Shown here: one piece after another, positions 1 through 64,000 of the stretch
How positions within the stretch are numbered: the first letter of the stretch is position 1
How the letters are laid out: every line of letters starts with the position of its first letter
DNA from: Planctomycetota bacterium
Lineage (GTDB): Bacteria; Planctomycetota; UBA11346
NCBI GenBank assembly: GCA_017302815.1
Contig: JAFLCQ010000003.1
Span: 2,042 to 66,041 of the forward strand
Direction: 5' to 3'
Length of the DNA: 64,000 nucleotides
Translations under genes and position numbers: made by a program
Notes under the pieces: model-generated
Database searches by the model: none
What the model was told of the DNA's origin: nothing
What the model saw: the letters and a program-made list of their open reading frames with translations, nothing else

Positions 1-1
1 G

Positions 2-463
2 ACCGCGCTGCTGGCGCTTGGCGCGCCGCTGAGCGCCGCCGACGAGCACGCCGGCCACAACCATGCCGCCGAGGGCGCGCACGCCCACGGCAAGGCCGAA
101 GCGGTCGGCGCCGTCGACATCAGCGTCTACAAGGTCGCCGTCAGCGCCTCCGGGGCCATCGCCGCCGGCAAGGAGTGGCACGTCGAACTCCGCCTGAACC
201 CCGACCAGCCGGTCCCCAAGGCCATCCGCGTCTGGGTCGGCACCGAGAACGGCCGCGGCTCGGTGAAGGCCAAGGCCGAAGCCGAGAAGGACGCCAAGGG
301 CGAGTACGGCGCCCACGTCGAGGTCCCGAACCCGATCCCGGCCGACAGCAAGCTGTGGATCAGCATCGAGCCGGATAACGGCCAGACCGCCAAGGGCTCG
401 GTCGCCCTGCCGAAGACGGAGGCCACGCACGAGCACAAGGAAGGCGACGGGCACAAGCACTGA
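2..463 (+). CDS. His-rich secreted/periplasmic putative metal-binding protein (5' end outside window)
   Basis: Frame 2 is open from the window edge to TGA at 461-463; the track lists it only from the internal Met at 263. Translation TALLALGAPLSAADEHAGHNHAAEGAHAHGKAEAV...THEHKEGDGHKH looks like a signal-peptide tail followed by a small domain flanked by His-rich segments. It lies beside copper genes. Confidence 0.6.
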   Translation, partial: TALLALGAPLSAADEHAGHNHAAEGAHAHGKAEAVGAVDISVYKVAVSASGAIAAGKEWHVELRLNPDQPVPKAIRVWVGTENGRGSVKAKAEAEKDAKGEYGAHVEVPNPIPADSKLWISIEPDNGQTAKGSVALPKTEATHEHKEGDGHKH

Positions 464-522
464 CAGCGCGAGATGCCCATCGGCGCCAGGGCGCATGGCA
501 CGGCAACCGTGCGCCCTGGCCA

Positions 523-660
523 TCGATGACATCGCGCAATCGTGCAGGAGGTGCTGGTCGACCGCCTTGGGAACCCAGACGTCCTGAGCGAGGCGCCATC
601 CGGTCAGGAAGGCGGGTTCAGTTACTACCGTATGGTTGGGAGCACCCTCAACGCGCTACG
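523..660 (+). pseudogene. Internal fragment of an ECF sigma gene (decayed copy of the 2818-3525 gene)
   Basis: About 140 nt are clearly alignable by eye with about 2964-3105 of the intact gene (IVQEVLVDLLGKPEVLAKAQPGQGSKFRYY vs VQEVLVDRLGNPDVLSEAPSGQEGGFSYY). An extra 8 nt (cgcaatcg, 535-542) shifts the frame and an in-frame TGA lies just upstream. The N- and C-terminal parts of the gene are missing. Confidence 0.6.
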
Positions 661-684
661 TCCGCGCCAGCAGCCGCGGGCCCG

Positions 685-1956
685 CTACAACGAACGGGCG
701 ATGGATTGGAGCGGTTTGAGGCCGGATCCGAAGCGTGCCATCGTCAGGCGGTGCTGTTCGAGCTCGCCATAAGGGATGTAGCGCAGTCTCGGACCACCGG
801 CGATCCGGAAGGCGGGGCGGCGGAGCTGGTCGCGGACGTCCGTTTCACGGTCATCTGGTGCGACGATGTAGAGTTCCGGCAGCATGGCAGGCGAGCCGCT
901 GAGAGCGAGATCCCACAACCGCACCACGCCGGAATAGATCGAGGTGGTGTGTTCGACCTCGAACGCGGCCGCGACCTCGCCCGAGGGCTGCAGCCAGAGC
1001 ACGTCGATGAGCCGCACCGCGTCGGCACCAGCGGTCTCGGTGAAGGGGCCGGGCAGGGTTTCGAGGCAGCCATCGCCCAATCGTCCCGTCCCCCAGACCC
1101 GGCCGCGGTCGTTGGCAGCGATCCACACGCGGAAACCCAGTGCATGGCCAAGGTCGCGCAGCCATGCCTGAATCTCGATGTGGGTGCGTTCGCTGGCGCC
1201 CTCGCGTTCGGCGGCAGCGGTTGCCTTACCCGAAACGGCCCGGACCTGGGCGAGATCGGCCAGCCACAATGCCTGGGCCTCTGGCTGATCCGTCCGCGGC
1301 GGCGCCTGGTAGCGGCCCGAGCCGAGGTCGAAGAGCAGTGCCGCGATTGCGCCCAGATCATTGGAGAGCAGGGCGCGGTGCTCCTGGTTCAGGCGCAGGA
1401 TGCCGGTGCGCATCGCCAGGTACTCCGACCAGCGACCAAGTTTCACCCGTGCGCCAGTGAGGGCGTTGTAGCCGTTGACGATCGCGGTGTTGCTGGGCGG
1501 AGCGAGGGTCGGATGCAGGAAGTAGAGCAGGTTGGCGACCGCTGGACCGAGCCCCTTGATGCCGACCGCGTCGAGTCGGTGGATGGCGTCGACGATGGCA
1601 TCTTCGCCCGCGCAGCACGCGCAGGTGGCGAGGAAGCGCCCGAAAGCGCGCTGGTTCTCCGCATGTTCGTAGATGTCGGGGATGCGCAGCTTCGGCTTCC
1701 ACAGAAAGGCATGGTCAGCCCCCGCGAAGAGCTGGCGCTGCTCGGCTACCGAAGCGACCACCGTTTCGAGCGAGGAGCCGCGGTAGTCGTTACCGAAGGA
1801 TCCCCGTTCGATCTCGTCGACGACGACGGCCAGTCCACGACGGATGGAACCGAAGTTCTTGAGCCGGTCGCCCCAGAGAAACCAACGGGTATAGCTGCTG
1901 CCGGGATCGGCACGCCACCGGGTGATGAGAGCGGAGAGCGCTTCGCTGTCGGGCAT
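685..1956 (-). CDS. Restriction-endonuclease-like (PD-(D/E)xK-type) protein with HhH-like N-terminal region; family not recognised
   Basis: 423-aa ORF. The C-terminal third shows a nuclease-like pattern (THIEIQAWLRDLGHALGF ... RLIDVLWL ... AAFEVEHTTSIYSGVVRLWDL). The N-terminal part contains GIKGLGPAVANLL, which is helix-hairpin-helix-like. Its 3' end abuts the sigma-gene fragment. Confidence 0.4.
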   Translation of the reverse strand: MPDSEALSALITRWRADPGSSYTRWFLWGDRLKNFGSIRRGLAVVVDEIERGSFGNDYRGSSLETVVASVAEQRQLFAGADHAFLWKPKLRIPDIYEHAENQRAFGRFLATCACCAGEDAIVDAIHRLDAVGIKGLGPAVANLLYFLHPTLAPPSNTAIVNGYNALTGARVKLGRWSEYLAMRTGILRLNQEHRALLSNDLGAIAALLFDLGSGRYQAPPRTDQPEAQALWLADLAQVRAVSGKATAAAEREGASERTHIEIQAWLRDLGHALGFRVWIAANDRGRVWGTGRLGDGCLETLPGPFTETAGADAVRLIDVLWLQPSGEVAAAFEVEHTTSIYSGVVRLWDLALSGSPAMLPELYIVAPDDRETDVRDQLRRPAFRIAGGPRLRYIPYGELEQHRLTMARFGSGLKPLQSIARSL

Positions 1957-2093
1957 GTCAGCCTGTACCGCATGCAGACCGCTTCGGCAACCCGTGCCGG
2001 GCGCATGAACCGGCCGTCATGTGGATGTGCCTGCCGCGCCGGATGGCCCATGAGACCATCCGGCGCCGGTTGTCGCCCGTTTCACTCGGCAGT

Positions 2094-2573
2094 TCAGCGG
2101 CTGCACAGTGACTGGCAGGCCGCATCGGCGGCATTCAGCGCATCCTGGTCGGACTGGCCCTTCTGCTTCAGCAGGCCGCCTTTGGGGCCGACGGCCGGGG
2201 CCACGTAGCGGCTGCAGTGGGCCGGCGCGGCGGCGACCGTCGGTACGCCGGTCGCATCGCTATGGAGGGCCGCGTTCGTGCCCTTGCGGGTGTCACCGCC
2301 CTTGGGGCCGATGTACCAGGGCCGCTCGCTGGCCACGGCGACGACCGGGGTCGCGGCGGTGAGGGTGGTATCGGCAGCGGTGCGGTAGGCGGCGCCATTC
2401 TTGCCCTGGCGGAGGTCACCGCCCTTGGGGCCGATGTACCAGGGCCGCTCGGCGACCGCGGTCGGGGCCGCGGGGGCGCAGCACGTGCCGGTGACGGCAG
2501 GAGCGGCATCGACGGTCGCAGCGGCGACGGTGGAAGCGAGAAGGATGAGGGTGGGGATGATGGCGAGGCGCAT
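2094..2573 (-). CDS. Secreted repeat protein, PWYIGPKGGD-repeat family (2 full + 1 degenerate repeat)
   Basis: Start chosen at Met giving MRLAIIPTLILLASTVAAATVDA (signal peptide); the track ORF extends upstream to 2900. Two ERPWYIGPKGGD(L/T)R(Q/K)G units lie 41 aa (123 nt) apart, plus a degenerate VGPKGGLLKQKG. Cys residues sit near both ends. Paralogue of 18455-18886. Confidence 0.7.
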   Translation of the reverse strand: MRLAIIPTLILLASTVAAATVDAAPAVTGTCCAPAAPTAVAERPWYIGPKGGDLRQGKNGAAYRTAADTTLTAATPVVAVASERPWYIGPKGGDTRKGTNAALHSDATGVPTVAAAPAHCSRYVAPAVGPKGGLLKQKGQSDQDALNAADAACQSLCSR

Positions 2574-2817
2574 GGCTGACTCCGGGGTTGAGGTGGGTAG
2601 CGGCCACTGGTAGCGGGGGCCGTAAAACGTTGTGAACTCGGCAGTTGTCTCATCCGGAGCTACGCAATTCAGCGTGAGACAAACCCCGTCCTGATGACGT
2701 TTTCTGTCTATGCCCATCGTCGTCGGCTTCCGCTGGCCCTGACAGCGGCCGGAGACACCCCCGCGTCGTGTCGCTGGAGGCAACTGGCGCGGGGGAGTGC
2801 ATGGACACACTGCCGTC

Positions 2818-3525
2818 ATGTACGCCTTCCCCAACACCCGTTGGAGCCTGATCGCCGCCTTGCCGCACCAACCGCAGCAGGTGGGCACGCTGATCGCCAT
2901 CTACGCCGATGCGATCGGCGCCTACCTGCATACCCGGCTGGTTGGCGAGCGCGTTGAACGGGTCGATGACATCGTGCAGGAGGTGCTGGTCGACCTCCTC
3001 GGGAAGCCCGAGGTCCTGGCCAAGGCACAACCCGGCCAGGGAAGCAAGTTTCGCTACTACCTCATGAACCTGGCCTGGTTGGGAGCACTCAACGCGCTAC
3101 GGCATCACCGGCGCCGGGATCACGCCGCACCCGAAGCGCACAACTCGGATGGCGAGGATGTCGCCCGCGTCGAACAACTGGGGGCGAGCGTGCCTGCGCC
3201 CGAGCAGGCCGCCATGGATCGGGCCTGGGCCGTTGGCGTCATTCAGGGCGCCTTGGATGATCTGCGTGTGCTGGTTGATGGCGGACGCCTACCGCCAGAT
3301 GCGTTGCAGATCCTGACGCGCAATCTTGTCGACGGACAGGCGTTGCGGGACATTGCCGCCGACATGGCCATGCCCGTGGCCACGTGCCATCGCCGGTGCG
3401 CCCACGCCCGCACAGCCCTGCAGGAAGCCATCGCCGCACGCCTGCGCCTGGTTGGCGAACTCGGCCCCGAGGATGATCCGACGACCGCGTGTGATGTGCT
3501 GCTCAAGGCGATCGCCCACGGATAG
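2818..3525 (+). CDS. ECF-type sigma-70 family factor (FPNTRWSLI N-terminus)
   Basis: MYAFPNTRWSLIAAL is the N-terminal signature of a class of ECF sigmas. It is followed by a region-2-like DDIVQEVLVDLL and a region-4-like HTH (GQALRDIAADMAMPVATCHRRCAHAR). An alternative GTG start lies at 2797. Confidence 0.7.
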   Translation: MYAFPNTRWSLIAALPHQPQQVGTLIAIYADAIGAYLHTRLVGERVERVDDIVQEVLVDLLGKPEVLAKAQPGQGSKFRYYLMNLAWLGALNALRHHRRRDHAAPEAHNSDGEDVARVEQLGASVPAPEQAAMDRAWAVGVIQGALDDLRVLVDGGRLPPDALQILTRNLVDGQALRDIAADMAMPVATCHRRCAHARTALQEAIAARLRLVGELGPEDDPTTACDVLLKAIAHG

Positions 3526-3533
3526 ACAGCCAT

Positions 3534-5819
3534 TCACGACTGGCGCGGATCATCCCGATCGGATGACGCCCGATGACGCGCCTCGGGATGCTGGAGTGCG
3601 AAGCGCAAGCGCCAGGCATTGAGCAGCACCAGGGTGCTGGAGAGGGCCATGGCGGCGCTGGCGATCATCGGACTCAAGGACCAGCCGGTGATGGGAAGGA
3701 AGACGCCGGCTGCGAGCGGGATGCCCAGGAGGTTGAAGGCGAACGCCCACGCCAGGTTCTGCCGGATGGCCCGGGTCGTGGCCCGGGCGATGTGCAGCGT
3801 GACCGGCAGAGCGGCGATGCCACCCTGCGCCAGCACGACATCGGCTGCGGCCTGCGCCACCTGGGTGCCGTTCCCCATGGCGATACCCAGGTTCGCACCG
3901 GCGACAGCCGGAGCGTCGTTGAGGCCATCACCCACCATGGCGACCACGCGACCACGCGCTTGTGCGCTGGCCACCAGGGCGGCTTTGCGCTCGGGCGTCG
4001 TCTCGGCATGCACCGTGGTGATGCCCAGATCCTGCGCCACCGCTTCGGCAACGGCCATACGATCGCCGGTGACCATGGCCACCGCGATGCCCAGGTTCCG
4101 CAGGTCGGCGACCGCCTGCCGTGCCGCCGGCGTTGGCACATCCAGGACGCCCAGGACGCCGACAGCGACGCCATCCCTGGCGACAACCAGGGGTGTCCGA
4201 CCGGCGCGGGCCAGGCGCTCGGCGTCAGGTTGCACCGCAGCAACGGCAATGCCCAGGCTTGCCAGCCAGGTGATCGTGCCGATGGCGATCATCTGGTCAC
4301 CGATCCGGGCGCCCACACCATGCCCAGGCACGACGGTCGACGCTGGCGCATCGCGCAGATCCAGGCTGCGGTCCTGGGCGGCGCGCACCACGGCACGACC
4401 GAGTGGATGCTCGCTGCCAACCTCGACCAGCGCGGCGAGATGGAGCAACCGCTCCTCGCCCACGCCCGGCTGGGGTACGATGTCGACCAGGCGCGGCTCC
4501 CCCGTGGTCAGGGTCCCGGTCTTGTCGAGCAGCACGGTATCGATGCGGCTGGCCGTCTCGATCGCCGCACCGCCCCGCATGAGGATGCCCAGCTGTGCCG
4601 CCCGCCCGATGCCAACGCTGATGGCGGCGGGAGTCGCCAGGCCCAGCGCGCACGGACAGGCGATGACCAGGACGGCGACGGCGTGGCTGATGCCCATGCG
4701 GAATCCGTCCATGCCGGGCATGGCAAACATCCAGCCCAGAACCGTCAGCACCGCGATGCCCAGGACGACGGGGACGAAGATGGCGCTGAGGCGATCTGCC
4801 ATCCGGGCGATCGGCGCCCGTCCGTTCTGCGCCGACGCCACCGCGGCCATGATCCGGCCGATCGTCGCCGCCGCACCGACGGCCGTGGCGCGTACGGTCA
4901 CCATGCCCGTCCGGTTCAGGGTGCCCGCCTGCACGGTGTCGCCTGGTTGAGCCTCGACCGGCAGGCTCTCGCCCGTGACCAGGGCGGCATCGATCAGGGT
5001 GCGCCCCGTGATGATGACGCCATCCGTCGGAAAGCGCTCTCCAGGGCGCACCCGTACCACATCGCCCGGCATCAGGACGGACGCTGCCACCGTCTCGGGG
5101 ACGCCATCCACCATGCGCTCAGCGTGGTCGGGTTGCAGGGCCGCCAACCCCGCCACGGCATCAGCCAGCCGTCGCCGGGCGCCAACCTCCAGCCAACGTC
5201 CGGTCAGCACCGCCGTCAGGATGACGGCTGCCGCCTCGGCATAGAGTTCGGGGTGATGGCCACCGCCCCAGAGAACCTGGGTCCAACTGGCGACAGAACT
5301 CCCCCAGGCGGCCAGGACACCCAATGTCACCAAGGTGTTCATGTCCAGACTGCCATGGCGAACGCCCCGCCAGGCAGCCAACAGGATACGCCTGCCCGGT
5401 CCAAGCATGATCGCGGTGGTCAGCAGGATCTGCAGTGGAGCATCCCACCAGCTGCCGGTCCCCGGCAGGAGGCCATGGCTCATGGCCAGGATCACCACCG
5501 GCGTCGTCAGGACGGCGGCCTGGATGGCCGCTCGTGCCAGATCCCGCGATTCGGTCTGCACCGCACGTTCGTGGACGGCGTGGGCATCACGATCTCCGAC
5601 CGGCTCGGCGCCATAGCCCAGATCCCTGATCCGGCTGACAGCCTGTGCAACAACGCCAGGCGCCGGGGCAGCCGTCGTCACCAGGGCTTGCCGGGTGATC
5701 AGATCGACGGACGCAGCCTCGATGCCGGGAACGCCGCGGAGAGCCGTGGTAACCCGGCGCACGCAGGCGGCACAGGTCATGCCGGTAATGGACAGGGTGG
5801 TCTCGGTGGACGGATTCAT
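3534..5819 (-). CDS. copA: Copper-translocating P1B-type ATPase
   Basis: N-terminal HMA domain with GMTCAACV, membrane CPC motif (VIACPCALGLATP), phosphorylation site DKTGTLT and hinge GDGLNDAPA. Start placed at MNPSTETTLSITGMTCAAC (5819); the track ORF begins at 5891. Confidence 0.9.
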   Translation of the reverse strand: MNPSTETTLSITGMTCAACVRRVTTALRGVPGIEAASVDLITRQALVTTAAPAPGVVAQAVSRIRDLGYGAEPVGDRDAHAVHERAVQTESRDLARAAIQAAVLTTPVVILAMSHGLLPGTGSWWDAPLQILLTTAIMLGPGRRILLAAWRGVRHGSLDMNTLVTLGVLAAWGSSVASWTQVLWGGGHHPELYAEAAAVILTAVLTGRWLEVGARRRLADAVAGLAALQPDHAERMVDGVPETVAASVLMPGDVVRVRPGERFPTDGVIITGRTLIDAALVTGESLPVEAQPGDTVQAGTLNRTGMVTVRATAVGAAATIGRIMAAVASAQNGRAPIARMADRLSAIFVPVVLGIAVLTVLGWMFAMPGMDGFRMGISHAVAVLVIACPCALGLATPAAISVGIGRAAQLGILMRGGAAIETASRIDTVLLDKTGTLTTGEPRLVDIVPQPGVGEERLLHLAALVEVGSEHPLGRAVVRAAQDRSLDLRDAPASTVVPGHGVGARIGDQMIAIGTITWLASLGIAVAAVQPDAERLARAGRTPLVVARDGVAVGVLGVLDVPTPAARQAVADLRNLGIAVAMVTGDRMAVAEAVAQDLGITTVHAETTPERKAALVASAQARGRVVAMVGDGLNDAPAVAGANLGIAMGNGTQVAQAAADVVLAQGGIAALPVTLHIARATTRAIRQNLAWAFAFNLLGIPLAAGVFLPITGWSLSPMIASAAMALSSTLVLLNAWRLRFALQHPEARHRASSDRDDPRQS

Positions 5820-5948
5820 GATGGTCCTCACCCCAGCTGACGGCCCGATCGCCCGCCGATGACGGATGTCCTTGGAGGCTGTCCCTGCCATGTAGAAGGT
5901 TGGAGGAACCAGCCTGAGACGGGGCCGCTTGGGCGGTGGTTGTTCTAT

Positions 5949-6770
5949 ATGGGCCTACCGCGTCCGCTGCTGCTGCTGGCCATGGTCGCCGTCGCTACCG
6001 CCGCCGATCCCGTCAACCGGATGTGCCCGGTCCTGCCGGATGAGCCCGTCGATCCAGCCTTCCAGACCGCTTGGAATGGGCAGGTCGTTGGGTTGTGCTG
6101 CGCCCGCTGTGTTCGCCAGTTTACCGCCAACCCTCTACAATATATCGTGAAGCCTGCCACTCCAGTGGCAGCGACCCTGCCCGCGCCGACATCCAGCGCC
6201 AACCACGCGGACCATGCCCTGGCGCAGCATGATGGTCAGGCTGCTGCGACGCCCGTCCCGGCGTCAGCCGCCGGGCACGGTGGTCACGACCATGCCACCG
6301 GCGGCCATGATCACGGAACGGGGTCCACGGCTCCCCGACTCGTCGCCTGGTTGGGTCGATTCCACCCCGTCGTCGTGCATTTCCCCATCGCCCTGAGCAT
6401 CCTGGCCGCCTTGGCCGCCGTACTGGGGCGGCTCAGGGCCAGCGAACCTTTCCGGCACACCGCCCGGATCGCGATCCATGGCGCAGCTGCGACAGCCATC
6501 CCAGCCATCCTGCTCGGCTGGTTCGCCGCCGCCGCCACGCCCCATCCGGGGCTGGACGCGGTACTCGCCTGGCATCGCTGGTTGGGCACGGCGGCTGGAG
6601 CAGGCTTGATCGCGGTGGCCGTCTGCACCGAACTGGCGCACCGGCAGATAGACCGCTCGCCGTGGGCCTGGCTGGTCGTCATCGGCAGCACCCTGATGGC
6701 CCTGGTGGTCGGTGTCGTGGGCCACCTCGGTGGCATCCTGATCTTCGGCCCGGACCACTTCACGTGGTAG
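5949..6770 (+). CDS. Membrane protein: N-terminal YHS/TRASH-like Cys domain, His-rich linker, DUF2231-like membrane domain
   Basis: MGLPRPLLLLAMVAVATAA signal/anchor, then CPVLPDEPVD...VGLCCARCVRQFTANP, a His-rich linker (GHGGHDHATGGHDHG), then HPVVVHFPIAL and several TM helices. Start at ATG 5949. Confidence 0.65.
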   Translation: MGLPRPLLLLAMVAVATAADPVNRMCPVLPDEPVDPAFQTAWNGQVVGLCCARCVRQFTANPLQYIVKPATPVAATLPAPTSSANHADHALAQHDGQAAATPVPASAAGHGGHDHATGGHDHGTGSTAPRLVAWLGRFHPVVVHFPIALSILAALAAVLGRLRASEPFRHTARIAIHGAAATAIPAILLGWFAAAATPHPGLDAVLAWHRWLGTAAGAGLIAVAVCTELAHRQIDRSPWAWLVVIGSTLMALVVGVVGHLGGILIFGPDHFTW

Positions 6771-6861
6771 GTGGGTCCGAATACCCTGAGACAGATGTGC
6801 GAAGCCGGACGTTCCCTTGTGAACCCTGGTTCGCCACGAACCGCCATCCCCGGAGTCTGCC

Positions 6862-7149
6862 ATGCGTCCCACCGCCCTCGTCCTTGGCCTAACGGCTACC
6901 CTCACCCTCATCGCCGCCGGCTGCTCTGACCGCAGCGCCGCCGCCGGTCCCAAGCCCTACCCGCTGAACACCTGCCCGATCACCGGGGAGAAGCTCGGTT
7001 CGATGGGCGAACCCATCACCGTCATCAAGGACGGTTACGAAGTGAAGTTCTGCTGCCAGGAGTGCGTCGACAAGTTCACCAAGCACCCGTCCAAGGTCAT
7101 GGACAAGGTGAAATCGGCGCACGAGCCCACCCCGCACATGGGCGGCTGA
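6862..7149 (+). CDS. Lipoprotein with YHS/TRASH-like metal-binding domain
   Basis: Lipobox LIAAGC, then CPITGEKL...YEVKFCCQECVDKFTKHP. Paralogue of 17715-18050 and of domains in 5949-6770 and 15600-16073. Confidence 0.7.
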   Translation: MRPTALVLGLTATLTLIAAGCSDRSAAAGPKPYPLNTCPITGEKLGSMGEPITVIKDGYEVKFCCQECVDKFTKHPSKVMDKVKSAHEPTPHMGG

Positions 7150-7301
7150 TCCGCGCAACCGCTCAGCATCGACCGCTCGATACGGGGAGAAGCCATGGTC
7201 ATCCTTCTACGGTTATCGCTCCACCGCCAATGCAGTCCGTCATGATCGGCAGCGATAGCCGTCTGCACCAATAGGCCACGTATCACCGGCCTGGAGCACC
7301 C

Positions 7302-7523
7302 ATGCATACCACCACCCTGACGATCACCGGCATGTCCTGCGGTAGTTGCCGCAACCATGTCGACGCCGCCCTGCGCGCCGTCGCCGGCGTCACCCAGGTG
7401 CACGTCGATCTCGCCGCCGGCTCGGTTCGCATCAGCCACGAGGACGGCGTCATGCCGGCCGACCTCATCCTCGCGGTCGAGGACGCCGGATATGACGCGC
7501 ACCTGCCCGGACCGACGCCATGA
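7302..7523 (+). CDS. copZ: Heavy-metal-associated (HMA) copper chaperone
   Basis: 73 aa with LTITGMSCGSCRNHV (MxCxxC) and the ferredoxin-like HMA pattern. Its stop overlaps the next start (ATGA at 7520-7523). Confidence 0.85.
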   Translation: MHTTTLTITGMSCGSCRNHVDAALRAVAGVTQVHVDLAAGSVRISHEDGVMPADLILAVEDAGYDAHLPGPTP

Positions 7524-8086
7524 CCACGCCGGCGCAACGCGAAGCCCAAGCTGGGTTGCTGGCTGATCTGGGCCGTTTCAGGGCTTTCATCCGCCGCCGG
7601 GTGGCCGATCCGCACACCGCCGACGACATCCTCCAGGATGCCCTGCTGCGGGCCACCCGGCACCTCGACCAGCTCCAGGACACCGAGCGGATCGATGCCT
7701 GGTTCTACCGCATCATCCGCCATGCGATCGGTGATCGAGCGGGGTCGCGGCCGATGCAGGCGCTGGATCTCGAACCGGCAGCATTCGCTGCCGATCAAGC
7801 CGAGGTGTGCCGCTGCCTGTTTCCGCTCATCGGCCGTCTTCCCCCGGACCAGGCCGAGGCGATCCGCGTCATCGATCTGGCGGATGGCGATCCGGCATTG
7901 CTGGCACGCAACGCCGGGGTGGAGATCAACACCATCCATGCACGACGGTCGCGGGCCCGCTCGGGCCTACGCGATCTGCTGCAGCAGGCCTGCCGCGCCT
8001 GCGCCACCCACGGTTGTCAGGATTGCGACTGCGCACCATCGCCAGACGGGGTGCGGCGACCCACGCCGTCGGCAGGGGTTCAATGA
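7520..8086 (+). CDS. ECF sigma factor with Cys-rich C-terminal extension (CorE-like)
   Basis: Region 2 (ADDILQDALLRATRHL, WFYRIIRHAI) and region 4 (LPPDQAEAIRVIDLADGDPALLARNAGVEINTIHARRSRAR), plus an internal CRC and a C-terminal CRACATHGCQDCDC. Translationally coupled to copZ. Confidence 0.75.
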   Translation: MTTPAQREAQAGLLADLGRFRAFIRRRVADPHTADDILQDALLRATRHLDQLQDTERIDAWFYRIIRHAIGDRAGSRPMQALDLEPAAFAADQAEVCRCLFPLIGRLPPDQAEAIRVIDLADGDPALLARNAGVEINTIHARRSRARSGLRDLLQQACRACATHGCQDCDCAPSPDGVRRPTPSAGVQ

Positions 8087-10302
8087 TGCCGATGCCCCTG
8101 CCCGTCCGGCGCGACCGGACCCAGGTCAGGTGCGACGTCTGGGATGCGTAGCCCAGCCAGCACCAGGGCATCGACCGTCCGCTCCATGGGATGCCCGACG
8201 CGGTGCTGCAGGTGGTATTGGAGATGCGCCGCCCCGATGCGATCGACCACCGCCTGCGCATCGGCGCGGTGGCCGGCGCGCGCCAGGGTGACGGCCTGCA
8301 GCGCCTGCAACTCGGTATGGTCGGGGTTGATGCGCAATCCGCGCCCGACCGCCCGGGACAGGTCGGTGGCATCGCCGCGCGCCAGGGCTTCATAGGCCAG
8401 GATCAGTGGCGGATACATGCTGTCGGGCTCGGCACCGCTGGCGACCAGCCCCAGGTGCTGGGCGCTGTGCAGATCCCGCTGCGCCAACGCCGCCCGGGCG
8501 GCGGCGATCAGGGGCCAGAAGTCACCGGGCCGATCCTGCAGCACTTCCCAGGCCCGTGCATCGATGGCTGCCGCCGGGGCGAAGGCGGCCATGACGGCGC
8601 CGGCGCTCTCCGGCTCGGCCAGCGCCGCCGCCGCATCCACGCCTGCCGGAAGCGCCGGATCGTGGGCCTGGAAGCGGCTGACGGCGCAGACGCGCCCCAG
8701 CGCCCGCCATCCCGGTGTCGGTCCGCCGCTGGCGAGGGCCTGGGCTGCACGAGCGGCCTCGACCGATTGGTTCCGCTCCGCCGCGGCACGCCACGCCCAG
8801 ACCAGCGCCTCAGCGATATCCACGGCCAGGGGATGATCGTGCCAGGTCGGCAGCGCGGCGGCGCTGCCCAACTCGATGCCGACGCCGGCCAGTGCGCTCT
8901 GCCACTCCTGGGACTCACCAGGCCATGGGCCGGTACGCCGGACATGATCAAGCAGCTGCCGGAAACGGAGACGCTGTTCGGCGAGCCGTGTCTGCTGGGC
9001 CAGCACATCGCCCGCGGCGCGCAGGCGTTCGGCGAGGGCGTGCGCCTCCGGCAGACCGGGATGGGACGCGAGCAGCGCTTCCACCTCGGCCTGGGCCACC
9101 CGCACCGCCTCGGGTCGGTTCAGGTCGACGGCGGCAGCCATGCGTTCCACCCGCTGGACAGCGGCCTGCCTGGCGTCGTGGAGATGCAGCCACCAGGCGC
9201 TACCCACCACGGCGAGGAGCAGGATGGCCGAACCGGCAGCCATGCGGACCTGCTTGGAGTGCCGAAGCCGCAACCAAGCCCGTTCAAGCCGCCCGGCCTC
9301 CTGGGCGACCGTGATGCCCTCATCAAGCCAGCGCCGGAGTTCGGCCACGATCGCACCTGCATCGGGGTAGCGCTGGGTTGGCTCGGACAGGCAGCGCCGT
9401 ACCACAGCAGCAAGGCCTCGTGGGACGTTCCGGTCCTGCAACCGGTCGAGTTCGAGCAACCCCGGCCGGCCAGGATCGGGACGCGGTCCCTGGCCAGTCA
9501 GCACCAGGTGCAGCAGGGCGCCAAGGGCGAAGACGTCCATCCGCGGATCGGCTGGCGCCCCCATGGCCTGCTCGGGAGCCATCCAGGCCGGGGTGCCGAC
9601 CCGGACGCCATCACCCTCGCCAATCCGAGCCGCAACGCCCCAGTCGAGGACATAGACGGCACCGAAATCCGCAACCAGGATGTTGGCCGGGGTGAGATCC
9701 CGATGCACAACGCCACGACTGTGGGCGAAGGCGATGGCCTCGACAGCGCGCAAGAAGACTTCGACCAGGGCGATGGCTGGTCGTGGTTCGTCACGCAGAC
9801 GTTCATCGAGCGGACGGCCGTTCAGACGTTGCATGGTGAAGGCCGGACGCCCCTCGGCACGGCCGATGTCGTAGATCGGCGGGATGGCCGGATGCTCCAG
9901 CGATGCGGTCAGGGCGGCTTCGCGCCGGAAGGCCTGGGCGCGGAGATAGAACTGGTCCAGGCTTTCGTCGATACCACGCGGCTTGAGGACCTTCAGGGCG
10001 ACATCACGTTCGAGGGATGCGTCTGCGGCGCGCTGCACCACCGCCATACCGCCCTCGCCAATCACATCCCCGGCATGCAGACGGCTGCGGGAGGGATCGG
10101 CAACAAACCCAGGCTCAGGTGGTGCCTTCAGTGGCATATCGAGATGCACCTGCGTCATCTGGGATTCCGCGTCACCCAGGAGACGTCCAACCTCCTCGTC
10201 GGGCTGGTGCTCCAGCCACTGATCGATCGCGGCGAAACGGTCTTTGGGCAGCGAACCGCGCAGATAGGCGGCAAGCTCCGCGGGCGTGGGTGCGGGATCC
10301 AT
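8080..10302 (-). CDS. Ser/Thr protein kinase with TM segment and long helical/TPR-like C-terminal domain
   Basis: Hanks-type motifs: VALKVL, HRDLTPANILV, LDWGVA (DFG-equivalent) and GTPAWMAPEQ. A hydrophobic segment AAGSAILLLAVVGSAWWL precedes about 380 aa of Ala/Leu-rich helical repeats. It is the last gene of the cus-like operon. Confidence 0.85.
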   Translation of the reverse strand: MDPAPTPAELAAYLRGSLPKDRFAAIDQWLEHQPDEEVGRLLGDAESQMTQVHLDMPLKAPPEPGFVADPSRSRLHAGDVIGEGGMAVVQRAADASLERDVALKVLKPRGIDESLDQFYLRAQAFRREAALTASLEHPAIPPIYDIGRAEGRPAFTMQRLNGRPLDERLRDEPRPAIALVEVFLRAVEAIAFAHSRGVVHRDLTPANILVADFGAVYVLDWGVAARIGEGDGVRVGTPAWMAPEQAMGAPADPRMDVFALGALLHLVLTGQGPRPDPGRPGLLELDRLQDRNVPRGLAAVVRRCLSEPTQRYPDAGAIVAELRRWLDEGITVAQEAGRLERAWLRLRHSKQVRMAAGSAILLLAVVGSAWWLHLHDARQAAVQRVERMAAAVDLNRPEAVRVAQAEVEALLASHPGLPEAHALAERLRAAGDVLAQQTRLAEQRLRFRQLLDHVRRTGPWPGESQEWQSALAGVGIELGSAAALPTWHDHPLAVDIAEALVWAWRAAAERNQSVEAARAAQALASGGPTPGWRALGRVCAVSRFQAHDPALPAGVDAAAALAEPESAGAVMAAFAPAAAIDARAWEVLQDRPGDFWPLIAAARAALAQRDLHSAQHLGLVASGAEPDSMYPPLILAYEALARGDATDLSRAVGRGLRINPDHTELQALQAVTLARAGHRADAQAVVDRIGAAHLQYHLQHRVGHPMERTVDALVLAGLRIPDVAPDLGPVAPDGQGHRHH

Positions 10303-10305
10303 GGG

Positions 10306-10491
10306 CTAGGCGGATACAGGCGCATCGTCGATGCGATGCGGATCGGCGCTGGGAACCACCGCATCAGCCGCCGTCACGGGTGGCGGCACGGATGGCCGAC
10401 CCTCCATGATCGTGCGCAGCCGTTCAGCCAGTGCGAGCGCCGCAGCCGCCGCATCGGGATCCAGCGGATCAGGGACTTGCGGCGTGATCAT
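10306..10491 (-). CDS. Small Pro/Ala/Asp-rich hypothetical protein
   Basis: 61-aa ORF that exactly fills the gap between the cusA stop (10495) and the kinase start (10302), with 3-nt spacers on both sides. No recognisable motif. Confidence 0.35.
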   Translation of the reverse strand: MITPQVPDPLDPDAAAAALALAERLRTIMEGRPSVPPPVTAADAVVPSADPHRIDDAPVSA

Positions 10492-10494
10492 GCC

Positions 10495-13400
10495 CTATGT
10501 CCCGGCTGGACCCGCATCTGGCACAGGCGTTGGTGCCGGTGGTGCCACCAATGCCGCCTGACGCTGCAGCTTCCGCTCCCACCACCAGGCGTAGAAGACC
10601 GGGACGCTGAACAGGCTGATGTAGTCGGCGAGCATGCCGCCGATCACCGGCAGGACCATCGGACGCATCAGTTCGGCGCCGCGGCCGTCGCTCCACAGGA
10701 TGGGGATCAGCGCCAGCAGGGTGGTGCAGTTGGTCATGATGGCCGGACGGCGACGCCGCAGGCCGGCCTGGAAGACGCGCTGGTGGACATCGGGGATGGT
10801 CGTCGGCGCGGTCTTGAACAGATCGTGGAGGTAGGTGCCCAGCAGGATGCCATCATTGAACATGACGCCCAGCAGCACCAGGAAGCCGACGATCACCGCC
10901 GTGGTCATCTCCGCGCCGTAGAGGTAGACGGCGATGAAGCCGCCCGCCGTCGTGACGGTGACGTTGCAGGTGATGATGATCGAGGTGGTCAGCAGCGAGC
11001 GGGTGCCCCAGAGGATCAGCACCAGCATCACGCCCATCGCCATGCCGATCACCCAGGTCATGGTCTGGTCGGCCTTCATCTTCTGCTCGAAGCGTCCGAC
11101 CCAGCGATAGGTCGCACCGGCCGGCAGGGTCAGTTCGCCCCGCTTGATCGCCTCCTGGAGCATGCGGTCGGCCTCGCGCACGACCTCGACCTCGGCACGG
11201 CCGCGGGCGTTGAGCAGGACGTACTGCGTGCGCTTGCCGCCCTCGCTGCGGATCGCCATCGGGCCGATCGTCCAGGTGACGGCGTTGGGGTCGTCGCGCT
11301 TGGCGGTCACCGTCACCTGACCCGGTGGCGGCGCGGCCACGCCCGGTGCCAGGACCGTCAGCGGATCGACGATGCCGGCTGGCAGCGGATCGCCTGCCGG
11401 GATGGTCAGCTCGGCCAGGGTTGGCGAGAGCGGCGTCAGGTTGCGTCCGATGGTCAGCGACTGGCTCTTCCGCCACGCCTCGGGAGTGATGCCATCGAAG
11501 CGCAGGGTGTAGACGGTCGGCGAGGCGGTGAGTAGGTTCAGGGCGATGGCGCCGTGTCCGGCCGCGACCGGCACCTGGAGCTGGGCGAACTCGTCGGCGT
11601 CATCGCGACGCTCGCGCGGGTAGCGGATGCGCACGTTGTAGCGGAGCGTGCCTTCGACGGAGGCGATGATCGGCATGCCGCCCAGGGCGGATTCGACGGT
11701 GGTGAGGAGCTGCTCGGCGGTGATGCCGAAGCGCGCCATCTTGCGCTCATCCAGGCGGATCTCGGCGTAGGGCTTGCCCCCCTCGCGCTGCATCTGCACA
11801 TCGGCCGCGCCGGGGACGCGCTGGACGACCTTTTCGGCCTGCTCCGCGAAGTTCTCCAGGGCCGCCTGATCATCGCCGAGGATCTGCAGGGCCATGAGCG
11901 AGCGGATGCCGGTCGACAACATGACGACGCGGGTCTCGATCGGCTGCAGCCAGCTCGGCGCGACGCCGGGGATGTCGCTGGCGGCGCCCAGGGCCTGGCG
12001 CACCTCGGCCAACGTCCGTGGACGGGTCTGGGTGGTGCCGTCGGGCAGGGTGATCTCGTGCACCGGCCATTCGTGGTAGGGCTTGAGCAGCACCACGGTC
12101 TCGATCATGCCGATCGGCGCCGGATCGAGGGCGGTCTCGGCCCGCCCCATCTTGCCCATCAGCGCCGCCACCTCGGGCACCGAGGCGATGGCCTTGTTCT
12201 GCTGCATCATCACCCGCTGGGTCTCGCCCAGGCCGGCGGTGGCCGGGACCGAGGGCATGAACAGCAGCGAACCCTCGTCGAGGGGCGGGAGGAAGCTGGC
12301 GCCGATACCGGGGAAGGCGCGACGCATGGCGGCGTCGAAGCGGGTCTGCGTGATGTCGGCGCCGACCAGGGCCAGGCCCTGGCGCAACGGCCAGCTCACC
12401 GTCGACCAGCCGGTTCCCAGCATCCAGCCGAAGAGCGCGACCGAGGCGATGGTCAGGGTGAAGGCGACCTTGTGGCGCAGCATGCGGGTCAGCGCCCAGT
12501 CGTAGGCGATGGCGATGCCGTGGCTGACCGGGTTCTCCTCGTAGCTGACCAGCTCTTCGCGGCCGAGGCGCCAGACGGCGTAAGCGGCGAGCATGGCGCC
12601 CAGCGGCGCGGCGATGAGGCCCGGCAGGACCACGGCCCAGCGGCCATGGTCGAGCGGGATGCGCAGGCCCTCGGGCAGCAGGATCATGAACACGATGCCG
12701 GCGAGCAGGCCGGCGAACGCGAGGATCACCGGCTTGCGCGTCTGCCACGGCGGCAGCAGCAACCGGCACAGCACCGGGACGAGCAGCATGCCGAAGATGA
12801 CGGCGGCGCCGATGGCCAGGGTCTTGGTCGCGGCCAACGGCTTGAACAGGCGGCCGGCCTGGTCGTCGAGGAGGAAGATCGGAATGAAGCTGATGATCGT
12901 GGTCGCCGCAGCGGTCAGCAGGGCGCGGGACACCTCGCTGGTGCCGGCGATGACGGCGTCGACGACCTCGGGATCCATCGGCGAGCTGGGCGGTGGCTTG
13001 CCTTCGCGATGCCGCCGCTCCTTGAGCATGACGAGATGCTGGGTGACGTTCTCGCACACCACGATGCCGAAGTCGACCATCACGCCGATGGCGATGGCGA
13101 TGCCGGCCAGGCTCATGATGTTGGCCGACATGCCGAACAGGCGCATGGCCAGGAAGGTCGACAGCACGCCCAGCGGCAGGGCCAACGCGACGGTCAGGCT
13201 GGCCCGGGCATGGAGCATGAAGATGACGATGACCAGGCAGGTGACGATGAGCTCCTCGATGAGCACACGGGCCAGGGTCTGGTTGGTCTCCAGGATGAGT
13301 TGCGACCGGTCGTAGAACGGCACGGCGACCAGTTCGTCCTTGGCGAGCGTCGGCGACAGGTCGTTCAGGCGCTGCTTGACCGCCCCGATGACCGTCTTGG

Positions 13401-14268
13401 GGTCCTCGCCGACGCGCATGGCGACGACCGCGCCGACCTGTTCGCCGGATTGATCGGCGAGCAGCCCCTGGCGGACCGCTCCACCCAGATGGACCTCGGC
13501 TATGTCGCCCAGCAGCAGGCCGGCGCTCTGCTTCGCGTTGCCCTGGATGACGATGTTCTCGACATCGGCGACCGAGCGGATGAAGCCGCGTCCGCGGATC
13601 ATCGTCTCAATGCCGGACTGCTCGATCGACATGGCGCCGACATCGCGGCCGGCCGCCTTCACCGCGTCCATCAGCATCATGGTGGTGATGCCCTGCTCCT
13701 CCAGGCGGGTCGGATCGATGTCGATCTGGTACTCGCGCACCACGCCGCCGGCCGGAGCCACCTCGGACACGCCACGCACGCCTTGCAGGGCGGGGACGAC
13801 CACCTGATCGAGGATGAAGCGTTTGCGCTCGACGTCGCTCGGACCTTGGAGGGTGAAGGCGAAGACCTGTCCCATCGCCGTCGCGTCAGGTCCGAGCTTG
13901 GCCTGGACCCCGGCAGGGAGCAGTCCCTGGATCTGCGACAGCCGCTCCAGCGTGCGGGTCCGGCAGTCGTAGAGGTTGCGGTCCTCGTCGAAGATGACGT
14001 AGACGTAGCTGGTCCCGAACAGGGACATGCCGCGCACGACCTTGACGCCGGGCAGGCCCTGGAGTTCGCGGGCCAGCCGGCGGGTCACCTGCTCATCGAT
14101 ATCCTCAGGCGATTTCCCGGGCCACTCGGCCCAGACGATGACCTGGTTGTCGGAGAGGTCGGGGATGGCGTCGACCGGCACTTTGGTCCACGCCCAGAGG
14201 CCAGCCACGCCCAAGGCGATGGTGATGGCCAGCGTAACCAGCCAGTTGCGGATGAACCAGGCGATCAT
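10495..14268 (-). CDS. cusA: Heavy-metal efflux RND pump (CusA/CzcA family), unusually long
   Basis: The N-terminus MIAWFIRNWLV...VPVDAIPDLSDNQVIVWAEWPGKSPEDIDEQVT..YVYVIFDEDRNLY..LPAGVQAKLGPDATAMGQVF parallels E. coli CusA closely. 1257 aa versus about 1050 typical; extra segments are visible in the second periplasmic loop and mid-protein. Confidence 0.85.
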   Translation of the reverse strand: MIAWFIRNWLVTLAITIALGVAGLWAWTKVPVDAIPDLSDNQVIVWAEWPGKSPEDIDEQVTRRLARELQGLPGVKVVRGMSLFGTSYVYVIFDEDRNLYDCRTRTLERLSQIQGLLPAGVQAKLGPDATAMGQVFAFTLQGPSDVERKRFILDQVVVPALQGVRGVSEVAPAGGVVREYQIDIDPTRLEEQGITTMMLMDAVKAAGRDVGAMSIEQSGIETMIRGRGFIRSVADVENIVIQGNAKQSAGLLLGDIAEVHLGGAVRQGLLADQSGEQVGAVVAMRVGEDPKTVIGAVKQRLNDLSPTLAKDELVAVPFYDRSQLILETNQTLARVLIEELIVTCLVIVIFMLHARASLTVALALPLGVLSTFLAMRLFGMSANIMSLAGIAIAIGVMVDFGIVVCENVTQHLVMLKERRHREGKPPPSSPMDPEVVDAVIAGTSEVSRALLTAAATTIISFIPIFLLDDQAGRLFKPLAATKTLAIGAAVIFGMLLVPVLCRLLLPPWQTRKPVILAFAGLLAGIVFMILLPEGLRIPLDHGRWAVVLPGLIAAPLGAMLAAYAVWRLGREELVSYEENPVSHGIAIAYDWALTRMLRHKVAFTLTIASVALFGWMLGTGWSTVSWPLRQGLALVGADITQTRFDAAMRRAFPGIGASFLPPLDEGSLLFMPSVPATAGLGETQRVMMQQNKAIASVPEVAALMGKMGRAETALDPAPIGMIETVVLLKPYHEWPVHEITLPDGTTQTRPRTLAEVRQALGAASDIPGVAPSWLQPIETRVVMLSTGIRSLMALQILGDDQAALENFAEQAEKVVQRVPGAADVQMQREGGKPYAEIRLDERKMARFGITAEQLLTTVESALGGMPIIASVEGTLRYNVRIRYPRERRDDADEFAQLQVPVAAGHGAIALNLLTASPTVYTLRFDGITPEAWRKSQSLTIGRNLTPLSPTLAELTIPAGDPLPAGIVDPLTVLAPGVAAPPPGQVTVTAKRDDPNAVTWTIGPMAIRSEGGKRTQYVLLNARGRAEVEVVREADRMLQEAIKRGELTLPAGATYRWVGRFEQKMKADQTMTWVIGMAMGVMLVLILWGTRSLLTTSIIITCNVTVTTAGGFIAVYLYGAEMTTAVIVGFLVLLGVMFNDGILLGTYLHDLFKTAPTTIPDVHQRVFQAGLRRRRPAIMTNCTTLLALIPILWSDGRGAELMRPMVLPVIGGMLADYISLFSVPVFYAWWWERKLQRQAALVAPPAPTPVPDAGPAGT

Positions 14269-14274
14269 GGCGGC

Positions 14275-15603
14275 TCAGTGCTGGTGTGCGGGTGCGGTGT
14301 TCACCGACCCGTCGGGGAACAGGAGCGAGGCCGAGCCGGCGAGCTGGGCCTGGCTGTCGATGAGGAAGAGCGCCTGGGTGGCGACCTCATCACCAGGCTG
14401 CAGTCCGGCACGGATGACGTAGCGGTCGTTGCCCGCCTCATCCTCCAGCCGGGGTCCCAGGGCGACGGTCACCGGCTCGAACTGCACCGAGCCATCGGTC
14501 TTGCGGCTCTTCACCCGCCACGCGATGTGGCGGACACCGGTCGAGAGGATGGCGGTCTTGGGCACCTGCGGGAAGGTCCCCCAGGTCGACTGGTCGGTGG
14601 GATCAGCCGGCGTCAGATCGGCTCCGAGCACCGCCTGGATGCGGGCGTTGAGCAGCGAGCCGGGGAGGATGCGTTTGCGGCCATCGGCCAGGTGGATGCG
14701 CACTTCGCGGGCCCGGATCTCGGGATTCAGCTCGTTGGCCACGCGGCCGACCACGGCCTCGATCTCGGGCAGTTCGCCCATGTCATCGCTCGACAAGCGC
14801 ACCCGCTGGCCGGCGCGCAGGAAATGGACGCGCGGCTCGGGTACATGGAACACCAGGGTCAGGCGATGCGGATCGACCAGCTTGATCAGCGGCATGTCGG
14901 CCTGCACCTCGCCGCCGACCATGAGCGTCTTGTTGACCATGTCCTGGTCATCGAGGTAGGCCTGACCTGCGGCCGGGCTGTAGATCGTCACCGTATCGGT
15001 CGGGGGCTTGCCGGCCTTGATCGCCTCCGCGACATGGCGCAGGTTCCAGCGCACGAAGCGTTCCTCGATGGCGGCGGCCAGGTCGGCGTTGCCGGAGCGG
15101 ATCGCGGCGGCCAACTCGCCCTGCGCCTGGTAGGCCTCCGGGCTGTAGAGATCGATGATCGGATCGCCGAGCAGGACCTCCTGGCAGCAGCCGAAAGTCG
15201 CATCATGGCGCTTGACGATGCGCCCTCCGATGCGGCTGATCACGACCTGGGAGAAGCGTTCGTCGTACTCGGCGGCGCCGTAGGCGCGGACGACGACGCT
15301 CGCCGGACCAGCCGTGACTGTCGCCGTCTTGGTGCCCATGCGGCGCTGCTGTTCGCGAGTGAGGTCACCAGCCGTGACCCGCTCCATCTTCATGCCGCAC
15401 ACCGGACAGCTGCCCGGCTTGTGGCCGATGAAGTCCATCATCGGGCAGGCCCAGCGTTCGCCGGTCGGCGCATCGGCATCGGTCCGGTCGTGCGGGACAA
15501 AGAAGGTGCCCGACGGGATGGCGACGATCAGAACCGAGCCGACGGCGAGACCAGCCGCAGCGCTCATCCATCCATTCCACGATCGCAAGATAGGCATGGT
15601 CAC
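14275..15603 (-). CDS. cusB: RND periplasmic adaptor (CusB-like) with N-terminal Cys metal-binding motif
   Basis: N-terminal anchor, then CPMMDFIGHKPGSCPVCGMKMERV (heavy-metal-binding-domain pattern), followed by membrane-fusion-protein architecture. Directly upstream of cusA. Confidence 0.8.
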   Translation of the reverse strand: MTMPILRSWNGWMSAAAGLAVGSVLIVAIPSGTFFVPHDRTDADAPTGERWACPMMDFIGHKPGSCPVCGMKMERVTAGDLTREQQRRMGTKTATVTAGPASVVVRAYGAAEYDERFSQVVISRIGGRIVKRHDATFGCCQEVLLGDPIIDLYSPEAYQAQGELAAAIRSGNADLAAAIEERFVRWNLRHVAEAIKAGKPPTDTVTIYSPAAGQAYLDDQDMVNKTLMVGGEVQADMPLIKLVDPHRLTLVFHVPEPRVHFLRAGQRVRLSSDDMGELPEIEAVVGRVANELNPEIRAREVRIHLADGRKRILPGSLLNARIQAVLGADLTPADPTDQSTWGTFPQVPKTAILSTGVRHIAWRVKSRKTDGSVQFEPVTVALGPRLEDEAGNDRYVIRAGLQPGDEVATQALFLIDSQAQLAGSASLLFPDGSVNTAPAHQH

Positions 15604-16073
15604 TCCTCGACGACCTGGTTCTTGAGCGCGGCCGGACCATAGCGTTCGGGCTCGGCGGCGAACTTGGGTGGGCAGGCCTTGCAGCCGAATCCGATGGTCT
15701 TGCCCTGGAAGGTGGCAGTCGGCAGCTTGGGGTTCACCGGCATGCCGCAGATGGCGCAGATGGTATTGACCGGCACACCGGCAGCAGGCGCGGCCGGCAT
15801 GGCATGCCCGGCATGGGGATCAGCCGCCGGTGCGGCGGCCGGCGTAGCCGGAGCCGGACTGCCATGGCCGGCATGCGGATCTGGTGCCGCCGGTGCCGTT
15901 GGTGGCGTGGCAGCCCCCGTATGCCCGGCATGCGGATCGACGGTGCTCGCCGGAGCGACCGTATGCGATCCCTGGTGGCCCTCGTAGGCGTTGTGGCGGA
16001 CCGTGCGGATGGCGGCCGTCACGACGGCGCCGATCAGGAAGCAGGCGGCGAAGATGATGAGATGGCGGGTCAT
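15600..16073 (-). CDS. Membrane-anchored His-rich protein with 3x DPHAGH and C-terminal YHS/TRASH-like domain
   Basis: N-terminal TM helix (LIIFAACFLIGAVVTAAI), three DPHAGH motifs in a Pro/Ala linker, then ICAICGMPVNPKL...GKTIGFGCKACPPKFAAEP. 4-nt overlaps with both neighbours. Confidence 0.7.
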   Translation of the reverse strand: MTRHLIIFAACFLIGAVVTAAIRTVRHNAYEGHQGSHTVAPASTVDPHAGHTGAATPPTAPAAPDPHAGHGSPAPATPAAAPAADPHAGHAMPAAPAAGVPVNTICAICGMPVNPKLPTATFQGKTIGFGCKACPPKFAAEPERYGPAALKNQVVEE

Positions 16074-17380
16074 GGGGTGGTCGCCGGGGGCTGGTGGTGG
16101 TCGGTCGTCTGGTCGCCGTCATCGGCAACGGCTGTGGTCGGCAGGTCGGGTGGAGCGAGTCGCCAGAGTTCGGCCAAGGCCATCTGGCTGTCGAGCCGGG
16201 CCATGACCGCGTTCATGCCGGACTCGGTGATCATGTCGAGCAGGTTGAGCGAGGCTGTCACCGTGGCGCCGCCACTGCCGACCTGCTGGATGACCGCATC
16301 GTACTCCGTGCGGGTCCGGGCGGCGATGTCGTCGGCCGTCCGCTGCGCCTGCTGGGCTTGGGCGATGGCCCGCTGGGCGCGACTGACCTGGCTGCGCGCC
16401 ATCCAGGTCGCACCGCTGGCCTCATGGCGTGCGGCGCGAGCCCGGGTACGGGCGGCGTCGGCGGCACCGCCATAGGCTGAACGGTAGATCGGCAGCGACA
16501 TGCGGAAGGTGAGCGCGACCTTGTCGGTCTGCTCATCGGTTCCGGCTGCCTCGCGCTCCCAGGCCAGGCCGACCGCCGTCTCGGGATTGCCGCGTGCCTC
16601 GGCCTCGCGCTCCATGGCCTGGGCTTCCTGCTGCATGGCGGCAGCCGTCCGGGCCATCGGGTTGGCCTCGACCCGGATGGTGGCCGGGTCAGGGGCAGCA
16701 AACGGCGGCACGGGTGCATCGGGGCGCAGACCGAGGCGCCCGCGGACCATGGCCAGGGCATCCGCCTGGCGGCGCTCCAGGTCCGCCAGTTGCAGGTCAA
16801 GCTGCTGAGCCTTGGTATCGAGAGCCAACTGATCGCCGATCATCGCACCACCAGCGGCGATGCGGGCACGGACGACCTCGCGCAACGCCGTGATGCGTTC
16901 GCGCGACTGGCGGACCAGGACCTGGGTGTCGCGTGCGGCCATCCACTCCGCGACCCCCGTCGCCACCTCGGCGGCGTGCTCGCCGATCACAGCCGCGACG
17001 CTGGCGGCTTCGAGGCTGACCTGGGCCCGGGCGGTCTGGCGCATGGCATCGCGCTCGCCCCAACGCGGCAGGGCCTGCTCGATCATCGCCCCGTACATGG
17101 TCATCTCCTCACCCATGCGCGTCCGTTCGCGGCCGATGTCGCCGCCGACCATGGGGTCCGGCAGGACGCCGGCCGCAACTTGCGCCTGCTCGGCTCCGGC
17201 AACCCTGGCCCGGGCTGCTGCAATGGCCGGAGCCCGGGCCAGGGCGGCACGGAACTGCAGCAGCGCCGACGCCGGATCCTCGCCGGCTGCCGGTGCGGGG
17301 GCTGGCGCGGTCGGAGCCGGCACCTCGGCGGCGATGCCGAGCATCGTGCTGACGACCGCGAGAAGGATGATGCGTCGCAT
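16070..17380 (-). CDS. Outer-membrane efflux protein (TolC/CusC family)
   Basis: 436 aa with signal peptide MRRIILLAVVSTMLGIAA and Ala/Gln/Arg-rich coiled-coil-like repeats typical of OEPs. First large gene of the RND tripartite set. Confidence 0.65.
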   Translation of the reverse strand: MRRIILLAVVSTMLGIAAEVPAPTAPAPAPAAGEDPASALLQFRAALARAPAIAAARARVAGAEQAQVAAGVLPDPMVGGDIGRERTRMGEEMTMYGAMIEQALPRWGERDAMRQTARAQVSLEAASVAAVIGEHAAEVATGVAEWMAARDTQVLVRQSRERITALREVVRARIAAGGAMIGDQLALDTKAQQLDLQLADLERRQADALAMVRGRLGLRPDAPVPPFAAPDPATIRVEANPMARTAAAMQQEAQAMEREAEARGNPETAVGLAWEREAAGTDEQTDKVALTFRMSLPIYRSAYGGAADAARTRARAARHEASGATWMARSQVSRAQRAIAQAQQAQRTADDIAARTRTEYDAVIQQVGSGGATVTASLNLLDMITESGMNAVMARLDSQMALAELWRLAPPDLPTTAVADDGDQTTDHHQPPATTP

Positions 17381-17520
17381 AGGGTGGCTTTCGGCGGAAG
17401 GCCCGGCAGCAGGCGCTGCAAGGCGCGGCCAAGGACTGCCGAACGGAAACGGCAGAGCCCAGGTAGTTTACACGATTGGCCTGATCACCGCAAGACGCGG
17501 CAATCAGGCCGTACATGGAT

Positions 17521-17700
17521 TCAGTGGCTATGACCGCTGTGGCCACCGTGGCCGCTGCCATGCGATCCCGCACCGGAGCTCCGGTCAGAGCAGCCAGCCA
17601 CGGCCAGGATCCCGATCGTCAGAACCACGGCGACCAGCATGATGATGGTGCGCACCGATGGGCCACGGCGCTGGGAGGTTGCAGAGGAGCAGCAGTCCAT
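17521..17700 (-). CDS. Mini-lipoprotein with His-rich tail (below ORF-track size cutoff as an independent gene)
   Basis: MDCCSSATSQRRGPSVRTIIMLVAVVLTIGILAVAGCSDRSSGAGSHGSGHGGHSGHSH. It has a charged n-region, a hydrophobic core and a lipobox VAGC. The predicted mature part is 23 aa containing 6 His. It sits 15 nt after the stop of the upstream gene. Confidence 0.55.
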   Translation of the reverse strand: MDCCSSATSQRRGPSVRTIIMLVAVVLTIGILAVAGCSDRSSGAGSHGSGHGGHSGHSH

Positions 17701-17714
17701 GGAGGCCTCGCGCG

Positions 17715-18050
17715 TCAGTGCTGGTGGTTGCCGTGGCCGGCGGCGGGAGCGGGAGCGGGAGCAGCTGGAGCCGCATCTGCCTTGGCGGGCGCGTCGGTGA
17801 TCTTTTTCAGGTACTTGGCCGGTTCTTTCTCGAAGGACTTGATGCAGCCCTTGCAGCAGAACTTCACCTCTTGGCCATCCTTGACCACGGTGACGGTGCC
17901 GCCCATCGCATCGAGCTTCTCGTTGCTGACGATGCAGGTGTCGAAGGGGTAGGCCTTGGCCTTGGGGGCATCGGCTGCGGGGGTGTCGGCACCCCACGCG
18001 GCGGCGGCGAGGAGCGAGGCGATGGTGGTCGTCAGGAGCATACGGGGCAT
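17715..18050 (-). CDS. Secreted YHS/TRASH-like metal-binding protein with His-rich C-terminus
   Basis: Signal peptide MPRMLLTTTIASLLAAAAWG, then CIVSNEKL...QEVKFCCKGCIKSFEKEP and a tail ...AAGHGNHQH. Paralogue of 6862-7149. First gene of the minus-strand operon. Confidence 0.7.
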   Translation of the reverse strand: MPRMLLTTTIASLLAAAAWGADTPAADAPKAKAYPFDTCIVSNEKLDAMGGTVTVVKDGQEVKFCCKGCIKSFEKEPAKYLKKITDAPAKADAAPAAPAPAPAAGHGNHQH

Positions 18051-18454
18051 GGTGGAGATCCTTGGGGGTACACTCTATAATGTCGCCCCGATGTCGCCTG
18101 TTCCACGTCGGTTGAAGAACCCCTGGCGAATCGAGAGGCATGCATCGCGCAGTTTATTGCCAGAACAGAAGTTATGATCCGCAGCGTGGGTGTGGACGCT
18201 TCGCCGCCAGCGAGCCGTTCCCCACACATTCGGGCATGGCGTCATCGGTTGGAGGCGGACCCAGGCCTCACCTCCATGGGGAACAGGTCGTCGAGCCAGG
18301 CGGTCGGCTTGGAAACATGGATAACGTCACCAACAGGCTTCGTGTCTCAGGCTGCATCGCCCAACATATGGCGAGACAACCCACATGGCCTTGACGTATT
18401 CTTCATGAAAGGCGGCCCTCCACCCTCCGCCTCACCCTGACTAAGGAGCCCGCC

Positions 18455-18886
18455 ATGCGCCTCTCGCTCATCACCACCCTGATCCTCCTCGCTGCCAGCG
18501 TCTTCGCCGCCGATACGGCCACGAACACCGCCAAGCCCTGGTACATCGGCCCCAAGGGCGGCGACGTCCGCAAGGGGCACACAACCTCGCCCCGTGAACT
18601 CTGGGTGGCCATCCACGGCACCGATGCGGTGCCGGCCACTGCCGCCGCGGCGTCCCCGAAGCCCTGGTACATCGGCCCCAAGGGCGGCGATGTCCGCAAG
18701 GGGTACGCGCCCTCGCCCCGTGAACTCTGGGTGGCCGTCCACGGCACCGATGCCGCGTCGGCTGCTGCCGTCGCGGCGACCCCGAAGCCCTGGTACATCG
18801 GCCCCAAGGGCGGTGACACCCGCAAGGGGCACACGCCCTCACCCAGTGAACTCTGGGTTGCTGTCCATGGCAAGGAAACACGTTGA
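18455..18886 (+). CDS. Secreted repeat protein, PWYIGPKGGD-repeat family (3 tandem 42-aa repeats)
   Basis: Signal peptide MRLSLITTLILLAASVFA, then three units KPWYIGPKGGD(V/T)RKG...SP(R/S)ELWVA(I/V)HG. RBS-like aaggag lies 7 nt upstream of the ATG. Confidence 0.75.
   Translation: MRLSLITTLILLAASVFAADTATNTAKPWYIGPKGGDVRKGHTTSPRELWVAIHGTDAVPATAAAASPKPWYIGPKGGDVRKGYAPSPRELWVAVHGTDAASAAAVAATPKPWYIGPKGGDTRKGHTPSPSELWVAVHGKETR
18533..18886 (+). repeat. Tandem 126-bp coding repeat, about 2.8 copies
   Basis: aagccctggtacatcggccccaagggcgg recurs at 18533, 18659 and 18785, a period of 126 nt (42 codons). Confidence 0.9.
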
Positions 18887-18901
18887 ACACTTGGGACCAA
18901 G

Positions 18902-18936
18902 CCATCCGGTCACTCCTCCTGCAGGCGACCGGATGG
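18902..18936 (+). terminator. Stem-loop downstream of 18455-18886
   Basis: ccatccggtc (18902-18911) pairs with gaccggatgg (18927-18936) around a 15-nt loop. Only a weak T tract follows. Confidence 0.4.
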
Positions 18937-18955
18937 TTGCGCGCCGCAATCCGCA

Positions 18956-19183
18956 CTATCTGACATTCATAAAACGGGATCCATACCCGACCTTGGCGTT
19001 CTTGTGCCGAATCAATCGCTGGGCCAACAGCGCTCCAGGCCAACCGCCGAGGAGTTCGAGGACATGGAGCGTGGCCTCGGGCGTCCGTGGTCGATCGAGT
19101 CGGGCAGCGCGCTTGTCGAGGTAGTAGGCCAGGAAGGCGATCAGGCTCATCAAGCCGTAGACGGCGGCGATGATCTGGATCAC
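18956..19183 (-). CDS. DUF1294-like small membrane protein
   Basis: N-terminal TM helix, then YLDKRAARLDRPRTPEATLHVLELLGGWPGALLAQRLIRHKNAK, which matches the DK..A....RIPE..L....LGG..GA......HK pattern of DUF1294. The left copy of the 15-bp direct repeat lies inside it. Confidence 0.6.
   Translation of the reverse strand: MIQIIAAVYGLMSLIAFLAYYLDKRAARLDRPRTPEATLHVLELLGGWPGALLAQRLIRHKNAKVGYGSRFMNVR
19062..19076 (+). repeat. Left copy of 15-bp direct repeat (candidate att core)
   Basis: acatggagcgtggcc, identical to 43034-43048. Flanking sequence is unrelated on both sides. Confidence 0.55.
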
Positions 19184-19386
19184 CGCCTGCCGCCGGCGGT
19201 AGTGTGCGCCCAGTCTTCAACCCAACCGCGCATCTGACCCCGAAACGTGATCGGCACATCGGTTTGAGCGACCCAGAGGCGCAGTTGTGATTCGGAGATG
19301 CCGCGAAACTGCATGGCAGCGATGAAGTCGGGATTAGCCACGGCTTTGGCCAGGAGATCCTGAGAGCGGCCTGACCAGCGCATCAT
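19180..19386 (-). CDS. Small HTH protein (IS3 OrfA / transposase-HTH-like or excisionase-like)
   Basis: MMRWSGRSQDLLAKAVANPDFIAAMQFRGISESQLRLWVAQ resembles the ..GISESTLRNWV.. HTH of IS3-family OrfA proteins. The track ORF extends to 19509 and the start is uncertain. 4-nt overlap with the DUF1294 gene. Confidence 0.35.
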   Translation of the reverse strand: MMRWSGRSQDLLAKAVANPDFIAAMQFRGISESQLRLWVAQTDVPITFRGQMRGWVEDWAHTTAGGRR

Positions 19387-19495
19387 GTTGGGGCGGGGCA
19401 CGGGTATGAGCGTAGAAGAAGGCCAGTCGCCAACAAGGTGGGGCGATTTAACCCACCGCGCCCACCTTGCGACGGGCGCGGTGCGTATTGCCATC

Positions 19496-19747
19496 CTAAC
19501 GATTTGCAAACTGTTCGACGTCGTCGATGTCCAGGGTGAAGGCGTAGGTGTTGAGTCCGGCGACGACGAAGCCCGAACTCTCTTCGAGGATCATGTAACC
19601 GCCAAACTCAGCCGCGAGTTCGGTGCGGTTCACCGACTTGCGGAGCGTGAAACCACGACGATGCAGGCGACGGCGGAGGTTGGCTTCCTTCTTAGCCCGC
19701 TCAGTGGGTGTTAGGGTGGTAAAGGTTGGGTCCATGGAAGGATCCAT
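19496..19747 (-). CDS. Hypothetical small protein
   Basis: 83-aa ORF with a basic N-terminal half (KKEANLRRRLHRRGFTLRKS) and GGYMILEESSGFVVAG..TLDIDDVEQF. No function recognised. Confidence 0.45.
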   Translation of the reverse strand: MDPSMDPTFTTLTPTERAKKEANLRRRLHRRGFTLRKSVNRTELAAEFGGYMILEESSGFVVAGLNTYAFTLDIDDVEQFANR

Positions 19748-19915
19748 ATTGGAAACCCGTCCAAGCCCTCGATTAATCGGAGACTTGGATGGGAGGTTGA
19801 AGTCCTACTAGGCATTCCCATTTGATCGGGAACGCCATGCAGGCGTTATTGGTCAGACCGTCTCAGTATCCGGAGCCGGATCGGAAAACGGCAGTTCAGT
19901 TCGGATGGAGATACC

Positions 19916-20335
19916 CTAGTTGCTTAGTTCGATCCGTTTGACGTCATTGATGTTGCCCACGATGCAGGTCTTCAACTGGTCCAGCGACCGGACGACGACG
20001 CCCGCTCGCAGCCAGATGATGCTTCCTGCGGGAATCTCAGTGCCCACCGGCAGCACGATCGCCCCACAGCCGGCGACGACTCCCGCATCCATGGCGAAGT
20101 CGTGGACCCAAACTGGTCCAATGATCGAGCAGGAGATCCACGACGCGCCAGTGATTGCCGGGGATCCAGCAGCGAGCGAAGCCTCGATGGCCTTCTGATT
20201 ATCCCAGATTTCGTCGATCGAGATGTAGAGGTCGAGATTCGACAGGAGTTGCTGGATGTGGTCATCCGCGATCGGTTCTGCGTCGTAGAGTCGGGCGACG
20301 ATCGTGTTGATCGATTTCTGTGAAGTGGAAGACAT
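19916..20335 (-). CDS. Hypothetical protein (lower-GC cargo gene)
   Basis: 139-aa ORF with protein-like composition and visibly lower GC than its surroundings. No motif recognised. Confidence 0.5.
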   Translation of the reverse strand: MSSTSQKSINTIVARLYDAEPIADDHIQQLLSNLDLYISIDEIWDNQKAIEASLAAGSPAITGASWISCSIIGPVWVHDFAMDAGVVAGCGAIVLPVGTEIPAGSIIWLRAGVVVRSLDQLKTCIVGNINDVKRIELSN

Positions 20336-20468
20336 GGCTAGATCCTGGATGCTGGTTACGCGGCAATCGCAGATGCGCGATTCGTTGGCAGTTCCGGCCT
20401 CCGAGGCGAGAACAGCTCGGCATGTATCCTGTTGAGATGGGTCAACATGCCGGTCGTCGGTGCTCGAC

Positions 20469-20502
20469 CTCCGTCATCGTCCCTATCAGGACGATGACGG
20501 AG
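20469..20502. repeat. Perfect 14-bp-stem hairpin in intergenic region
   Basis: ctccgtcatcgtcc (20469-20482) and ggacgatgacggag (20489-20502) flank the loop ctatca. It lies about 135 nt downstream of the VWA gene on the minus strand. No U-tract. Confidence 0.6.
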
Positions 20503-20636
20503 CGTGGGCCCGGTCTGTGTAGACGGCTCGGGCAATCGCAAGGCTTGTCATCATGGCCGCGCGCGGGGTTGAATCTGCCCCCAAGCGGCCTGATTTTACA
20601 CCCAGTAGGGGTGGTTTCTCGCCAGTTTTGGGCGCG

Positions 20637-21812
20637 TCAGGACTCGACCCGGAGCACCAGGCCCCATGATGCCGGCGGGCGCCCGTTCTTCGTAAGTGCC
20701 CAGATTACATCGACCTGAGGCTGTTGCCGTGGCGCGGGCCCGAGGCCGTCGGTGAAGTAGACAACGAGCTCTGTCTGTCTGTTTTCGAGAAATGCAGACT
20801 CAAGCGGCGGCCGAAAGTCTGTCCCTCCACGTCCCTCGGCCATGTCCAGGGCGCCAGAGAACGGGTACTCGCGCTGGATGGCGGCGTCGCACTCGACTAC
20901 CGTCCATTCGGCCGTGTCCGCCAACCTGCTCAGGATGGCGGAGATCGATGCCAGCGTCGCACCATCGATGCTGCCGCTGGTGTCCACCACCGCGTTGGCC
21001 TTGACCTTCCGTCGTACTGGTGCGATCGCCGGGACCACGCCCAGCAGGTGCGGCGCTCTCCTGGAAGGCCGGTCGAAGCGATATCCGCGAGTCCTGGCCC
21101 ATCCCGTCCTGGCTTCCAGATCCCGTTGCAGTTCGTGGACCGTAATGTCGCGTGTCAGCTGCGGCAGGCGTTCCATCGCTGACCCTGATCGGTTCCCGAT
21201 ACTCGGGAAACGGCGACGAAGTCGCTGCAGATCTTCGGCATCATCCTTCAGGTTGATGCCGCCAGCCAGGATTTCGTCAACCGCGCTCCTAATCTGTGCC
21301 GTGACCATGGTCTCGTTCTCACGCAGTTGGCGCCAGCCATCATGCGAGTCCAGGGTGGGATCCCCGAAACCAGCATTCGGCTGATCGGTCGTAGCCAGGA
21401 TCCCGTACCGTTCGCGGGTATCCGTATCGAGCGGGAGCTGCGGGTAGTCGCTAAGGACGATTGGCTGTCCAGGCAAGTCGTCCAACCCCTCGTTCACCGT
21501 GACCTCCTGGGCGATGCGCAGGGCGCCCCAGTCGGGCCATTCGGCCGGATCCATGAAGCAGTGGCCGTACACCACATGGCGGACCTCGTGCATCAGCACG
21601 CCCACCAACTGGTCCCGCGTGATGGCCATCACAAAAGCGGGATCGTAGAGGAGGGCGATACGATCGCCCTCCCAGCAGACGCCCATGGTGCCGATATCCG
21701 ATGCCGCAACTCGCCACTGCGCCACGATGCCACCCAGCAGCGGGTGACGATCCAGGAGGCGGCGGATCCCGACCTGCATCGCGCTGGCTGCCAGTAGTGC
21801 ATCAGTCGCCAT
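20637..21812 (-). CDS. HExxH metallopeptidase-like + VWA domain protein (DUF2201-type)
   Basis: N-terminal half carries the zincin motif LMHEVRHVVYGH. The C-terminal half carries a MIDAS-like VVDTSGSIDG. This two-domain layout and its pairing with a MoxR-type ATPase match the DUF2201_N/VWA-like family. Confidence 0.7.
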   Translation of the reverse strand: MATDALLAASAMQVGIRRLLDRHPLLGGIVAQWRVAASDIGTMGVCWEGDRIALLYDPAFVMAITRDQLVGVLMHEVRHVVYGHCFMDPAEWPDWGALRIAQEVTVNEGLDDLPGQPIVLSDYPQLPLDTDTRERYGILATTDQPNAGFGDPTLDSHDGWRQLRENETMVTAQIRSAVDEILAGGINLKDDAEDLQRLRRRFPSIGNRSGSAMERLPQLTRDITVHELQRDLEARTGWARTRGYRFDRPSRRAPHLLGVVPAIAPVRRKVKANAVVDTSGSIDGATLASISAILSRLADTAEWTVVECDAAIQREYPFSGALDMAEGRGGTDFRPPLESAFLENRQTELVVYFTDGLGPAPRQQPQVDVIWALTKNGRPPASWGLVLRVES

Positions 21813-22785
21813 CGTTGAACTCCCGGATGGCTTCAGTGAGCATTCCGCGGAACTCGGCCGGCAGATCCTTGGCTAGCAGCGGCATATGCTTGCCCCAACG
21901 CCGCCGCTGTGCCGGTGACCGCTGCTCGTTCGGATTCGCGATCGTCAGCATCACTGACTTGACCAGCTTGTTCAACTGAGCCGTGTCGTTCTTCGCTGAT
22001 ATCTTCTTGATCAGCCCCCGGTAATCGGGGTAGCCGTCGAGCAGAACCGTGGTTTCGGGCAGCAGCATGCCACCCTGGGCCAAGAAGGCGAGGAAGGCCG
22101 TCGCCATCTTGTCGCCAACCAAACCCGAGATGCAGTTCATCTGCATCTCCTTTCCTGCCTTGGCGCTCTCAAGCTCCTTCAGCACCGAGCTGACCGCCGT
22201 CCAGGCCCGGGGGTTGCTTTCGGACGCCTCGAAGACGTCTGGCATCCACTGGATGAAGCCAATCACCAGGGGATGCACGTCATGCCGCCCAGCCCAGGTC
22301 AGCCACTGCGTCTTGTCCGGCTTGACTTCGATCCGCATGAACCGGGCTTCGAGGGCGGCGTCCAGCTGTCGTGTGCCGGTGTAGCCATCGCGAGCCGGAT
22401 TAATGGCCGCCACGGGCAGCCAACCCGGCGGCAGCACATAGTCGTTCAGCCGCCGCGCCGTCAGCAGTTCCAGGGTTGGAGCCAGCATGTAGGGCTGGGC
22501 GCGGTTCAACTCCTCCAGTACCAGGAGCCCATGCCCTGTGGTGGGGAGGAAATCAGGCGGAGCGAAGCTCGTCCGCCCTGACGCGATCGTCGGGATCCCG
22601 ACCAGGTCGGCGGGTTCCATGAGCGAGAGATCGCGCATGATATAGCCGATATCGAACGCGGCCGCCGCCTGCTGGAGGATCTCCGACTTGCCAAGCCCCG
22701 TTCCACCGACGAGCAGCACTGGCTGCTTTGCCTGATAGGCGATGGAGATCATATCGATGATATCGCTGCCGATGGAGATGGCCAT
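21802..22785 (-). CDS. MoxR/AAA_5-type AAA+ ATPase
   Basis: Walker A LLVGGTGLGKSE, Walker B GLLVLEELNRA, sensor AAINP and LDAALEARF (Arg finger region). 11-nt overlap with the downstream VWA gene. Confidence 0.75.
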   Translation of the reverse strand: MAISIGSDIIDMISIAYQAKQPVLLVGGTGLGKSEILQQAAAAFDIGYIMRDLSLMEPADLVGIPTIASGRTSFAPPDFLPTTGHGLLVLEELNRAQPYMLAPTLELLTARRLNDYVLPPGWLPVAAINPARDGYTGTRQLDAALEARFMRIEVKPDKTQWLTWAGRHDVHPLVIGFIQWMPDVFEASESNPRAWTAVSSVLKELESAKAGKEMQMNCISGLVGDKMATAFLAFLAQGGMLLPETTVLLDGYPDYRGLIKKISAKNDTAQLNKLVKSVMLTIANPNEQRSPAQRRRWGKHMPLLAKDLPAEFRGMLTEAIREFNDGD

Positions 22786-22788
22786 GGC

Positions 22789-23808
22789 TCAGCCCTCCAC
22801 CTTGGCATCGACGCTCGCTACGTCAGCTCCGGCCGGCGCGATCTCGTTGTCAGTTCCAACCTCAGTCACCCTCTCGGTTTCGATCTCAACCTCTGCCTCA
22901 GCTTCGGTCTCGACCGGCACTCTGTTGCGAAGCGAATCTTTCCCAGCGTGCGTCAGTTGGCGACCCTTCGGGGTGATCTTGACCCAGTCGAGCGTGTTCA
23001 GGTAGGGTTCGATGTGGCTCTGGATATACTCCCCAGGCTGGCGGATCTGCAGCGCAATGGTTTCCAGTGCGGCGACGCCACCCAAACGACTCAGGGCGGC
23101 GAGGTAGCTCTGCTGCAGCGAATCGCGATGGTACTGGTCGAATCCATGCGTCTCGAGGAAGCGCCGAACATCGCCCTCTTCGATCTGGATCTGTTCCTGC
23201 CCGCTGAGGCTACCTGCCAATGTCTGGATGCGCTGGCGGGCCAGCCGCGGGTTCCCCTGACTAGCGGCGGCGAGCAGCGTGATCGCCTGCGGCGTGAGCA
23301 GCAGTTCCTCACTAATCGTGATGCTCTTGATGATCAGGCGCATTTCGTCCGGCGTGTAGGGCGCCATCGGGATGACCAGCGTACAGCGCCCGTGTAGCGC
23401 CTTGGTCAGCAGATGCGGCTGGTCCGTGGCCAGGATGACGGTGCACACCGGACAGTCGCACTTGTGCAGGTTCTTCTTACTGGCCGCCTCCATGAAGCTG
23501 TACAAGCCTTCCTGGGAGCGGCGCGGCAGAGCGTGGGCTTCATCGATGAACAGGATGTCGTGGCTCTGGACTTCGGTCAGGGTCGTGGGGATGTTGAGAT
23601 CCCGGTCGGCAACGACCACACGGAACGTGGCATCCATCTCCATGGCGATGGCCTTGGCCAGTTCCGTTTTCCCGATGCCTGACGGCCCGATCAACAGCGT
23701 ATGGGGCATCAGGCGACCACGTTGCTTGGCGCCAGCCGCCTGGGTCCTGAGGATCTTCACTGCTTGGCGCTGACCGATGAATCCATGGAACGACTTCGGG
23801 GCGGTCAT
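22789..23808 (-). CDS. RuvB-like AAA+ ATPase paralogue
   Basis: Collinear with RuvB over its whole length: FIGQRQAV, LLIGPSGIGKTELA, ILFIDEAHAL, EGLYSFMEA, GNPRLARQRI (sensor 2) and a C-terminal winged helix EPYLNTLDWVKITPKGRQLT. It is atypical in having a Cys cluster HKCDCPVC and an acidic Glu/Thr/Val-rich tail. Confidence 0.7.
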   Translation of the reverse strand: MTAPKSFHGFIGQRQAVKILRTQAAGAKQRGRLMPHTLLIGPSGIGKTELAKAIAMEMDATFRVVVADRDLNIPTTLTEVQSHDILFIDEAHALPRRSQEGLYSFMEAASKKNLHKCDCPVCTVILATDQPHLLTKALHGRCTLVIPMAPYTPDEMRLIIKSITISEELLLTPQAITLLAAASQGNPRLARQRIQTLAGSLSGQEQIQIEEGDVRRFLETHGFDQYHRDSLQQSYLAALSRLGGVAALETIALQIRQPGEYIQSHIEPYLNTLDWVKITPKGRQLTHAGKDSLRNRVPVETEAEAEVEIETERVTEVGTDNEIAPAGADVASVDAKVEG

Positions 23809-24017
23809 GACACCACCTCCTGGTCGATCGTCAGTGAATCCGATACGTCTTGTGTGGTGCAGATCACCCAGCGGTCATCGTGGATGATCGTCTCGACGCT
23901 CTCGGGCTGAGGATTGGCGTCATCGAGGAGGTTTGAGTCCAGGATGACGGCGTCGTTCTTCTCGTTGTTTTCAGCGACCATCGCGATCGGCATGACGCCG
24001 GTTGACGAGATCGTCAT
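23805..24017 (-). CDS. Small acidic hypothetical protein
   Basis: 70 aa from ATG 24017 (the track gives a TTG start at 24068). Asp/Glu-rich. ATGA-type 4-nt overlap with the RuvB-like gene. Confidence 0.45.
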   Translation of the reverse strand: MTISSTGVMPIAMVAENNEKNDAVILDSNLLDDANPQPESVETIIHDDRWVICTTQDVSDSLTIDQEVVS

Positions 24018-24257
24018 TTCGGCGGCACCCGGATGATCCGAGTGCCGGCAAGAATACTTGTTACGCAAGGTAACCTCTGTGCGCCATAGGCGCAGATGTA
24101 GAACTAACCGAAGACGTCAGCGACGTCTCAAGCTCGTTGCGCAGTTACCTTGTAGGTGACCTGCGGTATCGTTCGACTTCGACGGCCTCATGGCCGCATC
24201 TTCTTCTTTGGCTGCTGAAACGGCAGCCACGCGCTGGCCCAAAAGGGTGTCTTTGGA

Positions 24258-24267
24258 CCCCCCCCCC
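24258..24267. repeat. C10/G10 homopolymer tract
   Basis: ggaCCCCCCCCCCgtg, ten consecutive C. It lies in a roughly 760-bp segment with no convincing gene. Confidence 0.9.
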
Positions 24268-24827
24268 GTGATGGGACAACTTCCACTGGTATGCAGACTT
24301 CAAGGAGCCGACCGTGATCACCGCGCTCCGACTCGGTTGGCACTCCCAGGTGAGGAGGGCGCCAGCCGGACGCAGCCGCTAAACCACCTCGGTGCCAAGC
24401 ACCAGGTAGCTGCAGGTGATGATCGTGATTGCCAGGGCCAGCGGCCCGGTGGACTTGGGTTTCTCGCACTACCTGCCCTTGGGGGCCGGTGCCGTTGGGG
24501 CTCGGAGTCGTCTCCGGCGATCTGGCGCTGCAGCCGTCTCGGCCATGTAGCGCGCTCAGTAGACCGGCTTCAGTAGCAATGTGGGTTCCCATTGCAAGCA
24601 ACTTCTTGCATCTTGAAGTGACAACGGTTTACGACGCAGCGATTGGTCAGCTCGCGAAAGATCCAACTGTCAATGGTGGCGGACCTAGTCGCCAGCGACT
24701 CCCCTGGGTTCGATCATGGAGCCCGACCCCGGAACACGGATAACTCGCAAACCATTGCTCGCGCTAACGTTGCAGGAATGATGCGGTTGAAGAGGCGAGG
24801 AACGGTCCGCAAGCGTCGCCGGCGACA

Positions 24828-25982
24828 TCACGTCCGCCGCGGTCGTGGCACCGGAGGTGGCAGCAACCGCACCTGCCAAGTGTGGCCGCCAGGTTGCTTA
24901 CGCAGGGGAATCCGCATGTGCAGCTTGATCCGCGACGACCTACCTTGGGCCTCAATGGCTAGGTCGTCGCGTTCAATCGCGTTGAGGATGCCCAGCACCA
25001 CATCCTCAGAGATCTCGTCACGATGCAGGACATGGCGTTGACGCCGGCGATCCGTTCCTGACCCGATCTTCCGGTTGATGAGGTCTACACCACGTCGCTT
25101 GTGCAGCAGGCGGCCAACGTCGCTGATGCCGAACGGCTTCCCTGCCAGATCCTCGCGGAGTATGATCTCCACGGCCGTTCGCAGATACCCCTGCATGCCA
25201 CCAAGGATCTCCGTTGCCCGTGCCGCACGCACACACGCCTGGAGGACAGGCACGATCGCCGTGCCCGTCACCAGGGGTTCATTGACCTGCGGTTCGGTCA
25301 GCAACTGATGGACCTTGGACTGGAGAAGTAGCCGCCGTTGCGGATCCCGACTGGCCTTGCGCCACCTAATCACGCCGTCCGCCAACTCATGCAGGAATGG
25401 CTGCCATACGGCCAAGTCCTCGGAAGCCGGTTGAACATCCCGTCGCCTATCCCTCGGCTTGGGTGTAGGTAGAGACGATCGCAGGACCTCGATCAGGCCA
25501 TGATCCGCAGGCCATATATTGAGGGCTCGCGCCAGGGCCTCGATCTGGTGCGGCTCGAACTGGTCCAGTAGGGCACCGCGACGATCACCGCAGAACCGCC
25601 ACCGCGCCACGCGCACGCCACGCGGTACGGGCAGTTGGCAGTCCGACTCGATCAACCGATCCAGCAGGGCACCCTCGAGTCGGTCCCACCAGGCGCCTGT
25701 GCACGCGGAAGCCGGAACCGACTTCCAATCGACGCCCGAGGACGCCGACAGCATGACGCTTTCCCAATACGCCTGGGGTGGGTCGATACCTTTCGCGATC
25801 CAGTCCGGGGACACCTGCAACACACCGGCAACGGTTGGTAGGCGAGCACTTGGAATCCCACCGGCGTCCCAATCGTACAAGGTGTTCGTCGAGACGCCCA
25901 GTGCCTTCGCCAGGTCGGCACGCGACCACCCCAAGTGGGTAAGCATGACCCCAATGCGTTCCATGTCCCTGACGACTGGCAT
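24828..25982 (-). CDS. XRE-family HTH regulator with large uncharacterised C-terminal domain
   Basis: N-terminal MLTHLGWSRADLAKALGVSTNTLYDWDAGG matches the Cro/C1-type HTH. About 300 further aa have no recognised motif. Divergent from the polymerase gene. Confidence 0.65.
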   Translation of the reverse strand: MPVVRDMERIGVMLTHLGWSRADLAKALGVSTNTLYDWDAGGIPSARLPTVAGVLQVSPDWIAKGIDPPQAYWESVMLSASSGVDWKSVPASACTGAWWDRLEGALLDRLIESDCQLPVPRGVRVARWRFCGDRRGALLDQFEPHQIEALARALNIWPADHGLIEVLRSSLPTPKPRDRRRDVQPASEDLAVWQPFLHELADGVIRWRKASRDPQRRLLLQSKVHQLLTEPQVNEPLVTGTAIVPVLQACVRAARATEILGGMQGYLRTAVEIILREDLAGKPFGISDVGRLLHKRRGVDLINRKIGSGTDRRRQRHVLHRDEISEDVVLGILNAIERDDLAIEAQGRSSRIKLHMRIPLRKQPGGHTWQVRLLPPPVPRPRRT

Positions 25983-26084
25983 GGCATCAGGCTGTCGCGT
26001 GCTCTAGGGGGATCAACTCAGGACGAGGCCGTGTTCCGTAAGTCTTTTATAGACAAATATATAAAATCTTGATCGGCGTAAACA

Positions 26085-26146
26085 CCAACCCAGGAGCGGC
26101 ATCTTCTCGAACCTCAGGGCGGCGCATAAGCCAACCCAGGAGCGGC
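26085..26146. promoter_or_regulatory. Two identical 16-bp direct repeats in the divergent XRE/polymerase control region
   Basis: ccaacccaggagcggc occurs at 26085-26100 and 26131-26146, 46 bp start to start. An AT-rich stretch ttttatagacaaatatataaaatcttgat lies at about 26045-26073, and tgatcggcgt also occurs twice (26070, 26162). Confidence 0.5.
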
Positions 26147-26260
26147 GTGATCGCGACGGCCTGATCGGCGTCGCGGTGATCCAAGCAGAACGCGCAAGCG
26201 GCGACGACCGGGGTCCCTGGCGCCGACATCCGTCGGCGTCGCTACCCAACGGGTGTCGCC

Positions 26261-29200
26261 ATGTCCGTCCCCTCCTCCATCCTCCCCTTCATCTCCCGTC
26301 CCGACGGACGCTGGAAGGTCGGCAGCCTCGATGGCTGGGTCTACGATATCGAGGTCTTCCCCAACTTCTTCTGCGTGCAGTTCTTCGACGGCGTCGACTC
26401 GAAAACCTTCGATCACACGCAGTTCCCTGACCTGGTGCGGTTCGTAACCGACACGGCGAAGGTCCTCATCGGCTTCAACAACTCCAGCTACGATGACGTG
26501 GTCCTGCGCGCGATCTGCCAGAATCCGACGCGCATCACTACGAACGAGATCTACGAACTGAGTGGTCTCCTCATCGCCAAGCGCGAAACGCTCGCGGAGC
26601 CGCAGATCAAGGAGCGCAATCTCCTGATCTATGCCTACGGGCGCAACCCGTGGGCCTTCTCGGTCGACCTCCACCAGGTCACCAATCGCAAGGCTGGCCT
26701 CAAGGAATATGAATGCCGCATGGGCCTGCCGACGGTGGCCGAGAGTCCGGCCGCCTTCGACCAGCCGGTGACCGAAGTGCAGATTCCCGAAATCCTGCGC
26801 TACAATCTCGTCGACGTCAACGCCACCTCGTACCTGCTGGAAAAGAACACCGAACTGGTCGAACTCCGCCATACCCTCTCCGAGCAGTACGCGCTCGGTA
26901 CTCGGATCTACAGCATGGGCGATGCGAAAATCGCCGAGCACTTCGTGCTGACAGCGCTGGAGCGCAAGACGGGTACCGAACCCAGGACGCTGCGGAACCT
27001 GGCCCAGAACTCGCCGAACAATAGGGCCAAGCAGTTCCCGGTCGCTGGACTGCTGCCGTACTCGGTGAACTTCACGACGCCGGTGTTCCAGCAGCTGTTC
27101 GAGACCCTGAAGGCCGGTAGCATCCAGCGCCAGTCCAACGGGGCTCTCGAACTGGACACGGAGCTGCCGGGCAACCAGGCGGTGGTGAACGGACTCACCC
27201 TGAACTTCGGTCGTGGTGGTCTGCATTCTGACGATGAGCCGGGCGTCTTCACCAGCGATGACATGGCGGAAATCTGGGACGTTGATGTGACGAGCTACTA
27301 CCCCGGCATGATGATCGCCTACGGCATCCGGCCGCATCATGTGCTGCCGGCGTTCACGGACGAACTGCGCAAGCTGCGCGACCAGCGGGTCGCCGCCAAG
27401 AAGGCGGGGGACAAGATCACCTCCGAAGCGCTGAAGATCGTCATCAACTCGGTTTTCGGCAAGCTCGGCGATCTTTACAGCCCGCTGCGGGATGACTACG
27501 CCTGTATGCAGGTTACCATCGGCGGTCAGATCCTGCTCCTGCTGCTGATCGAGGCGGTGCAGGTCGCTGGAGCGACGGTGCTGTCAGCGAACACTGACGG
27601 CCTGCTGCTCCGGGTGCCGGTGGACAAGGCGGCGGCCATCTACGCAGCGCTGCGCTCCTGGGAGACCACGACCTCGCTCGCGCTGGAGGAGAAGGCGTAC
27701 AAGACCGTCGCTCGCCGCGACGTGAACAACTACATCGCCATTGCGTCCGAGCCCGACAAGAAGGGCAACCTCGACATCAAGTCGAAGGGCTGCTTCAACG
27801 CCGATGCGACCAAGCTCTCGGGTCGCATCGTCCCGCTCGCAGTTCAGGAGCATCTGCGCACCAGCCTGCCGATTGAGACGATCATCGCGAACCATGGGAA
27901 CGCGGCTGACTTCCTCTACTACCAGCGTTCCCAGAGCGACGGCCATTTCGAGCGGGCTGGACAGCAGCTGCCGCGCACCGTGCGTTGGTACGCCTCCGCG
28001 GACGAGGCGGCGCCGATCGAGCGGGTGAGCCCCACGGGTGCGCGCGCCACGATCCCCAACGCACACCGGACCGCAATCGCCATCGAACTGCCGTCGGGTT
28101 TCACGCGCGCCGATCTCCCCGGCCTGGACGTCCAGCATTATGTCACCCAGAGCCAGAAACTGCTCAACGGCGCACTCGCCGGACCGCTGGTCGAGCGGGG
28201 TACCACCCAGGCCAGGCGGCTCCAGGAAATGGGTCTCATTCTCCTGCCGCAGCGCGGGGGTATGAATCCGAAGGGCATCACGCTGGATGATCTGGACACG
28301 ATCCGGTCGCTCGCGAACCGGCGCTGCGAGACCTGGGGCATCATCACCGGCCCCAACACCCAGACGCTGGTGCTCGACCTCGATAAGATCGAGGTTCTCA
28401 ACCCCACGCTCATCGAGATCCTGTCCGCTCATCCGACGCTCACGACCTGGCATGGCGAGGGCAGCGCGGACGCGGTGCGTGCCGGTCGGAAGCGCGGCGC
28501 GGTATGCTTCCACTATGCCGGTCAGGACGCTCGGATCTATACCCGGCGGACCAAGCCCTGGCTCAACAAGCATGGCTTCGAGGTCGCCTTCGGCGCCAAG
28601 ATCCAGACCGTCATCGGCCAGCATCGCGACGTGGGCGACAACTACGTCCAGGACGGCGAGGTCGCCGATGCTCCCGAGGCGCTGATCGAGTTCATCGGGC
28701 TGCGCAGCGGCCTGCCCAAGAAGCGGCGGCAGGATGAGGCCCATACCGACGCAGGCGATCTCGATCGCCTGCGCCTGGCGGCCGATGCGGTCTTCGGCAA
28801 CGGATGGGCTCGGCCGTTCAACGCCCGTGACGGTCTGAGTGGCGTCGAGGGGACGGTGCCTGGGTACGAGCGGCGTTCAACGCTGCGGCTCTGGGTCAGC
28901 GCGGGGCGGGTCAGCGGCTTCACCTTCCACGCCAACTTCGATACGCGCAGCCGGGTGCAGATGATCCAGGAAGCATATGATCGGCTGCTGCCGCCTGGTG
29001 GAGGTCCTGGCGGTGGCGGCACCTCCACTGCCGGAGACGAACATCATGGTCCGGCCGCTGGCGACGATCCGGCCCATCTCGACGCTTCCGATGCGCCGGC
29101 GATGCCGAGCGAGGAGGATCGGCGCGAGGCCACGAACTGCGCCGACGCCTTCGGCCAGATCACCAGCGTGGGAGTGGTCATCGGCGCCACGGGAACGGGC

Positions 29201-31357
29201 AAGTCCTGGCAGGCCGTCACCCGCGCCATCGAACGGCACGAGCAGGACCTGTTCACCCTCCTGGTGGCGCCGGACAAGGAGGGCATCGAGCAGATGCGGA
29301 AATACCTCCTCAAACAGTGGATCGACGCCGGACGCGTACCGGCGGAACTGTGCATGGAGATCCTGGTCAGCGCGCGCCTGCCGTCCGACACTGAGGATGA
29401 TGGAAGCGATGCGACCGGAGCCTCGGGCGGTGAGATCAAGACGAGCACGCGGATCGTGATCACCCATCACCACTTCGCGTCGCGGAAGCCTCTGACCAGG
29501 TTCCTCTACTCTGCGCTGACCTGGGTGCGGGAGCACCTCGCCGAGGTCATCCTCGATGAGGCCGACCTCTATATCGAACGGCAGAACCATCATCTCCAAC
29601 TCGACAACCGCTACATGTTGATCGGCGGTGCCAAGGGTCAGTGGACGCGCGTCAATCACTGTCCCAGCGCCAAGGGCCAGTTCCGCTGCAAAACCTGCCA
29701 TTTGCGTTCCGGCGGTCGGGTCACGAACCTCGGAACCCACATGGCCTACCGCGCGGCTGCCACTATCGTACCCAGCCAGTTCTCACAGCCGCTGGACGAG
29801 GAGTTCACCATCACGTCAGAGAACCTGTCAATCGAGCAGACCATCAACCTGCCGACCCTCAACCTGCGCCTTTCAAGTCTGGCGCAGACGCCGAAATACC
29901 TCACCCAGCGTGACTTCAGCCAGCAGCGCAAGCCGCCCAAGCCTGGTGAGGAGCAGCCGACGCCGCAGCAGGAGATGCTTGGGTACCTCCGGGATCTGAT
30001 CGATTGCTCGTACCAGCCGACGCTGGCGGAGCCCAAGCTGGTCGATGCGGACATGCAGATTGTCGAGGCTGACCCGCACGTCACGGCCAGCGCCGACGCT
30101 GCTGATGCCGATGCCGCTGCGACGCCGGTCTTCGACAGCGCCCATTCGGCGTCCTACCATTTCCCGTGGTTCGTCTGCAATGCCCGCTTCCTGCTGCTCT
30201 ATGACCGCGCGGCCGTCTTCTTCCTGATGAGGCACGCGAGTCGGCTGATCCTGATGTCGGCGACGATCGACGAGCAGCACATGGCCTTCCTGCGCAGCTG
30301 CGCCAACGGCCGGTCGGTCACCGAAGTGCGGATCGCCACCACCACCTACCAGCCGCTTGACCAGGTCGTCCTCATCGGCCATCAGGGACGCATCGCCTGG
30401 ATGGACCCGCTGGGCGAACGGGCGGCCGCGGCCATCGGCTGCAACTACAGCGATGTCGGGGTGAGCAACCGCACGACGATCGAACGGCTCGGCAACGCGC
30501 TGGCCGCAGCCGGCAGGCCGCCGCTCATGTTCATGCCGACGAAGGAGGATGCCCTAGCGGTGTTCGCGCGGATGAAGGAGAAGGGTTGGACCTTCTACAT
30601 CGAGGGTGAGTACCGCATGCATATCGGACAGGCAGTGGCTGAGTCCCAGACCACCGACGGTTCCCTGGGCCTGCTCAGCTACAGCCGGAGCGCCCTGGGA
30701 ACGGGCATGAACCTGCCGCAGTACATGGTCGCCGTGGTCGACGGCACCGTCCGGCGCCCCCATTATGTGTTCAACCCGGCCCTGAAGACCGAGGATGCCT
30801 ACCTCGAAGCCCAGGAGATGGATCGGGTGCACATCATGGTCCAGAATGTCGGGCGGATTCTGCGGGGGACCGGGGTGAAGTTCGTATTCGTGGTCGGGAT
30901 CTCCCCGGGACAGCTGGCGAAGCTGGCCAAGGAGGTCGAACGCCTGGCGCAGGCGCCAACCGCATCGTGGTTCACGCCTGATGATACGGTCACCGCCATG
31001 GCGACGCTGGTGGCCAGCGTGAAGGCCGGTCAGCTCGTGGTCCCGGACGTACCGAAGCCGGAACCCAAGACCCGTAACCGGCAGAGCAGGAAGCAGCGGG
31101 CGGCGGCGGACGCAACGTCAGATCCGGTTGAGCGCCTACAGGCGGCGATAGCCAAGGTCCAGGAGCGAGCCAAGGACGGTGCAACGTGGCGTGGGGCCGC
31201 TAGGGCCGCGAATGTCGCACGCTTGCCCAAGGCGGAACAGGATCAGGTCAGGGCCGCCTTCGAGGCTGCAATCACTACTGGCGGAGTTACGAACACCGAA
31301 GGACCGCAGGCCGCTGAGGACGACGTTCGGGACGATGCCGACTCCGTGTGGACCTGA
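26261..31357 (+). CDS. Giant replication protein: family-B DNA polymerase + AEP primase-polymerase + SF2 (DEAD/H-type) helicase fusion
   Basis: PolB 3'-5' exonuclease motifs are YDIEVF (ExoI), NSSYDD (ExoII) and YNLVD (ExoIII). Polymerase motifs are A DVDVTSYYPGMM, B KIVINSVFGKLG and C SANTDGLLL (aa about 1-640). The PrimPol-like part is WGIITGPNTQTLVLDLDK ... GAVCFHYAG (aa about 655-815). The helicase has Walker A GATGTGKS (975-982), ILDEADL (1097-1103), MSAT (1332-1335) and QNVGRILRG (motif VI), with an inserted CPSAKGQFRCKTCH zinc-ribbon-like element. Confidence 0.75.
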   Translation: MSVPSSILPFISRPDGRWKVGSLDGWVYDIEVFPNFFCVQFFDGVDSKTFDHTQFPDLVRFVTDTAKVLIGFNNSSYDDVVLRAICQNPTRITTNEIYELSGLLIAKRETLAEPQIKERNLLIYAYGRNPWAFSVDLHQVTNRKAGLKEYECRMGLPTVAESPAAFDQPVTEVQIPEILRYNLVDVNATSYLLEKNTELVELRHTLSEQYALGTRIYSMGDAKIAEHFVLTALERKTGTEPRTLRNLAQNSPNNRAKQFPVAGLLPYSVNFTTPVFQQLFETLKAGSIQRQSNGALELDTELPGNQAVVNGLTLNFGRGGLHSDDEPGVFTSDDMAEIWDVDVTSYYPGMMIAYGIRPHHVLPAFTDELRKLRDQRVAAKKAGDKITSEALKIVINSVFGKLGDLYSPLRDDYACMQVTIGGQILLLLLIEAVQVAGATVLSANTDGLLLRVPVDKAAAIYAALRSWETTTSLALEEKAYKTVARRDVNNYIAIASEPDKKGNLDIKSKGCFNADATKLSGRIVPLAVQEHLRTSLPIETIIANHGNAADFLYYQRSQSDGHFERAGQQLPRTVRWYASADEAAPIERVSPTGARATIPNAHRTAIAIELPSGFTRADLPGLDVQHYVTQSQKLLNGALAGPLVERGTTQARRLQEMGLILLPQRGGMNPKGITLDDLDTIRSLANRRCETWGIITGPNTQTLVLDLDKIEVLNPTLIEILSAHPTLTTWHGEGSADAVRAGRKRGAVCFHYAGQDARIYTRRTKPWLNKHGFEVAFGAKIQTVIGQHRDVGDNYVQDGEVADAPEALIEFIGLRSGLPKKRRQDEAHTDAGDLDRLRLAADAVFGNGWARPFNARDGLSGVEGTVPGYERRSTLRLWVSAGRVSGFTFHANFDTRSRVQMIQEAYDRLLPPGGGPGGGGTSTAGDEHHGPAAGDDPAHLDASDAPAMPSEEDRREATNCADAFGQITSVGVVIGATGTGKSWQAVTRAIERHEQDLFTLLVAPDKEGIEQMRKYLLKQWIDAGRVPAELCMEILVSARLPSDTEDDGSDATGASGGEIKTSTRIVITHHHFASRKPLTRFLYSALTWVREHLAEVILDEADLYIERQNHHLQLDNRYMLIGGAKGQWTRVNHCPSAKGQFRCKTCHLRSGGRVTNLGTHMAYRAAATIVPSQFSQPLDEEFTITSENLSIEQTINLPTLNLRLSSLAQTPKYLTQRDFSQQRKPPKPGEEQPTPQQEMLGYLRDLIDCSYQPTLAEPKLVDADMQIVEADPHVTASADAADADAAATPVFDSAHSASYHFPWFVCNARFLLLYDRAAVFFLMRHASRLILMSATIDEQHMAFLRSCANGRSVTEVRIATTTYQPLDQVVLIGHQGRIAWMDPLGERAAAAIGCNYSDVGVSNRTTIERLGNALAAAGRPPLMFMPTKEDALAVFARMKEKGWTFYIEGEYRMHIGQAVAESQTTDGSLGLLSYSRSALGTGMNLPQYMVAVVDGTVRRPHYVFNPALKTEDAYLEAQEMDRVHIMVQNVGRILRGTGVKFVFVVGISPGQLAKLAKEVERLAQAPTASWFTPDDTVTAMATLVASVKAGQLVVPDVPKPEPKTRNRQSRKQRAAADATSDPVERLQAAIAKVQERAKDGATWRGAARAANVARLPKAEQDQVRAAFEAAITTGGVTNTEGPQAAEDDVRDDADSVWT

Positions 31358-31381
31358 AAAGATCCTGGGATTATCGGTACT

Positions 31382-31434
31382 TGTCATCAAAAGTGGCTAC
31401 GTCCTATATATAGACGTAGCCACTTTTGATGACA
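31382..31434. repeat. Near-perfect 53-bp palindrome (22-bp arms) directly after the polymerase gene
   Basis: tgtcatcaaaagtggctacgtc (31382-31403) and gacgtagccacttttgatgaca (31413-31434) flank ctatatata. The arm core caaaagtggct recurs at 31449-31459. Confidence 0.9.
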
Positions 31435-32311
31435 GTAACCGAATAATACAAAAGTGGCTGTACTTGCCTGCTTGTCTATTTCAGAGGTTGTTTTCAAGCG
31501 AATCATGTCGATGCGACAATCGTCCATAGTATAAAACCACCATCGTTTTTGTAATCATGCATAGACCTTAGGCCGCATGCAATCGAGCAGCGTGAAGTTG
31601 AATGCGCAAATAGTCGTTCGAACCACAGTTCGACATGAAGCGTCGCGAACGGCGAACGTCCAAAAGATCAATACACACCAGCGTCATGCAGCGTGTTACG
31701 GTTCGACTCCATGTGCTGATTAGTTCGTTGGTATCAGCTAAATCGCCGAGTCGCTGGCATCAAGTAAATCCATTCAATGCGAGACCGTTCATTGGGTAAA
31801 TCGACCAAATAATATGCGATAAGAATCATAGTGGCCACATAGCCACAACTATGTCGCAGCCATCGGCGATTCATCCCGCCGTTGGCGGGATCGTCGTAGC
31901 TCGGCTCCACCACATCCTTGGAGAACTAACTATGTCCCATCTCTTCGCGTTTTCGCACCCGCGTGAACACCAGTTAAGCGGCCTTGACCTGTCTCCGTCA
32001 GAGTCGTCAGGGGCCATCGAGGCCTCCTTCTGGGAACGCCGCCGCCACCGCCTGCCCCAGGACTGGCCATCGGTAGTCTCCCGCTTTCTCGATCGGCCGT
32101 CCTCGCCCCAGCACACCCCTCGTCCATCGCCATCTGCTAGTCGGCCAGCGCCGCGTGGTCCGAGCGCCGCCAGCGCGGGCTGAAATCCGGTCACATGCGT
32201 ACCGCAAAATATCGTCGTTTGCGGACATCCCAGTTGGCCGCTGCCAACTCAGATGGCAGCAGCCATCATCTGGCACAACCGCATACCGATCCGCATATTG
32301 GTCAGGTAACC

Positions 32312-32602
32312 ATGCCAGGTCCCAAGAAGCGAGACGAACCGCCGCGCCGCACGCTGACCGTGCGGCTGCCTGTCCCCGTGATTGAGCGTCTTCGCAAGGT
32401 CGCTCGGGACGCTGCCGGCATGCCGGTATTCGCCAGCATGGCTGGCATCGTCGAGGCTGGCGTTACCTCGGAATGCGACCGGATCGAGAAGGTTCTGCGA
32501 GCCGCGTATTCCGGCGGAACAGAGCCGCCAGCCACTCGGAGAACGCTCGCAGGCAGCCGACGCCTCGGCCCCATCAACAACCGCTGTGTCGATATTCCCT
32601 AA
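32312..32602 (+). CDS. Small possible ribbon-helix-helix DNA-binding protein
   Basis: From ATG 32312: MPGPKKRDEPPRRTLTVRLPVPVIERLRKVARD, a beta-strand-then-helix pattern like CopG/Arc. The track ORF starts at 32195. Confidence 0.4.
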   Translation: MPGPKKRDEPPRRTLTVRLPVPVIERLRKVARDAAGMPVFASMAGIVEAGVTSECDRIEKVLRAAYSGGTEPPATRRTLAGSRRLGPINNRCVDIP

Positions 32603-32653
32603 CGTCGGCCTATCCCTCCATCCTATCTTCCACCTCCACCACCGGAGTTCCTT

Positions 32654-33943
32654 ATGCTGAAATCTCACATATTCACGCGCCTCGGGTCGCTTGCTGCGAT
32701 CCTCGTCCTGGCCGCTGGCATCAACGCCGCCGATGCCCCAGCAGGGGCCAGCGACGCCACGACCCTGAGCGCGGCTGACATGGCGCTCATCGACAAGAAT
32801 ATGAACGCCGAAGACAAGGCAGCCTTCAAGAAGGCCATGCTTCAGTACTATCAGGGTCTCAACGGTAAAGCTCCGGATCAAATGCAGGGTTTGCAGGTCG
32901 CATACAAGGCGGCGAAACAGAGTCAGGAGGCACGTGGTGTCGGAAAGGCACCCAAGGAGTTGCAGATCGGCCAAATCCGCACGGTAGTCTCCTGTGGTGC
33001 GAGCTCCGACCAACTCAGCAAACCCCAGGTCCCCAAGTACCTGGCCGTGAGCCCTTCCAATGCGCTGCACTGGATTGTTGGACGACAGGTTGTCCGACTA
33101 AATGCTGATGGCTCACAGACCGTAGTTGCTGGCATTTCTGAAGACGGGCCAGTCGGGGATGGTGGCCCCGCCGTCAATGCTCGACTGACCATGCCATCCG
33201 CCATCGCATTTGCCCCGAATGGCGATCTCTACATCGCTGACCAAGGCGCTCATTGCATTCGTAAAGTGCAGGCCTCGGACGGGGTCATCAGCACATGCGC
33301 CGGTGATGGAACCATTGGCGGCGCCGGAAATCATCCGGATGACGGTGGTCCGGCCATCAAAGCAAAGCTGGGAGGACCTTCGGACCTCCGCGTCGACACC
33401 AAAGGAAATATCTACGTTCTGCACCAGTCTTTGATTCGCAAGATCGACGCTGCAACTGGGAACATCAGCACGGTGATGGAAGGCGCATCCAGCAAGTTCG
33501 CTCTTGATGTAAAAGCTGACATCCTGTCGCCCGGAAATCGCATCTCCCGCTACATCATAACTTCTCAGAAAGATGAGACCATTGCCGGTGCTCGCGTCGA
33601 TGGATACGGCGGCGATGGGAAAGCCGGAGACCAAGTCAGATTCAAGGAAAGCGACAGTGTCGTCGTCGACGCGAATGGTGACATCTACGTTGCCGATACG
33701 GGCAATAACCGTATTCGGAAGATCTCAGGCACAGACGGCATAGTTTCCACTGTTGTTGGCTCAACGACGCCGGTCGGCAATGAGGCCGTTGGAGGGAAAC
33801 CTCCCAAGGGTTACAGCGGAGATGGCGGACCAGCGAACAGCGCATTGCTGGATTCGCCAGAATCTGTCGCCCTCGACGGAATCGGAAATCTGTATTTCAT
33901 CGATCGAGGGAACAAGGTCATTCGCATGGTGAAGTTGCACTAA
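32654..33943 (+). CDS. Secreted NHL-repeat beta-propeller protein
   Basis: Signal peptide MLKSHIFTRLGSLAAILVLAAGINAADA. Repeated units PSAIAFAPNGDLYIADQGAHCIRKV, GNIYVLHQSLIRKID, DANGDIYVADTGNNRIRKI and GIGNLYFIDRGNKVIRMV. Lower GC than the flanks. Confidence 0.7.
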   Translation: MLKSHIFTRLGSLAAILVLAAGINAADAPAGASDATTLSAADMALIDKNMNAEDKAAFKKAMLQYYQGLNGKAPDQMQGLQVAYKAAKQSQEARGVGKAPKELQIGQIRTVVSCGASSDQLSKPQVPKYLAVSPSNALHWIVGRQVVRLNADGSQTVVAGISEDGPVGDGGPAVNARLTMPSAIAFAPNGDLYIADQGAHCIRKVQASDGVISTCAGDGTIGGAGNHPDDGGPAIKAKLGGPSDLRVDTKGNIYVLHQSLIRKIDAATGNISTVMEGASSKFALDVKADILSPGNRISRYIITSQKDETIAGARVDGYGGDGKAGDQVRFKESDSVVVDANGDIYVADTGNNRIRKISGTDGIVSTVVGSTTPVGNEAVGGKPPKGYSGDGGPANSALLDSPESVALDGIGNLYFIDRGNKVIRMVKLH

Positions 33944-34135
33944 CGAGTCAGACAATCGCAACGTCTGCACCACCCGACGATCATGAGTTCTCGCCAATGA
34001 CGATGACTTGTCGCCGCAGCGTGTAGACGACCCCATCATAGACGTCTGGGCGGCGGCTTGTCGCCTCCGTCATCAACACCCCTGACCCCTGCTGGCAGCA
34101 GCCACGCAGGGGTCTTCGTTTTCGGAGATCATATC

Positions 34136-34594
34136 ATGGCCATCACCATCCAGGCCCAACTCGCGAAGAAGGTGCCGATTCCCGGCGCCGACTACTCGTC
34201 CCAGCAGGCCTCCATTACCATCTCGGCCGAGGTAACCGACCTCACCCAGGTCGTCACCGAGGCCCAACGCATCTACGCCATCGCTGAGCAGGCGGTCGAT
34301 GCACAACTGAACCGGCAAACCGCCGCTGTCCCCCAGTCTGCTCGATCGGTCGCCGCACCACCCCAGGCACAACCGCGACAGGGCATTTCCCAGCCCCATC
34401 GGCCCAATAGTCAGCGCCGCCAGCCGGCCGCCGTGACCGATTCCCAACTCCGGTTCCTCAAGCGTCTGATCGACCAGACCAAAGTGGCAGTGCCGGCGAT
34501 CCTCGATCAGTACCAGGTCGGCAGTCTCGACCAGCTTTCATGCCGGGATGCGGCCGGGCTGATTGACGAACTGAAGGGCCAGGTGGCGGCGTGA
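34136..34594 (+). CDS. Hypothetical protein (Gln/Pro-rich linker, helical C-terminal module)
   Basis: GGAG lies 8 nt upstream of ATG 34136. 152 aa. C-terminal SQLRFLKRLIDQ...SLDQLSCRDAAGLIDELK. 4-nt overlap with the next gene. Confidence 0.5.
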   Translation: MAITIQAQLAKKVPIPGADYSSQQASITISAEVTDLTQVVTEAQRIYAIAEQAVDAQLNRQTAAVPQSARSVAAPPQAQPRQGISQPHRPNSQRRQPAAVTDSQLRFLKRLIDQTKVAVPAILDQYQVGSLDQLSCRDAAGLIDELKGQVAA

Positions 34595-35361
34595 TTGCAG
34601 CCACCGTTGTGACCCCATCTACTCCTCCTTCAGCGGCACAGCGATCACCTGATCACCTCAGCCACAGCCAGGTCCAGGAGTTCACCCTGTGTCCTCGGCG
34701 ATGGCGATTCAACAAGATCGAAAACGCGCCGCGGGAGCAGGTCGGCTCAGCCCTGGTCTTCGGAGCGGCGGTACACGACACCATCGCCGCCGTGAACGAG
34801 GCTGCGCTGCATGGAGAGCGCATCGACGCGCCAGCGCATTTCCTCACCGCCTGGAAGCGGGCGGTGGCTGACGCCAATGCACCGATCCACTTCGGCAAGG
34901 ACGATGGTGACGACCTCATCGCCAAGGGCCGGAGTCTCGTCGGCATCTACACGCCACCGCCAGGGATCATTGGCGTCGAGCAACCGTTCGAGGTCGAGTT
35001 GGCGCCGGATCTTCCAATCGTCCAAGGCCGCATCGACCTGGTGCGTGCCGAGGGCGAAACCCTAATCCTGGCTGACATCAAGACTGCCGCTGCCCGCACG
35101 CTGACCGACACCCATGCGGTCGAGGCACAGTTGGCACTTTACGATCTCGCGTATCCCGCCTCCCGGCACGAGGTCATCGTCGCTGCCAAACTCAAAAACC
35201 CCGTGATCACGGTCCAGCCGATCACGCCCTGGCCGATCGCGACGCTCGTGCGCCATTACCGGGAAGTCCATCACGGGATGGCCAGCGGTGTCCGCTACGG
35301 GGTGCGGGGTTGGCAGTGCGAGGGTTGTTCGTTCGCAAGCCGTTGCAGAAAGGAAGGATAG
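34591..35361 (+). CDS. Cas4/RecB-like PD-(D/E)xK exonuclease with 4-Cys cluster
   Basis: N-terminal Cys (EFTLCPRRW), nuclease motifs GRIDLV ... LILADIKT ... EAQLALYDLA (QxxxY), and C-terminal CEGCSFASRC (C-x2-C-x5-C). Confidence 0.7.
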   Translation: MIAATVVTPSTPPSAAQRSPDHLSHSQVQEFTLCPRRWRFNKIENAPREQVGSALVFGAAVHDTIAAVNEAALHGERIDAPAHFLTAWKRAVADANAPIHFGKDDGDDLIAKGRSLVGIYTPPPGIIGVEQPFEVELAPDLPIVQGRIDLVRAEGETLILADIKTAAARTLTDTHAVEAQLALYDLAYPASRHEVIVAAKLKNPVITVQPITPWPIATLVRHYREVHHGMASGVRYGVRGWQCEGCSFASRCRKEG

Positions 35362-35364
35362 GCC

Positions 35365-35856
35365 ATGTCAGATCGTGCCTACGCCCGCTTCACCGTTCCC
35401 ATGTCGGTCCTGGCCGACCCCGCCAAGGCCGAGGCCATTCGATCCGCCTTCGGCTTCTCCACAGCCGACTTCCAGTCCACGCTGCTGTCAGAGCCGTTGA
35501 CCCAAGAGGCCAGTGGTCACGAGAGCTTCACCGTGCGCCTCGTCGACAGGCGGCCTTGCCTCGTCTATGAGGAGGAGGACTGCAACTACGGCGGCGCCGA
35601 CATCGAGGACGCCCTTTGTGCGGCCCAGGTGCCCTTCATCCAGGTGAATGCAGCCGGTGACGAGTACGGGCCGAGTTCGACCGTCTATGACGGTGAGACA
35701 TCCGAGATTGTCCGCCTCGACCACAACCTGGAACCCATCGTCGGCATCGGCGTCGTCGACGGCCGTGCCACCGTCGATGCCCAGGAAGTCACCGACTACG
35801 AGCGCTACCTCCGCCTGCGGCGAAGTGTGCTGCTCTACCCCGCCGTAGCGGCTTGA
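35365..35856 (+). CDS. Hypothetical protein
   Basis: 163-aa ORF beginning 4 nt after the previous stop. Acidic, with no recognised motif. Confidence 0.45.
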   Translation: MSDRAYARFTVPMSVLADPAKAEAIRSAFGFSTADFQSTLLSEPLTQEASGHESFTVRLVDRRPCLVYEEEDCNYGGADIEDALCAAQVPFIQVNAAGDEYGPSSTVYDGETSEIVRLDHNLEPIVGIGVVDGRATVDAQEVTDYERYLRLRRSVLLYPAVAA

Positions 35857-35961
35857 ACCGAGTCCAGGTCTTCGGGACCTGGACCACCGTTTCTCATGCG
35901 TCAGCAACCCGCCCGTTTCCGGCCGTCATCTGCGCAACTCACCAGCAACCAGCGGAGTCTG

Positions 35962-36048
35962 ATGAAGAAATCCGATTTCTGGCTCGCCGTCTTTATCGCC
36001 GCACTCGTCGCTGCGGCGGAAGAGGCGCTGCGCAACCAGAAGAAGTAG
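35962..36048 (+). CDS. Candidate 28-aa hydrophobic micro-protein
   Basis: GGAG lies about 6 nt upstream of ATG 35962. Sequence MKKSDFWLAVFIAALVAAAEEALRNQKK, followed 10 nt later by a strong hairpin. Too short for the ORF track. Confidence 0.3.
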   Translation: MKKSDFWLAVFIAALVAAAEEALRNQKK

Positions 36049-36057
36049 CCGACATCC

Positions 36058-36083
36058 TGACCCCAGTTCTCCAACTGGGGTCA
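36058..36083. terminator. Hairpin between convergent genes (possible bidirectional terminator)
   Basis: tgaccccagtt (36058-36068) and aactggggtca (36073-36083) flank the loop ctcc. Confidence 0.5.
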
Positions 36084-36090
36084 GCCCCGA

Positions 36091-36966
36091 TCACCTGTCG
36101 TCCAAGCCCGCTACGGCCGCTCTCGGTTGGTGGGTCATCCGGCGCACATCGAAGACCAGACGTGAGCCGTCAATACGCCCGTCCGCCGATCGGAGGAGAA
36201 ACAGGTCGACGTTGCGTTGGTCGTCACTAGCATCGTCCTCATCCAACCCAAGACCGAGGACGGCGTCAGCCCCGTCGAGGTCTTCATCCTCGGCGTACCC
36301 GGCGGTGGCGACGATGGGGATGCCAAGCTCCCGGGCGATGCTCGCCAGGGATCGCACCATCGTCTGCACGGAACTCGTCGTGACTCCAAGGGTTTCCGCC
36401 CCGAGATAGTCGACGATCACCACCGTCGATCGGACCGATGCATGCTGGTGAATCAGCGTTGTCAGCTGGTCGGCGGTTGCATCCGTAGGTGCCATCAGGA
36501 CGAGCGGCCAGGACGCGATGGCTGCCTGGGCTTGATCCACGGCGGCCAGCTGCGCCGGACTGCAGGTGCCTGATTCCAAGAAGTCGTAGGGCACGCCGGT
36601 CATCGCCGTGATCAGCTTCCACGTCAGCATCGGCACCGACAGGTCCGTGCTGATGTAGAGAACCTGGACAGGGTCGGCTGGCCGGGCGACGAGATCGCGA
36701 GCCAAACCCAGCGCGAGCGAGGACTTCCCCGATCCAGGCTGGCATACGCAGACGTGCATCTGTCCGGGCTGCAGCAGCGGCACCACGTCACGCCAGCCGA
36801 TCGCCTGCACCGGGATGGGACGGTTGTGATCTGCCACGCCGCCACCGTAGCACGCCATCCCCATGCACCAGTCCCATGGCAGCAGCGCCGTTCGACGTCG
36901 CCTGCCATGGATTTCCATCACCAAACCCCGGCCATCCGGCCACTGAAAGGAGCCCCATATGTCCAA
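36091..36966 (-). CDS. DnaB C-terminal-domain-like / RecA-fold ATPase
   Basis: Walker A QPGSGKSSLALGLA, Walker B VVIVDYLGAE, and LASIARELGIPIVATAGY as in the DnaB_C LK.LAKEL.VPV.ALSQL pattern. There is no DnaB N-terminal domain. The true start may be an internal Met (36918 or 36864). It is the only minus-strand gene in this module. Confidence 0.6.
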   Translation of the reverse strand: MDIWGSFQWPDGRGLVMEIHGRRRRTALLPWDWCMGMACYGGGVADHNRPIPVQAIGWRDVVPLLQPGQMHVCVCQPGSGKSSLALGLARDLVARPADPVQVLYISTDLSVPMLTWKLITAMTGVPYDFLESGTCSPAQLAAVDQAQAAIASWPLVLMAPTDATADQLTTLIHQHASVRSTVVIVDYLGAETLGVTTSSVQTMVRSLASIARELGIPIVATAGYAEDEDLDGADAVLGLGLDEDDASDDQRNVDLFLLRSADGRIDGSRLVFDVRRMTHQPRAAVAGLDDR

Positions 36967-37165
36967 GACCCGGCGTTATCCGTGGCCCGCATCCGCTCTG
37001 TCGGACCGCGAACTGATGAACCAACTGCACCAGGCCAGCGTCGCGACGAAGACCCCGATCACTCGCCTGCTACGCATAGCGGCCGATCGCCTTGTCGCCG
37101 ACATCCGTGACCGCATGGACGATCCGGCCTCGCTGCGCGGGGTCGAACCGCGGCCGGCGGCCTGA
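36959..37165 (+). CDS. Small putative DNA-binding protein (paralogue of 38784-38972)
   Basis: 68 aa. YPWPASALSDRELMNQLHQASVATKTPITRLLRIAADRL aligns with WPWARALPASLTHEQVRDLHALSKISGRTIRRIVTTAV of the other copy. Confidence 0.45.
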   Translation: MSKTRRYPWPASALSDRELMNQLHQASVATKTPITRLLRIAADRLVADIRDRMDDPASLRGVEPRPAA

Positions 37166-37167
37166 AC

Positions 37168-37386
37168 GTGGGCCTCGCCACCACGCCGGCGATGCTGACC
37201 CAGATCGAGGAGCAGTGGAAGTCCCGCGCCCGGACGCAGGGCTACAAGCCCGGAAGCAACCGATACCGGCAGGCCGAACTCGAGTTCTTCGTCGGCGCTA
37301 TGGCCGCCATCGAAGCCGTCACCGGCAATCCCAGTCCGCCCAGATGGGTCATCGCCGGCATGCGCGGCGACCCCATCGCCGTCTGA
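37168..37386 (+). CDS. Hypothetical small protein
   Basis: 72-aa ORF with a GTG start 3 nt after the previous stop. No recognised motif. Confidence 0.35.
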   Translation: MGLATTPAMLTQIEEQWKSRARTQGYKPGSNRYRQAELEFFVGAMAAIEAVTGNPSPPRWVIAGMRGDPIAV

Positions 37387-37484
37387 TTCCATCAACCAGC
37401 AGGACATCGAGCACCGCCGTCCGGGCTCCTGCCAGGCCAGATCGCTGGCCGGCAACGTCCTGCTCCTTCTCTCTGAGCAACGAC

Positions 37485-38777
37485 ATGAACCTCACTGATT
37501 ACATCGCCAAACACCGTTCAACCGCGAGGAAGCCCACCGCTGACATCCGTTCGCGCTGGGCCTCCCGCATCGTCGCCCGCAACCTTCATCAGCAGGCTGC
37601 AGCCGGCGCGCAGGCCTACCTGCGCGACTACGGCAAGGGCATCTCCACCGCCAAGGTCATCGCCCTCGCCATCCAGGCCGAGGTCGAGGGCTGTGACGAC
37701 ATGGCCCGTGGTTTCTGGGCCAAGGCGTTCGAGTTGGAGACGGGCATCTCGGCTCCAGCCACGGCGAGCAGTGATGTCACCTCCAGGTCCAACAAGGAGG
37801 CAGCGTCAGCGCCCCTGGCTGTGGCGTTTCCGGGCCTACCCGCCCATCTCCAGCCCGGCCGCATCATCACCATGCAACCAGTCGACGCTGCCGGTACCCA
37901 CGACGACTACATCCACAACCCGATCTACTGCGGCCAACCCAAACGAGATGGCAGCCGGATCGTGGTGATCGCCTCATCCCAGCCCGTCGTCTACCAGAGC
38001 CGCTCGACCAGCATCCTGGCTTCACCGAGCATGTCCTTCGACGGTGCCTTCCGTCGCGCCGCCGAGGCCAAGGGGCCGTTCGTCCTCGACGGTGAACTGG
38101 TCTACCTCGACGCCAGCGGCGGCGAGCACCGTACCGGCAGCCAGGCGGCCCAGGCCAACGCAACCAACGATCACCCCGATGCCCGGGTGCGCTGCCGGAT
38201 CTGCGTCTTCAGGGCGCTGTTCGCCAACGGCCGCGACCTGACGAGCGCCGATGAGGAGGCCCGCATCCGCGGCGCCGAGATCATCGTCGGCATCGCCCAA
38301 GGCATCCTGATCAAGGCCGGCGTCGAGGACTACGACATCGAGCAGGTGCCCACGGCCTGGACGAAGGCCCAGAAGCACGCCCTGGTTTGCCGCCAGCAGG
38401 ATGAGGGCCGCGAAGGCGAGGTGTGGATTCAGCGGCAGACCCGCTACCTCGGCGGTAAGCATGGCGAGATCATGGTACGGACGAAGTACCTCGCCGAGAC
38501 CGAGGTCGTCATCACGGCCCTGACCCCGACCACGGTCGCTGGCCGTCCCTTCGGTGCCATGGAGGTCGCCGAGGCGAAGCCCGATGGGGCTGGTCGGCCG
38601 CTGGGCCGCGTCGGCACCGGCTTCAGCGCGGAGGACGCCTCCGAGATCGCCATGCTCGTCGCCCGGCATCCCGAAGGCCTCCGCATCCTGGTCCGTCACC
38701 AGGGCCGCACCGAGACCGGTATGCTGTGGCATGCCCGGTTCCTCCGCATCATCGGGCCGGTCGGCATGGTCGCGTAG
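37485..38777 (+). CDS. ATP-dependent DNA ligase
   Basis: Adenylation motif I KRDGSR (K codon at 37941), motif III FVLDGELVYLD, motif V region EGEVWIQR / MVRTKY, and an OB-like C-terminal part with GRVGTGFS. Start placed at MNLTDY (37485); the track ORF begins at 37092. Confidence 0.7.
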   Translation: MNLTDYIAKHRSTARKPTADIRSRWASRIVARNLHQQAAAGAQAYLRDYGKGISTAKVIALAIQAEVEGCDDMARGFWAKAFELETGISAPATASSDVTSRSNKEAASAPLAVAFPGLPAHLQPGRIITMQPVDAAGTHDDYIHNPIYCGQPKRDGSRIVVIASSQPVVYQSRSTSILASPSMSFDGAFRRAAEAKGPFVLDGELVYLDASGGEHRTGSQAAQANATNDHPDARVRCRICVFRALFANGRDLTSADEEARIRGAEIIVGIAQGILIKAGVEDYDIEQVPTAWTKAQKHALVCRQQDEGREGEVWIQRQTRYLGGKHGEIMVRTKYLAETEVVITALTPTTVAGRPFGAMEVAEAKPDGAGRPLGRVGTGFSAEDASEIAMLVARHPEGLRILVRHQGRTETGMLWHARFLRIIGPVGMVA

Positions 38778-38783
38778 GCGGCC

Positions 38784-38972
38784 ATGCAGATCGACCGCCC
38801 TCGCACTGCCTGGCCGTGGGCTCGCGCCCTGCCAGCGTCCCTGACGCATGAGCAGGTGCGGGACCTCCACGCCTTGTCGAAAATCAGCGGCCGGACCATC
38901 CGCCGCATTGTCACCACCGCCGTCACCGCCGCCCTGGACGAGGCCCGCGAGGCCGAATCCAACCCGGCCTGA
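38784..38972 (+). CDS. Small putative DNA-binding protein (paralogue of 36959-37165)
   Basis: 62 aa sharing the W-P-W...A-L...L-H...I-(T/R)-R pattern with the 36959 gene. Confidence 0.45.
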   Translation: MQIDRPRTAWPWARALPASLTHEQVRDLHALSKISGRTIRRIVTTAVTAALDEAREAESNPA

Positions 38973-38989
38973 ACCATCGAGATCGCTCC

Positions 38990-39703
38990 ATGAACACCGT
39001 CTTCCATATTCCCCGCATCACAGCCGATCGCCTCGCACGCCTGCCCTTGGCCTGTGCCGACGAATCCGGTCCTCTCGGCCACATCGGCGTCCGCGTCACG
39101 CCGACCGCCGTGCGCTTCGCTGCCACCAACGGCCGCATCCTCGCCAGCCTCGTCGTGCCCATCGACGTCCTCACCGGCGATGCCGGCGACGTCATTTTCG
39201 ACGCGGCTCAGTTCGCCACCGCCCTCAAGGCTGCGGCAAAGGCGACTGGCGGGCGCATCCAGATCGAGATCGGGCCGAAGGAGGCCCGGCTGACCAACGG
39301 CACGGCATCGGCCATCGTCCGCCGCGTCGACGGCACCTTCCCGCGCGTCGAGCACGTCTGGTCGCGCACCGCCGGGCGCCAGTGGGTGCCGACGATCAGC
39401 AGTCTCGATCCCGTGCTGTTAGCCACCGCCCAGAAGATCAGCGGGCACAAGAATCCGCTGCTGTTCTCATCCCCCGTCGATCCCGCCGCCCGGCTGGATC
39501 GCCTCTGGGCCGTGCCGGGCGCCACCGCCGGCGAGAGCCTCGACCTCGCCCAGGCCCGGCAGGCCGTGATCGCCCCGGCGTACTGGGCCGACCACGAACT
39601 CGCCATCCTGGTCATGCCCGTCACCAGGACCGCTGAGCAGCGCCAACTCGATCTCCAGGTCCACGCCGTGAGCCTGCCAGAGTCGGCCGCCGTCGCGGCC
39701 TGA
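38990..39703 (+). CDS. Shortened DNA polymerase III beta-clamp (DnaN)-like protein
   Basis: VRFAATNGRILA resembles DnaN LRTVATDGHRLA. VDGTFPRVEHVW resembles VDGRFPDYRRVLP. C-terminal AILVMPVTR resembles YVVMPMRL. It is 237 aa versus about 366 for canonical beta, so roughly one domain is missing. Confidence 0.55.
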   Translation: MNTVFHIPRITADRLARLPLACADESGPLGHIGVRVTPTAVRFAATNGRILASLVVPIDVLTGDAGDVIFDAAQFATALKAAAKATGGRIQIEIGPKEARLTNGTASAIVRRVDGTFPRVEHVWSRTAGRQWVPTISSLDPVLLATAQKISGHKNPLLFSSPVDPAARLDRLWAVPGATAGESLDLAQARQAVIAPAYWADHELAILVMPVTRTAEQRQLDLQVHAVSLPESAAVAA

Positions 39704-39766
39704 CCGCCACCCCGCCATCACCCCCATGCACCCAGGCCGCCACCGCTGCCTGGGCAGGAGTCGTCC

Positions 39767-40915
39767 ATGGACCTGTTCTCCGACATCCTCCCCCCACTGC
39801 CGGCGCCGGTGCCCATCAGCACCGTCGTCGATGCCGTGGCCCCGACCCTCGTCCGCACCCCCAGCCTTCACCCCGAGAGCCCGAAGCCCAGCCGCGCCCC
39901 GCATACCGCCAGGCTCGGCCTGCCGCCGCCGCGCCAGAACCCCTGGCAGCGCATCGGCAGGGCGCTCTCCCCGGCCGCAGCCACTGATCCCGCCGTCGCC
40001 ATCCGCGAGGCGGGGCTCGACTGGACTGTTAGCCGCGTCGATCTGCGCACCGCAGACAGCCTCGACCCGGTGCCGGACTTCGCCGCGATACGGAAATCCA
40101 ATGACGGCCGCATTCTCGGCGTCGTCGGCCCCGACTACGAGCCGTTCCAGAACGCCGGCATGTTTCAAGTCTTCACCGATCTCGCCCAGGTCAGCCGCGA
40201 CGATGGAGGCATGCCCTTCACCATCGAGACGGCCGGGGCATTCAATGGAGGGAAGGTCGTCTGGGCGCTCGCGCACCTCCCCGAACTTGGGATCAGGATC
40301 AGCGAAGACGTGTCGAATACCTACCTTCTGGTCAGCAATGGCCACACCGGCAATAAGACGTTAGTCATTTGCCCTACGACGATTAGAGTAATCTGCCGCA
40401 ATACCCTGGCGATGGCGGAGGCGCAGGCCCGTCACAACCGCAGCAAGCCCGGCCTCGCCGGCGGCTTCACGATCAAGCACTTGCCCAGCATCCACGAGAG
40501 CGTCAACCAGGCGAAGAATGCCTTCGCCACCGTGATCCGAGACCACGCCGTCACCAAGGCCGCCTGGAACCGGCTCGCCGATGTACCGCTGAACCGGAAG
40601 CTGGAGCACGAGTTCATGGCCCAGGTCTTCGGTCGCCCCGGCCCTGACGAATCCGATCGCGCTCGTGCGCTACGAAAGTCCCGCGAAGAACGCATCGCTG
40701 CGATCCTCGCGTCGCCGACCTCGCAGGTGAAAGGGACAAAGGACAGCCTGCTGTCGGCCCTCTTCGCCTGCACAGAATGGGCTGACCATGACCGCATGAC
40801 CCGGACTACTGATGGCGGCAATGCGGACGAGGCGCGCCTCTTCAGCGCTGCTTTTGGCAGCGCTGCTGCGTTGAAGGAGCGGGCATGGACGGCCGCGCTG
40901 GATCTGGCAGCATAA
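39767..40915 (+). CDS. DUF932-family (phage/plasmid-like) protein
   Basis: AGLDWTVSRVDL ... AAIRKSNDGRILGVVGPDYEPFQNAGMFQVF matches the DUF932 signature common in integrative elements. A Pro-rich N-terminal extension precedes it. Confidence 0.65.
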   Translation: MDLFSDILPPLPAPVPISTVVDAVAPTLVRTPSLHPESPKPSRAPHTARLGLPPPRQNPWQRIGRALSPAAATDPAVAIREAGLDWTVSRVDLRTADSLDPVPDFAAIRKSNDGRILGVVGPDYEPFQNAGMFQVFTDLAQVSRDDGGMPFTIETAGAFNGGKVVWALAHLPELGIRISEDVSNTYLLVSNGHTGNKTLVICPTTIRVICRNTLAMAEAQARHNRSKPGLAGGFTIKHLPSIHESVNQAKNAFATVIRDHAVTKAAWNRLADVPLNRKLEHEFMAQVFGRPGPDESDRARALRKSREERIAAILASPTSQVKGTKDSLLSALFACTEWADHDRMTRTTDGGNADEARLFSAAFGSAAALKERAWTAALDLAA

Positions 40916-41355
40916 ACCATCTGCTGCCATCTGCCGCCTTGTGAGGCCATGGCCATCGGGTATCATGTGCCCAGTTCCGTGGTGATCGGCACCCGGGGCA
41001 GTGGAACTGGATCTGGCTCGTCACGACGGGCCTTTTGCCGGCAGCCAATGCCAACGACCGATCGGTTCGACGACGAGCGACCACGCGAACCACGTGTCGA
41101 GAACCTCGGCGCCGCTCCCTTCGAGGATCGGCTTCCGGGCGTAGGTCGACGATCCCGACTAGCCTCCTTCGGCGCCCGCCGGTGGAACGTCTCGCTGCTC
41201 ACCATGCGTGGGCACGGTGCACGCAGCCGCCGTTCATCGCCACAGTCCCGATCGACCTACCCATGTCGCAGGACTCCACGTCCCCCCGCCACCGTCGTGC
41301 TGCCGCCCATCAGCCGCAGCCGACCCATGGCGACTCCTCCATCCCTTCACCCAAC

Positions 41356-41622
41356 ATGCCCCACTCCACGACCATGGTCGCGGGGCTGCGCCGTCTTCTC
41401 AGCACCGAGGAGGCGAGCATCTACCTCGACTGTCATGTGCGGACCATTCCCCGCCTCATGGAAAGGGAGGTGAATCCGCTCAAGGCATACCGTATTGGCC
41501 GCATCCTGAAGTTCCGCCAGGAAGATCTCGATGCCATACTTGAGCCGGTGAACACCGACTCGGCCGCGTCGACCTCCCTGGAGGACTTCGTCGACCAGCA
41601 GTTCCAGACGGGGGCGCCGTGA
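41356..41622 (+). CDS. Excisionase-family HTH DNA-binding protein
   Basis: LLSTEEASIYLDCHVRTIPRLMEREVNPLKAYRIGRILKFRQEDLDAIL fits the excisionase/HTH_17 pattern. 4-nt overlap with the integrase gene. An alternative start lies at 41374. Confidence 0.65.
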   Translation: MPHSTTMVAGLRRLLSTEEASIYLDCHVRTIPRLMEREVNPLKAYRIGRILKFRQEDLDAILEPVNTDSAASTSLEDFVDQQFQTGAP

Positions 41623-42968
41623 ACGTCGCCCTCGCGCTGAACCCCCCGGCGGCGTCCGCCGCCGGGGCCAATCCCATCATCATCTTCGAGAGGAAGCCTA
41701 TGGCGGGGCACACCACGATGCCGCCTCGCAAACAGACCACGCCCTACGGCGACGTCACCCTGACCTCGCGCTGGATGCGTGATCGCTATCACCTCGTCGC
41801 CACCGGGCCGATCTCAGCCCTGCGGTGGATGTTCCCGAAGCACGATGGCTCCATGGAGGCCGTGTCGCCGCATGCGTGTCGCCACGTCTTCAGCCCGGCG
41901 CCCGCACCCATCACGGTCGAGCGCGAACTGAGAAGGGTCTGCGCGGTCTGGCAGGCCAGGTGGGATGAGCGCGGCCAGGACACCCAGGACGGCCTTGCCG
42001 CAAGTTCGCCTTCGCAGTCGTCCTCCATCCAGAACCTCGGCCAACTATTCGACCACCTGTACGCCGACCGCATGACCAAGGTCGCCAAGTCGACGACCGA
42101 CCGGGACCGCTATCGGCTGCTTCTGTGGCGCACCGAACTCGGCAACGACCGCCTGCTCGCGAACCTGCGGCCGGATGACATTGCCGATGCCCTGGCCCGG
42201 ATCGGCAAGCGCACCAGCCCGTCCACTGCCAACACCAGCCTGGGCGTCCTGAAGACCTACCTGACCTGGGCGGCGAACATGGGGCTACTGCGTGACCTGA
42301 GTCACAAGACGGTCCGTCGGCTCAAGGAGCCGGCCTCGTTACGCCACCGCCGCGAATGGTGGACAACCGCCCAGTTCGAGCAGGCGCTCGCCATCGCTCA
42401 ACAGGACCCGCACCAGCCGACGGCTACGCTGCTGGTGGCATGCGGCTGTCTGCTCGGGCTGCGACCCGAGGAAATCATCATGCAGCGCTGGGAGGACCTG
42501 GATCTCGATGCCAAGGACCCCCAGACGGGCGAACCGCGGCCGGTCTGCCATGTCGTTCCGCACTCCGGCTGGACGCCGAAGGATGGCGAGGCGCGGGACA
42601 TCCCTATCTCGGCCAGGCTCCTGGCCATTCTGACGCCGCTTCGGCGGAAGGCTGGCTTCCTGCTGATGAATGAGCCGCACCGGAAAGGACGGCCTCGTGG
42701 TGGGACGGGCTGGAAGTACCGCTACAACCCGACCAAGGTCTGGCGGCGGATGATGGAGGCGTTCACGAAGGCCGGCGGGAAGGTCATTACCATGTACGGC
42801 ATGCGGCACACCTTCGCCTCGAACCTGCTCATCAACAACGTCTCGGACGTGAAGGTCGCTCGCTGGTTGGGGCATGGTGACACCCGCATGCTGCACCGTC
42901 ACTACGGCCACCTGCTGAGCTATGACGATGACATCAACGCCACAGCGAACCCCAAGGAGCAGGGGTGA
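41619..42968 (+). CDS. Tyrosine recombinase / phage-type integrase
   Basis: C-terminal catalytic region: GLRPEEI (Arg I), YGMRHTFASNLL (box II) and LGHGDTRMLHRHYGHL (nucleophile Tyr). Plus an N-terminal SAM-like core-binding region. The start codon is uncertain (GTG 41619 or Met near 41701). Confidence 0.85.
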   Translation: MNVALALNPPAASAAGANPIIIFERKPMAGHTTMPPRKQTTPYGDVTLTSRWMRDRYHLVATGPISALRWMFPKHDGSMEAVSPHACRHVFSPAPAPITVERELRRVCAVWQARWDERGQDTQDGLAASSPSQSSSIQNLGQLFDHLYADRMTKVAKSTTDRDRYRLLLWRTELGNDRLLANLRPDDIADALARIGKRTSPSTANTSLGVLKTYLTWAANMGLLRDLSHKTVRRLKEPASLRHRREWWTTAQFEQALAIAQQDPHQPTATLLVACGCLLGLRPEEIIMQRWEDLDLDAKDPQTGEPRPVCHVVPHSGWTPKDGEARDIPISARLLAILTPLRRKAGFLLMNEPHRKGRPRGGTGWKYRYNPTKVWRRMMEAFTKAGGKVITMYGMRHTFASNLLINNVSDVKVARWLGHGDTRMLHRHYGHLLSYDDDINATANPKEQG

Positions 42969-42983
42969 GCAAGACCGCGCTGA

Positions 42984-43010
42984 CCGGCGGAGGCTTCACG
43001 CCTCCGCCGG
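42984..43010 (+). terminator. GC-rich hairpin just after the integrase stop
   Basis: ccggcggaggc (42984-42994) and gcctccgccgg (43000-43010) flank the loop ttcac. No immediate T-tract. Confidence 0.4.
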
Positions 43011-43033
43011 CAGGGTCGGCCGTGATCTTCTTT

Positions 43034-43048
43034 ACATGGAGCGTGGCC
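43034..43048 (+). repeat. Right copy of 15-bp direct repeat (candidate att core)
   Basis: acatggagcgtggcc, identical to 19062-19076. It lies between the integrase hairpin and the tRNA terminator. Confidence 0.55.
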
Positions 43049-43060
43049 GACAGCGCCACC

Positions 43061-43084
43061 AACTGGGAGCAGAACTGGGAGCAG
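43061..43084 (+). repeat. Perfect tandem duplication of a 12-mer
   Basis: aactgggagcag occurs twice in tandem (43061-43072 and 43073-43084). Confidence 0.85.
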
Positions 43085-43112
43085 AGGGCAAAACCACGGC
43101 CCCCGCCAAGTC

Positions 43113-43152
43113 CCGTAAAAAGGTATAACCCCCGGCTTTCACCGGGGGTTAT
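43113..43152 (-). terminator. Rho-independent terminator of tRNA-Gly
   Basis: Stem ataacccccgg (43125-43135) pairs with ccgggggttat (43142-43152), loop ctttca. On the minus strand it is followed by ACCTTTTTAC (a T5 run), and it begins 4 nt after the tRNA CCA end. Confidence 0.75.
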
Positions 43153-43156
43153 CTCT

Positions 43157-43233
43157 TGGAGCGGGCGATGAGACTCGAACTCACGACCTACAGCATGGCA
43201 AGCTGTCGCTCTAGCCAACTGAGCTACGCCCGC
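43157..43233 (-). tRNA. tRNA-Gly (anticodon GCC), CCA encoded
   Basis: Reverse complement GCGGGCGTAGCTCAGTTGGCTAGAGCGACAGCTTGCCATGCTGTAGGTCGTGAGTTCGAGTCTCATCGCCCGCTCCA folds as a 77-nt cloverleaf: 7-bp acceptor stem, D arm GCTC/GAGC, anticodon stem ACAGC/GCTGT with loop TTGCCAT, T arm GTGAG-TTCGAGT-CTCAT. Confidence 0.95.
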
Positions 43234-43282
43234 ATCCGGCGTTGCTTACGTGGGGGCGGAGTGTGCGATGATCGCAGGACTG

Positions 43283-44269
43283 TCAACCCCCTCTTTTCCT
43301 CTCCGCCAGCAGTCGTGCGGCGTCGACGGCACCATAGGTGAAGATGATGTCCGCACCGGCACGGCGCAGCGAGAGCAGGCTCTCCAGCAGGCACTTGTCG
43401 TAGTCGAGCCAGCCGTTGGCAGCCGCGGCCTTCAGCATCGCGAACTCGCCGCTGACGTGGTAGGCGGCCACCGGCAGGGCGGTGGCGGCACGGACGCGTG
43501 AGATGACATCGAGATAGGGCAGGCCGGGCTTCACCATCAGCCAGTCGGCCCCCTCCGACTCGTCCAAGGCCACTTCGCGCAGGGCTTCGCGCACGTTGGC
43601 CGGATCCATCTGATAGGTCTTCTTGTCGCCCGAACGCGGCGCGCTGTCGAGGGCGTCCCGGAACGGACCGTAGAACGCCGAGGCGTACTTCACGCAGTAG
43701 CTGCAGATCGCCACGTCGTGGAAACCGGCGGCGTCGAGCGCTGCCCGGATGGCTCCGACCCGCCCGTCCATCATGTCGCTGGGGGCCACCACGTCCGCCC
43801 CGGCTCGCGCCTGGGCGACCGCCATGGCGGCGAGGATGGGCAGGGAGTCGTCATTGACGATGCGCCCGTCGCGGACCAGGCCATCATGGCCGTCGCTGCT
43901 GTAGGGATCCATGGCCACATCGGTGATGACCACAAGATCGGGGAGTGCGCGCTTGAGGGCACGGACCGTACGCGGCAGAAGCCCCTCGGGATCGGTCGAT
44001 GCGGTGGCGAGGTGGTCCTTGGACGCATCCGCCAGCGCCGGGAAGAGCGCCACCGCACGCACACCGACGCCATGAGCCTCGCGTGCGGCCTCGATCAGAC
44101 CATCCAGCGGCAGCCGGCTGCATCCGGGCATGCTGGCGATCGGGACCGCCGTCGGCAGGTCGTGCACGAACAGCGGAAGCACCAGGCGCTCGGGTCCGAG
44201 GTCCGTTTCATGCACTAGGGAGCGGATGCCGGCGGAGACGCGGTTGCGCCGCGGACGCAGCGGAATCAC
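43283..44269 (-). CDS. hemB: Porphobilinogen synthase (delta-aminolevulinate dehydratase)
   Basis: N-terminal IPLRPRRNR..IRSLVHETDL..LVLPLFV, and the length (328 aa from the GTG overlapping the upstream stop as GTGA) fits HemB. Further conserved blocks: SMPG..RL, PSDMMDGRV, SYCVKYASAFYGPFRDA, YQMDPAN, VKPGLPYLD and YHVSGEFAM. Confidence 0.85.
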   Translation of the reverse strand: MIPLRPRRNRVSAGIRSLVHETDLGPERLVLPLFVHDLPTAVPIASMPGCSRLPLDGLIEAAREAHGVGVRAVALFPALADASKDHLATASTDPEGLLPRTVRALKRALPDLVVITDVAMDPYSSDGHDGLVRDGRIVNDDSLPILAAMAVAQARAGADVVAPSDMMDGRVGAIRAALDAAGFHDVAICSYCVKYASAFYGPFRDALDSAPRSGDKKTYQMDPANVREALREVALDESEGADWLMVKPGLPYLDVISRVRAATALPVAAYHVSGEFAMLKAAAANGWLDYDKCLLESLLSLRRAGADIIFTYGAVDAARLLAERKRGG

Positions 44270-47133
44270 GGCTTCGCCGCCTGTTGCGCGGGAGCCTCGG
44301 GCGGTCCCCACAAGCGGAGGAAGCGGTCGGCGACCACGCCGTCGCCATCCCGCACCATGAGGCGCAGCTGGTTGAGTCCCGGCTTCAGCTGGACCCGCGG
44401 GGAATAGATCCAGGTGCCCTTGGCGGCCCCATCCTGGGCGGCGGCGGCGGGATCGACATCCAGGGCCGAGGCGGTCTGCAGGTCGATCTTGTCCTCATCC
44501 TGGAACAAGGCGACCAGATCCAGCGCAGCGGCCTGCGCGTCATCGGAGGCATCGCCGATCGAGAAGCGCAGCTGCGTGCGAGCTCCATCGGTCTGCTGCC
44601 CGAGCACGGCCAGGGTCGGCTGCACGAGACGACGGGGCTTGAGCGGCTTGCCGACGTCGATGTCGATCCCGGCGCGGACATCGGCGCGGAAGCGCGCGTC
44701 ATCCCCCTCCGGGAGGATCTCCACCGCCACCACGTTGAGATGGATGCGTTCGGCCGTGAACGGCACCATCTTGCCGGCGCGCTTGACCTCTTTGCGCACA
44801 CTGAGCGGGAAGGACAGGGTGACGGATGCGCCCGGGGCGATCGCGGACTCGATCTTCTGCCGGCTGGCGCCAAGCGAGACGTAGGGATCGTTGTCCTTCT
44901 CGACCCACACCGCTCCGGTCTCCATGGGACCGGTGCCGTCATTGAAGACCTCGACCTGCAGTTCGGCGCGCTCATCCGGGGACAGCCGGCCGTCGCCGTT
45001 CGATTCGACCACCTTCCAGGCCAGGCCAAGATGCGGAGCGGGACGCGAGGCGACCTGGAGCGACACCGGGCAGGAGGCGATGACGTTCTTGCCGCCTTCC
45101 TGGTGCAGCTCGATGGTGAAGCGCTCCTCGCCCTGCGGCAGGCGCGGAGGGACCTTGAAATGCAGCAGGCCGCTGCCGGTCTTTCCGGCGGCGACCTCGC
45201 CGACCACGAACTCCTCCTCCCAGAACGGAGAGCGCGGATCGGCGCGGATGATGGCGAACAGGCGGCCGACCGCGGCCTCGCCGCGGTTGTCCACCTGCAC
45301 CGACAGCGACTCGGTCAGCCCAGCCGTGATGCTGGCAGGGCCGGTATAGGACAGCGACAGGGTGCCTGCGGCGGGCTCGCCAGCCGCTCCCCAGCGCACC
45401 GGCTGCGGCAGCCGGGCGAGGGTGTCGGCCAGGGCGGAGGCCTCGACCTCGGCGCGCTTGGCGATGGGGGCCTTGAGACGCTCGATCAGGAAAGGCCGCA
45501 GCTTCTCGACCTCCATCGCCTTGGCCGCCGCCTGCGACCAGTCCTCGGCGGCGCAGGCCTCCTTGAGCATGTCGAGGACGAGCTGGCTCTGCCGGTCGGG
45601 CCGGAAGTCGCGGGCCGAGATGGTGTGGACGCGGCGCGCCTCGCGGTCCATCCATGGATCCAGCCAGGACAGCTCGGCGACCGTGTCATGGACGTAGTTC
45701 CGCCGTCCGCCCAGGGCGAACTCGTTGTCGCGCTCGCGCTCCATCGACAGGTCGCGCAGATCCACCGAGCCGTCCTGGCGCACCGCATGGCGGGTGAGGA
45801 CCAGGTCCGGCGCCACACCGACATCCTGGATGGAGACGCCGCCGGGCAGCAGGTACTCCTGGATGGTCAGCTTCAGCCGGCTGCCATCGCGCATTTCGCG
45901 GATGTTCTGCACCGACCCCTTGCCGAAGGTCGCTTCGCCGGCGATCACGGCGCGCTCATTGAGCTGCAGCGCCCCGGACACGATCTCCGCCGCGCTGGCG
46001 GTGCCGGGCGAGGTCAGCACCACCATCGGAGCGGTGACGAAACGCCGGGCGTTGTTGGTGTAGACGTCCTCCTGCCCATCGACGGTGGTGGTGCGGACCA
46101 CCTCCTGGCCGCGGGCGAGGAAGAAGCCGCCGATCAGCTTGGCCTGGTCGAGCAGTCCGCCGCCGTTGAAGCGCAGGTCGAGCACCAGCGCCTTGACCGG
46201 CGCATCGCGCTCCAGCTCGCGCAGGGCGAGGAAGAGATCATGCGCGGTGTTGGCGTTGAACTCATCCATGCGCACATAGCCGACATCGCCATCGCGGAAG
46301 CTGCGGATGGTGATGACCTTGACCAGGTCGCGGACGATCGGCACCTCGACCGGAGCCTTCAGTTCCTTGCGCTCGATGCTGAGCGTCACCGTCGTACCCT
46401 TGGGGCCCTTGATGCGCCGCACCGCCTGGTCGAGGGTGAGGCCGGCGGTCTTCTCGCCGTCGATCGCCAGGATGACGTCGCCGTCCTCGATGCCCGCGCG
46501 CTCGGCCGGCAGGCCGGGCATCACGCGCTGGATCGAGATCAGCCCCTCCTCTTGGTTCAGGAAGGCACCGATGCCGTAGAACTGGCCCTGGATGTTGTCC
46601 TCGGTCCACTCGCGGGCCGCCTCGGGCGGCCACATGACGGTATGCGGATCGAGGGTCGACAGCACGCCGTTGATCTGGGCGTAGGCCAGCTGCCGCAGGC
46701 GCTCGGCCGGTGCATCGAAGCCCTTCTCGACCGCCTGGCGCACGCGCTCGACGATGCCCATGGCATCGCCAAGCGATCCGGGCTCGGTGGCGTCGACGGT
46801 CCGGCGCTCACCGCGCAGGTTGAGCAGGATGCGCCCATCGCCCCATCCCGTGTCGATGCCGATCTCCGACTGTTCGAGCAGGCGCAGGGCGCGCTCGACC
46901 ATCAGGTGCGGACGGAAGCGGGACTTGTCGTAGTAGTGCTGTTCCAGCACGGCCCCGACGGACGGCGCCATGTCCGGGAAGGGCAGCGGATCCGGAGACT
47001 CGCCCGCGGTGGCCGGCACGGCGCTGGCCGAGATGGCAATGGCCGACACGGCGATGGCGAGAAGAGATCTGGATATCACGTGGTTTCCGATGCTAGGGCG
47101 TGATTGCGACCTGCCAACCGCTGACCGATCCAT
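44266..47133 (-). CDS. S41 family C-terminal processing peptidase with PDZ domain and ~500-aa C-terminal extension
   Basis: Signal-like SRSLLAIAVSAIAISASA, a PDZ domain (PGLPAERAGIEDGDVILAIDG), catalytic GTASAAEIVSGAL (Ser) and TFGKGSVQ (Lys). Start uncertain: ATG 47133 overlaps the upstream gene, and GTG 47079 is an alternative. The upstream part of the track ORF is not coding. Confidence 0.75.
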   Translation of the reverse strand: MDRSAVGRSQSRPSIGNHVISRSLLAIAVSAIAISASAVPATAGESPDPLPFPDMAPSVGAVLEQHYYDKSRFRPHLMVERALRLLEQSEIGIDTGWGDGRILLNLRGERRTVDATEPGSLGDAMGIVERVRQAVEKGFDAPAERLRQLAYAQINGVLSTLDPHTVMWPPEAAREWTEDNIQGQFYGIGAFLNQEEGLISIQRVMPGLPAERAGIEDGDVILAIDGEKTAGLTLDQAVRRIKGPKGTTVTLSIERKELKAPVEVPIVRDLVKVITIRSFRDGDVGYVRMDEFNANTAHDLFLALRELERDAPVKALVLDLRFNGGGLLDQAKLIGGFFLARGQEVVRTTTVDGQEDVYTNNARRFVTAPMVVLTSPGTASAAEIVSGALQLNERAVIAGEATFGKGSVQNIREMRDGSRLKLTIQEYLLPGGVSIQDVGVAPDLVLTRHAVRQDGSVDLRDLSMERERDNEFALGGRRNYVHDTVAELSWLDPWMDREARRVHTISARDFRPDRQSQLVLDMLKEACAAEDWSQAAAKAMEVEKLRPFLIERLKAPIAKRAEVEASALADTLARLPQPVRWGAAGEPAAGTLSLSYTGPASITAGLTESLSVQVDNRGEAAVGRLFAIIRADPRSPFWEEEFVVGEVAAGKTGSGLLHFKVPPRLPQGEERFTIELHQEGGKNVIASCPVSLQVASRPAPHLGLAWKVVESNGDGRLSPDERAELQVEVFNDGTGPMETGAVWVEKDNDPYVSLGASRQKIESAIAPGASVTLSFPLSVRKEVKRAGKMVPFTAERIHLNVVAVEILPEGDDARFRADVRAGIDIDVGKPLKPRRLVQPTLAVLGQQTDGARTQLRFSIGDASDDAQAAALDLVALFQDEDKIDLQTASALDVDPAAAAQDGAAKGTWIYSPRVQLKPGLNQLRLMVRDGDGVVADRFLRLWGPPEAPAQQAAKP

Positions 47134-48733
47134 CACCGCCGCGGGCGATGGCGACGCCGGTGAGATCATCCGCCTGCGGCCGGCCGGCGGTGAAGCCGTC
47201 GACCGCGGCGGCGACGAGATCCAGCACGCGCCTGGGCGCCAACCGGCTGCGCCAGGCCGCCAGCACGGTGTCGGCGAGGCGCTCCTCGCCCAGGGTGGTG
47301 CCATCCTCGTGCGCGGCCTCGATGATGCCGTCGGTGTAGAGCAGCAGGAGATCCCCGGGCGCCAGCACGACTTCGGGACTGGGGTCGATCTCGAGATGCG
47401 GGACGATGCCCAGGGGCATGGCGGTGCTGTCGAGCCAGCGGACCTCGCCCTTGTGGATCCACAGCGATCTGGTGTGCCCAGCGGAGACGTATTCGCAGCG
47501 CCCGGTCGCGGCATCTATCGCCACGGCGACGGCGGTCATGAAGCGGCCGCTGCGGGTATGGAACAGTCCTTCGTTGACCTGGCGGAAGGCGGTCTGCATG
47601 TCGGCGCCGGCGCGGAACTGCTGCTGCGCCAAGGCGTGCGCCATGGTGGTGAACAGGGCGGCGCCGAGGCCGTGGCCGCTGACATCGCCGACCATGGCGA
47701 CCATGCCGCCCTCGCGTGGCAGGTAGGCGAAGTAGTCGCCGCCGGTCTCGTTGCACGGTCGCGACCAGCCCTCGGCCAGCAGGCCAGCGAGCTTCAGCCC
47801 GCTGGTGGGGAACATCTTCTCCTGCACCGTCCGCGCGATGTCGATCTCCTGCCGGAGGCGTTCGCGCTCGATCGCATCCTTCACCAGGGTCGCGTTGTCG
47901 ATCGCGGTGCCGGCGAGGTTGCAGAGGGTTTCGGCCAGGCGCTTCTTGGCCAGGCCGAAGTCGCTGGTGGGGTTGGCCAGGACGAGGACGCCCAGGATGC
48001 GGTCGCGCGAGATGAGGGCGAGAGCGAGCAGCCCATCGAGGCGCTCCTTGAGCCCGCTGAGGTCGAGGGCGCTGCGGCGTTCGCCGCGAGCCAGCACGAC
48101 CGGATCACCGGTGGCGAACACCGCGTCGACGACCTTGCGGCCGTCGGCGAGGCGGATCGCATCGAGATGCTCGACCGCCAGACCCCAGGCCACGCGCACC
48201 TGGAGAGCTCCGTCCGCAGCAGGCAGCAGCACGGCCCCGACCTGCGCCCCGACGGCGTTCAACGCGGTCTCCAGCAGCTTCGTCAGCAGCACTTCGAGAT
48301 CGAGATGCCGCAGAAGATCCCCGGCGACGGCGAGCTGGGCGACGATCTCGCGCGTCTCGCGCAGCTCCTCGACCACGATCTGCCGCCGGTGCAGCTGCAC
48401 CAGCAGCGGACCGAGCAGGGTCGCGAGATGGCGCACGGACGCATCGCGATGGGCCCCCTCGCGCACCACCAGCAGGCCGACCTGCTGGCCCTGCGAGGAG
48501 AGGCGCAGGCTGCCGTCCGGGACGCGCAGCTCCGGCACGTCCTGGCGCGGCTGGTTCTGGCCGAAGCCGGCGACCGGGTAATAGACCCCGGCGGTGGCGT
48601 CGTAGAGGTACAGTGCCGCCGGAGCCGCGCCGAGACGCGGCAGCTCGTCCTCGAGGATCGAGATGAGATGCTGGGCGGTGTCGGCGGCCAGCAGTCGGTC
48701 GGCGGTCGTGCCCAGATCGTCGGTTGCAGCCAC
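47093..48733 (-). CDS. PP2C/SpoIIE-family phosphatase with GAF-like sensor domains
   Basis: C-terminal GGDYFAYLP...VAMVGDVSGHGLGAALFT ... LLLYTDGIIEA is the SpoIIE/RsbU phosphatase signature. The N-terminal two-thirds is GAF-like. Confidence 0.75.
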   Translation of the reverse strand: MAATDDLGTTADRLLAADTAQHLISILEDELPRLGAAPAALYLYDATAGVYYPVAGFGQNQPRQDVPELRVPDGSLRLSSQGQQVGLLVVREGAHRDASVRHLATLLGPLLVQLHRRQIVVEELRETREIVAQLAVAGDLLRHLDLEVLLTKLLETALNAVGAQVGAVLLPAADGALQVRVAWGLAVEHLDAIRLADGRKVVDAVFATGDPVVLARGERRSALDLSGLKERLDGLLALALISRDRILGVLVLANPTSDFGLAKKRLAETLCNLAGTAIDNATLVKDAIERERLRQEIDIARTVQEKMFPTSGLKLAGLLAEGWSRPCNETGGDYFAYLPREGGMVAMVGDVSGHGLGAALFTTMAHALAQQQFRAGADMQTAFRQVNEGLFHTRSGRFMTAVAVAIDAATGRCEYVSAGHTRSLWIHKGEVRWLDSTAMPLGIVPHLEIDPSPEVVLAPGDLLLLYTDGIIEAAHEDGTTLGEERLADTVLAAWRSRLAPRRVLDLVAAAVDGFTAGRPQADDLTGVAIARGGDGSVSGWQVAITP

Positions 48734-48800
48734 GGCGGGACACTAGCAGGCCGACCCGGGGCTGGCCACCACCAGGGCGACCGCCCGGGACGCCGGACGA

Positions 48801-49739
48801 TCACTCGGGCGGATCGGTGTCCTTGACCAGGTGCGGCACCTCGGCGCACAGGGCGGCGAAGCGGGTCGCGTCCAGGCCGGCATGGCGCACGATATGGGCG
48901 TCGACCTGGGTCTCGAAGGGGTGGTCGGGATGCATGCCCACCCCGGCGGCATAGACCAACCGCTCGGCGAGACGCAGCACCCCCAGGTGCCGGGCCCAGT
49001 CGCCGTCGCCGGAGGGGTCGCGGTGGTGCCTGGCGATGCAGGTGCGCAGGGCCGGGGGCAGCTGCCACTTCTCCGCCAGCCGATCGCCCACCCAGCCGTG
49101 GTCGAAGCCGATGGCCCGGCGCTCGGCCAGCAGGATGTCCACCTGCGCCGCCTTGCGCAGGCGGACGCCGGAACGGGCGAGGAACGGCGACAGGATCAGC
49201 ATGCCGATGTCGCGCAGGAGGCCGGCGGCGAAGAACTCCTCGGACAGGTCCGGACCGGCGCCGCTGCGCAGCCCGGCGGCCCGCGCAACCGCCGCGGTCG
49301 CCATCGAGTTGCGCCACAGCCCCCCGCGGGTCATGCCGTAGGGTTCGAGGTCGACCAGGAGGATGTTCGATGTCGATGCCGCCAGCACCAGGCTGCGCAG
49401 GCTGGCGAATCCGATGATCGACACCGCGTCGCGGATCGACCCGACCGGCTGCGGACGCCGGTAGAAGGCGCTGTTGACCAGCTTCAGCACCCGGCCGGCC
49501 AGCACCATGTCCTGCTCGATCAGGCGTTCGAGCTCGCTGGTCGAGCTGTGCGCATCCCCGACCCGCGCCAGCACCTGCCCGACGATGTGGGGCAGCGCGG
49601 GTGCGCGATCGATCGCATCGAGGACTTCGCTCTCCTGCAACTGGGCCAGGCCGCCCGTACGTCTGAACTCGGTACCGGAGCCATCATCGTCGGCATCGGT
49701 GCTCGGAGCCTTGAAGCGCGAGAAGATGTCCCCAGCCAT
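48801..49739 (-). CDS. HDOD domain signalling protein
   Basis: LPHIVGQVLARV...LERLIEQDMVLAGRVLKLVNSAFY....VGSIRDAVSIIGF..LRSLVLA fits the HDOD pattern. Confidence 0.7.
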   Translation of the reverse strand: MAGDIFSRFKAPSTDADDDGSGTEFRRTGGLAQLQESEVLDAIDRAPALPHIVGQVLARVGDAHSSTSELERLIEQDMVLAGRVLKLVNSAFYRRPQPVGSIRDAVSIIGFASLRSLVLAASTSNILLVDLEPYGMTRGGLWRNSMATAAVARAAGLRSGAGPDLSEEFFAAGLLRDIGMLILSPFLARSGVRLRKAAQVDILLAERRAIGFDHGWVGDRLAEKWQLPPALRTCIARHHRDPSGDGDWARHLGVLRLAERLVYAAGVGMHPDHPFETQVDAHIVRHAGLDATRFAALCAEVPHLVKDTDPPE

Positions 49740-50027
49740 GCTATGGGCACCCTAGGAGATGATCTCGCGGTAGGCAAGCGGCTCCGCCATGCTACCGTCG
49801 CAGCATGATCGGCAGCGTCCAGCCGGCCAATCCTGCGCCACCGCAGTTCCGCACCGAGCCGGCGCGGGCGCCGGTGGCACGCGTGCCCCGCAGCCTCGAT
49901 CTGCTCGCCGCACCGCCGCATCGCCAGGTCACCGACCTGCGGCAGGCCGGCCGCATCGATCTGCGCGTCTGATCCGGGTCACGCCCGCGCGCGCTGGCCG
50001 TTGCCTCCGGACAGACCGGAGCCCAGC

Positions 50028-51587
50028 ATGCATCGCATCTCCCCCCTCCTCATCGCCCTCGCCGTTGGACAGCTCGCCGCTGTCGAACTCTCGCCGATGT
50101 TCAACGACAACGCGGTGCTGCAGCGCGACCGCGAGGTCGCGGTCTGGGGAGGCGGCAAGCCCGGCGAGCAGATCACGGTGCGCTTCGCCGGCCAGGAGCG
50201 CCAGGCCACCGCGGACGCCGACGGCCGATGGCTGGTGCGTCTGGCTCCGCTGGCGGCCAGCAAGGAGGGCCGCGATCTCGTGGTCGCAGGCGAAGGGACC
50301 GTGACGGTGAAGAACGTGGTCGTCGGCGAGGTGTGGATCTGCTCCGGGCAGTCCAACATGGAGTGGGTCGTCAACAACACCATGAACTCCAAGGATGAGA
50401 TCGCCGCAGCCGAACTGCCGCTGATCCGGCAGCTGGACATCCCCAACCTGCACCGGGGCTCGCCCACCACGACGTTCAAGGCCGCATGGACGCCAGCTTC
50501 TCCCAAGACCGCCGGCGGCTTCACCGCGGTCGGGTTCTACTTCGCCCGCGAGATCGCCCGCGAACTCGACGTCCCCATCGGCCTGATCGCCTCGAACTGG
50601 GGCGGCACCCGCATCGAACCGTGGATCAGCCCGGCCGGCCTGCGCGCCTCGCCGGAGCTCAAGGACATCGCCAGCCAGGTCGACGCCACCGATCCCTCGA
50701 CCGACGCCGGCAACAAGGCGCACCTCGATCACCTGGCGAAGGTCAGGGAGTGGCTGCCGCAGGCCGAGGCGGCCCTCGCGCAACGCAAGCCAGCCCCCGC
50801 GCTGCCGGCTGCCCCGGGATCGACCGGCGATCAGCAGGGCCCCGCCCGGCTGTGGAACGGCATGATCGCGCCCCTGGTGCCCTACGGCATCCGCGGCGCC
50901 CTGTGGTACCAGGGCGAATCCAACGGTGGGGAAGGGGTCAGCTACCTGCACAAGAAGAAGGCGCTGGTCTCCTCGTGGCGGCAGGCCTTCGGCCAGGGTG
51001 ACTTCCCCTTCTACTTCGTGCAGCTCGCCAATTACCAGAAGTCCGATCCGGCCAAGCCCGAGGGCGGCGACGGCTGGAGCCGGCTGCGCGAAGCGCAGCT
51101 GAACGCGATCAAGGAGATCCCCGCCACCGGCATGGCGGTGACGATCGATATCGGCGAGGCGAACGACATCCACCCCCGCAACAAGCAGGACGTCGGGCGG
51201 CGCCTGGCCCTGTGGGCGATGGCCAAGGACTACGGCAAGCCCGTCGTGCACAGCGGACCGCTCTACGCCTCGCAGGCGATCGAAGGCGCGGCCATCCGCG
51301 TGCGCTTCGACAGCGTCGGTGGCGGTCTGATGGCCGGCACCAAGAAGGGCCTCGAACCGGTCGCAGAGTCGAAGGGCGCGGCGCTGACCTGGTGGGCCAT
51401 CGCCGGCGAGGACAAGGTCTGGCGCAAGGCCGAGGCCAGGATCGACGGCGACAGCGTCGTCGTGTCCTCGCCCGAGGTCGCCAAGCCGGTGGCGGTGCGC
51501 TACGCCTTCGCCATGAATCCCGAGGGCGCCAACCTCTACAACCGCGAAGGCCTGCCGGCCTCGCCGTTCCGCACCGACAGCTGGTAG
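50028..51587 (+). CDS. Sialate O-acetylesterase-like (SGNH/DUF303) secreted hydrolase
   Basis: Signal peptide MHRISPLLIALAVGQLAA, then VGEVWICSGQSNMEW (GQSNM catalytic block) and WYQGESN. Confidence 0.65.
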   Translation: MHRISPLLIALAVGQLAAVELSPMFNDNAVLQRDREVAVWGGGKPGEQITVRFAGQERQATADADGRWLVRLAPLAASKEGRDLVVAGEGTVTVKNVVVGEVWICSGQSNMEWVVNNTMNSKDEIAAAELPLIRQLDIPNLHRGSPTTTFKAAWTPASPKTAGGFTAVGFYFAREIARELDVPIGLIASNWGGTRIEPWISPAGLRASPELKDIASQVDATDPSTDAGNKAHLDHLAKVREWLPQAEAALAQRKPAPALPAAPGSTGDQQGPARLWNGMIAPLVPYGIRGALWYQGESNGGEGVSYLHKKKALVSSWRQAFGQGDFPFYFVQLANYQKSDPAKPEGGDGWSRLREAQLNAIKEIPATGMAVTIDIGEANDIHPRNKQDVGRRLALWAMAKDYGKPVVHSGPLYASQAIEGAAIRVRFDSVGGGLMAGTKKGLEPVAESKGAALTWWAIAGEDKVWRKAEARIDGDSVVVSSPEVAKPVAVRYAFAMNPEGANLYNREGLPASPFRTDSW

Positions 51588-51612
51588 CCGCGGGCGGACG
51601 GCGGGCGCCGCG

Positions 51613-53559
51613 TCACTTCACGATGGCGCGGCGCTTGTCGATCAGCTGCTGCACCACGCCCGGATCGGCCAGGGTGGAGGTGTCGCCCAGGTTGTCCGTC
51701 TCGTCGGCCGCGATCTTGCGCAGGATCCGGCGCATGATCTTGCCGCTGCGGGTCTTGGGCAGCCCGGGCGCGATGAGGATGACGTCGGGGGTGGCGATCG
51801 GCCCGATGTGGTGGCGGACCTCGTTGCGCAGCTCGCCGATGAGCTCGGGGGTCTCCTTGTAGCCCTCCTTGAGCAGCACGTAGGCGAAGATGCCCTGGCC
51901 CTTGATCTCGTGCGGGTAGCCGCAGACCGCGGCCTCGGCGCAGCCGGGATGGCTGACCAGGGCGCTCTCGACCTCGGCGGTTCCCATGCGATGGCCCGAG
52001 ACGTTGATCACATCGTCGACGCGCCCGGTGATCCAGTAGTAGCCGTCCTCGTCGCGGCGGCAGCCATCGCCGGTGAAGTAGTAGCCCGGGAAGGGCTTGA
52101 GATAGGTCTCGGCGAAGCGCTGGTGGTCGTTCTGGATCGTGCGCGCCATCGACGGCCAGGCGCGCTTGAAGCACAGGACGCCGCTGACGCCATTGCCGGG
52201 CAGCTCATTGCCCTTCTCATCGAGGATCACCGGCTCGACGCCGAAGAACGGCAGCGTGGCCGAGCCGGGCTTGGTCGGGATGGCCGCCGGCAGCGGGGTG
52301 ATCATGATCGAGCCGGTCTCGGTCTGCCAGAAGGTGTCGACGATCTGGCAGCGCTTCTCGCCGACCACCTCGTGGTACCAGCGCCAGGCCTCGGGATTGA
52401 TCGGCTCGCCGACGCTGCCCAGCACGCGCAGGCTGCTGCGGTCGTACTTCTTCGGCCACTGGTCGCCCTCGCGCATGATGGCGCGGATGGCGGTCGGCGC
52501 GGTGTAGAACTGGGTGATCTTGTGGCGCTGCACCACATCCCAGTAGCGGCCGGCATCCGGATAGGTCGGGATGGATTCGAACATCACCGTCGTCGCGCCA
52601 TTGCACAGCGGGCCGTAGACGACGTAGCTGTGGCCGGTCACCCAGCCGATGTCGGCCATGCAGGCGTGGATGTCGCCCTCGCGGTAGTCGAAGACGAACT
52701 TCATCGTCATCGCGGCGCCGAGGAGGTAGCCCGCCGTGGTATGGGCGATGCCCTTCGGCTTCCCGGTGCTGCCCGAGGTGTAGAGCAGGAACAGGGTGTC
52801 CTCGCTGTCCATGTGCTCGATGGGGCAGTAGGGCCGCTCGCCGGCCATCAGCTCATCGATCCAGATGTCGCGGGGGGCGTAGAACGGGATCTTGCCGCCG
52901 GTGCGCTTGACCACGAAGACGTGCTTCACGCTCGGGCAGGCCATCACCGCCTCGTCGACGGTGCGCTTCAGCGGGATCACCTTCTTGGCGCGCAGGCCCT
53001 CGTCGGCGGTGATGACCGCCTTGCACTTGGCGTCGAGGATGCGGTCGCGCACGCTTTCCGCCGAGAAGCCGGCGAAGATCACGCTGTGGACCAGGCCGAG
53101 GCGGGCGCACGCCAGCATGGCGAAGGCCGCCTCGGGGATCATCGGCATGTAGATGGCGACCCGGTCGCCCTTGCGCAGGTTGTGATGGCGCAGGACGTTG
53201 GCCATGCGGCAGACCTGCCGCTGCAGTTCACGGTAGGTGATGGTGCGGGTCTGGCCGGGATCGTCCCCCTCCCAGATGATCGCCACCTGGTCGCCGCGGG
53301 TCTTCACGTGCCGGTCGACGCAGTTCTCGCACACATTCAGCTTGCCGCCGAGGAACCAGGACACGAGGCCCTGCTTCCAGTCGTTGTCGCTGACCTCGCG
53401 GAAGGGGTGGATCCAGGTCAGGTGCTCCAGCGCCATGCGGCCCCAGAAATGATCCGGCTCGGCCAGGCTCTCCTCGTACAGCGTGCGATAGGTCGCGAGG
53501 TCCGGGATGAGGGCGCCCTCGCGGACGCGATCCGGGGCGTGGATGAGCTGGTCGGCCAT
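51613..53559 (-). CDS. acs: Acetyl-CoA synthetase
   Basis: 648 aa from Met 53559. AMP-binding motifs [14 protein letters not shown]...[17 protein letters not shown] and [12 protein letters not shown], plus an Acs-type N-terminus ([12 protein letters not shown]). Confidence 0.9.
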
Positions 53560-53627
53560 GCGTTCTCCGTGCTGCTGAAAAGCGATACATAGCACCGGGA
53601 ACGGGGCGTGCTCAAGTCCGCACAGGC

Positions 53628-54854
53628 TCAACCTTCGTCGGGTGTCTGCGACCCGTCATGGCTGACCCCAACCAGCTCGGCGACCAGGATCTCGGAACTC
53701 TTGCCCTTGGCGTTGATGCCCTGGTCGCTGGCGATGCTGATGCGGCCGCGGCAGGCCTCGTAGAAGGTGAAGGTGACGACGATGCAGCCGGGCTTGGCGT
53801 GGTCGCTGACCCGCTTGGCGGTGTTCACCGTGTCGCCGAGGATGTCATAAGCCTTGGTCCGCACCGATCCGAACAGGCCCTCGATGACGTCGCCATGGTG
53901 GATGCCCATGCCGACGTGCAGGCCGTAGAGCCCGAGGAAGGCGCCCACCTCGTCGCGCAGGGCGATGGCGGCGCGTGCCGCATCCAGCGGGTCGGAGAAG
54001 AACATCATCACCTCGTCGCCGGTGTGCTTGGTCCGTTCGGGATGGAACGGGGCGCAGGCATGCTCGGCGGCCGTATAGACCCCATCGAGCATGAGCAGCA
54101 CCTCCTCCGGCGAACGCGGCTCGCTCCACTTGGTGAATCCCCGCACGTCGGCGAAGAGCACCGATCGGCGGGTCCGCCGCGGACGCAGATCGTCGTCCCG
54201 TCCCATCGCTCGGCTGAGCACGGATTTGCCCAGGAGCATCTCGGAATAGCCGCGCAGCCGCCCGGCGACCTCGGCCAGGCGCGCGTGGTCGCGGACGCGG
54301 AGGACCGCGCCGATGCCCAGCGCCACGCCAAGCAGGGCCATCGCTGCGGCGAGGAAGCGGTGCTCGGCCACGGCCAGGAATCCGTTCAGATCATCGGACA
54401 GGGCGGCGTAGATGCCGACCATGCCGAGCGAACGCAGGACGTGCTCGGCGATGATGGCGAACTCGGCCCCGGCCGGCGGCAGGACCGGGCCGATCCTGCG
54501 GCAGCAGGCGACCGCGAGCGAAACCGCCCAGTACACTCCCAAGAAGGGGTCGTGGGGCAGATTGGAGAGGTCGATGCAGGCCAGGCCAAGGGTGAACAGC
54601 CCGGCACCGATGAGATTCAGCAGGAAGGACGGCGGCAGCCGGCGCTGCGCCCGCATGGCTATGGCGTAGGACTGGACGAAGGCCCCGGCCAGCAGCGGAA
54701 CCACCTGGGGCCAGGTGGCGACCGGCAGCGCCAGCACGGTTGCCAGCGCGATGGCGATGGGGATCTGGCCCGAGGAACCCAGGAACTCGCTCGCCGCGAG
54801 GTGCGAAGCGCGCGGCTGCAGCAATCGACCGATGCCGGAGTCGTCACCGACCAT
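53628..54854 (-). CDS. Membrane-bound class III adenylate/guanylate cyclase
   Basis: N-terminal multi-TM region, then a cyclase catalytic domain [14 protein letters not shown] ... [11 protein letters not shown] ... [14 protein letters not shown] ... [13 protein letters not shown]. Confidence 0.8.
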
Positions 54855-54896
54855 GTGGCCATTGTGGACGCCCGGGCCGGCGGCGCCATGGCTGGC

Positions 54897-55667
54897 TCAA
54901 CGCGGCAGACGCTCCAGCAGGGCGGCCAGCGAGGCCTGCTCGGCCTCCGGGTTGTAATCGACCGCCGGAAGGACCGCGTGCAGCTCGCGGGCCTTGGGGT
55001 TGGTGAAGGCGTGCAGGGCGCGGCCGTAGATCTGCATGTCCCAGGCCGCCTTGGCGGCGATCATCTCGCCGGCGAAGGCGGCCACGTCGGCGGGCGGGAC
55101 CATGGGGTCGGAACCGCCATGCAGCACCAGGATCCTGGCCTTGATGCCGCCGGGGGAGACCGCCGTCGTGGTGGACAGGCCACCGTGGAACGAGGCCGCC
55201 AGATGCAGCGGCTCGCCAGCGCGGGCGAGTTCCAGCACCACCGTGCCGCCGAAGCAGAAGCCGATGGCGGAGAGGCGTTCCGCAGCCAGGCCGGAGCGTC
55301 CGGCCAGCACCGCCAGGCCGGCGCGCGCGCGTGACACCATGAGGCTCCGATCCTGATAGAATGGGCCGGCCCAGGCGCCGGCCTGCTTGGGATCGTCGGT
55401 GACCTTGCCGGCTCCATACATGTCGCAGGCGAAGGCGGCATAGCCGCGTTCGGCCAGTTCGCGGGCGCGGCGCTGCGCATAGTCGTTCATGCCCCACCAC
55501 TCCGGCACCACCAGCACACCGGCGCTCGGCTTGGCCGCGGCGGGCATGGCCAGGGCCCCGCGCAGGGCCACGCCATCATGCGCGTAGTCGACCGGGGTGA
55601 CGGTGGTGTCGACGGCGGCCACGATGGCGCCGAAGGACACGAGCAGGCAGAGAGCGGTGCGGATCAT
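54897..55667 (-). CDS. Dienelactone hydrolase family protein (secreted)
   Basis: Signal peptide, then GVLVVPEWWGMNDY and a nucleophile elbow IGFCFGG typical of DLH-family alpha/beta hydrolases. Confidence 0.7.
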   Translation of the reverse strand: MIRTALCLLVSFGAIVAAVDTTVTPVDYAHDGVALRGALAMPAAAKPSAGVLVVPEWWGMNDYAQRRARELAERGYAAFACDMYGAGKVTDDPKQAGAWAGPFYQDRSLMVSRARAGLAVLAGRSGLAAERLSAIGFCFGGTVVLELARAGEPLHLAASFHGGLSTTTAVSPGGIKARILVLHGGSDPMVPPADVAAFAGEMIAAKAAWDMQIYGRALHAFTNPKARELHAVLPAVDYNPEAEQASLAALLERLPR

Positions 55668-55728
55668 GCCGGGGATATGCCCTGGCGATCCGTCCAGGCC
55701 ATGCCCAGCACGGGCCGGCTTGCACGCG

Positions 55729-56532
55729 TCAGCCGTCGTAGGGCTCGTTGGGGCGGTGGCGCCGACGCCAGCGCATCGGTGCGCACCCGGTGGCGCGGCG
55801 GAAGGCGTCCGACAGGTGCTTCACCGAGCGGAAGCCGCAGGCGATGGCGATCTCAGCCAATGGCATGCGCGAGCGCGACAGCAGGTCGCGGGCGCGGTCG
55901 CAGCGCACCGAGGTCAGCCAGCGCCCGGGGCCGACGCCCAGGCGGGCGGCGAAGACGTGGCGCAACCGGGGCTCGCTGATGCCGATGGACTTGGCGACGT
56001 CGCCGACGCTGCCGATGCTGGCGTAGTCGCGGGCGATGCAGGCGCAGGCCAGCGCCACATGGTCGCTGGCCTCCGCAGGCTGGGCCGCCATGCCGCACAG
56101 CAGCGAGGCCGCCCGGTGGTCGAGCGAGGCCTGACGCCAGGGATCGTCGGAGCGGACGGCGGTGGACAGGTCCTCGAAGGCGTGGCGCAGCTGCAGATCG
56201 ACGAGATCGACGACCAGCACCCCCGCACAGCGCAGGCTGCCTTCCGGCAGCGCGACATGGAGGCACAGATCGGTGCCGGCCGCTTCCAGCACCTGGTCGT
56301 GGGCATGCCCGGGCGGGTAGATCACCACCGCCCCCGGTCCGAAGCTGACGCGGCTGCCGTCGGCCAGACCGCTGGTGCCGCGCCCGCTGGGATGGAACAC
56401 CAGTTCGGTGTCGCGGTGGGTGTGGCGAGGGCAGCTGGGACCGCGTCCCAGGAGATGGCGGAAACCGCAGACGAAGCGGACCGGGGCGTACCCTCCGTCC
56501 AAGGCCTCCCGCAACGCCTCGCGCGCATCCAT
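55729..56532 (-). CDS. AraC-family transcriptional regulator (cupin + HTH)
   Basis: C-terminal SVGDVAKSIGISEPRLRHVFAARLGVGPGRWLTSVRCDRARDLLSRSRMPLAEIAIACGFRSVKHLSDAFRRATGCAP is an AraC double HTH. Start at MDAREAL (56532), or 56577. Confidence 0.8.
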   Translation of the reverse strand: MDAREALREALDGGYAPVRFVCGFRHLLGRGPSCPRHTHRDTELVFHPSGRGTSGLADGSRVSFGPGAVVIYPPGHAHDQVLEAAGTDLCLHVALPEGSLRCAGVLVVDLVDLQLRHAFEDLSTAVRSDDPWRQASLDHRAASLLCGMAAQPAEASDHVALACACIARDYASIGSVGDVAKSIGISEPRLRHVFAARLGVGPGRWLTSVRCDRARDLLSRSRMPLAEIAIACGFRSVKHLSDAFRRATGCAPMRWRRRHRPNEPYDG

Positions 56533-56582
56533 CGCCGGCAGATTAGCGCGACGAGACGGCGGTGGAACCACTGCCATCCGCT

Positions 56583-58919
56583 TCAGGGCAGCCGCACGAC
56601 GCAGTCCACGGGCACCGCCAGGATGGATGCATCGCCGCGTCGCAGCTCGGCACCGAGCGGATACCGAGGCGACGCCTCGGCGGGCGTCACCGGCAGGGCG
56701 ACGCGCGCCGACGACCACGGTTCGACCCGCACTGCGGTTTCGCCACCCTGGCCAGGGGCACGCAGGGCGATCCGGCCGGTCAGCGGAGCATCCGAGGGGT
56801 TGTGCACGATCACCGTCACGTCGGCCGCGATGCCAGCGGTCAGCTCTGCCGGAGCTATCAGGGCCAGCAGCGGGCCGCATCCCGCGGTCAGCAGCAGCGG
56901 CAGGGCGCTCGTGATCTCACCAGCATCGATGGTGCAGCCGGCCGCGTCCATCTGCGCTGGCATGATCTCGGGACCGCTGCGCACGATACCGCCGGACCCA
57001 GCCGTCGGCCGGAAGGCGAAGACCTGGCGCGGACGGACACCGGGAATCGTGATACGGACCCCGCTGGCGTTCCTGATCGGACCACCCTGGCCACCCTGGG
57101 CGGCGACCACCACCAGGCGGTCATCGTCAGCCGCCAGCAGCGACACATCCGGAACCGGCATCCGCGAGCTGGCGACGGTCCAACCCGGCCGCACCCCGGC
57201 CTGGGCCAGCACCTCGACCAGGGCAGCCGGCAGGCCCGGTGCGGATCCGGTCAGGTGAGTGGCGCCCGGTGCGGAGGCGAACAGGGCCAGGCGTCCCCCC
57301 TGCGCCAGGCGCATCGCCGGCACCCCGTCGCGGGCGGCCCGGGCGACGGCATCGGTGCCGAGCAGCACGGCCAGCCCGAAGCCCGGTCTGGCGTCGACCT
57401 CGGCGCCCCAGCGGTCGACGGCGGCGAAGGGCTCGCTGGCGATGACCGTGCCTCCGCCGGTCACATACGCCCGCAGGCGGTCAGCCAGATCCTGGTCGGC
57501 TATGGCCGCATCGGGCAGGATCAGCGCGCGATAGCGCGCAGCGGACGCCGGCAGCTGCGCCGCCTGGATCACGTCGCAAGCGATGCCGGCCGCGGAGAGG
57601 GCGGCGTGCATGCCGTGGAACTCACGGTCCAGGGCCGACCCGCCGTCCAGCCGCCCGCCGTCGCGCGCACTGGCGCGCAGATAGGCATCGGGATCGAGGC
57701 AGATCGCCACCGCGGGCGGTGGCCGCGTGAAGCGGCCCAGGTTGATCATGCGCTGCTGATGCGCGATGTCGCGGCAGGCGAGCACGCGCGGATTCCACTC
57801 GCCGTCGGTGACGGTGAAGTCGTCCACCCGGCTGAAGCCCCACAGCAGCACCGCATCGGCACCATGGCCATACATCGTCCACACCTGCGAGCGCAGCAGG
57901 TCGGCGCGCCCCTCCTCGCCGATCGCCTTCCAGTGGCCCGAACGGGCGCCGAAGACCTCGCACTCCAGGACGTGGGCCGGACGGCCCTGCGCCACCCCCT
58001 GCAGCTGGTCCATCGCGTAGGGCACGAAGGCGCGATCGGTCCACGGCGTCGGATAGATGTCCATGCCGACGACATCCATCGCGCGGCTGTAGGCCTCGAC
58101 ATCGGCACAGCGGATGCCGTACCAGTTGTTGATCGGTCCGTCGAGGTTGGTCGTGCGCGACAGGTCCGGGCGGATGCGGCGGACGAAGCCGGATTCCCAA
58201 TCCATGAAGTCGGCGATCTGGTGCACCTGGAAGCGGCGCCAGTCCATCCACGCGCCAGGAGCTGCAGGATCGGCCTGAGCCGGCGGCACCACGGCGGCGA
58301 AGGCGGCGAAGGCGGACTTCCAGCGGCGGTTGAGGGTGGCGATGTCGCCGTGCCGGCCAGGCAGCCAGGCGCGAAAGGCGGCCACGCTGGCCGGGCCGTA
58401 GTCGAAGATGCGGGTGCGGTTCCAGTGCATCCCCGGTTCGTTGTGCAGGATCACCCCCGCCAGCGAGGCCGCGGGCGGGAAGCTCGCGAGGTAGGCGGTG
58501 AAATCCTTCTCCAGCATGGTGCGGAAACCGGCATGCGCGTAGCTGTACTGCGGCCAGCACGAATCGTCGTAGCGGATCGCCCACGACTTCCGGTCCTCGA
58601 CGCCGGTGCGGCCGTTCTGATCGACCATCCAGGCGTCGAGGACCGGGAAATAGTCGGCCGAGGGATAGTGGCTGCCCAGCTGGAGGTAGGAGCGCACCCC
58701 GCGGGATGCCAGCTCCTGCGCCCAGCGGGTATGGCCGGGGACGGCCCAGGCATAGCCGCCGCCGGTCAGGCGGACGCAGTTCAAACCGCTTTCGAAGAAC
58801 AGCTCGCGGGCGGCGGCAGGGCGCCCTGCTTCGCAGTCGGCGCCGAAGAGGATGTCGCGTTCAGCGGCGGCACTGGACGCGGCCACCGCGATGGCGGCGA
58901 CGAGGGGAAGCAGGGTCAT
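56583..58919 (-). CDS. GH42-like glycoside hydrolase (beta-galactosidase-like), secreted
   Basis: Signal peptide MTLLPLVAAIAVAASSAAA. TIM-barrel-like blocks ILHNEPGMH and HVLECEVFG (candidate acid/base and nucleophile Glu), and a middle trimerisation-like block AVAICLDPD. The family call is tentative. Confidence 0.5.
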   Translation of the reverse strand: MTLLPLVAAIAVAASSAAAERDILFGADCEAGRPAAARELFFESGLNCVRLTGGGYAWAVPGHTRWAQELASRGVRSYLQLGSHYPSADYFPVLDAWMVDQNGRTGVEDRKSWAIRYDDSCWPQYSYAHAGFRTMLEKDFTAYLASFPPAASLAGVILHNEPGMHWNRTRIFDYGPASVAAFRAWLPGRHGDIATLNRRWKSAFAAFAAVVPPAQADPAAPGAWMDWRRFQVHQIADFMDWESGFVRRIRPDLSRTTNLDGPINNWYGIRCADVEAYSRAMDVVGMDIYPTPWTDRAFVPYAMDQLQGVAQGRPAHVLECEVFGARSGHWKAIGEEGRADLLRSQVWTMYGHGADAVLLWGFSRVDDFTVTDGEWNPRVLACRDIAHQQRMINLGRFTRPPPAVAICLDPDAYLRASARDGGRLDGGSALDREFHGMHAALSAAGIACDVIQAAQLPASAARYRALILPDAAIADQDLADRLRAYVTGGGTVIASEPFAAVDRWGAEVDARPGFGLAVLLGTDAVARAARDGVPAMRLAQGGRLALFASAPGATHLTGSAPGLPAALVEVLAQAGVRPGWTVASSRMPVPDVSLLAADDDRLVVVAAQGGQGGPIRNASGVRITIPGVRPRQVFAFRPTAGSGGIVRSGPEIMPAQMDAAGCTIDAGEITSALPLLLTAGCGPLLALIAPAELTAGIAADVTVIVHNPSDAPLTGRIALRAPGQGGETAVRVEPWSSARVALPVTPAEASPRYPLGAELRRGDASILAVPVDCVVRLP

Positions 58920-58954
58920 GTTCCGGTCCTGATGCGTTGATGGTGGCTGACGGT

Positions 58955-59539
58955 TCAGCGGCGCACGGCGTAGTGCTGCGCGCGCCGGTCGCCGACCGGG
59001 ACCACCGAGCGCCAGGTGCAGACGTCCCAGTTCCAGGCGCGGTTGTCGGTCATCTGCTGATACGAGAACTCCGGTGTGCCCAGCGACAGCGCGACCTTGC
59101 CGTCGTGGCGCAGGATGAAGCCGCTGGCGTTGCCGCCGAAGAAGTGCGGCGGCTCCGGGGTCGTGGCCGGGAAGGTCCCGTTCGTCTCGCCGCAGGTCCA
59201 CGCGCCGCCGGTGCGCATGCCGGCGGGGATCACCAGCTCGACGCACACGGCCGCGGCGTCGCCGCAGCGCTCGACATCGATGTCGAAGCCGTCGCCGGCC
59301 AGCGCGACGCCCAGCTTGGCGCCGCCCGGGAAGTCCAGCACCGCCGAGCGCCCGTCGGCTGCCAGTGCCACGGCGCTGTGCGCGGTGCGGGCATAGGCGG
59401 CATCCTGCAGCGACGGCCACGACAGGACCATGTCCGGTCCGGTGGCGGCGACGTGGATGCCATCCGCGGCGAGGCGGGGCGTCGGTTCGGCGGCGGCCAG
59501 CGTGGCGGCGAGGGCGAGGATGGGGACGATGCGGGACAT
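58955..59539 (-). CDS. Secreted hypothetical protein
   Basis: 194 aa from Met 59539 with signal peptide MSRIVPILALAATLAAA. No recognised motif. Confidence 0.5.
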   Translation of the reverse strand: MSRIVPILALAATLAAAEPTPRLAADGIHVAATGPDMVLSWPSLQDAAYARTAHSAVALAADGRSAVLDFPGGAKLGVALAGDGFDIDVERCGDAAAVCVELVIPAGMRTGGAWTCGETNGTFPATTPEPPHFFGGNASGFILRHDGKVALSLGTPEFSYQQMTDNRAWNWDVCTWRSVVPVGDRRAQHYAVRR

Positions 59540-59633
59540 GGGACCTCCATGGTGGTGGAGGGCCCATCCTAGGCCTGGGCGGGGGATACCGGCAATCAAT
59601 ACAAACGATCGAAACGACGATTTTCGGCTGCCC

Positions 59634-60428
<795 letters not shown>

Positions 60429-60470
60429 TCAGGAGCCCGTCGGCCGTGCAAGCCCGTGCCCTGGACACCT

Positions 60471-62444
60471 TCAGCCGGCGGGCACCAGCTCGTCGGCGAG
60501 ACGGAACACGGTCGTGGGGCAGCTGGGCAGCGCGCGCAGGAAGTAGCGGCCGTAGGAGGCCGTCGCCACGCGGTGGTCCATGATCGCCACCGTCCCGGTG
60601 TCGGTGCGGGTGCGGATCAGGCGGCCGAAGCCCTGCTTCAGGCGCAGGATGGCCTCGGGCACCTGGCGTTCGACGAAGGGGTTGCCGCCGCGCTTGCGGA
60701 TCTCGTTCAGGCGCGACTCGACCACCGGGTGGTTGGGGACCTCGAAGGGCAGCTTGGCGATGACGACGTGGCGCAGGGCGTTGCCCGGCACGTCGACGCC
60801 CTCCCAGAAGCTGCTGGTGCCGAACAGCACCGCGTCGCCGGTGCGCTTGAACAGCTCGATCATCTGGCTGCGCGCCATGCCATCGCCGTGGCGGAGGACG
60901 AAGCGGCGTAGCCGGTCCAGCTGCGGCCGCACGCGGTCATGCACCGCCTGCAGCTGGCGGTAGCTGGTGAAGAGGACGAAGATGCCGCCCTCGGCTTCGA
61001 CGGCGTAGCGGCCCAGCCAGCGCGCCATGGCGTCGGCGAAGGACTCCGAGTTCGGGTCCAGCACCGACTCGTTGATGAGGATGCGCGCCTGCGCCTGGTA
61101 GTCGAAGGGGCTGTCCAGGCGCTTCGCCGCGCCGCCGTCCAGGCCGATACGCCGGCGCAGGAAGAGGAAGCGCTCGGAGTCGTCCGCCGCCAGGGTGGCG
61201 CTGGTCAGCACCACGGTGCGCATGCGGTCGAAGAGCTGCTCCTTCAGCATGGTCGCCACCGACAGCGGCCGCGCCGACAGCGATGGCGAACGGCGCTCCT
61301 TGGGAACGGTGGCGTAGCACACCAGGCCGCTGTCCTCGCCGGCGAGGACGCGGCGGATGCCGCCCGCCATCTCCAGGGCGCGGGTCGCCTGGGCGGTCAG
61401 CTCGGTCGCCTCGTTGTCGTCGCCGGCACGCGACTTCAGGCGGTCCAGGGCCTGCGCCAACTCGTCCAGGGCCGGGGAGAGCGGATTCTCCACCGGATGG
61501 GCGGCGCTGATCCGCACCGTCTCGTCGCTGCGGCCCTCGGCGAGGCGGCCGACGCCCAGCCACAGGTCCTCGTTCGCCCGGCGCACCCCCTCCACCGCGC
61601 CGCGCGCGTCCTCGCGCCGCGGATCGGCGAGCAGGCCCTTGCCGCGCACGCTCCACAGGGTGTCGAGGAACCAGCGCACCTGCGCCGCGCTCACCTCGAC
61701 GCCAAGGTGGTCGGTGGCCACGTCCTCCAGCGCGTGCGCCTCGTCGAAGACCACCACCTGGTGCGGCGGCAGGATGCCGCCGGCCTCTTCGCGCAGGCCG
61801 AGGTCGCTGAAGTAGAGGTGGTGGTTCACCACCAGCAGCTGCGCCCCCTCCATGCGCTGGCGGGCGGCGTAGAAGAAGCAGCTGCCGAACTCGGGGCATT
61901 TGCGGCCGAGGCAGTTGGTGCGGTCGCTCTGGACCAGGCGCCACACCGCATGCGACGGTTCCCAGCCCAGCTCCTCCTTGTCGCCGATCTCGGCCTCGTT
62001 GTGGGCCCAGTCGGCGATCTGGCGCAGGGCCTGTGCATCCTCGCGCGTCTCGAACAGCGCCTGCTGGCCGTCGTAAGCCAGGCCGAGGCGGCGGATGGAG
62101 ACGTAGTTCTGCCGCCCCTTCACCAGCACGGCCTTCAGTTCGGGGAAGATCTGCTGCAGCAGCGGGATGTCCTTGCGGACGAGCTGCTCCTGCAAGGCGA
62201 TGGTGGCGGTCGAGATCACCACTTTGGTGTTCTGGGCCAGCGCGTGCTGGATGACCGGGATGAGGTAGGCGAAGGACTTGCCGACGCCGGTCGGCGCCTC
62301 GCAGATCACATGGCTGGGGCCCGACAGCCCCTGCGCGACGAGATCCGCCATCGCCACCTGCTGCGGACGGCTTTCCCAGCCCGGCAGCAGGCGCGAGAGC
62401 TCGCCGCCGGGACCGAGGACGTCAGCGACCGTGGCGCGCGGCAT
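60471..62444 (-). CDS. dinG: DinG/Rad3-type ATP-dependent DNA helicase
   Basis: Motifs CEAPTGVGKSFAYLIP (Walker A), VVFDEAHALED (DEAH) and Cys residues between motifs (CLGRKCPEFGSCFF, Fe-S-like). C-terminal FWEGVDVPG ... QGFGRLIRT. Start at 62444, or 62483. Confidence 0.8.
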   Translation of the reverse strand: MPRATVADVLGPGGELSRLLPGWESRPQQVAMADLVAQGLSGPSHVICEAPTGVGKSFAYLIPVIQHALAQNTKVVISTATIALQEQLVRKDIPLLQQIFPELKAVLVKGRQNYVSIRRLGLAYDGQQALFETREDAQALRQIADWAHNEAEIGDKEELGWEPSHAVWRLVQSDRTNCLGRKCPEFGSCFFYAARQRMEGAQLLVVNHHLYFSDLGLREEAGGILPPHQVVVFDEAHALEDVATDHLGVEVSAAQVRWFLDTLWSVRGKGLLADPRREDARGAVEGVRRANEDLWLGVGRLAEGRSDETVRISAAHPVENPLSPALDELAQALDRLKSRAGDDNEATELTAQATRALEMAGGIRRVLAGEDSGLVCYATVPKERRSPSLSARPLSVATMLKEQLFDRMRTVVLTSATLAADDSERFLFLRRRIGLDGGAAKRLDSPFDYQAQARILINESVLDPNSESFADAMARWLGRYAVEAEGGIFVLFTSYRQLQAVHDRVRPQLDRLRRFVLRHGDGMARSQMIELFKRTGDAVLFGTSSFWEGVDVPGNALRHVVIAKLPFEVPNHPVVESRLNEIRKRGGNPFVERQVPEAILRLKQGFGRLIRTRTDTGTVAIMDHRVATASYGRYFLRALPSCPTTVFRLADELVPAG

Positions 62445-62511
62445 GGGTGTGCTTATAGACCCATTCGGGATTTTGCCAACCACGAGGGAGCGGCTCTGCT
62501 AGGACGCCGCC

Positions 62512-62967
62512 ATGCCCCTGGCCGACGACGCCCGCTGCCGCATCGTCCTGCTGCATCCGCCCCTGGACGGCGATGCGGGAGAACGGCTGGCCACCGCCTG
62601 CGGCAAGCTGTTCGCCCAGTTCATCCGTGAAGGGCGCTGCGATGCGGCCACGGCGGAGATCGAGCACGGCGGAGCCGCCTTGGTCCTGGCCTGGTCGCCC
62701 GCCGTCCCCCTCTCCGGGTGCAGCCACGACAAGCTCAACGCCCTGCTGGCCGCCCACGGCCGGGATCCGGTGCCGCCGCCCTGCTGCGTGCGCCTGAGCG
62801 ATGGCTGGCGCTGCCTCGACCGCGCCGGCCTGCGCGCCCAGGCCGCGGCGGACACCCCGCTGCTCGACCACCGCCTCGAACGGCTGGGCGATTGGCGTGC
62901 ACACGGCCTGACCACCGTCGGCGCCTCGTGGGCCGCCGCGCTCCTGCCGAGACCGATCCCGACATGA
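62512..62967 (+). CDS. Hypothetical protein
   Basis: 151-aa ORF. Its stop overlaps the next start (ATGA). No recognised motif. Confidence 0.4.
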   Translation: MPLADDARCRIVLLHPPLDGDAGERLATACGKLFAQFIREGRCDAATAEIEHGGAALVLAWSPAVPLSGCSHDKLNALLAAHGRDPVPPPCCVRLSDGWRCLDRAGLRAQAAADTPLLDHRLERLGDWRAHGLTTVGASWAAALLPRPIPT

Positions 62968-63665
62968 CCACGCCCATCGCCCTCGCCGCCACGCTGCGCG
63001 ACCGCTGCGACGCCATGCGCTTCGCCGGCCTCACCGTCTACAATCCGCTGGTCTACGCCTGGACCGTGCACGAGGAATACCTGCGCCGCTTCGCCGCCGG
63101 ACGCAAGAAGACCCTGTTCCTGGGCATGAATCCGGGGCCCTTCGGCATGGCGCAGATCGGCGTGCCCTTCGGCGAGATCGCCGCCGCGCGCGACTGGATG
63201 CGCCTGTCCGGCGCCATCGGCAGGCCGCCGCGCGAACATCCCAAGCGCCCGATCCAGGGCTGGGACTGCCCGCGCAGCGAGGTCAGCGGCCGCCGCCTGT
63301 GGGGCCTGTTCTCCGCCCGCTTCGGCACCCCGGAGGCCTTCTTCGCCGACCATCTGGTGGTGAACTGGTGCCCACTGGTGTTCATGGGCGAGACCGGCGC
63401 GAACATCACCCCGGACAAGCTGCCGGCCGGCGAGCTGGCGCCGCTGCAGCAGGCCTGCGACGCCCACCTGTCCGGCGTCATCACCGCCACCGGCGCACAG
63501 GTGGTGGTCGGTCTGGGCAAGATCGCCAGCGCTGCCGCCGCGCGCGCCGGCGCCCCGCGGGTGGTCGATGTGCTGCACCCCAGCCCGGCCAGCCCGGCGG
63601 CCAACCGCGGCTGGGCCGAGGCGGCGACCCGCTCGCTGGTGGCGGCCGGGGTGTGGACCGCCTGA
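62964..63665 (+). CDS. SMUG1-type (family 3) uracil-DNA glycosylase
   Basis: LFLGMNPGPFGMAQIGVPFG matches the SMUG1 GMNPGP.GM.QTGVPF active-site block. HPSPASPAAN matches the C-terminal HPSP motif. Confidence 0.7.
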   Translation: MTTPIALAATLRDRCDAMRFAGLTVYNPLVYAWTVHEEYLRRFAAGRKKTLFLGMNPGPFGMAQIGVPFGEIAAARDWMRLSGAIGRPPREHPKRPIQGWDCPRSEVSGRRLWGLFSARFGTPEAFFADHLVVNWCPLVFMGETGANITPDKLPAGELAPLQQACDAHLSGVITATGAQVVVGLGKIASAAAARAGAPRVVDVLHPSPASPAANRGWAEAATRSLVAAGVWTA

Positions 63666-63701
63666 TATTGCAGGCCGGCCGCCTCCCCCGACCATCCGCC
63701 C

Positions 63702-64000
63702 ATGCCCGCATGGGACCAGGCAGCGGTGATGGCGGCGGCGAAGCGGCTCCGCCTGGTGGCGGATCCGATGCGCCGGCGCCAGGGCGAAGGCTCTCGCCTG
63801 GGTCGCGGGCCCGGCGCCAGCCTCGAATTCCACGACCATCGGCCCTACGCGCCCGGCGACGACCTGCGGCATCTCGACTGGTCGGCCTACGCGCGCAGCG
63901 GGCAGCTGGTGATCCGCCGCCACCGCAAGGAGGTCAGCCCGCGCCTGGAGGTGCTGCTCGACGCCTCAGCCAGCATGGCGGTCGACGCCGCCAAGGCCGC
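63702..64000 (+). CDS. DUF58 domain protein (3' end outside window)
   Basis: Open frame from ATG 63702 to the window edge. GASLEFHDHRPYAPGDDLRHLDWSAYARSGQLVIRRH is the DUF58 signature. Confidence 0.65.
   Translation, partial: MPAWDQAAVMAAAKRLRLVADPMRRRQGEGSRLGRGPGASLEFHDHRPYAPGDDLRHLDWSAYARSGQLVIRRHRKEVSPRLEVLLDASASMAVDAAKA

Follow-up and report, generated by a model that had tools for sequence, protein, structure and literature searches.

A predicted single-chain fusion of family-B DNA polymerase, Prim-Pol and SF2 helicase, the probable replicase of an integrative element in an uncultured planctomycete

A polymerase, a primase and a helicase joined in one chain form, to our knowledge, the most compact replisome, and GP55 is the sole such fusion that we know to have been studied biochemically. 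Gp55 of Lactococcus phage 1706 was reported as an SF3 helicase-AEP-PolB fusion, together with Pas55 of phage phiAsp2, an SF3-DnaG-PolA fusion (Kazlauskas et al. 2016, PMC4889955), and a PolB group was subsequently named 'HelPrimPolB' (Kazlauskas et al. 2020, PMC7544198). GP55 was then found to have helicase, primase, polymerase and exonuclease activities in vitro (Zhang et al. 2025, PMC12205980) and to synthesise DNA de novo (PMC12205980). Primases fused to SF2 helicases are represented by gp68 of phage PAU (AEP + SF2) and RepA of N15/PY54 (DnaG + SF2) (Kazlauskas et al. 2016, PMC4889955), in which the primase lies N-terminal to an SF2 helicase taken as replicative and a polymerase module is absent. 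Pipolins are self-replicating integrative elements that encode a tyrosine recombinase along with a family-B polymerase of their own (PMC5695915). Their polymerase, piPolB, primes by itself, without a fused primase or helicase.

The locus compared with these systems lies in a window of 64,000 nucleotides, the whole stretch of DNA that was analysed (Planctomycetota bacterium, GCA_017302815.1, contig JAFLCQ010000003.1, positions 2,042 to 66,041). A first-pass annotation of the window, made from the letters alone, had proposed a single 1698-aa ORF with PolB, Prim-Pol and SF2 helicase modules in this order. The unbroken plus-strand frame, the three assignments and their order were all borne out by profile, model and conservation evidence, and the motifs quoted for each module were found in the translation where they had been placed. 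The additional suggestion that a triple fusion is an undescribed architecture is wrong in general, such fusions having been reported in 2016 and characterised biochemically in 2025; for the arrangement with PolB first, Prim-Pol in the middle and SF2 helicase last, no description was found in the literature. The gene and its parts are as follows.

26261..31357, plus strand: 1698-aa PolB / Prim-Pol / SF2-helicase fusion gene (uninterrupted ORF, ATG start, translation)
26318..28180, plus strand: family-B DNA polymerase module, aa ~20-640, with ExoI-III and motifs A, B and C (PHROG_1252, PDB profile search, conservation)
28223..28705, plus strand: predicted AEP Prim-Pol domain, aa ~655-815 (AlphaFold2 model, Foldseek BFVD, weak PF09250, conservation)
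28706..29041, plus strand: conserved alpha/beta domain after the Prim-Pol core, aa ~816-927 (AlphaFold model, conservation)
28991..29134, plus strand: Gly/Pro/acidic low-complexity linker, aa 911-958, PPGGGPGGGGTSTAGDEHHGPAAGDDPAHLDASDAPAMPSEEDRRE
29138..29605, plus strand: predicted first RecA-like lobe of the SF2 helicase, aa ~960-1115, with GATGTGKS (motif I, aa 975-982) and DEAD (motif II, aa 1099-1102)
29606..30190, plus strand: ~195-aa insertion between motifs II and III with a Cys3-His cluster (invariant alignment columns)
30191..31030, plus strand: predicted second lobe of the SF2 helicase, aa ~1311-1590, with SAT (motif III, aa 1333-1335) and QNVGRILR (motif VI, aa 1528-1535)
31031..31354, plus strand: basic/helical tail at the C-terminus (aa 1591-1698), in which a G-x-T-W-R...A-x-R-x-V-N block is conserved

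Of the Gly/Pro/acidic linkers annotated between the modules, one alone was confirmed, separating the primase region from the helicase, and its length differs between orthologues; PolB and Prim-Pol are joined by an unremarkable short connector. The identical protein is encoded in an independent Logan assembly, which was made from another run (SRR10663363) and matches at 99.9% identity across 19.7 kb. Five orthologues share 48-60% identity with the fusion protein over 96-98% of its length, orthologues of 25-60% identity are colinear with it from end to end, and 35 retrieved proteins of 1536-1761 aa agree with it in all three modules and in their order. Conservation of the catalytic residues of all three modules across these 35 divergent full-length members points to purifying selection.

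Like GP55, the 'four-in-one replicase', the predicted protein unites helicase, AEP-type primase and proofreading PolB within a single polypeptide, its PolB has YDIEVFPN and GFNNxxYD exonuclease motifs with a non-DTD motif C, and it originates from a mobile genetic element. As judged from the domain assignments, it differs from the phage one-chain replicases in domain order and helicase type: the order helicase-primase-alphaHD-PolB of GP55 is reversed to PolB-primase-helicase, and the SF3 helicase of GP55 (DUF5906 at aa 181-292, Walker A/B, sensor 1, arginine finger) is replaced by one with SF2 motifs I, II, III and VI. The HelPrimPolB arrangement, with SF3 helicase and PrimPol N-terminal to PolB, therefore does not apply to a protein with PolB at the N-terminus and SF2 at the C-terminus. 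The phage that encodes GP55 is a siphophage of virulent type with a low-GC host, whereas the fusion gene belongs to an island that carries an integrase, in an uncultured bacterium of high GC. In BLASTP the two proteins matched in their PolB parts only (E 2e-8, 22% identity), by which, together with a match of this PolB to phrog_4210, the GP55 PolB appears to be a distant homologue.

For the polymerase module, PHROG_1252 ('DNA polymerase') matched aa 25-636 with E 3.8e-124, far more strongly than phrog_4210 (E 1.3e-14). Searched against the PDB, the family profile returned PolBs only (Pol alpha, E. coli Pol II and RB69; E 1.8e-5 to 4e-3), and PF00136 is precomputed for two relatives (P0019, P0021). 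The exonuclease motifs YDIEVFPN (aa 28-35), GFNNSSYDD (71-79) and YNLVD (181-185) supply the full family-B set of D29/E31 in ExoI, N74/D78 in ExoII and Y181/D185 in ExoIII; these residues are kept in 31-34 of 35 family members, except N74 (Asn in 21, Ser in 8), and the ExoI D/E pair is conserved in 31 of 32 aligned members. Motifs A (DVTSYYPG, aa 342-349) and B (KIVINSVFG, aa 392-400) conform to family B, with D342, Y347, K392 and G400 each present in 35/35. The motif A Asp and the second Asp of motif C are metal ligands in RB69-type PolBs. Among the relatives found, the module appears nearest to phage (siphophage) polymerases, and in characterised genomes its closest sequence relatives are PHROG_1252 polymerases that phages encode as stand-alone proteins, e.g. 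Xanthomonas phage Langgrundblatt1, Rhizobium phage RHEph04 and Rhodobacter phage RcTitan. These align with 88-99% of aa 1-640 at 28-36% identity; similarity in the top matches is limited to the polymerase module. In contrast to pipolins, a separate Prim-Pol active site is predicted here.

A neighbor-joining tree of PolB modules, rough, computed without support values and from a biased sample, was star-like, with GP55 as a long-branch outgroup, and gave a hint of module swapping only.

The Prim-Pol region carries the strings WGIITGPNTQTLVLDLD (aa 692-708) and VCFHYAG (aa 748-754). A motif I of the DxD type is present as LDLD, D706 and D708 being conserved in 34/34 aligned members; assigned by pattern and position, H731 is a candidate for motif II (24/35) and E774 (GFEV) the best candidate for motif III (34/35), ahead of D756 (17/35). 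An AlphaFold2 model (pLDDT 83.5) predicts a Prim-Pol fold: among the best 20 Foldseek matches in BFVD (E 4.8e-7 to 8.4e-4), all 13 named entries are primases or Prim-Pols, and the best compact match is an Orpheovirus Prim-Pol (TM 0.63, rmsd 4.4). The viral structure library was needed, because Foldseek against the PDB gave no meaningful match (E 0.33 or worse, RRM-like noise only). The family profile of the region found nothing significant among PDB sequences. PF09250 was detected weakly in 5 of 7 members tested (best E 7.9e-4), the fusion protein scoring 14.1 bits and P0015 20.6 bits against a gathering cut-off of 22.8. The domain that follows was modelled as a helix, four strands and a helix, has the invariant residues G848, G864, R876, F889 and H890, and gave no Pfam match even at E 10.

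The helicase motifs I, II, III and VI occur in the order expected of SF2. Motif I (GxGK[ST]) is present in 35/35 members, the DE of motif II in 29/29 and SAT in 20-21 of 23 aligned members; in motif VI, Q1528, R1532 and R1535 are found in 35/35 and G1531 in 34/35. Pfam DEAD matched the fusion protein with E 8.5e-5, at scores of 19.3-22.8 bits compared with a gathering score of 26, and DEAD, ResIII and Helicase_C matched relatives P0043, P0044 and P0057 (E 1.8e-5 to 3e-4). An AlphaFold model of the region, built on a 7-sequence alignment, was poor (pLDDT 50.7) and confident in the first lobe only. Its top Foldseek matches in the PDB, mostly SF2 helicases (DEAD-box, Hel308, RecQ, PriA, DinG, NS3; E 2.2e-3 or worse), are supportive only, because the model is poor; the family profile had no significant match among PDB sequences. 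The C-terminal module reads as a very divergent SF2 helicase. The Cys/His insert pointed out in the first-pass annotation proved to be an invariant Cys3-His set in the orthologues (HCPSAKGQFRCKTCH, aa 1133-1147, plus H1160; C1134, C1143, C1146 and H1160 invariant in alignment A1) and presumably binds metal. The insertion was modelled with low confidence. The tail block is conserved in orthologues, including the 25%-identical P0016, and the tail is a possible DNA-binding region. Neither the Cys-rich insertion nor the tail had a Pfam match even at E 10.

Relatives of the C-terminal two-thirds also occur as stand-alone proteins of ~1000 aa (e.g. P0043, P0044, P0069), of which P0044 shows Helicase_C and additionally carries PriCT_2. 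When the Prim-Pol+SF2 part was searched by tblastn, neither the 50,697 phage records nor the plasmid records gave a match, and the likeness to PAU gp68 is accordingly one of domain make-up, no similarity having been found in the phage collection. Profile scans with the Prim-Pol+helicase part, seeded on two short peptide patterns so that divergent members could be missed, yielded none in GTDB species-representative genomes, none in IMG/VR and four loci only in metagenome contigs.

The fusion gene is part of an island of lower GC, ~24 kb long, which has an integrase and an abundance of replication genes; G+C falls between ~18 and ~37 kb of the window. HemB, used as a host marker, had its best match (74% identity) in MAGs whose labels disagree. 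The following features were located around it.

19062-19076 and 43034..43048, no strand: 15-bp exact direct repeat ACATGGAGCGTGGCC (k-mer search, alignment)
22789..23808, minus strand: RuvB_N / clamp-loader-like AAA+ ATPase (RuvB_N E 1.6e-23; PHROG 'clamp loader of DNA polymerase' E 4e-19)
24828..25982, minus strand: 384-aa protein with N-terminal HTH, divergent from the fusion gene (Pfam HTH_23/HTH_3, PHROG transcriptional regulators)
26074..26156, no strand: pair of 37-nt direct repeats with 78% identity, located in the divergent promoter region (repeat search)
34591..35361, plus strand: PD-(D/E)XK (Cas4-like) nuclease (Pfam PDDEXK_1 E 1e-20)
36091..36966, minus strand: DnaB_C-like RecA-family ATPase (Pfam DnaB_C E 3.6e-16; PHROG_19)
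37092..38777, plus strand: ATP-dependent DNA ligase (Pfam DNA_ligase_A_M E 5e-9)
38990..39703, plus strand: sliding-clamp-like protein, weak (PHROG_947 'DNA polymerase processivity factor' E 3e-6; DNA_pol3_beta_2 E 4.5e-3)
41035-41622: HTH_17 excisionase-like ORF just upstream of the integrase (Pfam HTH_17 E 1.8e-5)
41619..42968, plus strand: tyrosine integrase of the element (Pfam Phage_integrase E 1.5e-12)
43157-43233: tRNA-Gly (tRNA scan)

The copies of the 15-bp repeat are candidate att sites bounding the ~24 kb element, whose boundaries rest on this one repeat. Pipolins usually adjoin tRNA genes. Integration into the tRNA-Gly gene was considered and rejected, as the sole repeat found (15 bp) sits 109 bp before the tRNA and not inside it. 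The true start of the ligase ORF is probably internal; in locus L005 the ligase is called as a 430-aa gene. A divergent gene of 339-450 aa is likewise found upstream of the homologues in L001, L002, L003, L004 and L091, and in L091, where the homologue shares 25% identity, an integrase lies beside it. A MoxR/VWA pair is a further part of the island; virion or conjugation genes were not found among the larger ORFs of its ~24 kb.

Directly 3' of the fusion gene, two further features were recorded.

31360..31900, no strand: non-coding stretch of locally low G+C, 40-51% against 62-70% around it (composition profile), without a supported ORF of 100 aa or more
31374..31459, no strand: palindrome with 30-nt arms, central TATATA and a third CAAAAGTGGCT half-site (inverted-repeat search)

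The palindrome begins 17 nt past the stop codon, its motif occurs 3 times compared with 0.31 expected, and as a DNA hairpin it reaches -32.6 kcal/mol (z -11.2). A matching GTCAyCAA...TGGCT...TATATA palindrome recurs 3' of the orthologues in L001 and L004, which share only 48% and 56% identity with the fusion protein; it is absent downstream of the L002 orthologue, and a remnant only is seen in L006/L007. The palindrome is a candidate origin or operator, or alternatively a terminator; that its sequence is kept between loci whose proteins share just 48-56% identity favours a recognised site over a terminator. SaPI/PICI elements place the ori next to rep, and SaPI Rep proteins comprise primase and helicase only and depend on the host polymerase. 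We take the succession of a replicase gene and a candidate origin of repeats around an AT-rich core, within an integrase-bearing island, to be SaPI/PICI-like (pri-rep-ori).

We infer, along with each enzymatic activity and the identity of the origin, a role in element replication: the gene is quite probably the replicase of the ~24 kb integrative mobile element, one polypeptide with four replication activities. The tyrosine integrase and the excisionase-like protein would excise the element, and the SF2 helicase module would unwind its DNA, probably beginning in the AT-rich, palindromic stretch just past the 3' end of the gene. The Prim-Pol module would lay down primers, the family-B polymerase at the N-terminus would extend them and proofread with its 3'-5' exonuclease, and the clamp-like, clamp-loader-like, ligase and nuclease proteins of the element would aid processivity and lagging-strand maturation. 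The replicative helicase may be a protein other than the SF2 module, given that the element has a separate DnaB_C-like ATPase as well.

The island could instead be a degraded prophage or a phage satellite, using a phage-type replicase only after helper induction. Such an origin, which we consider unlikely, is suggested by the siphophage-like PolB (982 phage records matched the module in tblastn, with identity up to 36%), by the match of the MoxR-like ATPase and DUF2201 proteins to PHROG families 1297 and 1314, and by an island layout (integrase, regulator, replicase, adjacent ori) that presumably resembles PICI/SaPI. It is countered by the lack of any recognised capsid, terminase, portal or tail gene among the larger ORFs of the 24 kb scanned, and by a Prim-Pol/SF2 part that remained unmatched in the phage records and IMG/VR; moreover, it differs from the replicase explanation in the type of element only and not in the job of the protein.

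A function of the protein in repair, damage tolerance or foreign-DNA handling, for host or element, would have a precedent in the Prim-Pol of ICETh2 from Thermus thermophilus, encoded beside a helicase, which is reported to be dispensable for element replication and to affect environmental DNA uptake and repair (PMC7693054, PMC9751324). The Cas4-like nuclease, the ligase and the MoxR/VWA pair of the island would also fit. Against this improbable reading, a proofreading PolB is fused in cis, its catalytic residues apparently intact in 35/35 members, the island is shared with clamp-like, clamp-loader-like and ligase genes, and an HTH regulator and a 3' palindrome are conserved companions of the gene. 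No PADLOC defence model matches the fusion protein, and the closest characterised analogue, GP55, is a replicase.

At least one module might also be a catalytically dead scaffold, e.g. the PolB serving as exonuclease or for DNA binding only while the Prim-Pol synthesises, as in pRN1/NrS-1; lone Prim-Pols can replicate small elements (PMC12205980). The evidence for this centres on motif C (ANTDG, aa 443-447), in which, as the first-pass annotation had observed, Asn replaces the first Asp of the canonical DTD. NTD proved invariant (35/35), with the second Asp retained, and the KxY motif is divergent too (KSKGCF). We regard NTD as no apparent sign of inactivity, because it is invariant and because active GP55 has KTD at the aligned position. 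Divergent MotifC and KxY have been noted in related PolB groups (Kazlauskas et al. 2020, PMC7544198), and the motif A Asp, the motif B Lys/Asn/Gly and the second motif C Asp are retained in 34-35 of 35 members, which makes a dead module very improbable. Lastly, an assembly chimera, a frameshift that merged distinct genes or a frame left open by chance in G+C-rich sequence is effectively refuted: spurious long ORFs are common at the 62-70% G+C of the window, which shows several overlapping ORFs of 300-400 aa in antisense, but the gene is real, neither chance nor artefact, because of the independent assembly, the colinear orthologues, the 35 proteins of the same order and the conserved catalytic motifs.

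With the replicase reading retained, the PolB-PrimPol-SF2 family would be a second, differently built one-chain solution, with the polymerase first and an SF2 in place of an SF3 motor. The empty tblastn searches of phages and plasmids and the empty pattern-seeded scans of IMG/VR and species genomes point to a reservoir of integrative elements missed by current catalogues. The chances seem to us evenly balanced that these proteins are undescribed, ancient and diverse single-chain replisomes, independent of the GP55 type, which define a new class of integrative elements that replicate themselves in uncultured bacteria, without virion or conjugation genes and with a cognate palindromic origin immediately 3', and that helicase and primase modules were swapped repeatedly in the polymerase lineage (SF2, DUF3987, VapE/D5 SF3, RecA-like AAA_25, DnaG-Toprim). 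The conserved palindrome adjoining the gene makes the gene plus ~100 bp a candidate minimal replicon, and PolB-PrimPol-SF2 proteins could serve as enzymes for primer-free isothermal amplification. The family would be suited to probing how far the coupling of unwinding, priming and synthesis is constrained by the order of the domains and by the polarity of the helicase, and two builds of a one-chain replicase suggest that selection may repeatedly push mobile elements toward self-contained replicases.

The replicase gene was read in the window translation as a single open frame on the plus strand (26261-31357; ATG start, 1698 codons; G+C 62-66%). Long antisense ORFs overlap it, so length alone is no proof of a gene. 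The Logan assembly of a different run, SRR10663363, shares 19.7 kb with window 21644-41357 (99.9% identity), and the 1698-aa protein encoded there is identical. Five orthologues (48-60% identity) cover 96-98% of the replicase length, and a more distant relative (P0016, 1662 aa, 25% identical) is colinear with it end to end. In an exhaustive HMMER search of 1.84 billion cluster representatives, 335 proteins were matched by a profile of residues 640-1698. Retrieved sequences were rescanned with a separate profile for each module, and the search for the same domain order proposed in the first-pass annotation returned PolB, primase and helicase in that order in 35 proteins of 1536-1761 aa. The independent assembly, the colinear orthologues and these 35 proteins show the gene to be real and contiguous. 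The uninterrupted 1698-aa ORF of the first-pass annotation is thus borne out, every motif quoted there was found at its position, and the interpretation as PolB, AEP primase and SF2 helicase is supported. Ten of the clusters were looked up; each held one or two sequences, nine were solely metagenome-derived, and any name attached was 'hypothetical protein'.

The polymerase module (aa ~20-640) matched PHROG_1252 'DNA polymerase' at E 3.8e-124. PDB searches were run with the single sequence and with the family profile, the latter aligning from motif B to motif C and matching family-B polymerases only (Pol alpha, E. coli Pol II, RB69; E 1.8e-5 to 4e-3). By tblastn, 982 phage records matched, the best-ranked ones at 28-36% identity and confined to this module. 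ExoI-III are intact, as are motifs A and B. Motif C reads NTD in 35/35 family members and is thus a feature of the clade rather than a sign of decay. The aligned residues are KTD in GP55, the SF3 helicase-AEP-PolB protein of Lactococcus phage 1706, which is an active polymerase (Zhang et al. 2025, PMC12205980), and divergent MotifC and KxY have been noted in related PolB groups (Kazlauskas et al. 2020, PMC7544198).

The primase module (aa ~655-815) stayed below the Pfam threshold. PF09250 (Prim-Pol) was weakly matched by five of seven members (best E 7.9e-4), as well as by P0015, a relative with PolB and Prim-Pol. An AlphaFold2 model of aa 640-912, built from a 7-sequence alignment, was confident (pLDDT 83.5). 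Foldseek found nothing for it in the PDB and returned 20 matches at E 0.001 or better among viral predicted structures (best E 4.8e-7); 13 of the 20 are named, all 13 as primase or Prim-Pol, and an Orpheovirus Prim-Pol aligned with a TM of 0.63. Motif I residues D706 and D708 are kept in 34/34 sequences, E774 (GFEV) in 34/35 and H731 in 24/35; the motif III residue is likely E774 rather than D756, going by the sequence pattern. C-terminal to the Prim-Pol core, predicted fold and conservation define an alpha/beta domain (aa 816-927) for which no relatives were detectable.

In the helicase module (aa ~960-1590), SF2 motifs I, II, III and VI occur in order. GxGK[ST], Q1528, R1532 and R1535 are invariant (35/35), and G1531 is present in 34/35. 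Statistical backing of the SF2 assignment is weak: Pfam DEAD was below threshold, the helicase-region profile had no significant match in the PDB, and the structure model is poor. SF2 helicases nevertheless dominate the Foldseek matches of that model, and stand-alone relatives match DEAD, ResIII and Helicase_C. An insertion of ~195 aa between motifs II and III holds an invariant Cys3-His cluster. The last 108 residues are helical and basic and include a conserved block; they could possibly bind DNA.

G+C drops from ~69% to 59-66% between ~18 and ~37 kb of the window. The features of this lower-GC island and its right border are as follows.

Features of the island and its borders (window coordinates; strand where assigned)
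19062-19076 and 43034-43048: 15-bp exact direct repeat ACATGGAGCGTGGCC, flanking the island
20637-22785, minus: MoxR-like AAA_5 ATPase and DUF2201 protein, overlapping gene pair (PHROG_1297, PHROG_1314)
22789-23808, minus: clamp-loader/RuvB-like ATPase
32654-33943: NHL/beta-propeller repeat protein, signal-peptide-like N-terminus
36091-36966, minus: DnaB_C-like ATPase
37092-38777: ATP-dependent ligase
38990-39703: clamp-like protein
41619-42968: tyrosine integrase
43157-43233, minus: tRNA-Gly(GCC)
43283-44311, minus: HemB, outside the right repeat copy
Within the island: HTH_17 excisionase-like ORF
Within the island: DUF932 protein
Within the island: PD-(D/E)XK nuclease

The integrase gene and tRNA-Gly flank the right repeat copy, which lies 109 bp before the latter and not within it; the 15-bp repeats are candidate att sites of a ~24 kb element. 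The distant homologue in locus L091 likewise has an integrase nearby. Among the larger ORFs scanned in the island, none was recognised as a capsid, terminase or type IV secretion gene. For an element of 24 kb in which neither virion nor transfer genes were recognised, the replication gene set is unusually full. The DUF2201 protein is a putative metallopeptidase with an additional VWA-like domain. The NHL-repeat protein shows no evident tie to replication and was regarded as island cargo. Towards the left end of the island, a 126-nt unit is repeated three times in tandem (18509-18886; 74-84% identical) within an ORF at 18455-18886; the encoded peptide, PKPWYIGPKGGDxRKG...ELWVAxHG, occurs three times and is not matched by Pfam. 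HemB, compared with 185,579 species-representative genomes, was at best 74% identical, to MAGs with conflicting labels. This gave no placement of the host, and the window accordingly comes from a poorly sampled high-GC lineage.

Domain identities, active-site conservation and genomic context are direct results of the analysis, and the activities, the replication role and the origin are inferred; on the best reading, the 1698-aa protein is the replicase of the integrative element. The helicase module would open the DNA, the Prim-Pol module would make primers, and the proofreading PolB would extend them, assisted by the clamp-like protein, the clamp-loader-like ATPase and the ligase of the element. 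The main rival is a role in repair or in the handling of foreign DNA, of the kind described for the Prim-Pol of Thermus ICETh2 and the helicase encoded beside it; it is less likely here, since a proofreading polymerase is fused in cis, the gene context is rich in replication functions and the replicase protein had no PADLOC match.

A candidate origin for this replicase was located 3' of the gene, within ~540 bp of non-coding DNA (31360-31900; G+C 40-51%).

31374-31442: palindrome, 30-nt arms, central TATATA, beginning 17 bases past the replicase stop codon
31449-31459: third half-site of the palindrome

As single-stranded DNA the palindrome folds at -32.6 kcal/mol (z -11.2). The arrangement GTCAyCAA...TGGCT...TATATA...AGCCA...TTGrTGAC with an extra half-site also occurs just 3' of the orthologues in loci L001 (13201-13333) and L004 (~7385-7500), whose proteins are merely 48% and 56% identical to the window replicase. 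At L006/L007 it is reduced to a remnant, at L091 the position is taken by a different inverted repeat of 23 nt, and no palindrome was found downstream of the L002 orthologue. Since non-coding sequence has been kept between loci so diverged, the comparison suggests a recognised site (origin or operator); the palindrome may also be a terminator. Upstream, a divergent gene of 339-450 aa is present in every inspectable locus, with an HTH in those cases in which Pfam recognises one. Two 37-nt direct repeats (26074-26110 and 26120-26156; 78% identical), adjoined by an AT-rich patch (26040-26070), lie between the HTH regulator and replicase genes and are possibly operators.

In relatives from outside the window (P0007-P0014, P0013, P0017-P0020, P0023, P0024, P0136), at least six partner sets are fused to related PolBs, on either side of the polymerase.

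PriCT-1 and VapE/DUF5906, at the N-terminus
DnaG zinc ribbon, Toprim and VapE
Toprim, D5_N and DUF5906
RepB primase and AAA_25
5'-3' exonuclease
Prim-Pol and DUF3987

Prim-Pol-SF2 proteins of ~1000 aa also occur stand-alone. In a rough NJ tree, the other architectures fall among the PolB-PrimPol-SF2 proteins; the tree lacks support values and was built from a biased sample, so it gives only a hint of repeated module swapping.

The first-pass annotation knew of no description of the triple fusion, a novelty claim that holds only in part. The single-chain idea is not new: helicase, primase and polymerase share one polypeptide in gp55 of phage 1706 (SF3-AEP-PolB) and phiAsp2 Pas55 (SF3-DnaG-PolA) (Kazlauskas et al. 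2016, PMC4889955). GP55, of the group named HelPrimPolB in a 2020 PolB survey (Kazlauskas et al. 2020, PMC7544198), is a dimer with helicase, primase, polymerase and exonuclease activities (Zhang et al. 2025, PMC12205980). What stands is the PolB-PrimPol-SF2 arrangement, of which no description was found in the literature searched, itself of incomplete coverage. The window protein differs from GP55 in every structural respect but the possibly shared polymerase clade: its PolB is N-terminal, its primase is a PF09250-like Prim-Pol, and its helicase is SF2 and C-terminal. By BLASTP the two align over their PolB parts only (22% identity, E 2e-8). With the Prim-Pol-SF2 portion as query, tblastn matched none of 50,697 phage and 72,556 plasmid records, and pattern-seeded scans found no relatives in IMG/VR or the 185,579 species-representative genomes. 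We regard the window protein as a second single-chain replisome of different assembly, which appears to belong to a type of integrative element not yet catalogued. As a counterpart to GP55 it would be of biochemical and evolutionary use, but it introduces no new principle.
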